From the IMG/VR virus record IMGVR_UViG_3300037458_000126, positions 1-24,406 of that record: 24,406 bases of DNA; one strand, given 5' to 3'. Every line of letters begins with the position of its first letter. The first letter of the stretch is position 1. The notes beneath the pieces are model-generated. The model saw only the letters and a program-made list of their open reading frames with translations. It was not told the DNA's origin and did no database searches. Positions 1-24,406 of this stretch are shown piece after piece. Source of the stretch: a virus. Lineage: Duplodnaviria; Caudoviricetes. A program made the position numbers and the translations under genes.

Positions 1-315
1 AAGTCTGTGTTTAACGAAACCCACGTAGCCTTCATCTGCTACGCGCAGCATGCTGGATATGTCCAGCCAGTGATCCACGCGAGGTGGTCGGCTACGGCCT
101 GCGTGTATGCTCGTAGTCGGGCTGTAAGTGTCCTTGTTGCCGAACCACACTTCGTGCTCGGAGTCGAACACGTACAACGGCCAGTGGTGCCCGTAGGAGA
201 ACACAGCGTACCGGTAGCCTTCGCCTGCCGGGCGTTTCTCCGCGAACAAGTGACTGCCGTTGAACTCTTCGTGCTTGCGCACGTAATGCGCCGCCTGCCG
301 GTTGGCTATCCGCAT
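1..315 (-). CDS. Conserved-type phage hypothetical protein (partial, runs off the window)
   Basis: Not in the ORF track. ATG at 315-313 directly follows the TAA of the VWA gene, with a GGAGG Shine-Dalgarno upstream. Open to position 1: MRIANRQAAHYVRKHEEFNGSHLFAEK...YAVFSYGHHWPLYVFD...WFGNKDTYSPTTSIH. Confidence 0.7.
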   Translation of the reverse strand, partial: MRIANRQAAHYVRKHEEFNGSHLFAEKRPAGEGYRYAVFSYGHHWPLYVFDSEHEVWFGNKDTYSPTTSIHAGRSRPPRVDHWLDISSMLRVADEGYVGFVKHRL

Positions 316-1473
316 TTACACCTCCTTCTCGAACTTGACGTTCATCCCGTAGGGGGCTTTAACGTCGGTGGTCATGAGCCAGACAACGGGCCAGCGGGGC
401 TCGGTGCCGAACGGGGTGTATCCATCGGTGAGGAAGATCACCGTCTCGGGGTCGATGCCCTGCTGGTTAACCCAGTCGTAGGCAACAGGGAGGTCGGTGC
501 CGCCGCCACCGCGCGGGGTGCAGGTAATGGGGAAGTCCTCCGGCTCATACGTATCTGCGTGGTTCACCTCGGTATCGACGTACAGGACATGCACGCGCTC
601 GGGGTTGCACGCCTCCATGATACGGTTGATGTGCCCGTTGAACTCGTTCAGCTCGGCCTGTCCGATACTGCCGGACGTATCGACGACGATGACAACCTCC
701 CCCATCTTCGGCACGTAGTCCTGACCCGGCAGATACACGCCCTGCCCGATGAGTCGTCTGTTCGGCCGCTGCCAGCTGTAGTCATCCTTGATCCTGCCCG
801 CCATGAAGCGTTCCAGTATCTCGTGCCACGGGGTGTGTATCGCCACGATCTCGTCCACGATACGCTTGATGCCAGCGGGGAGCTTACCCATCGCCTCGGC
901 CACCTTGGCGGCTTGCAACATCTCCACCTTCGCCTTGACCTCGATCTCGTGGATTTGGGACGGGTCGAGCGGGTTGCCGTCATCATCCACCGGGTCGCCG
1001 ATATCCTCACCGATGCCTCCGAGTTCTTGTCCGGGTCCATGGCCCTCGCCTTCTGGGGGTTCCTGGTACAACTCTTCCGCCGAGTGGTGCCGCGCACCGT
1101 CGAACGTCACGCAGCCAGGGATAAACTCGCCGATCCCCGCGTCGATCAGGGTGTCGTTGATAACTTCGTCACACGCGTAGTTCCACGCAGGGTGGTCACG
1201 GTGCTTACGGCGTAACGCATGCGACAGCATGAAGTGCATGGCCTCGTGTGCCAGGAGGAACTGGAACTGCTTGACGGTAAGCGTATCCGCGAAGGCAGGG
1301 TTGATACGCATCTGTCCCGTGGCGGACATGGACGCAGTGGGAGTGCTGCTATCCCAGATTATCGGGCGTTGCGCGACTGCCGCGCCGAAGAAGGGGTGGT
1401 CCAGTACCAGGAGGGACTTGGCCTTGGTGAACTTGCGCTGCACCTCGGCGGAGGGTTGGATAGATGTAGTCAT
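316..1473 (-). CDS. HExxH metallopeptidase-like N-terminal domain plus C-terminal VWA domain (DUF2201-like)
   Basis: LLAHEAMH zinc motif, WNYACDEVIN, acidic linker, SWQRPNRR, MIDAS DTSGS...GGGT...TDG; AGGAG SD. Confidence 0.9.
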   Translation of the reverse strand: MTTSIQPSAEVQRKFTKAKSLLVLDHPFFGAAVAQRPIIWDSSTPTASMSATGQMRINPAFADTLTVKQFQFLLAHEAMHFMLSHALRRKHRDHPAWNYACDEVINDTLIDAGIGEFIPGCVTFDGARHHSAEELYQEPPEGEGHGPGQELGGIGEDIGDPVDDDGNPLDPSQIHEIEVKAKVEMLQAAKVAEAMGKLPAGIKRIVDEIVAIHTPWHEILERFMAGRIKDDYSWQRPNRRLIGQGVYLPGQDYVPKMGEVVIVVDTSGSIGQAELNEFNGHINRIMEACNPERVHVLYVDTEVNHADTYEPEDFPITCTPRGGGGTDLPVAYDWVNQQGIDPETVIFLTDGYTPFGTEPRWPVVWLMTTDVKAPYGMNVKFEKEV

Positions 1474-1495
1474 GATTACTCCTTAACTCGTTGTA

Positions 1496-2515
1496 TTACA
1501 CCAACCCCGCCATGTCGTTCATGAGGGTGGCAATCTGCTGCTGGGCACTGGCGCGTACGGTACTGCTGCGTTTGAGTGCTTCGATACCGGTCTCGCTGGC
1601 GTACTGCCCTACCAGGGTGCGCAGGGCGTTGATCTTGTCCGCCACCACGGGGTCGTCGGAGAGGTTCACCACAGCCATGCGATCCGCCACTTCCAGCATG
1701 TTCATGATGGTGCTGTCGTGGAACCGTTGTCCCTTGTCGCCCTTGTACTCGGCGAGACGCTTGGTCGCGGCCTGCATAGGCTCCAGTAGAGACTGAATAA
1801 CGTGCGTTGCTGCGTTACGCTCAGCCTCGCGGATGTCCCGTTCAAGAGACGCACGATCTTCATCGGAGATACTGACACGGAAATCTCCCGCAGTGGGCAC
1901 GGGGCGAAATCGCACGTCGATACCGTAGTACCCCCCGATACTCTTGGGGTAGTCATCGGGCTTGGCCAGCGGGCCGAGGTGCGCCATGTCGTTAGCCACT
2001 TCGGTGGTCCACACGGTTTCCAGCTGTGCCACGGCAGCGTTACACGCGTCGATCCGCTTACGCATCTCGGAGGTGTACTCCAGGTACAGGTCAGCGCGCA
2101 GCAAGTCCACGCCGTTCTCCCACGGTAGCGTGTGCTGCTTGTGGTACGTGTAGGCTTCGGTGAACTTGGCGTTCACCTTGCGCACCAGGGAGTCGCTGCG
2201 CTTGAACAGGTGCTTGTTGAACCTGCCCGCGTTGATGCCGGTCTGTTGAGCCACGATGGACGTGGCTTGCTCGTCGTAAGCGTAGGGGGAGAACATCCGG
2301 CGGGTGAGCTTAACCAGCATAGCCTTGTCAGCCAGGGTCTTGATCGTGGGCGCGGCGTGCGGTTGGTACGCTGGCTGATGAGTCGAGAGTTCGCGCTCCT
2401 CCTCCATGACTGCCACATCGGCCTGCGGTTGGTACACGGGTTCCGGGGTTGCGATAGCCTGCGCCATCGCTTGTTTCAGGAAGTCGGGCAGGTTGCCCAT
2501 GTTGAGGTTAGGCAT
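1496..2515 (-). CDS. DUF3150-like alpha-helical phage protein associated with the MoxR/VWA module
   Basis: 339 aa with AGGAG SD; motifs HTLPW, DDYP, FRPVPTAGDFRV; lies between the AAA and VWA genes. The family name is inferred. Confidence 0.6.
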   Translation of the reverse strand: MPNLNMGNLPDFLKQAMAQAIATPEPVYQPQADVAVMEEERELSTHQPAYQPHAAPTIKTLADKAMLVKLTRRMFSPYAYDEQATSIVAQQTGINAGRFNKHLFKRSDSLVRKVNAKFTEAYTYHKQHTLPWENGVDLLRADLYLEYTSEMRKRIDACNAAVAQLETVWTTEVANDMAHLGPLAKPDDYPKSIGGYYGIDVRFRPVPTAGDFRVSISDEDRASLERDIREAERNAATHVIQSLLEPMQAATKRLAEYKGDKGQRFHDSTIMNMLEVADRMAVVNLSDDPVVADKINALRTLVGQYASETGIEALKRSSTVRASAQQQIATLMNDMAGLV

Positions 2516-2517
2516 GG

Positions 2518-2664
2518 TTACTCCTTATCCAGTGCGTTGTCCCGGCTCCACTGCATCTTGGTGCGCCGGCTGTTGAAGAGTGGGTCAGAGGGCAGGAAGC
2601 GATTGCCAGTTTTCTTCGCCACCCACACGAACCCATAGTGAACGTCGATACGCTTGCACCACAT
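2518..2664 (-). CDS. 48-aa hypothetical protein
   Basis: Not in the track. GAGGAG SD, MWCKRIDVHYGFVWVAKKTGNRFLPSDPLFNSRRTKMQWSRDNALDKE*; fills the gap between its neighbours. Confidence 0.65.
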   Translation of the reverse strand: MWCKRIDVHYGFVWVAKKTGNRFLPSDPLFNSRRTKMQWSRDNALDKE

Positions 2665-2673
2665 AGCTACTCC

Positions 2674-3690
2674 TCAGTTAGAGTTCAAGAAAATGTCCTT
2701 GTTACGGACAGCGAAGTCGATGAACGCCTTCGTGCTGGTGACTTTCGGGCGCATGCGTACCACGTCTGCGATGTACAACATCATGAACTCGCGCGGCATG
2801 CGGTCCATGTACACCATCGCCCTGTCGAAGTTGTCCTCGGTGGTGCGGATGGACAGGGATGTGGTCACGGCGTACTTCACCGCCGGTTCCGGGGGTACTT
2901 CCGCCTGGGCGGGTTGCATGAGGATGTAATCGACGGATGGCATCTTGGCCATGAGGTCTTTGGCCGATACCCACTCAGCCGCTGGGCCTTCGCCCACGTA
3001 ACCCTCAGCCAGTGTGAGGTACAACGACGTATCCATGTGGAACGGCACCTCCGTCCATAGCTTCGTCCAGCTGCGCGGAGTCGGGTTGATACCACGGTTC
3101 GGGTCGAAGTCGTTGATGATGCTAGGGCGAAGGCGAGCGAATGCCACGGCGTGCGGGTCCACGCCCATTTCGAGAAGCTTGGCGCTGTGGTCGTCGATGG
3201 AGTAGTCCATGCCTACGGTGCATACACGGTTACTGTAGTGCGTGGGCAACGTCTTGCTGCCAGCCTTGTCCTTGGCGCGGTTACCTGTAGAGATGAAGAC
3301 CACGGACGGGTCGAACTTGAGCGATTCCACGCGCCGGTCGAGGATCATAGACGCGCAGGCGTTCACCATACTGGTCTGCCCTTGAGCCAAGTCATCCACG
3401 ACGATCATGCCGGGGCCAGTGCCTTCCGCGAAACGAGCCAGCTGGGCAGGGGGGCACCACTCGGTTTGGTTGTCGGGGTTCACCTTGGGTACGCCTGTGA
3501 TATCCACCGGGTCGTGGATGGATGCCAGGAAGATATAGACGCGCTCAGGGGGGATGCCCAGGTCTCTCGCGATCTCGTGGCACATGGAAGACTTACCCAT
3601 TCCGGGGGTGCTCTCGATGTGGAAGACTGCGCTGGGGTTGTTGCGCAGGGTTTGGGTAATGGCGGTTTTGAGTTGGCTGAAGGAAGCCAT
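2674..3690 (-). CDS. MoxR/AAA_5-type AAA+ ATPase
   Basis: Walker A-like STPGMGKS, DITGVP, Walker B-like IVVDD, sensor STGN, SNR arginine finger, TPRSW sensor 2. Start moved to ATG 3690 (MASFSQL) because AAGGAG lies just upstream. Confidence 0.9.
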   Translation of the reverse strand: MASFSQLKTAITQTLRNNPSAVFHIESTPGMGKSSMCHEIARDLGIPPERVYIFLASIHDPVDITGVPKVNPDNQTEWCPPAQLARFAEGTGPGMIVVDDLAQGQTSMVNACASMILDRRVESLKFDPSVVFISTGNRAKDKAGSKTLPTHYSNRVCTVGMDYSIDDHSAKLLEMGVDPHAVAFARLRPSIINDFDPNRGINPTPRSWTKLWTEVPFHMDTSLYLTLAEGYVGEGPAAEWVSAKDLMAKMPSVDYILMQPAQAEVPPEPAVKYAVTTSLSIRTTEDNFDRAMVYMDRMPREFMMLYIADVVRMRPKVTSTKAFIDFAVRNKDIFLNSN

Positions 3691-3844
3691 GTGATTACTC
3701 CTTAACAAGTAGAGAGGACGGTTTCCACGGGTGACGGACAGTACCGAAAAACTCCGCGCCTGCTTACGCCCAGGCCATGCACCGCGTTGTTACGTTACAT
3801 CGTTGTTAGCGCGCTATGAGTCGTCGGCGCGCGGGCTCGTGTGC

Positions 3845-3967
3845 TCACATGTTAGCGCGGGTTGGGCGTAGCTTGACCAGATGCGAGCGGCCGAAGGATG
3901 CCACCACGTCGAAGTCAATTCCCAGGTAAGCCCAGGTAAGCGCCAGCTTAGTCGAGATGCAGAACAT
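3845..3967 (-). CDS. 40-aa hypothetical peptide
   Basis: GGAGGT SD then ATG: MFCISTKLALTWAYLGIDFDVVASFGRSHLVKLRPTRANM*. Confidence 0.5.
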   Translation of the reverse strand: MFCISTKLALTWAYLGIDFDVVASFGRSHLVKLRPTRANM

Positions 3968-4049
3968 GGTACACCTCCACGGGGCAGTAGTAACCATCCT
4001 CGTATTCCACGAGGGGCTCGAAGTCTGGTGTTAACGGGTAAGTTAGCAT
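3948..4049 (-). CDS. 33-aa acidic/aromatic hypothetical peptide
   Basis: GAGGA SD overlapping the end of the previous ORF: MLTYPLTPDFEPLVEYEDGYYCPVEVYHVLHLD*. Confidence 0.5.
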   Translation of the reverse strand: MLTYPLTPDFEPLVEYEDGYYCPVEVYHVLHLD

Positions 4050-4053
4050 GGTG

Positions 4054-4182
4054 TCAGTCCTCGGAGCAATTGGCGAACGTGTAACCCATGAAGCGTGCGA
4101 TGGTCATGGCGGCGCGTGCCTCGTTGCCGAAGTAAAACAGGATGCGCTGGCCTTTGTAGTTAACGTGTTGCAGGATAAGCAT
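4054..4182 (-). CDS. 42-aa hypothetical peptide
   Basis: GAGGAGTAACCCC-ATG at 4182 gives MLILQHVNYKGQRILFYFGNEARAAMTIARFMGYTFANCSED*. The track's longer 4323 start runs through the iteron region. Confidence 0.6.
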   Translation of the reverse strand: MLILQHVNYKGQRILFYFGNEARAAMTIARFMGYTFANCSED

Positions 4183-4250
4183 GGGGTTACTCCTCAACAT
4201 GTTGGGAAATAGGGTTAAGTAGACCACGGGTGTGGTCGGAGGAAAGTTAC

Positions 4251-4590
4251 GGAACAACGAGGGTTGCGCGTCGTTGCGCGGGTTGTTCCATTGAACGGAA
4301 CAGACTTTGTTCCGTTGTTCCAATCGTTGTTCCGTAGAAACGAGTGTCTATAACTATTTATATTATATTATATAGAATGATTGGAACAACGGAACAGACT
4401 TTTAAGAGAGAGAGTACCCCCACGTGTGGCCTTTTTTCTATCCAACTGGAACAAGTGTCGAACCGAAACAAAAAAGGTCAGATTTGGCGACTCTCTCTTT
4501 TTTGGCTTGTTCCGTAGAACGGTAACACTATGATTCTAAAGGATTGTTCAGTGAACCGTTAAAGTGGTTTATGCGTTCCGCTGTTCCGTA
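4251..4590. repeat. Iteron-like GGAAC/GTTCC cluster around an AT-rich core; candidate replication origin
   Basis: 12 GGAAC/GTTCC copies in both orientations; 18-bp perfect inverted repeat at 4308-4325/4379-4396; AT-rich core at ~4349-4378. Confidence 0.6.
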
Positions 4591-4655
4591 GTCCACTGAG
4601 CAAAACTCTATTTTCTTGCGCTCGCCACGTGGAAAGACGCGGCGAAACTTTCTTC

Positions 4656-4684
4656 TTGACAAGAAAACAGAGTTTTGCTAACCT
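4656..4684 (+). promoter_or_regulatory. Sigma70-like promoter, antisense to the early arm
   Basis: TTGACA (4656-4661), 17-bp spacer ending in TGC (extended -10), TAACCT (4679-4684). Confidence 0.5.
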
Positions 4685-4703
4685 GCGAAGGCAGGTTAGC
4701 AAA
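4674..4703. other. Perfect 13-bp hairpin just downstream of the 172-aa gene
   Basis: TTTGCTAACCTGC-GAAG-GCAGGTTAGCAAA; no adjacent U-tract on either strand. Confidence 0.7.
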
Positions 4704-4726
4704 CAAGCGAAAACGCCTAGTTTCGG

Positions 4727-5245
4727 TCAGTCCACAGTTACGGAGACCTTATCCCCGGAAGCGATGGCTTCCAGCAATGGGACATACTCGGCGTGCAAGA
4801 CCTCGCGATCTTGTTTCTTCTGGGCGTTCTTGATCTGCTTGAGCAGGTCGATGACTTTCGCCTGAATGTCGAGGTTGGAGACAATGGATTCCTTGCTTGC
4901 CTTGTACCACTCAACAGTAGCCCACTCCGTGGTGGTGAGCGCGCCGGGCTTTTCGCCGGTCATTTCCTCCACGTCGAAGAAATAGATACCTTCGCGGTTC
5001 TTCTTGCTGTTGGGGTCGGTCTTGCTGTATGCGAGGTTGCCGAACTTCTCGAAGTACGCAACCAGGGATTGCCGGCGCATACCAGCCGACAACGCGTGGA
5101 ACAGCGTATCCGCATTGGTACTGTTGCGATCACGAACGGACAGTTCGATGGCGAACACCGCGCACGCCTGGATGTCCTTATTGAGCAACACCTGACGCGC
5201 TTTGATGCGACCGACGATTTCGTTGAATTGGCTTTGACTGAGCAT
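4727..5245 (-). CDS. Phage early hypothetical protein (172 aa)
   Basis: AGGAG SD and coding-like composition; segment NADTLFHALSAGMRRQSLVAYFEKFG resembles small early proteins of proteobacterial phages. Confidence 0.75.
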   Translation of the reverse strand: MLSQSQFNEIVGRIKARQVLLNKDIQACAVFAIELSVRDRNSTNADTLFHALSAGMRRQSLVAYFEKFGNLAYSKTDPNSKKNREGIYFFDVEEMTGEKPGALTTTEWATVEWYKASKESIVSNLDIQAKVIDLLKQIKNAQKKQDREVLHAEYVPLLEAIASGDKVSVTVD

Positions 5246-5281
5246 GATTTACTCCTAAACGAGTTAGTTGATAGGCTTGAT

Positions 5282-5540
5282 TAATGTCGGCTGATCAGGT
5301 GCGCCCCGTTGGGTTAAAACTTTGTTACGACGCAGGGGGTGGGTTTTTGGGCGCGGTAAGACCAATCGCGCCGTTTCGCGCCGCCAGTCTTGTGAAGCGG
5401 TTGGTTTTTAGTGACCATCGACGCGCGCAGCGCGCCTCGTTTGGTGATCCTTCGTGCTGTGATACTCTCGATTACGCTGGAAAATGTTTTCATGGCTACT
5501 CCTCAGCTAGTAAGGGAGCGCACCTGATCAACCGACATTA
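5282..5540. repeat. Long inverted repeat (23-26 bp) flanking a small ORF
   Basis: TAATGTCGGCTGATCAGGTGCGC (5282-5304) vs GCGCACCTGATCAACCGACATTA (5518-5540), 22/23 complementary. Confidence 0.9.
5314..5493 (-). CDS. 59-aa Arg/Lys-rich basic protein
   Basis: Not in the track. GAGGAGTAGCC-ATG; MKTFSSVIESITARRITKRGALRASMVTKNQPLHKTGGAKRRDWSYRAQKPTPCVVTKF*. Confidence 0.7.
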   Translation of the reverse strand: MKTFSSVIESITARRITKRGALRASMVTKNQPLHKTGGAKRRDWSYRAQKPTPCVVTKF

Positions 5541-5544
5541 GAAA

Positions 5545-5975
5545 GCCTGCGGCATTGCGCCGCAGGATGCACAAAACCCCGCTATGGGCCATTGATGCGA
5601 TCTCTGGCTTTGCAGGGTCTATGCTCAATCCTTGCCTTTGGTGGCATAACTTTCCACCTGCCGCACGCCCTTAACTCAAGGCTTTCGCGCTTAGCCGTGG
5701 CGGGATTGCCACTTATCTACGCTTACGCGGCTCCCCACTTGTGATGGGGTTCCCAAAGTGGACATATCCACTTCGAGCACTTAGACCCTTTCAGCGAAGT
5801 GTGCTACTCGATATGCGATATTCCGCTTACCTTTTGCTACCGAATCCTTACGCTTGCTTCATGGAGGATTAGTTCTCCCCGCCACAAGCGCGTTCAGTCA
5901 CCGGGTCTTAATGTGTCGGCCTTGCTCACCGTGCACCTTTGCAGGTCGGGAGCCCCCTTCGGCCGAGGGTCGGGT
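5545..5975 (-). ncRNA. Candidate large structured ncRNA or 5' leader (family not recognised)
   Basis: No convincing ORF; dense series of hairpins, several with GNRA loops on the minus strand, plus an 8-bp long-range complement (5614-5621/5782-5789). Boundaries are approximate. Confidence 0.5.
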
Positions 5976-6112
5976 ACTACATACATGGCGACTTGTAAAC
6001 ATCCCGACACGCGCCGAGCCTCACACCCACCCCCCACAGGACACCCACCCCCACCAGGCCCCACCCCATGCTTAGGTGTTGCGTTCATAGCGCCCCCTAT
6101 CTCAACAATACC

Positions 6113-6127
6113 TGACTAAATTAGTCA
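6113..6127. promoter_or_regulatory. Palindrome, possible protein-binding site
   Basis: TGACTAA-A-TTAGTCA, a perfect 7-bp inverted repeat in the divergent intergenic region. Confidence 0.4.
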
Positions 6128-6192
6128 ACTATTCCCCTCCGCCCCGCCCGCTTACCAGCTCGCTTCGCCAAACTCCCCCACACCCAACCCCC

Positions 6193-6221
6193 TTGACCCT
6201 TCCCCACTCACCATGTATACA
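6193..6221 (+). promoter_or_regulatory. Sigma70-like promoter for the terminase genes
   Basis: TTGACC-17 bp-TATACA, 7 nt before ATG 6229; overlaps a copy of the operator-like palindrome (6214-6229). Confidence 0.5.
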
Positions 6222-6228
6222 TGTAAGC

Positions 6229-6591
6229 ATGGCTGATACTCTAACGACCCCCGAAGACGCTCTGGCTAAACGGACCCAGCTGCCGCCAGCCCTGGTGGAA
6301 GAAATCCAGGAGAACCCGGAAGCGATCCGCCCCCTGGCGCGTGGTATGGCTGCGATCAACCTGTTTAACCTGTTCGCCAAGGTGTCCCACCCCAACGCCC
6401 CGACCAAGGACAAGCTGGAGTTCCAGAGGGTCGTGAACAAGATTGGTCGATTGGAGCCTGAAACTGTGGCACCGAGTGGTAGCGGAGTAACGATCACGAT
6501 CAGCATCCCTGCTTTGGACGCACAGCCGGAGCGCAACGTGGTGATTGACCAGATTGCGGAACCCACCTTCGAGTTGAGCGCTGTCGAATGA
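6229..6591 (+). CDS. terS: Probable terminase small subunit
   Basis: Directly upstream of the large terminase and overlapping it (ATGA); helical core followed by a SGVTITISIP beta-strand tail. Start moved from TTG 6193 to ATG 6229. Confidence 0.6.
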   Translation: MADTLTTPEDALAKRTQLPPALVEEIQENPEAIRPLARGMAAINLFNLFAKVSHPNAPTKDKLEFQRVVNKIGRLEPETVAPSGSGVTITISIPALDAQPERNVVIDQIAEPTFELSAVE

Positions 6592-7982
6592 GCGACGTAA
6601 AGCTCGCATACACCCCGATCCACACAACCACAACTAGGTTCCACCGCAGTAACGCCTTTGCCCGGTGGTTGATGGGTCCGCTTGGCTGCGGGAAATCGTA
6701 TGCCATCATGTGGGAAATTCTCATCAGGGCTGCTCAGCAGCCTGTAGGACCGACTGGAAAGCGCCGGTCGAGGGTGATCTTTACCCGGAACACACGGCAG
6801 ATGCTGCTGGACTCCGTGCTGCCGATCATGAAAGAGGTGCTGCACGAGGGTGTGATCGGGACGTGGAGGTCCAGTGAGAGTGTTTATCAGGTGCGGGTGA
6901 ACGACATCGAGTTGGATATCCTGTTGAGACCCCTGGAGGACGACAGCGACATTCGGCGGGTGCTGGGTATCAACGCGACGTTCTGCGTGATTGACGAGTG
7001 GCGAGAGATACCGGTTAGCACGATCATCCAGATCGCTGGTCGCGCTGGACGTTTTCCGGCGAAAGAGGAGGAAGGCTGCGCGTTTGCGGGTATCTTCGGT
7101 GCGTCAAACCCCCCGGTGGAAGGGTCGGACTGGCACACGACCCTGGAAGATGCCCGCCCGGAGGGGTGGGAGTTGTTCAAGTTCCCGTCTGCGCTATCCC
7201 CGGAGGCGACGTGGAAGCAGTTCCTGCGGGATGGGTACTATGAGCAGTTGATGGAAGGCGGCACACCGGACTACGTGCGCGTTATGATCGAAGGGAACTA
7301 CGGGCGTAGCCTGGATGGGCGCGCGGTGTACGAGACTACGTTCAAGCACGACTTCCACGTCGGGAAAGACCCCCTGGTGCCGATAGACCGGATGGGGCAC
7401 ACCGTGTTCGTCGGGATGGACTTTGGGCGGACGCCCGCTGCGGTGTTCGGGCAGAAGGACGCGCGAGGCCGGGTGTTAGTTCTGGACAGCCTGTACGCGG
7501 AGAACGTGGGCTTGGATAAGTTCCTGACAACTCAGGTGAAGCCGTTGCTCGCTAACAAGTACGCGAAAAACAAAGTGCTGGTGATCGGCGACCCGGCGGG
7601 TTGGGCGAAGACGCAGATATCCGAGGAGTCCGTGGCTGATGTGTTCCGCAGGCACGGCATGACCGCCCGTCGGGCACCGACGAACGACCCGGAGAAGCGC
7701 ATCGCCGCTGTAGAGCGGTTGCTGATGATGCAGAGCGATGGCGGGCCGATGCTGGTGTTCGACCACAGGCTCACTCACTTGCTGCGCGGCCTGAACGGCG
7801 GGTACAAGTACAAGCGTAAGCAGAACGGGACATACGAGGACGCCCCGCTGAAGGACGAGTTCAGCCACGACAACGACGCGCTCCAGTACCTCTGCCTTGG
7901 CGTCGAGATGGATGGTGGAGCCTACACTATGTATAACCAGCGACGCGAAGTGCAGCGAGTCAGTGCTGCCGGCTGGACATGA
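6588..7982 (+). CDS. terL: Terminase large subunit
   Basis: Walker A GPLGCGKS, Walker B CVIDE, ASNPP coupling motif, RNase H-like nuclease GMDFG...GDPAG...HDNDALQY. Confidence 0.95.
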   Translation: MSDVKLAYTPIHTTTTRFHRSNAFARWLMGPLGCGKSYAIMWEILIRAAQQPVGPTGKRRSRVIFTRNTRQMLLDSVLPIMKEVLHEGVIGTWRSSESVYQVRVNDIELDILLRPLEDDSDIRRVLGINATFCVIDEWREIPVSTIIQIAGRAGRFPAKEEEGCAFAGIFGASNPPVEGSDWHTTLEDARPEGWELFKFPSALSPEATWKQFLRDGYYEQLMEGGTPDYVRVMIEGNYGRSLDGRAVYETTFKHDFHVGKDPLVPIDRMGHTVFVGMDFGRTPAAVFGQKDARGRVLVLDSLYAENVGLDKFLTTQVKPLLANKYAKNKVLVIGDPAGWAKTQISEESVADVFRRHGMTARRAPTNDPEKRIAAVERLLMMQSDGGPMLVFDHRLTHLLRGLNGGYKYKRKQNGTYEDAPLKDEFSHDNDALQYLCLGVEMDGGAYTMYNQRREVQRVSAAGWT

Positions 7983-7984
7983 CT

Positions 7985-8015
7985 TGTTGACACGTAAGCA
8001 CATCCGAGCTATATA
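7985..8015 (+). promoter_or_regulatory. Portal promoter with overlapping operator-like palindrome
   Basis: TGTTGACACGTAAGCA (7985-8000); TTGACA-17 bp-TATATA (8010-8015). Confidence 0.65.
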
Positions 8016-8042
8016 GACGTAACGTCACCTCAAGCACCCGCC

Positions 8043-10136
8043 ATGCTCGCTCTAGTTCCAGTTGCCAGTGCGTCAGACCTGGAAGCCGCAGCCAAGCGCG
8101 AGGCGGAAGTCCAGAACAATCAGCCCGTGATCCAGGAGCTGGCCGCGCATGTGCGCCGCCGCTGGGAAGTCGCTAAAGATGCGAAGGACGACCTGGAGGA
8201 GCGGATGCTGAAGAGTATCCGCCAGCGGCGTGGTGAGTACGAGCCGGACAAACTCCGGGAAATCCAGCAGCAGGGCGGCAGTGAGATTTACGTGATGCTC
8301 ACGTCGGTCAAGTGCCGCGCGGCGACGAGCTGGCTGCGGGACTCCCTGCTGGGTACCGGCGCGGATAAACCCTGGTCGCTGAACGCTACCCCCGTGCCCG
8401 AGCTGCCCCCCGAGGTGACTGCCGGGTTGCAGAACGAGATGGCCCAGCTGTTGTTCCAACAGTACCAGATGGGCATGGCACCCCCCGACCCTGCTGCGTT
8501 GCGCCAGCAGGCCATGCAGATGAAGGACGTGGCGCTGCGTAAGCTCAAGGAAGAAGCGGAGAAACGCGTGGACCGTGCCGAGACTGGCATGGAAGACCAG
8601 ATGATCCAGGGTGGGTTCCGCAGCGCGCTGAGCGAGTTCATCGACGACATCGCCACGTTCCCGTTCGGCGTCCTGAAAGGGCCGGTGATCCGCAAGCGCA
8701 AGCAGCTCGAATGGCAGGGTGAAGCCCTGGTGCCGGTGGACCGGCTGGTCGAGGAGTGGGAGCGGGTCGATCCGTTTAACTTCTACTGGGCACCGTGGGC
8801 GAGTAACGTTGACGACGGGTTCGTGATCGAGCGGCACAAGATGACGCGGGATGACCTGGAGGCGCTGATCGGCGTGGAAGGGTACAGCGAGGCTGCGATC
8901 CGTTCGGTGCTGGTGGACTGGCAGGTGGGTAACCTGAACGAGTGGTTGTCGATAGACAGCGCCAAGGCCGACGCCGAAGGTAAAAGCGTTACCGACGTGA
9001 CGCACACGCCCGACCTCGTGGATGCGTTGCAGCTGTGGGACTCCGTGCAGGGGAAACTGCTGATCGAGTGGGGCCTGCCGGAGACCGAGATCGAGGATGC
9101 GATGCTGTCGTACCCGTGCGAAGTCTGGCTGATCGGTAATAAAGTGATCAAGGCGGTGTTGAACTACGACCCGCTGGGCCGGAAACCGTACTACGCCACC
9201 AGTTACGAGCGCGTGCCGGGTAGTCTGGCGGGTAACGGCGTGGCGGACCTGTGCCGCGACAGCCAGAACATGGTGAACGCCGCCGCGCGGGCACTGGCTA
9301 ACAACATGGGTATCAGCTCCGGCCCGCAGGTGGGCGTGAACGTCAGCCGGTTGCCCGCCGGGGAGAACATCACCCAGATGTACCCGTGGAAAATCTGGCA
9401 GTTCCAGGCGTCGGACTACAACGACGGCTCCGCACCCATAACGTTCTTCCAGCCGAACAGTAACGCGCAGGAGCTGATGGCGGTGTTCGAGCGATTCTCG
9501 GCCCGTGCGGACGAGGATACGGGCATCCCCCGGTACATGACCGGCGAGCACACCCCCGGCGTGGGTCGTACGTCGTCCGGCCTGTCGATGTTGATCAGTA
9601 ACGCCGGCAAGGGCATCAAGCAGGTCATCAGTAACATCGACAACGACGTGTTGGCCCCCCTGGTCGAGCGGCTGTACCAGCACAACATGCGTTACCACCC
9701 CGACCCCGAGCAGATCGGTGACCTGAAGGTGGTGGCGAAGGGCGCGATGTCCCTGGTCGTCAAGGAAGCCGAGGCGGTGCGCAGGAACGAGTTCCTGCAA
9801 ATGGTGCTGAACAGCCCGGTGGTGCAGCAGATCGTCGGCATGCCGGGTACTGCGGAGCTGCTTCGTGACGCCGCGAAGAGCCTGAACGGTAACGTCGATA
9901 AGATCGTGCCGGCGCGTGAGGATATCGAGGCGATGGTGGCGCAGCAGGCGCAGATGCAGCAGATGATGATGCAGGCGCAGATGCAGCCGGAGACCGAGAA
10001 CGTGGAGTTCCAGCGCGATGACAGCGGCGCGGTGACGGGCGCGACCCGTAAGAAACCCCGGCAATTATTGCCGGATGGCTCGCAGGTTGGCGGGCGCGAG
10101 AGTAATTTCATCAGCAGCAGGCCGAATAACCGATGA
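8043..10136 (+). CDS. Portal protein (P22-like podoviral type)
   Basis: 697 aa directly after terL; ERVDPFNFY, GNGVADL, ADEDTGIP, GRTSSGLSML and a Gln/Met-rich C-terminal helical tail. Confidence 0.9.
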   Translation: MLALVPVASASDLEAAAKREAEVQNNQPVIQELAAHVRRRWEVAKDAKDDLEERMLKSIRQRRGEYEPDKLREIQQQGGSEIYVMLTSVKCRAATSWLRDSLLGTGADKPWSLNATPVPELPPEVTAGLQNEMAQLLFQQYQMGMAPPDPAALRQQAMQMKDVALRKLKEEAEKRVDRAETGMEDQMIQGGFRSALSEFIDDIATFPFGVLKGPVIRKRKQLEWQGEALVPVDRLVEEWERVDPFNFYWAPWASNVDDGFVIERHKMTRDDLEALIGVEGYSEAAIRSVLVDWQVGNLNEWLSIDSAKADAEGKSVTDVTHTPDLVDALQLWDSVQGKLLIEWGLPETEIEDAMLSYPCEVWLIGNKVIKAVLNYDPLGRKPYYATSYERVPGSLAGNGVADLCRDSQNMVNAAARALANNMGISSGPQVGVNVSRLPAGENITQMYPWKIWQFQASDYNDGSAPITFFQPNSNAQELMAVFERFSARADEDTGIPRYMTGEHTPGVGRTSSGLSMLISNAGKGIKQVISNIDNDVLAPLVERLYQHNMRYHPDPEQIGDLKVVAKGAMSLVVKEAEAVRRNEFLQMVLNSPVVQQIVGMPGTAELLRDAAKSLNGNVDKIVPAREDIEAMVAQQAQMQQMMMQAQMQPETENVEFQRDDSGAVTGATRKKPRQLLPDGSQVGGRESNFISSRPNNR

Positions 10137-10525
10137 TCACGACCTGTATTCCGACTTCCGGCAAGACGTACTTCCTGGAGCGTGCGCTGGGCGACCAGTT
10201 CATGCTGGCGCTGTACACGAGTCAGGCGGACTTAGGCCCGGATACTACGGCTTACACGTCAGCAAACGAAGTGCGCGGGAAAGGGTACAAACCCGGCGGG
10301 CTGGCGCTCAAGAACCCCCGCGTCTGGGTAGATCGCGGCGCGGCATGCCTGACGTTCGACTCCGTGGCGATCCAGGTGGCGACGCTCACCGCGCGCGGGT
10401 TCCTGGTGTACAACAAGTCGCGGGATAACCGAGCGATCTTCGTAGGGGACTGGGGCGGCGAGTACACCTCCACCGAAGGCCCGTTCACGATCCCCATCGC
10501 CGCTGACCTTATCGTATTCGACTGA
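10133..10525 (+). CDS. Phage virion-associated beta-rich protein
   Basis: Pattern FMLALYTSQADLGPDTTAYTSANEVRGKGYKPGG...ARGFLVYN, common in phage structural regions; ATGA coupling to the portal gene. Confidence 0.65.
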   Translation: MITTCIPTSGKTYFLERALGDQFMLALYTSQADLGPDTTAYTSANEVRGKGYKPGGLALKNPRVWVDRGAACLTFDSVAIQVATLTARGFLVYNKSRDNRAIFVGDWGGEYTSTEGPFTIPIAADLIVFD

Positions 10526-10526
10526 C

Positions 10527-10700
10527 ATGAAAGACGATCTCCAGGGCTGGTACAACGTCTCCTCGCTCACGGGCCAGTGCGCGTGGTGCAAGAACAAGCT
10601 CGTCGAGAGTCACGTCATGGCGGCGTGTGAGTACGGCGATCCGCGTTTCCCGCATGCGACGAAGTGCGCTCACTATGAGCCGGAGGACTTGGACGAATGA
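10527..10700 (+). CDS. 57-aa Cys-rich putative metal-binding protein
   Basis: Not in the track. MKDDLQGWYNVSSLTGQCAWCKNKLVESHVMAACEYGDPRFPHATKCAHYEPEDLDE*; its stop overlaps the endolysin ATG. Confidence 0.65.
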   Translation: MKDDLQGWYNVSSLTGQCAWCKNKLVESHVMAACEYGDPRFPHATKCAHYEPEDLDE

Positions 10701-11125
10701 TTACCTCCGCCCAGGCTCTCAAACGCTACGGTGACCCTCGGGCCAACGAGGCGAAGCACATGGTTTTGTTGGACGTGCCGAGTGACTTGCTGATCGGCAC
10801 TGTCCCGCGCCGCATCTACTGCAACCGCGATCTGGTGAAGCCGCTGCTTCAAGCGTTTATGAATCTGCGCGATCGCGGGCTTAGTGACGAACTGAAGACC
10901 TGGGATGGGTGTTTCAACATCCGCAACAAGCGGACGGGTAGCACTCTCAGCCTGCATTCCTGGGGGCTAGGCGTGGATGCGAACGCAGCGTGGAATCGCC
11001 TTGGCAAACCACCTACCCTGTCGCCGGAGTTCGTGAAGTGCTGGACGGACGCCGGGTTCGACTGGGGTGGTCACTGGAAGTACCCAGACGGCATGCACTT
11101 CCAACTTGCGGAGTTTCCGAAATGA
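10697..11125 (+). CDS. Endolysin, peptidase M15 family (L-Ala-D-Glu peptidase-like)
   Basis: SLHSWGLGVD and FDWGGHW...DGMHFQL zinc-binding motifs; GGAGG SD. Confidence 0.9.
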   Translation: MITSAQALKRYGDPRANEAKHMVLLDVPSDLLIGTVPRRIYCNRDLVKPLLQAFMNLRDRGLSDELKTWDGCFNIRNKRTGSTLSLHSWGLGVDANAAWNRLGKPPTLSPEFVKCWTDAGFDWGGHWKYPDGMHFQLAEFPK

Positions 11126-11304
11126 AGAAGCCCGAACTGCAAGCTGAGATCGACCGCCTCACGCTGAGGCTAAACGTGTTGCAAGAACGCATCGTTGCCC
11201 TTGAGTCGCGCATGTGGGTTATTCCATCGCTTCCATATCAACCATTCGCCCCATTTGAACCATATCGTCCAGTTTGTGAAGGTGAAATCCCATGCGGTTC
11301 CTGA
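11122..11304 (+). CDS. 60-aa coiled-coil hypothetical protein
   Basis: ATGA overlap with the endolysin stop; MKKPELQAEIDRLTLRLNVLQERIVALESR. The track's 10990 start is unlikely. Confidence 0.65.
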   Translation: MKKPELQAEIDRLTLRLNVLQERIVALESRMWVIPSLPYQPFAPFEPYRPVCEGEIPCGS

Positions 11305-11846
11305 TCCTACTTCTCCTCCCCGCCCTGGCCTGGGCTACCCAGCCCGCGAACCTGCCGCACAGTGGGAACACGACCAACCACATCCAAGCATCCGCCAAGG
11401 CATCGGCTCTGAGCCAGTCTACGGCCGTCTCTGGTGCGGCGGCGATCTCTGGCGGCAACACCCAGTCCGTGAACGTGGGTGGCGGCAAGCAGGCCAACGC
11501 GCAGACGGTGAACGTCTCCGGCGACTCCTACAAGGAAGTCAAGCAGGCTCCCAACGTCTACGCGCCGACCATCCCGCCCACTGCTCCCTGCATGGGCTCC
11601 TCCTCTGGCGGCGGCAGTGGCTCCGGCTTCGGCCTGTCCTTCGGCACCTCCTGGACCGACGACGAGTGCAACACCCGCGAGACTGCCCGCCTGTTCAGCG
11701 GCATGGGGCTGGGTAGCGATGCCCTGGCCGTGCTGTGTTCCAGCAAGTTCGCCGCCGCTGCGCCGTCCTGTGCCGCGTTCCGCACGGTCGAGTGCCACAC
11801 CGATGAGATCGTCGCCAAGCGGCTCGGCGTTGGAGTGTGCAAGTGA
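11292..11846 (+). CDS. Exported Gly/Ser-rich, Cys-containing protein
   Basis: Signal peptide MRFLILLLLPALAWA; TAPCMGSSSGG...GLSFGTSWTDDECNTRETAR; six Cys. Confidence 0.75.
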   Translation: MRFLILLLLPALAWATQPANLPHSGNTTNHIQASAKASALSQSTAVSGAAAISGGNTQSVNVGGGKQANAQTVNVSGDSYKEVKQAPNVYAPTIPPTAPCMGSSSGGGSGSGFGLSFGTSWTDDECNTRETARLFSGMGLGSDALAVLCSSKFAAAAPSCAAFRTVECHTDEIVAKRLGVGVCK

Positions 11847-12094
11847 CCCTTTGGCGCCCCTACATCTCCAACTGCCTGATCTGGGCGCTGTGGATGCAGC
11901 TTACCCGAGGCGGCTGGGTGTGCTGGCGCAAATCGCACTATGGCTGGTGGCCGCATGCCATCTGGTCCATCGACCGCAAGACTTGGTGGGAGTACCTGCC
12001 GGTGGGGTTCTCTGGCCGGCTGAAGTGGTGGCAGGTGCTCTGGATCGTGATGTTCCGTGGCTCACCGCGAATGGTTGAAAGGAGCGAACTGTGA
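11843..12094 (+). CDS. Trp-rich small, probably membrane-associated protein
   Basis: GTGA overlap start; SNCLIWALW...HYGWWPHAIW...WWQVLWIVMFRG. Confidence 0.65.
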   Translation: MTLWRPYISNCLIWALWMQLTRGGWVCWRKSHYGWWPHAIWSIDRKTWWEYLPVGFSGRLKWWQVLWIVMFRGSPRMVERSEL

Positions 12095-12291
12095 AATTCA
12101 CCCATCCAGACGGCCAGTATGACAGCTTTAACGGGATGAACGTGTGGGTGCTACCGGACGACGATGAGCGCATGAAGGGCATCGCTGACGGAGACATTGG
12201 CAGCGATGGTGTGCGCTTCTACTGTCGAGAGAGCACTTGGCCAAGACTGCGTGATCTGCTGGTCGCCGAGATCGACGAGGCGCTGAAATGA
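12091..12291 (+). CDS. Hypothetical protein (66 aa)
   Basis: AGGAG SD; 4-bp overlaps with both neighbours. Confidence 0.65.
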   Translation: MKFTHPDGQYDSFNGMNVWVLPDDDERMKGIADGDIGSDGVRFYCRESTWPRLRDLLVAEIDEALK

Positions 12292-12536
12292 GCCTGAACG
12301 TGGTGGATTTCCCGAACCAATCGCTGGCAGATGTGCCGGCAAAACTGCGCGACCTCGCCGACTTGGTTGCGGAAAAGCACTTCGGCGAAACCGAGACGGT
12401 GGTTGTGGTGCTCAAGACGGATACCCACCTTGAGGTGTTCGGGCTTGGCGCGGAGGCTGACGGCACGGTGGCGCACTACCTGCTCCAGTGCGCTGCTCGG
12501 AAGATTGAGGATGCTCTTTTGGAGGCAGTGGTATGA
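12288..12536 (+). CDS. Hypothetical protein (82 aa)
   Basis: ATGA coupling; MSLNVVDFP...LRDLADLV. Confidence 0.7.
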   Translation: MSLNVVDFPNQSLADVPAKLRDLADLVAEKHFGETETVVVVLKTDTHLEVFGLGAEADGTVAHYLLQCAARKIEDALLEAVV

Positions 12537-12859
12537 GCAACGATTTCCGCCCAAGCTTTCCACGGAACGACGGCGCTGAGCGCTTCCTTCGCACCATGCT
12601 TGCGGCGGATAAACGCGCGGATATAACTGAAAAATTGCGCTGTGCATGCACTGGTTATACAGCCGCACATGGCTTGCAAACGCACGACGATCTATTGATG
12701 GAGGGGGCGCGTGAAATAGATCAACTCCGCGCCGCCCTGGCCCGCAAGGAAGCCGCTATGTCCGCCCTGCGCGAATGGATGCGCTACACCGACTGGCTGC
12801 GCTTCGCAGCGGACCACGAAGAGCACGCGGCGCAGTTTCCGGCATGGGAGAAGCCATGA
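12533..12859 (+). CDS. Hypothetical protein (108 aa)
   Basis: GGAGG SD and ATGA coupling; DITEKLR...LLMEGAREIDQLRAAL, a common small phage protein pattern. Confidence 0.65.
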   Translation: MSNDFRPSFPRNDGAERFLRTMLAADKRADITEKLRCACTGYTAAHGLQTHDDLLMEGAREIDQLRAALARKEAAMSALREWMRYTDWLRFAADHEEHAAQFPAWEKP

Positions 12860-13092
12860 CCCGCCCCCACTACCTCATCCGCCTGGGCGACGCTCTGTCG
12901 CAACTGCTCAACGTCGCCCTGCTGAATGGCGACGCCAACGAATCCATCTCCGGCCGCGCCCACCGCGAGGGCTGGAAGACTGCCGAGCGCATCATCAACT
13001 GGCTGCTGCGCCCGCTCGGCCCGGATCACTGCCGCACGGCGTATCTGGAGGATGTGGCGCGGGCATGGGAACTCGTGAAGGAGTCCGCATGA
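12856..13092 (+). CDS. Conserved-type small phage protein
   Basis: ATGA start at 12856; LSQLLNVALLNGDANESISGRA...IINWLL...DHC motif. Confidence 0.7.
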   Translation: MTRPHYLIRLGDALSQLLNVALLNGDANESISGRAHREGWKTAERIINWLLRPLGPDHCRTAYLEDVARAWELVKESA

Positions 13093-13313
13093 ACATCCGC
13101 ACACGCCGCTGGCTCAAGGGCATGAGCAAGTCTCTCACCGTCCACGCCGGCACGCTTGTCCTGGTGGTGGGCTACCTCCAGGGCCAGACCGAATGGATCA
13201 CGCGCCACTTCGGCGAGGCCGCGACCGGCGACGTGCTGATGGGGCTGGGGGTGCTGATGATCCTGCTCCGGGCCAAGACCACGCAATCGCTTGAGAGCAA
13301 GGGGGCGAAATGA
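13089..13313 (+). CDS. Putative holin (two hydrophobic segments)
   Basis: KSLTVHAGTLVLVVGYL and VLMGLGVLMILLRAKTT, basic termini, located in the lysis region. Confidence 0.6.
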   Translation: MNIRTRRWLKGMSKSLTVHAGTLVLVVGYLQGQTEWITRHFGEAATGDVLMGLGVLMILLRAKTTQSLESKGAK

Positions 13314-13672
13314 GTTACTGCCGATTCAGCAGCGACGACTGTCAGTGTGACGTGTATTGCTACGAGGATGTATCTGGTGGCTGGACTACGCACGTCGCCA
13401 GCAAGAGGGTGGTGTTTGACGTTCCATTACCTCCGCCTGTCGAGTATGTGCCCCACGCAGAAGCGTTTTTCGCGCGACTGGAAGCGGTGCGCGACATCGT
13501 AAAGTTATCTAAGCGCGTGCCAATCGGTCTGCCGTATGACGGCGAATCGTTCAACGATCCGACTCCAGGCGAAGCGGCGGACAGGCTGGAGATGCTGCGC
13601 GATGCCGGGTACAGGGTGCCGCAAAGCGCCATCGACATGCTGCGCGAAGAAGCGGCGGAAGTAACTGAATGA
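13310..13672 (+). CDS. Conserved-type phage hypothetical protein (120 aa)
   Basis: MSYCRFSSDDCQCDVYCYEDVSGG...LEMLRDAGYRVP; coupled to both neighbours. Confidence 0.75.
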   Translation: MSYCRFSSDDCQCDVYCYEDVSGGWTTHVASKRVVFDVPLPPPVEYVPHAEAFFARLEAVRDIVKLSKRVPIGLPYDGESFNDPTPGEAADRLEMLRDAGYRVPQSAIDMLREEAAEVTE

Positions 13673-14172
13673 TCCCCGCCTTCGCCCTCCGCTACCTCCC
13701 CCACGCCCTCGGCACCATCGCCGTGCTGGGTGCGATCTGGTGGGTCCATGATTCTGTATGGGACAAAGGCTATGCGCGTTGCGAAGCGGACTACGCCGCC
13801 CAATCTGCTGCTGCGGCGGCTCATGCGCGGCAAGACTATCTGGATGCCATTGCCAAGGGTGATGCGATTTCTGCGCGCCTTGCAGCATCCCAGGCCGAAA
13901 ACCAGAAACTGAGGAACCGACATGCGGACTCTGCTCGTTCTATTCTGGGCGTTTGCCCTGACAGCCTGCGCGTCCTCCACGACGCCGCCGCCGCAGGTAC
14001 AGAACTGCCCCCAGCCTCCAGCACACTTGCTGGTCAGACCGGACTCGTTGCGGCCAGTGCGATTGCCGTCGCCGTCGGAGAAAACTACGCCGATTGCCGT
14101 GAGTACGCAGAACGACTCAATGCGCTGATTGACTGGCACGAATCCCTGTCCAAGAAGAAAGAACAACAATGA
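13669..14172 (+). CDS. Rz: Inner-membrane spanin (Rz-like)
   Basis: N-terminal TM helix, Ala-rich coiled coil, LRVLHDAAA, C-terminal ENYADCRE...LNALIDW. Confidence 0.75.
   Translation: MIPAFALRYLPHALGTIAVLGAIWWVHDSVWDKGYARCEADYAAQSAAAAAHARQDYLDAIAKGDAISARLAASQAENQKLRNRHADSARSILGVCPDSLRVLHDAAAAGTELPPASSTLAGQTGLVAASAIAVAVGENYADCREYAERLNALIDWHESLSKKKEQQ
13922..14128 (+). CDS. Rz1: Outer-membrane lipoprotein spanin (Rz1-like), embedded in Rz in the +1 frame
   Basis: GAGGA SD; signal MRTLLVLFWAFALTAC with lipobox LTAC; Pro-rich mature part with CPQPPAHLL. Confidence 0.85.
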   Translation: MRTLLVLFWAFALTACASSTTPPPQVQNCPQPPAHLLVRPDSLRPVRLPSPSEKTTPIAVSTQNDSMR

Positions 14173-14507
14173 CCGACGAACTCAACGCCAAGCTCGACCT
14201 GCTCCACGCGAGGATGAGCACCATGGAACTGACGCTGGCCAAAGTGTCCGACGCCCTGGTGAGCATCGCCCGCATCGAGGAGCGCATGCAGGCTAACAGC
14301 GAGGCCCTGTCCCGCGCCTTTGAGGCCAACCACAAGCTGGCCGAGGCTCTATCCAAACACGAGCACCTTGCCGACGAGCGCATGCGCAAACTGGAGGAAG
14401 TCGCCCCCGTCCACAAGCTGGTGAGCGGCTGGGTGCTCGCCTGGATCGCCGGAGCCGTGGGGCTGCTGGGCGGGGTGGTGGCCAGCAAAGTGCTGGGCGG
14501 TAACTGA
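14169..14507 (+). CDS. Coiled-coil protein with C-terminal TM helix (holin/antiholin-like lysis accessory)
   Basis: LVSIARIEERM coiled coil followed by WVLAWIAGAVGLLGGVVA. Confidence 0.6.
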   Translation: MTDELNAKLDLLHARMSTMELTLAKVSDALVSIARIEERMQANSEALSRAFEANHKLAEALSKHEHLADERMRKLEEVAPVHKLVSGWVLAWIAGAVGLLGGVVASKVLGGN

Positions 14508-14541
14508 TTCACAACCTTTTTGTTTTTATGAGGACTTAACC

Positions 14542-15132
14542 ATGCTGACCGACACCGAATACAACGCCATGCTGGACGCCCGCCTGCCGAGTGGCGCCGG
14601 CAACCTGTACCTCTCCGCACATACCGACTACAGCGCCACCGGAGCCAACATGGTGGCAGGCAGCCGGACCAGCGCCAACTTTTCTGCCGCCGCGAGCCGG
14701 CAGAAGGCACTCTCCGCTGCGGTGGACCTCACCATCGGCGCGGGCAACACGGTCAAATGGATCGGCGTGTGGGACAGCACGCAGACCACCTTCAAGGGGA
14801 TGTACCCCAACGGCGGCTCGGACTTCACGTTCCAGCTTGATACGACCGCCAACGAGCGCATCTACGCCGAGGGGCACGGTCTGGTCAACAACGACAAGGT
14901 GGTGTTTCACAACGGCACCGCGCCCACCGGCCTGACCGCCGGCACGACCTACTGGGTTGTGGGCGTGACTGCTGGCGATCCCGACTACTTCCAGGTGTCC
15001 CTGACTCAAGGCGGCGCGGCGATCAACATCACCGGCCAGCATGCCGCGTCCTGCGTGTGCTCCAAGATCATCGAGGAGACCTACGCGGGCGCCGGTACGC
15101 ACCGGGTCAACACCATGACCATCAGCCTCTGA
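14542..15132 (+). CDS. Virion structural or tail-associated protein
   Basis: GAGGA SD; LYLSAHTD, TVKWIGVWDS, and an inserted HGLVNNDKVVF...PTGLTAGTTYWVV...FQVSLTQGGAAINIT module typical of phage tail proteins. Confidence 0.7.
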   Translation: MLTDTEYNAMLDARLPSGAGNLYLSAHTDYSATGANMVAGSRTSANFSAAASRQKALSAAVDLTIGAGNTVKWIGVWDSTQTTFKGMYPNGGSDFTFQLDTTANERIYAEGHGLVNNDKVVFHNGTAPTGLTAGTTYWVVGVTAGDPDYFQVSLTQGGAAINITGQHAASCVCSKIIEETYAGAGTHRVNTMTISL

Positions 15133-15150
15133 CCATGCGCGAGGGTAGCC

Positions 15151-15579
15151 ATGTCCCCCATTGAGATTAGAGCCGCCATTGCGGCGGACCCAGGCCTACG
15201 GGCACTGGTGCCGGATTGGCAAGCCCTGGCCGACGCCTTGTCCGCTGGCCGTACGAAGGTCGGCAAGCTGAGTGCGCACGATATCCGTCAATACTTGATG
15301 TTGGTCGATCTGCTGTTGCCAATCGAGTCGAGCCAACAGCCTTCATGCGTAGCTGCCGCGCGCGCCCTGGATGTGTTCCCGGTATTTGATCTGTCCAACC
15401 CTCTGATCGCGGCCAAGTTCTCTGCTGTCCTCGACGGGCTGGTGGCCGAAGATTTGATACCGGATTTTACTGAGATCAACAAGCAGACGATTCTGTCCCT
15501 GGCGGTGGAGCCTGATCCGGTAAGCGAGTATCAGGTGCGGGCAGCGGTCTATGCAGATAATGGGGACATGCTGGTATGA
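15151..15579 (+). CDS. Hypothetical protein (142 aa)
   Basis: GAGGG SD; coupled to the next gene. Confidence 0.7.
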   Translation: MSPIEIRAAIAADPGLRALVPDWQALADALSAGRTKVGKLSAHDIRQYLMLVDLLLPIESSQQPSCVAAARALDVFPVFDLSNPLIAAKFSAVLDGLVAEDLIPDFTEINKQTILSLAVEPDPVSEYQVRAAVYADNGDMLV

Positions 15580-15977
15580 GCACAACTACCTTAACAAAAA
15601 CCGCCAGAACAGTTGTTGCCAGCAGTAGTAATGCCGCCGGCGGCACAACCAGAGGCACGGTTGACTTGCGCACCGCATTGGGCGGAATCCTCACGATGAA
15701 GATCACAAACGGCGGCACGGGGCCGACAGTGCAGTGTGTGGGCCGCGTACTGGTTGCTCATAATGCTGGGGCCACCCCTGCTGCCGCCAGCGCAGGCGCA
15801 GACTGGAAAACCATATGGGCGTTCGGTGGCGGCACGGCAAACAGCGCGGTGACGGAGCAGAGTTATGAGGTCGGGCCTGGGGTAATGCACCTGGAGGTAG
15901 AGTTCACAGGCAATACCGGGCAGGCTGTAACTGTTGAGGCGTTCTTGTCTGAAGTCACAAACAGTGTGACGGCGTAA
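15576..15977 (+). CDS. Thr/Gly-rich beta-sandwich hypothetical protein, probably virion-associated
   Basis: Alternating beta-strand pattern; overlaps both neighbours. Confidence 0.7.
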   Translation: MSTTTLTKTARTVVASSSNAAGGTTRGTVDLRTALGGILTMKITNGGTGPTVQCVGRVLVAHNAGATPAAASAGADWKTIWAFGGGTANSAVTEQSYEVGPGVMHLEVEFTGNTGQAVTVEAFLSEVTNSVTA

Positions 15978-16705
15978 TGAGCAACCTGCTTCTGCCCCGC
16001 CGGTTTTACTCGCAACCAGCGGGGCTGGTAGAGATTGATCGTTGCAATCCGCTAGCGTCCGGATGCATATCCTATGGGACTCAAATAGGAGGGCGCCCGT
16101 ATGATGTGTTGAATAAGCAGGAACTGGTGCCCACCAGCGCCGCGACTATTGGCCTGCGCGGTGAGGGAGCGTATGCCACCACCGGTAGTGGCAGCACGGA
16201 GGTATGGTCCGCCAGTTTTAACCCGATCACGATGGGCAATCAGGCTACAGTGTTCTGTGTCGCGTACAGCACGGCGTACAACAGCACACGCAAGCGCGCT
16301 GTGCGACTGTCTAATCCGACAAACGGCACGATTCTGGCCCTGGATTACGGGAACGACGTGACAAATCTTTTTACCGGCACGTCTCAAGTCGTAGGCGGCA
16401 CATTCCCGGCCTCAGACTCCTATTTCGCGCCGGACGGTAATGTGTCACACAGTGTTGTGTGGTCCCGCAACGGGACTGCGCACGCGCTATATATTGGCGG
16501 CAACGCTGTTAATAAAAATGATTACTTACCAAGCTCGGCCAATGCTATTGGCAACATATCTCAAATATTTATTGGGAATAGCGGGTCTGGTTTCCCTCTA
16601 AACGGCGGGGTTCTTGTCTGGGGTGCTTGGAACCGGGCGTTGTCGCCAGATGAAGTTAAACTGCTGTCCGCGAACCCCTGGCAGATGTTCAAGGTGGCCG
16701 AGTAA
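15977..16705 (+). CDS. LamG/concanavalin A-like lectin domain protein
   Basis: SHSVVWSRNGTAHALYIGG, IFIGN, VWGAWNRALSPDEV (LamG C-terminal signature), ending NPWQMF. Confidence 0.75.
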   Translation: MSNLLLPRRFYSQPAGLVEIDRCNPLASGCISYGTQIGGRPYDVLNKQELVPTSAATIGLRGEGAYATTGSGSTEVWSASFNPITMGNQATVFCVAYSTAYNSTRKRAVRLSNPTNGTILALDYGNDVTNLFTGTSQVVGGTFPASDSYFAPDGNVSHSVVWSRNGTAHALYIGGNAVNKNDYLPSSANAIGNISQIFIGNSGSGFPLNGGVLVWGAWNRALSPDEVKLLSANPWQMFKVAE

Positions 16706-17724
16706 TGCGCATCTGGTTTGATCCAGGCGGTGCGTCTGGCGTAATTACAACCAGCGTCGCTGGCCGCGCCAGAGTTGTCGGGGCGTGCTCGGCAACAAAG
16801 ATTGTCCCGGCATCGCTGGACGGCAAAACTGCCGCGCGCAGCGCGGATACGGCGAGCAAGACCACCCAGCATGCTGTGTCCGGTCGCCTCCTCGCCATCG
16901 GCGCGGGCACGGCCAGCAAGGTGGGCGCGGGCATCATTGTCGTGGATTTGGCTGGGCGGTTGCCGGTGTTCGGTGGCTCCACGTCCAGCAAGCGGGCCAC
17001 GCCGGACGTGGCCGGGAGACTGAGCGCGCGTGGCGCCGACGCGGTAAGCAAGCGGGCGGATCACGGCCTGTCCGGGCGTGCTTTGACCTTCGGTGTGGAC
17101 ACCTTCACCAAGGTCGGTGCCGGGGTCATCCTGACGGACCTGGCGGGTTTGGCTCTAGCGCGTGGCACAGCCACCAGCATCAAGCGCGCAGAATCTTCTG
17201 TGCTCGGCACCATCCTGGCGCGCGGCTCGAATGGCACGGCCAAGCGGGTATCGGCTGCGATTCAGGCCGCGATCAAGGCGGCGGCGACCAGTCAAGTGCA
17301 GAAGTCGGTGGCGTATGCCATCGCTGGCGTCATTCGTGCGCGTGCTGCGGTTGCCGGGGCACCGCTTGTTTCCCATTTTACCCAGGCCGAACTAGACGAG
17401 ATTCTGGCCTACGTGGAGGCGAATATGGCTTGCCCGACCGCAAGTGACATCGCCGCAGCGGTGCGGCTGGAATTGGCGGCAGAGTTGGCGTCACTGACTA
17501 CCGCAGTCTCCGACGTGCCGGCGGATGTCTGGGCTGAGGTGTTGGAAGGCACCCTCACCGCCGCTGAAATACAGCGCATCAAGCTCGCGGCCCTGGCCGG
17601 CAAGCGCCAAGGCTTGGGCACCGCCACCGAAGAGTATCTGGCCCAGGACGGCACCACCCCGCGCGTGACCTTCACGCCAGTTGACCAGCACGGCAACGGA
17701 TCCACGGTGGTGAACGGATCATGA
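16705..17724 (+). CDS. Ala/Gly-rich repeat protein, probably structural or fibrous
   Basis: Internal repeats (KVGAGIIVVDLAG / KVGAGVILTDLAG, 64 aa apart); C-terminal TASDIAAAV...VWAEVLEG...AALAGK. Confidence 0.7.
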   Translation: MRIWFDPGGASGVITTSVAGRARVVGACSATKIVPASLDGKTAARSADTASKTTQHAVSGRLLAIGAGTASKVGAGIIVVDLAGRLPVFGGSTSSKRATPDVAGRLSARGADAVSKRADHGLSGRALTFGVDTFTKVGAGVILTDLAGLALARGTATSIKRAESSVLGTILARGSNGTAKRVSAAIQAAIKAAATSQVQKSVAYAIAGVIRARAAVAGAPLVSHFTQAELDEILAYVEANMACPTASDIAAAVRLELAAELASLTTAVSDVPADVWAEVLEGTLTAAEIQRIKLAALAGKRQGLGTATEEYLAQDGTTPRVTFTPVDQHGNGSTVVNGS

Positions 17725-18245
17725 GCCTGACGCGGCGCGGGGCACTGTTCGCCGGGGCACTGTTCGCCGGGGCGTTGTTCGGCCCTGGAGCGCCGCAGGT
17801 ACAAGCGGAAGAACCCGCTGGAGGGCACTGGAAGCACCTGATCCGCGCGATATCCAGCGCGGAGACCCCGGAAGTCAGCGTTCAAGGCGATATTCGCTTT
17901 TCCGTAGAACGTCCAGTTACTTGCGATCTGCGCGCTAGCGCAAATACACTGGCGCTAAAGGTTTCAGGCAGTTCGCGATTTGCGGTTTTAGCTCCTTATA
18001 CGCACGCGGTAGCCGGGTCTATCCATGCCGATTTATCACCCCGCTGGCACATCAAACATCCTAAATGCGCGGCGGCTCCGGCGTTCCTGCATACTTCGGT
18101 TACGGTCCTCGGATTTACCGAGTTTCCTGTAGCGGCTTGCGAAACACCGCGCGCTCGATTCGGCGCAACTGGGTACTACACGTTTGCGACGCCGGTTACG
18201 GTGCAGAACCCCACTGAGGAGATGCTGCTAGAGCTGTTGCGTTAA
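17721..18245 (+). CDS. Hypothetical protein (174 aa)
   Basis: ATGA coupling; GALFA repeats at the N-terminus; ends just before the next promoter. Confidence 0.55.
   Translation: MSLTRRGALFAGALFAGALFGPGAPQVQAEEPAGGHWKHLIRAISSAETPEVSVQGDIRFSVERPVTCDLRASANTLALKVSGSSRFAVLAPYTHAVAGSIHADLSPRWHIKHPKCAAAPAFLHTSVTVLGFTEFPVAACETPRARFGATGYYTFATPVTVQNPTEEMLLELLR
17739..17783 (+). repeat. 15-bp tandem repeat x3 (GALFA)
   Basis: GGGGCACTGTTCGCC twice, then a degenerate GGGGCGTTGTTCGGC. Confidence 0.9.
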
Positions 18246-18256
18246 CGCGATTAATA

Positions 18257-18287
18257 TGTTGACATGTAAGCAAACAGGAGATATATA
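18257..18287 (+). promoter_or_regulatory. Head-gene promoter with operator-like palindrome
   Basis: TGTTGACATGTAAGCA (18257-18272); TTGACA-17 bp-TATATA (18282-18287), the same layout as the portal promoter. Confidence 0.65.
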
Positions 18288-18291
18288 CAGA

Positions 18292-18528
18292 ATGAAGATG
18301 TTCAATACATCCGACCGGCAGCAGCTCAATGCCCTGGTCCGCTGCAAAGCGCCAGACATGCAGCCCCTGCTGAAGCTCTTTGAAAATTCACTGGAAGATT
18401 TGAAGACCTCGCTGACGCGCGTGGATGAAACGGAGTATTTCCGCCGTCTACAAGGCAAGGCGCAGGTTATTGAAGACTTTTTGAAGGCCGTCGAGGACGC
18501 GCCTTTGAATTTGGAGCGACTCAGGTAG
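18292..18528 (+). CDS. Small helical protein preceding the scaffold gene
   Basis: FRRLQGKAQVIEDFL motif typical of the small gene between portal and scaffold in podoviruses. Start is probably ATG 18292 or 18298, not 18256. Confidence 0.7.
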   Translation: MKMFNTSDRQQLNALVRCKAPDMQPLLKLFENSLEDLKTSLTRVDETEYFRRLQGKAQVIEDFLKAVEDAPLNLERLR

Positions 18529-18615
18529 TCGCATTTTCGTAAGCACACCATTATGCGGACAGCAAACCATAGGGCGCTGGTAAGCAGAGCTGGTGCTTCA
18601 AAGGAGTAGTGAAAA

Positions 18616-19548
18616 ATGGCATTGCCCAAGCAGGTTGAACAGCAGCTGCGTGAAGTTGAGGAAATGGAAAAGCAAATGCAAGCCCCGGCCGAAACCGAGG
18701 AGACTGCACAAGTGGAAACTCCGCCCGACCCGGCAGATGCTCCAGCCGCAGAAGAAATGCCGACCCAACCGGTCGCGCAAGAAGTTCCGGAAGAAACATG
18801 GCAGCAGAAGTACAACACCTTAATCGGCAAGTACAACGCTGAGGTTCCCAGGCTGCATCATCAGCTGAAAGAACTGGCTAGCCAGCTCGACGCCATGCAG
18901 CGTCGCGCCCAGGCCGCACCCACGCCCGCTCCGGAGCCCAAGCAGACTACGTTGGTTACTGACCAGGACCGAGAAGCATTCGGAGAAGACCTGATCGACT
19001 TGCAACGGCGGGTCGCCAAAGAGGTTGCCGCTTCGTACGCTACGCAGTTGGACGCGTATGAGGCCAAGATCAACGCGCTGGAACAGCGCTTGATGCAAAC
19101 AGGTAGCCAAGTTGGCGAGATGACGTTCGAGCAGAAGCTGCACCGCGCTGTGCCTGATTTCGATCAGGTTAACAACGACCCCCGGTGGGTAGCTTGGCTG
19201 GACGAATTCGACCCGATTCTGCGCGCACCGCGCAGGGTTATCGCGCAGCAAGCCTACGAGAACGGTGATGTGGAGGGCGTTGCCCACTACGTGAGCCTGT
19301 TCCGTGGCGCGCACGCAGCGCCGAAGCAGGACGCAAGGAAATCCGAGCTGGAACGTCAGGTCACCCCCAGTCGAGTGAGCGGCGGTACGGGGCAACCCGT
19401 GGCGCAAGGCAAGACGTACACCATGGCCCAGTGGTCCGGGTTGTACGATCAGGCGGCTCGCCTGATTGCCAAAGGCAAAGCCGACGAGGGGAAAAAACTT
19501 GAAGCCGAGCTTTCTGCTGCTATGGCGCAGGGACGCGTAACCGCGTAA
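18616..19548 (+). CDS. Capsid scaffolding protein
   Basis: AAGGAG SD; acidic Pro/Glu-rich N-terminus, WQQKYNTLIGKYNAEVPRL coiled coil, C-terminal AMAQGRV; directly upstream of the capsid gene. Confidence 0.85.
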   Translation: MALPKQVEQQLREVEEMEKQMQAPAETEETAQVETPPDPADAPAAEEMPTQPVAQEVPEETWQQKYNTLIGKYNAEVPRLHHQLKELASQLDAMQRRAQAAPTPAPEPKQTTLVTDQDREAFGEDLIDLQRRVAKEVAASYATQLDAYEAKINALEQRLMQTGSQVGEMTFEQKLHRAVPDFDQVNNDPRWVAWLDEFDPILRAPRRVIAQQAYENGDVEGVAHYVSLFRGAHAAPKQDARKSELERQVTPSRVSGGTGQPVAQGKTYTMAQWSGLYDQAARLIAKGKADEGKKLEAELSAAMAQGRVTA

Positions 19549-19550
19549 CC

Positions 19551-19566
19551 TGTTTACCTGTAAGCG
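19551..19566. promoter_or_regulatory. Operator-like palindrome copy before the major capsid gene
   Basis: TGTTTACCTGTAAGCG, 13/16 to TGCTTACATGTAAGCA, intergenic. Confidence 0.5.
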
Positions 19567-19605
19567 GCAGAGGTTCTAACCAAACTCTGTTTTTAGGAGG
19601 CCATT

Positions 19606-20646
19606 ATGGCTACTGTTACCCCTGCCGCAGTTTTCCCCGTACAGGCACCGTTCAATACCGCGAACGCGTTCTCCGGTACGTTCATCCCCACCCTGTGGTC
19701 CAAGAAGCTGCTTGTCAACTACTACACTGACAACCAGCTGGCTGAGATCGTCAACACCGACTACGAGGGCGAGATCAAGAACCAGGGCGATACCGTGCGT
19801 ATTCGCTCGGTTCCCACTCTGACTATCAACGACTACACCGTTGGCACCAACCTTGCCTACGAAGTCCCCGCCAATTCCTACCAGGACATGGTGATTGACA
19901 AGGGCAAGTATTTCGCCTTCCAGTGCAACGACGTGATCGAAGCCCAGGCCGACCTGGACCTGATGAACATGTACACCGAGGACGCGGCCAAGCAGATGAA
20001 GATCGCCATCGCCGACGACGTGTACTTCAACACCTTCATCGGTGCCGCGAACGCCGCGACGGAAACCAAGCTGGCCCACGCCAAGAACTACGGCGCTACT
20101 GCCGGTGTGAAGTCTGGCGCTCTGGCTCTGGGTACTGACGCGACCCCCATCGACGTGAGCACCGCTGGCAACCTGCTGAACCTCATCCTCAAGATGAGTG
20201 CCGCCCTGGACGAGCAGAACGTTCCGGAGTCTGGCCGCTGGCTGTTGATGTCGCCGTACGACCGCCAAATCCTGATGCAGTCCAACCTCGCGCAAGCGTA
20301 CTTCACTGGCGACCAGTCCAGCATCGTGCGTACCGGCAAGATCGGTATGATCGACCGCTTCACCGTCTACGTCAGCAACATGCTGCCGCGCGGTGCTCAG
20401 GACAAGGCTTGGGTCTCCGGCATGACCGACCCGACCACCGGTGCGACCTACTCGGCTTCCTACGACGGCGCTCGTCGCATGATCGTGGGCGGCACCAAGG
20501 ACGCGATCTCCTTTGCGACTCAGTACACCAAGACCGAGACCCTGCGCAACCCGAGTGACTTCGGCGACGTGGTGCGTTCTCTGCAAGTGTACGGCCGCAA
20601 GACCGTCAAGCCCGAGTCGCTGGTTATCGGCGTCGTGCGCGGTTAA
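19606..20646 (+). CDS. Major capsid protein (P22 coat-like)
   Basis: AGGAGG SD; FIPTLWSKKLL, NTDYEGEIKNQGDTVRI, LDEQNVPESGRW, FGDVVRSLQVYGRK; strongly biased codon usage. Confidence 0.93.
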   Translation: MATVTPAAVFPVQAPFNTANAFSGTFIPTLWSKKLLVNYYTDNQLAEIVNTDYEGEIKNQGDTVRIRSVPTLTINDYTVGTNLAYEVPANSYQDMVIDKGKYFAFQCNDVIEAQADLDLMNMYTEDAAKQMKIAIADDVYFNTFIGAANAATETKLAHAKNYGATAGVKSGALALGTDATPIDVSTAGNLLNLILKMSAALDEQNVPESGRWLLMSPYDRQILMQSNLAQAYFTGDQSSIVRTGKIGMIDRFTVYVSNMLPRGAQDKAWVSGMTDPTTGATYSASYDGARRMIVGGTKDAISFATQYTKTETLRNPSDFGDVVRSLQVYGRKTVKPESLVIGVVRG

Positions 20647-20652
20647 TGACCT

Positions 20653-20685
20653 GGGCCGGGGGTAACTCCGGCCCGTTACTCTTTT
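20653..20685 (+). terminator. Rho-independent terminator after the capsid gene
   Basis: GGGCCGGGG-GTAA-CTCCGGCCC followed by GTTACTCTTTT. Confidence 0.65.
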
Positions 20686-20698
20686 CAGGAGAAATACC

Positions 20699-21064
20699 AT
20701 GCCTTCCACTTCCTTCATCCAAGAGTCTATCGACACGCAACTGGGCATGACTGCTCTGGCTGGCGGCGCGTCCCCCACTGCTGCGGCCAACACCTGCATC
20801 ATCGGCATCAACACCATCACCACCTGCGCCACTGCCGGTGACTCGGTGATCCTGCCCGCTGGTTGCCCCAAGGGCACTCGCGTAGTTGTGGCTAATCTGG
20901 CTGCGGCCAAGGCGGACATCTTCCCCAACACCGGGGGCAAGATCAACGCTGCTTCAGCCAACGCTAACCTGGGTATTGCAGCCATTACCGTGGCTGAGTT
21001 CATCCAGATCGGTTCTGACGGCTTGACCTGGATCGCTACCGGCGTGTCCGCCGCGCAGTCTTAA
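20699..21064 (+). CDS. Small Ala/Thr-rich virion protein (possible capsid decoration)
   Basis: AGGAG SD; follows the capsid gene with similar high-expression codon bias; TCATAGDSVILP...IFPNTGGKIN. Confidence 0.65.
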   Translation: MPSTSFIQESIDTQLGMTALAGGASPTAAANTCIIGINTITTCATAGDSVILPAGCPKGTRVVVANLAAAKADIFPNTGGKINAASANANLGIAAITVAEFIQIGSDGLTWIATGVSAAQS

Positions 21065-21072
21065 GCCACCTA

Positions 21073-21100
21073 GCCCCCTCTTCGGAGGGGGTTCTTCTTT
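21073..21100 (+). terminator. Rho-independent terminator
   Basis: CCCCCTC-TTCG-GAGGGGG (cUUCGg loop) followed by TTCTTCTTT. Confidence 0.8.
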
Positions 21101-21109
21101 GGAGTTGAC

Positions 21110-21328
21110 ATGAATTTCGACGAAGTGATGCGGACGTTCGACGGCAAGTGGGAAGACGGTTTCGCCCTGATCCGTGGCCGCGATGGCTATATCTGGAAGA
21201 TTGCCGAAGGCACGCCTGACCGGTTTGCTCTGACGTTTGACGGCAAGCGTTACGTAACGGAAGACGCCTCTGCCGAGGCCGAGAGTGAAAAACCTCGCCG
21301 TGGTAGAAAACCGTCCGTTGTGCTATAG
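21110..21328 (+). CDS. Hypothetical protein (72 aa) with basic C-terminal tail
   Basis: GGAG SD; ends KPRRGRKPSVVL. Confidence 0.7.
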   Translation: MNFDEVMRTFDGKWEDGFALIRGRDGYIWKIAEGTPDRFALTFDGKRYVTEDASAEAESEKPRRGRKPSVVL

Positions 21329-21330
21329 TT

Positions 21331-21346
21331 TGCTGACATGTAAGCA
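21331..21346. promoter_or_regulatory. Operator-like palindrome copy before the adaptor genes
   Basis: TGCTGACATGTAAGCA, 15/16 to the perfect palindrome, intergenic. Confidence 0.65.
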
Positions 21347-21359
21347 GCCGAGGTAGCTC

Positions 21360-21995
21360 ATGGCGACTGTAAGTACCGACGTGTTCCTGCCGCATATCCT
21401 GCTGCAAGCGCCGATGTGCCCCGCTACGGTTGCCGCCGAGGCTTTGGTTGCCGCCGCGCGCGAGTTCTGTGAGCGCACCCTGTTGTGGGTGGAGAAGCAG
21501 GGCATGGTGCCGGTTACCTCGATTAGTTTCCCCTACACAGTCCCTACGCCCGCGCACGGTGAGCTGACCCGTCTGCACGCGGTGTTCGTAGACGGCCGAC
21601 TCCTTCAGCCTGTCCCCTTTGAGCTGCTGGACACCACCTCCGACTGGGACACTGAGACCGGCGCACCTGCTCACTACACCCAGGTCTCGGGTGGCGCGCT
21701 GCGAGTTCACCCTTTGCCGGATACCACGGTGCCAATGCGTATCACCGCAGCGTACGTCCCACTGCGTACCGCGACGGTGCTGGAAGACTTTCTGTATGAC
21801 GCGTGGCTGGATGTCCTGGTGGCGGGCACGGTGCGCCGCCTGATGGTGGACCCTGGCAAACCCTGGTTTAACGCGGACTTGGCGGCGGCTGCGGGCGCTG
21901 TGTTCGCCGCAGGCATACATCGGGGCATCACCGAGCGCACTCGTGGCGTGCGTATGAGCGCCAGCCTGCGCGTTTCTTCCATTCCGTTTGCGTGA
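21360..21995 (+). CDS. Head-tail adaptor-like protein
   Basis: GAGGT SD; FLPHILLQAPMCP...AAREFCERT, GAPAHY...LRVHPLPD, PGKPWFN; position after the capsid genes. Confidence 0.7.
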   Translation: MATVSTDVFLPHILLQAPMCPATVAAEALVAAAREFCERTLLWVEKQGMVPVTSISFPYTVPTPAHGELTRLHAVFVDGRLLQPVPFELLDTTSDWDTETGAPAHYTQVSGGALRVHPLPDTTVPMRITAAYVPLRTATVLEDFLYDAWLDVLVAGTVRRLMVDPGKPWFNADLAAAAGAVFAAGIHRGITERTRGVRMSASLRVSSIPFA

Positions 21996-22003
21996 GGTAG
22001 CGC

Positions 22004-22618
22004 GTGGGCACGATCACCGGCACAGAAATCTCCCAGGCGGTACGGGTTCTCAGTCACGACAACGGCTCGACTTACCGCTGGAACGATGCGGTTCACTTGG
22101 TCTGGCTGAACGATGCGCTGCGCACGCTGTGTACGAAGCGCCCGGAAGAATCCTCCAAGGAAGCTGTCGTTACCCTTGTTGCCGGAACCAAGCAGCAACT
22201 GCCCGATGAAGCCGTACTTCTGCTGCGCCCGGTATGCAATATGGGGGTTGGTGGTGCTACGGTGGGTTCGGCGGTAACCCTGGCGGATCGCGCCAGTCTT
22301 GAGCTGTTGTTCCCAAACTGGCGTACGGATACTGCCACGCAGGATATCAAGCATGTGCTGTACGACGTGCAAGCCGATTCGCGGCGGTTCGAGGTCTACC
22401 CTCCGGCGCTGGTCACGTCAAACGTCAAGCTGTTGTACGCCACGATGCCGACGCCGCTGACGGCGCTCACCGACCCGATCCCGGTCAACAACCGCTACGC
22501 CAACGCCCTGCAAGCCTACATGCTGTTCCGTTACTTCAGCGTGGACGCGGAGGATGCGACGAACGGGCAGGCTGCGACGAGCTACTTCAACCTCTTCAAC
22601 GCCGAGGTCGGAGGGTGA
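22004..22618 (+). CDS. Second head-tail adaptor-like protein
   Basis: GAGGT SD, GTG start; RWNDAVHLVWLNDA, LVAGTKQQLP, FEVYPP, YANALQAYMLFR. Confidence 0.7.
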   Translation: MGTITGTEISQAVRVLSHDNGSTYRWNDAVHLVWLNDALRTLCTKRPEESSKEAVVTLVAGTKQQLPDEAVLLLRPVCNMGVGGATVGSAVTLADRASLELLFPNWRTDTATQDIKHVLYDVQADSRRFEVYPPALVTSNVKLLYATMPTPLTALTDPIPVNNRYANALQAYMLFRYFSVDAEDATNGQAATSYFNLFNAEVGG

Positions 22619-23799
22619 GGATCACCATAGACCGCTTCGGGGGCATGGCCCCGAGGCTTGACCCCTACAAACTCCCTGATCACGGCGCTCAAGAAGCGCC
22701 GGATGTTCGTCTGCACGCCGGAACTCTGCGTTCCTGGCGCAAGCCTTCCCTGATGGTGCCGACGTTTGCGCTACCCCCCACTACGGAGACGATCTACTAC
22801 GACACTGGGTCCAGTGCGTGGTTTTCCTGGCCGAACGATGTCAACGTGGAACCCGGCCCGGTGGCCGACCTGACTGCGAAGCGCCGGTACTACTACACTG
22901 GCGACGGCGTGCCCAAGAAGACCGACTCCGACATGGCGTTGCTGGGCACCGGCGCGTACCCGCGCACTGCGCTCAATCTGGCGGTGCCTGCGCCGGACGC
23001 CGCTCCTACTGCGGTTTCCGATGGCCTTGGCGCAGGGACGGCCGAGGATCATGTGTATGTAGTGACCTACGTGTCGGAGTTTTCCGGCATCGAGGAAGAG
23101 AGCGGCCCGAGTGCTCCGGTGACGGTGACTGGCTGGCTCCCCGGCGATACGGTGACCCTGACGTGGCTGGATACGGTGCCGACGACCGGCTACAACCTGA
23201 CCAAGCGCCGCGTGTACCGCAGCAACGGCTCGGCGTTCCTGTTCGTTCTGGAGCAGACCATCGACCCCCTGGTGCTGACTGCGACGGATGCCGTACTGAA
23301 CGACGCGCTGGGCGAAGCGGCTTCCACGATGTTGTTCGACCCCCCGCCGGATGACCTGAAAGGTCTGATCTCGATCCCGAACGGCTTCCTGGCCGGGTTT
23401 GTCGGCAACGAGGTGTACTTTAGCGAAGCCTACCAGCCGCATGCGTGGCCGCGTGCTTACTCGTTAACCGTAGCGGAACAGATCGTCGCGCTGGCCCCGG
23501 TGGCGCAGGGGTGCTACGTGTTGACTGAGGGGTCTCCATACTTCGTGACGGGCGTTTCACCCGACAGCATGACCTCGGAGCGCATCAACAAGTTCGCGCC
23601 CTGCCTGTCGAAGCGCTCGGTCGCCACGGATGGCGTGGGCGTGCTCTATGCAAGCTACAACGGCGTCTGCTACGCGGCAGGCGGCGACGTGAAGAATATT
23701 ACCGAGCAACTGTTTACCCAGGAAGAATGGGGCGCGCTCGGCCCGGAAAACATGCTGGGTGTGTTCTTCGATGAACGCTACACCCTTTGGTACAGGTAG
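22615..23799 (+). CDS. Tail nozzle / DNA-stabilisation-like beta-propeller protein (possibly lacking its C-terminal part)
   Basis: FGGMAPR, YVVTYV...EESGPS, KRRVYRS, PPPDDLKGL...GFVGNEVYFSEAYQPHAWP, CLSKRSV, YASYNGV. Confidence 0.75.
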   Translation: MRITIDRFGGMAPRLDPYKLPDHGAQEAPDVRLHAGTLRSWRKPSLMVPTFALPPTTETIYYDTGSSAWFSWPNDVNVEPGPVADLTAKRRYYYTGDGVPKKTDSDMALLGTGAYPRTALNLAVPAPDAAPTAVSDGLGAGTAEDHVYVVTYVSEFSGIEEESGPSAPVTVTGWLPGDTVTLTWLDTVPTTGYNLTKRRVYRSNGSAFLFVLEQTIDPLVLTATDAVLNDALGEAASTMLFDPPPDDLKGLISIPNGFLAGFVGNEVYFSEAYQPHAWPRAYSLTVAEQIVALAPVAQGCYVLTEGSPYFVTGVSPDSMTSERINKFAPCLSKRSVATDGVGVLYASYNGVCYAAGGDVKNITEQLFTQEEWGALGPENMLGVFFDERYTLWYR

Positions 23800-23808
23800 G
23801 AGACTTAC

Positions 23809-24285
23809 ATGGCTCTAGTTCTTCGTTCCGCAAAAGGCTCGCCGCTTCTCCACTCGGAGGTGGACGGCAACTGGGCGCACTGCTCGCCGACTGTCGGCAC
23901 TACGCAAGAAAATCTCGACCTGAAGGGCACGCTCGCCGCGCCGAACACCTGGACGAAGGCTAACCGGGGTGCGTATCAAGCCCTGACTTCGACAAGCGCG
24001 AGCATCGCCATTGACCTGTCGCTGTCGAACAACTTCAACCATACCCTGACGGAAGACACCACGCTGGCCGCGCCCACGAACGCCGTAGCCGGGCAAGCTG
24101 GGATCATCGAGTTCAAGCAGCATGCCACCAGCCCCAAGACCCTCGCGTTCAACGCCTTCTGGAAATGGTCGGGGGGTACGGACGGGCAACTGACAGCAAC
24201 CAACTCGGCCGTGGATGTGATGAGCTACGTAGTGAGCGCCGATGCCACGTTTGCCACCTGTGTGATGCTGGGTGACATCAAATGA
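23809..24285 (+). CDS. Short tail-fibre-like protein
   Basis: AGGAG SD; N-terminal LRSAKGSPLLHSEVDGNW; C-terminal IDLSLSNNF...LAAPTN...KWSGG...NSAVDVMSY module. Confidence 0.7.
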   Translation: MALVLRSAKGSPLLHSEVDGNWAHCSPTVGTTQENLDLKGTLAAPNTWTKANRGAYQALTSTSASIAIDLSLSNNFNHTLTEDTTLAAPTNAVAGQAGIIEFKQHATSPKTLAFNAFWKWSGGTDGQLTATNSAVDVMSYVVSADATFATCVMLGDIK

Positions 24286-24406
24286 TGCTCGTGCCGGGTA
24301 GTGCGTTCATGCCAAGGCAGCGAGTTGCCGGGGTGGACTACGACCCGTATTGGGCTAACGTGGTGTTGCTGCTGCATCTGAATGGCAACCTTACTGACGA
24401 AAAGGG
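24282..24406 (+). CDS. LamG-type tail/receptor-binding protein (partial, 5' end)
   Basis: Not in the track. ATGA overlap; MMLVPGSAFMPRQRVAGVDYDPYWANVVLLLHLNGNLTDEK. The DPYWANVVLLLH motif typically precedes phage LamG domains. Confidence 0.7.
   Translation, partial: MMLVPGSAFMPRQRVAGVDYDPYWANVVLLLHLNGNLTDEK

Follow-up and report, generated by a model that had tools for sequence, protein, structure and literature searches.

An uncatalogued, apparently expressed, probable leader RNA with a covarying 3′ module at the head of a phage early arm

Early regions of phages tend to be read for the small takeover proteins that they encode, and whatever non-coding DNA lies ahead of the first gene is mostly written off as room for promoters. 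In the tailed phage considered here, which is uncultured and comes from a wetland, this slot contains an RNA recovered in environmental transcriptomes, with a covarying motif present in no catalogue. The window, that is, the whole stretch of 24,406 nt that was analysed (IMG/VR record IMGVR_UViG_3300037458_000126), covers part of the phage genome. The original prediction, made from the letters of the DNA, had placed an undescribed structured RNA at positions 5545–5975 and suggested that it could be a large phage RNA or a put-like antiterminator that may work with the basic peptide encoded next door.

A folded minus-strand RNA between two gene arms

The plus strand of the window carries a gene in the terS position (6229–6591, without a PHROG match of its own), which precedes the terminase large subunit gene terL (6588–7982, phrog_2) and overlaps its start; the same arm also holds a portal-like gene, a scaffold gene and the major capsid gene. 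The minus strand forms a leftward early arm with phrog_1448 (4727–5245), the first conserved early gene and of unknown function, an ATPase gene and a phrog_1314 gene. The leader RNA occupies the gap between the two arms, divergent from the terS-position gene, and the minus-strand ORFs that overlap it span only 21–64 codons, none covering the whole RNA. Homologues of phrog_1448 are found in the early regions of cultured phiKMV-like and tf-like phages. The protein had no Pfam family, no named atlas family and no significant solved relative (best E 0.38), and these searches yielded no clue as to whether it could be a partner of the leader RNA.

A T7-type RNA polymerase was absent from all five longer related records (88–100% complete), with positive controls recovered in 2 of 2 cases, so host polymerase apparently has to traverse the early arm. 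Immediately upstream of the leader RNA lies a TTKACA...GCCA box (5977–5999, minus strand), associated with a promoter by its position only, which was also recognised by eye in the related loci L010, L011, L026, L060, L072 and L094; a sigma-70 scan found no site at 5977–5999, and the spacing of the box is not that of sigma-70. Expression of the leader RNA from a lysogen was considered and dropped, given that a tyrosine integrase was found in 0 of the same five records (control, 14 of 14), though one of them is classed as a provirus.

Other elements were noticed around the gap. A 27-nt, operator-like palindrome lies at 6107–6133 beside the terS-position gene and is common, whole or in part, to L014/L015, L016/L042, L018, L019 and L020. 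By eye, G/C tracts round a short core at 6019–6066 recur immediately before the leader in the majority of relatives and are possibly a genome end or terminase cut site. Directly after phrog_1448, a perfect 13-bp terminator-like hairpin (4703–4674, minus strand) is overlapped by a 20-bp inverted repeat (4599–4618 with 4660–4679), a possible second processing or attenuation site. The adjacent lower-GC gap at 4240–4600 folds more strongly than any other local stretch of the window (z −8.1). It contains a 21-bp inverted repeat and a 13-nt repeat that occurs at least five times, in both orientations, and it resembles an origin of replication or an array of operators.

All ten hairpins listed by the original prediction are present where it had put them. 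When folded as minus-strand RNA, the stretch 5545–5975 was more stable than 100 of 100 dinucleotide shuffles (z −5.48), and the plus strand reached a z of −1.53, with 8 of 100 shuffles as good. The part seen in RNA libraries (5607–5968) gave a z of −3.29. Minus-strand windows of 150 nt were modest (z −1.8, −2.7 and −2.2, the best ranking 12th of 162), and the number of perfect hairpins of at least 5 bp was not unusual (5 versus 2.8 in shuffles, a number matched by 15% of 1000 shuffles). The folding signal is thus spread out.

Taking together the fold, the RNA contigs and a terminator-like hairpin, the likely full extent of the leader RNA is 5546–5968 on the minus strand, about 420 nt, and its 3′ end may fall anywhere from about 5607 to 5530. 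Its predicted fold begins with domain 1 (5916–5968), a nested hairpin capped by a GCAA tetraloop at 5946–5935 (p 0.82–0.99), and continues with domain 2 (5778–5913), a multiloop closed by pairing of 5913–5903 with 5788–5778 (p 0.96–0.99). Two local hairpins, 5777–5752 and 5749–5733, then fill 5733–5777 (p 0.98), and domain 3 (5660–5731) is predicted as a branched stem with two inner hairpins (p 0.9–1.0). Since no whole-length homologue was found, most of these helices are predictions. Positions 5921–5909 of domain 1 also pair with 5540–5530, in the 5′ arm of a downstream inverted repeat, at p 0.9 when the 3′ arm of that repeat is absent from the model, which may represent another fold in competition with the duplex, or a chance complement.

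Two further features had been noted in this stretch. The minus strand has four GNRA loops on 2-bp stems and the plus strand none, a count of four being reached by 3.7% of 1000 shuffles. The GCAA loop at 5946–5935 belongs to the predicted fold; the other three of the four found no support there, and the one at 5615–5608 clashes with the conserved 3′ module described below. As for the proposed pseudoknot, the 8-nt complement between 5789–5782 and 5621–5614 does exist on the minus strand, but at least two such pairs occur in 27% of shuffles, which is chance level, and both strands are better paired elsewhere in the full-length RNA. The 5′ strand, taken up by domain 2, has a closer nested partner at 5908–5903 (p 0.99), and the 3′ strand belongs to the outer stem of the module. 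Given that the pairing formed, nested, only in the centroid of a truncated RNA, it could be at most a folding intermediate, and we no longer regard it as a pseudoknot candidate.

No catalogued RNA accounts for the leader. Rfam 15 at gathering threshold gave no match in the leader RNA and two weak matches elsewhere in the window, nothing significant was found with Rfam in sets of 9 and 16 related loci, and ARAGORN reported 0 tRNA or tmRNA genes, in agreement with the original prediction. The literature searched, apart from the alignment archives of PMC10690425, yielded no description of this RNA, and the module motif and six contig ids were absent from four of six readable supplements of that paper.

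A conserved 3′ module next to a hairpin and a long duplex

The two most informative features of the locus were missed by the original prediction: a conserved module at the 3′ end of the leader RNA and a 26-bp duplex beyond it. The module (5569–5624, minus strand) consists of an outer stem, an asymmetric internal loop of CAAA opposite CCAUA, a short inner stem and a variable cap. A 36-nt stretch of it is identical at 32 of 36 nt in L135 and 31 of 36 in L072 (86–89%); L135 sits in a Rhodocyclaceae MAG contig, the only hint of a host. L046 and L011, which were picked by eye, have the same internal loop on different stems. In total the module was found in 5 of 30 leaders from four lineages, as against 0.03 per set of 29 in shuffles, and a fixed regular expression run over 2.04 Mb gave six distinct matches, of which all but one lay in these leaders in the sense orientation.

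In the alignment of the module, 85.5% of cells are paired, and nine of 11 pairs change on both sides. These values were reached by 0–1 of 500 shuffles, and slid controls were 22–52% paired; such controls are flattering, the structure having been drawn from the same sequences, from only four lineages and with two instances chosen by eye. RNAalifold applied to L072 and L135 alone gave the same module fold unprompted, with five compensatory pairs along that leader, and the G-U pairs in the outer stem of the window's module fit the minus strand only. Covariation was seen in the 3′ module; the upstream domains of the window's RNA have no homologue for comparison. The module keeps its exact loop letters while its stems change, much as protein-docking sites do. 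We know of no described motif with a CAAA/CCAUA internal loop.

The module is restricted in its distribution. It is missing from 25 of 30 leaders, including 11 of 11 from cultured phages. A search with a covariance model added no member from 137 sources (858 kb); of five records, three gave one copy each and two gave none. A separate pattern scan returned 21 loci, 20 of which were dropped as chance, as they overlapped long ORFs and lacked the module flanks, and the remaining one was L072 again.

Directly after the module follows a terminator-like hairpin (5546–5566, minus strand) of 8 perfect bp with a weak U tail. Terminator-like sites are not enriched in this region (5 versus 3.5 in shuffles), and L011 has a like hairpin after its module without a clear U run. 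Beyond the hairpin lie the arms of a long inverted repeat, the 5′ arm at 5512–5540 and the 3′ arm at 5282–5310 (minus strand), which would form an uninterrupted RNA duplex of 26 bp ending 36 nt before the ATG of phrog_1448; by analogy with known early messages, this duplex is likely an RNase III site. Duplexes in a similar place were found in L011 (31 bp, 38 nt before the start codon), L010 (21 bp, 38 nt), L098 (23 bp, 35 nt) and L015 (16 bp, 33 nt), and a stem of at least 14 bp ending within about 90 nt of the start codon is present in 11 of 16 leaders, a count taken without a shuffle control. In the window, in L011 and in L072/L135, only a few bases separate the module from the hairpin or long stem that follows it.

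The 207-nt loop of the window's duplex encloses a 59-aa basic ORF (5314–5493, minus strand; 14 K+R, 2 D+E) with an upstream AGGAG. The original prediction had made this peptide a possible partner of the RNA. The peptide had no usable atlas match and does not align with the like-placed peptide of L011. In L011 the whole arrangement recurs, the module and hairpin being followed by a 31-bp duplex that encloses a basic ORF of 56 codons and ends 38 nt before the start codon. In other relatives the long stem has a small loop. The duplex is thus the conserved element and the peptide a passenger in its loop. In addition, L046, L072 and L135 carry the module with no basic ORF between it and the first gene, and the proposed partnership finds no support. 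A short basic ORF comes first, within a long stem or directly behind it, in L011 (2823–2990, minus strand), L173 and L168, with no detectable similarity in the one pair compared.

Traces in RNA libraries and leaders in related phages

A word search with window positions 5200–6300 listed 24 runs, of which 20 were metatranscriptomes, each with 0.23–0.29 of the words, and contig positions were examined in seven of those 20. Each of the seven held one near-exact contig of 264–361 nt, differing from the window by 0–1 letters, and all lay within 5607–5968: 5612–5968, 5628–5967 and 5659–5931 in the first three runs, and 5607–5967, 5623–5967, 5660–5967 and 5693–5956 in the other four. Five of the seven end at 5967/5968, with the opposite end ragged (5607–5693), and the DNA runs on past 5967/5968 in both the window and the identical locus L001. 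This common end hints only weakly at a true terminus, and the contigs as a whole point weakly to moderately to a discrete molecule no shorter than 362 nt; all five contigs come from wetland 2020 runs, perhaps of one campaign, and those of two sediment runs end at 5931 and 5956.

Strand, start site and level are not readable from assembled contigs, and the minus strand is taken from the folding; an Illumina adapter at the low-coordinate end of one contig fits a minus-strand RNA only if the library was stranded. The contigs stop at 5607–5693, inside or before the module, which may or may not form part of the accumulated RNA. The 3′-most 65 nt consist of two strong hairpins and may have been missed by random priming. 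Among the pieces listed, no RNA contig lay on the peptide ORF, the duplex, phrog_1448 or the terS-position gene, gaps that carry no weight. Over window positions 1–20,000, the other long near-exact pieces listed lay on late genes, except for a 119-nt piece near 12906, and contig depth cannot rank genes. The one DNA run examined had no coverage of the leader RNA and hence gave no control. A metatranscriptome contig at 18527–18725, at the start of the scaffold gene, has 11 other letters and two gaps and points to a related phage strain. With the RNA-library contigs, the negative Rfam search and the covarying module in hand, the original prediction of an undescribed structured minus-strand RNA heading the early arm stands: the folded non-coding leader is real, uncatalogued and apparently expressed, and it carries a new covarying motif.

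No whole-length homologue of the leader RNA was found in 50,697 phage records, in IMG/VR (exact 21-mer) or in related loci by blastn or nhmmer, and some of the protein-led scans for relatives yielded nothing. Homologues of phrog_1448 turned up in 28 records, some of them redundant; in most, the gene diverges from the terminase genes, with about 330–620 nt of gene-poor sequence between the terS-position gene and phrog_1448. Together with the window's own leader, 18 leaders of uncultured relatives and 11 of cultured phages of the phiKMV-like or tf-like kind made up a set of 30. With 12 shuffles each, 10 of the 19 uncultured leaders folded at a z of −2.5 or lower and nine of 19 no better than −1.8. 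L055, L056 and L058, whose terL is closer to that of the window (65–66% identity), have by eye almost no leader. The uneven folding, the diverged sequences and the near-missing leaders suggest that this slot holds several unrelated or highly diverged RNAs, and sometimes none.

The cultured phiKMV-like phages Cd1, LKA1 and Andromeda also have a gene-free run after the last annotated host promoter. An 8-mer and a 13-mer that the window's leader shares with that of Cd1 were put down to chance, as 97.5% and 10.5% of shuffles, respectively, do as well. L015, L016, L018, L020 and L023 form a separate alignable leader family before phrog_1448 on the minus strand, with 65–87% identity in blocks and a pseudoknot-like complement; its sequence is unrelated to the window RNA, and Rfam gave 0 matches in the four members scanned. 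L094, L098 and L108 make up another family.

How the leader RNA may act

Given the fold, the RNA-library contigs, the lack of a catalogued family and a loop motif kept by distant phages, the RNA is likely a new regulatory leader controlling read-through or cutting of the early message. The scheme that we tentatively prefer, at slightly below an even chance in its full form, is a cis-acting one in which the module docks a protein and the leader is afterwards released as a stable RNA. Host RNA polymerase would start near 5970–5980, and the transcript would fold into four domains, the module forming right before the terminator-like hairpin and the 26-bp duplex. There its ligand may be a Nus-type factor, the polymerase of the host or a protein of the phage, and such binding would set read-through or cutting. 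Termination at the hairpin, or an RNase III cut in the duplex, would then free a stable RNA of about 420–440 nt, and the early mRNAs (peptide, phrog_1448 and onward) would gain new 5′ ends.

Three described systems invite comparison. T7 early mRNA, as treated in passages of PMC6121014, carries RNase III sites in long stems. The arrangement here resembles the R1.1 type in that host polymerase would make the early transcript and long stems stand before the early genes: a long duplex lies upstream of the ribosome-binding site of an early gene in the window and similarly in L010, L011, L015 and L098, and with 26 bp the window's duplex is longer than the minimal substrate given in those passages. 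Unlike in T7, the stem follows a multi-domain leader of 400 nt and has an ORF in its loop, and 0 of five relatives has a T7-type polymerase. The put element of HK022, described in sections of PMC9378689, is about 70 nt long, with two stems in a V, binds the beta-prime zinc domain of RNA polymerase and suppresses termination; putL and putR are cis RNAs that lie downstream of an early promoter and upstream of hairpin signals in a phage relying on host polymerase. The leader RNA heads the early arm, where no sigma-70 consensus site was found, and differs in being at least 362 nt long, about six times longer, with four domains and one internal-loop hairpin as its conserved part. Size and form, compared by description and not by sequence, therefore set it apart from the put family, so that of the proposed put-like antiterminator the mode of action stays plausible and the family membership does not. 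Finally, the text of 10.1101/2023.10.13.562163, as far as consulted here, reports 5′UTR-derived ncRNA candidates from Pseudomonas phages (LUZ19, LUZ24, phiKZ and others) that accumulate by early termination or processing; these too are structured fragments of 5′ leaders, but the examples in that text measure about 90–210 nt. LUZ19 and LUZ24 have a phrog_1448 homologue as well. On these analogies the closest functional parallels of the leader RNA would be processed early leaders of the T7 type and 5′UTR-derived phage ncRNAs.

The cis-acting scheme is favoured by the fixed place of the module against the hairpin and duplex, which is the geometry expected of a cis element, together with the apparent need for host polymerase. 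Several results count against it: the U tail of the terminator is weak, a purely cis element needs no accumulation, no whole-length homologue exists in the records searched, the module is confined to a minority of leaders, and nearly half of the uncultured leaders fold weakly. The accumulation would fit an RNA acting in trans, as a stand-alone molecule first made on infection, a stable decoy or scaffold titrating a host RNA-binding or defence protein; its loop module would bind the target, and the hairpin and duplex would serve only to cut the RNA free. The contigs in all seven RNA runs agree with such a decoy, as do a leader far longer and more branched than attenuation requires, loop letters preserved as in protein-docking sites, and the phage ncRNAs from 5′UTRs reported in the text of 10.1101/2023.10.13.562163. 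We nevertheless consider it rather unlikely, as the module is always beside the downstream stem, one copy per record, with no repeats or free positions, the upstream domains are not conserved, and contigs give no expression level. A sponge for CsrA/RsmA would also be expected to look different: there are only two GGA motifs, the motif generally associated with these proteins, and neither lies in a terminal hairpin loop.

Less probable again is a functionless or purely protective by-product, in which the leader would be a spacer at the first-injected end, its hairpins a shield for the mRNA and the accumulated piece an RNase III leftover. Short T7 leader fragments are such leftovers after RNase III processing, structured RNA outlasts mRNA in environmental samples, and the leaders in this slot are divergent, often weakly folded and sometimes absent. 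Protection alone is insufficient to explain invariant loop letters and covarying stems in four lineages, which point to selection on a specific three-dimensional site. We give the lowest standing, as quite improbable, to a machine made of RNA alone, either an ornate homo-oligomer like ROOL and GOLLD or packaging RNA, or a new self-cleaving ribozyme making one of the ends. Its size, its phage origin and the neighbouring terminase (the packaging-RNA idea) speak for it, as do the abrupt stop of contigs at 5967/5968, the other contig ends close to the module, and words in the 5′ part that are complementary to themselves (5966–5959 and 5942–5937, read directly and without a chance control). ROOL and GOLLD are, according to passages of PMC12286853, large structured phage-encoded RNAs of unknown function; the leader RNA is shorter and lacks an Rfam match, a tRNA island, supported pseudoknots and whole-length conservation. 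No self-cleaving ribozyme was matched in Rfam, a hammerhead core motif is absent, and transcription runs with the early arm, away from the packaging genes.

Whether the RNA turned out to control host polymerase on its own or to act as a decoy, a new mechanism of either kind would be a useful finding. A bolder version of the decoy, which we also regard as unlikely, is that the first product of podophages without their own polymerase is a long-lived trans-acting RNA of 400 nt whose CAAA/CCAUA loop captures a host enzyme or defence factor. Such an RNA would parallel the early host-takeover proteins, and one genomic slot across the phage group would be occupied by structured leaders that can replace one another. 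Since phiKF77, SnaR1, Cd1 and Bf7 have the same slot and the same gene without the module, leader function is directly testable. Two of these, the Sphaerotilus phage SnaR1 (L168, 560–965) and the Pseudomonas phage phiKF77 (L172, 900–1660), have gene-free runs before their first genes which gave no Rfam match and which by eye have several motifs and hairpins in common.
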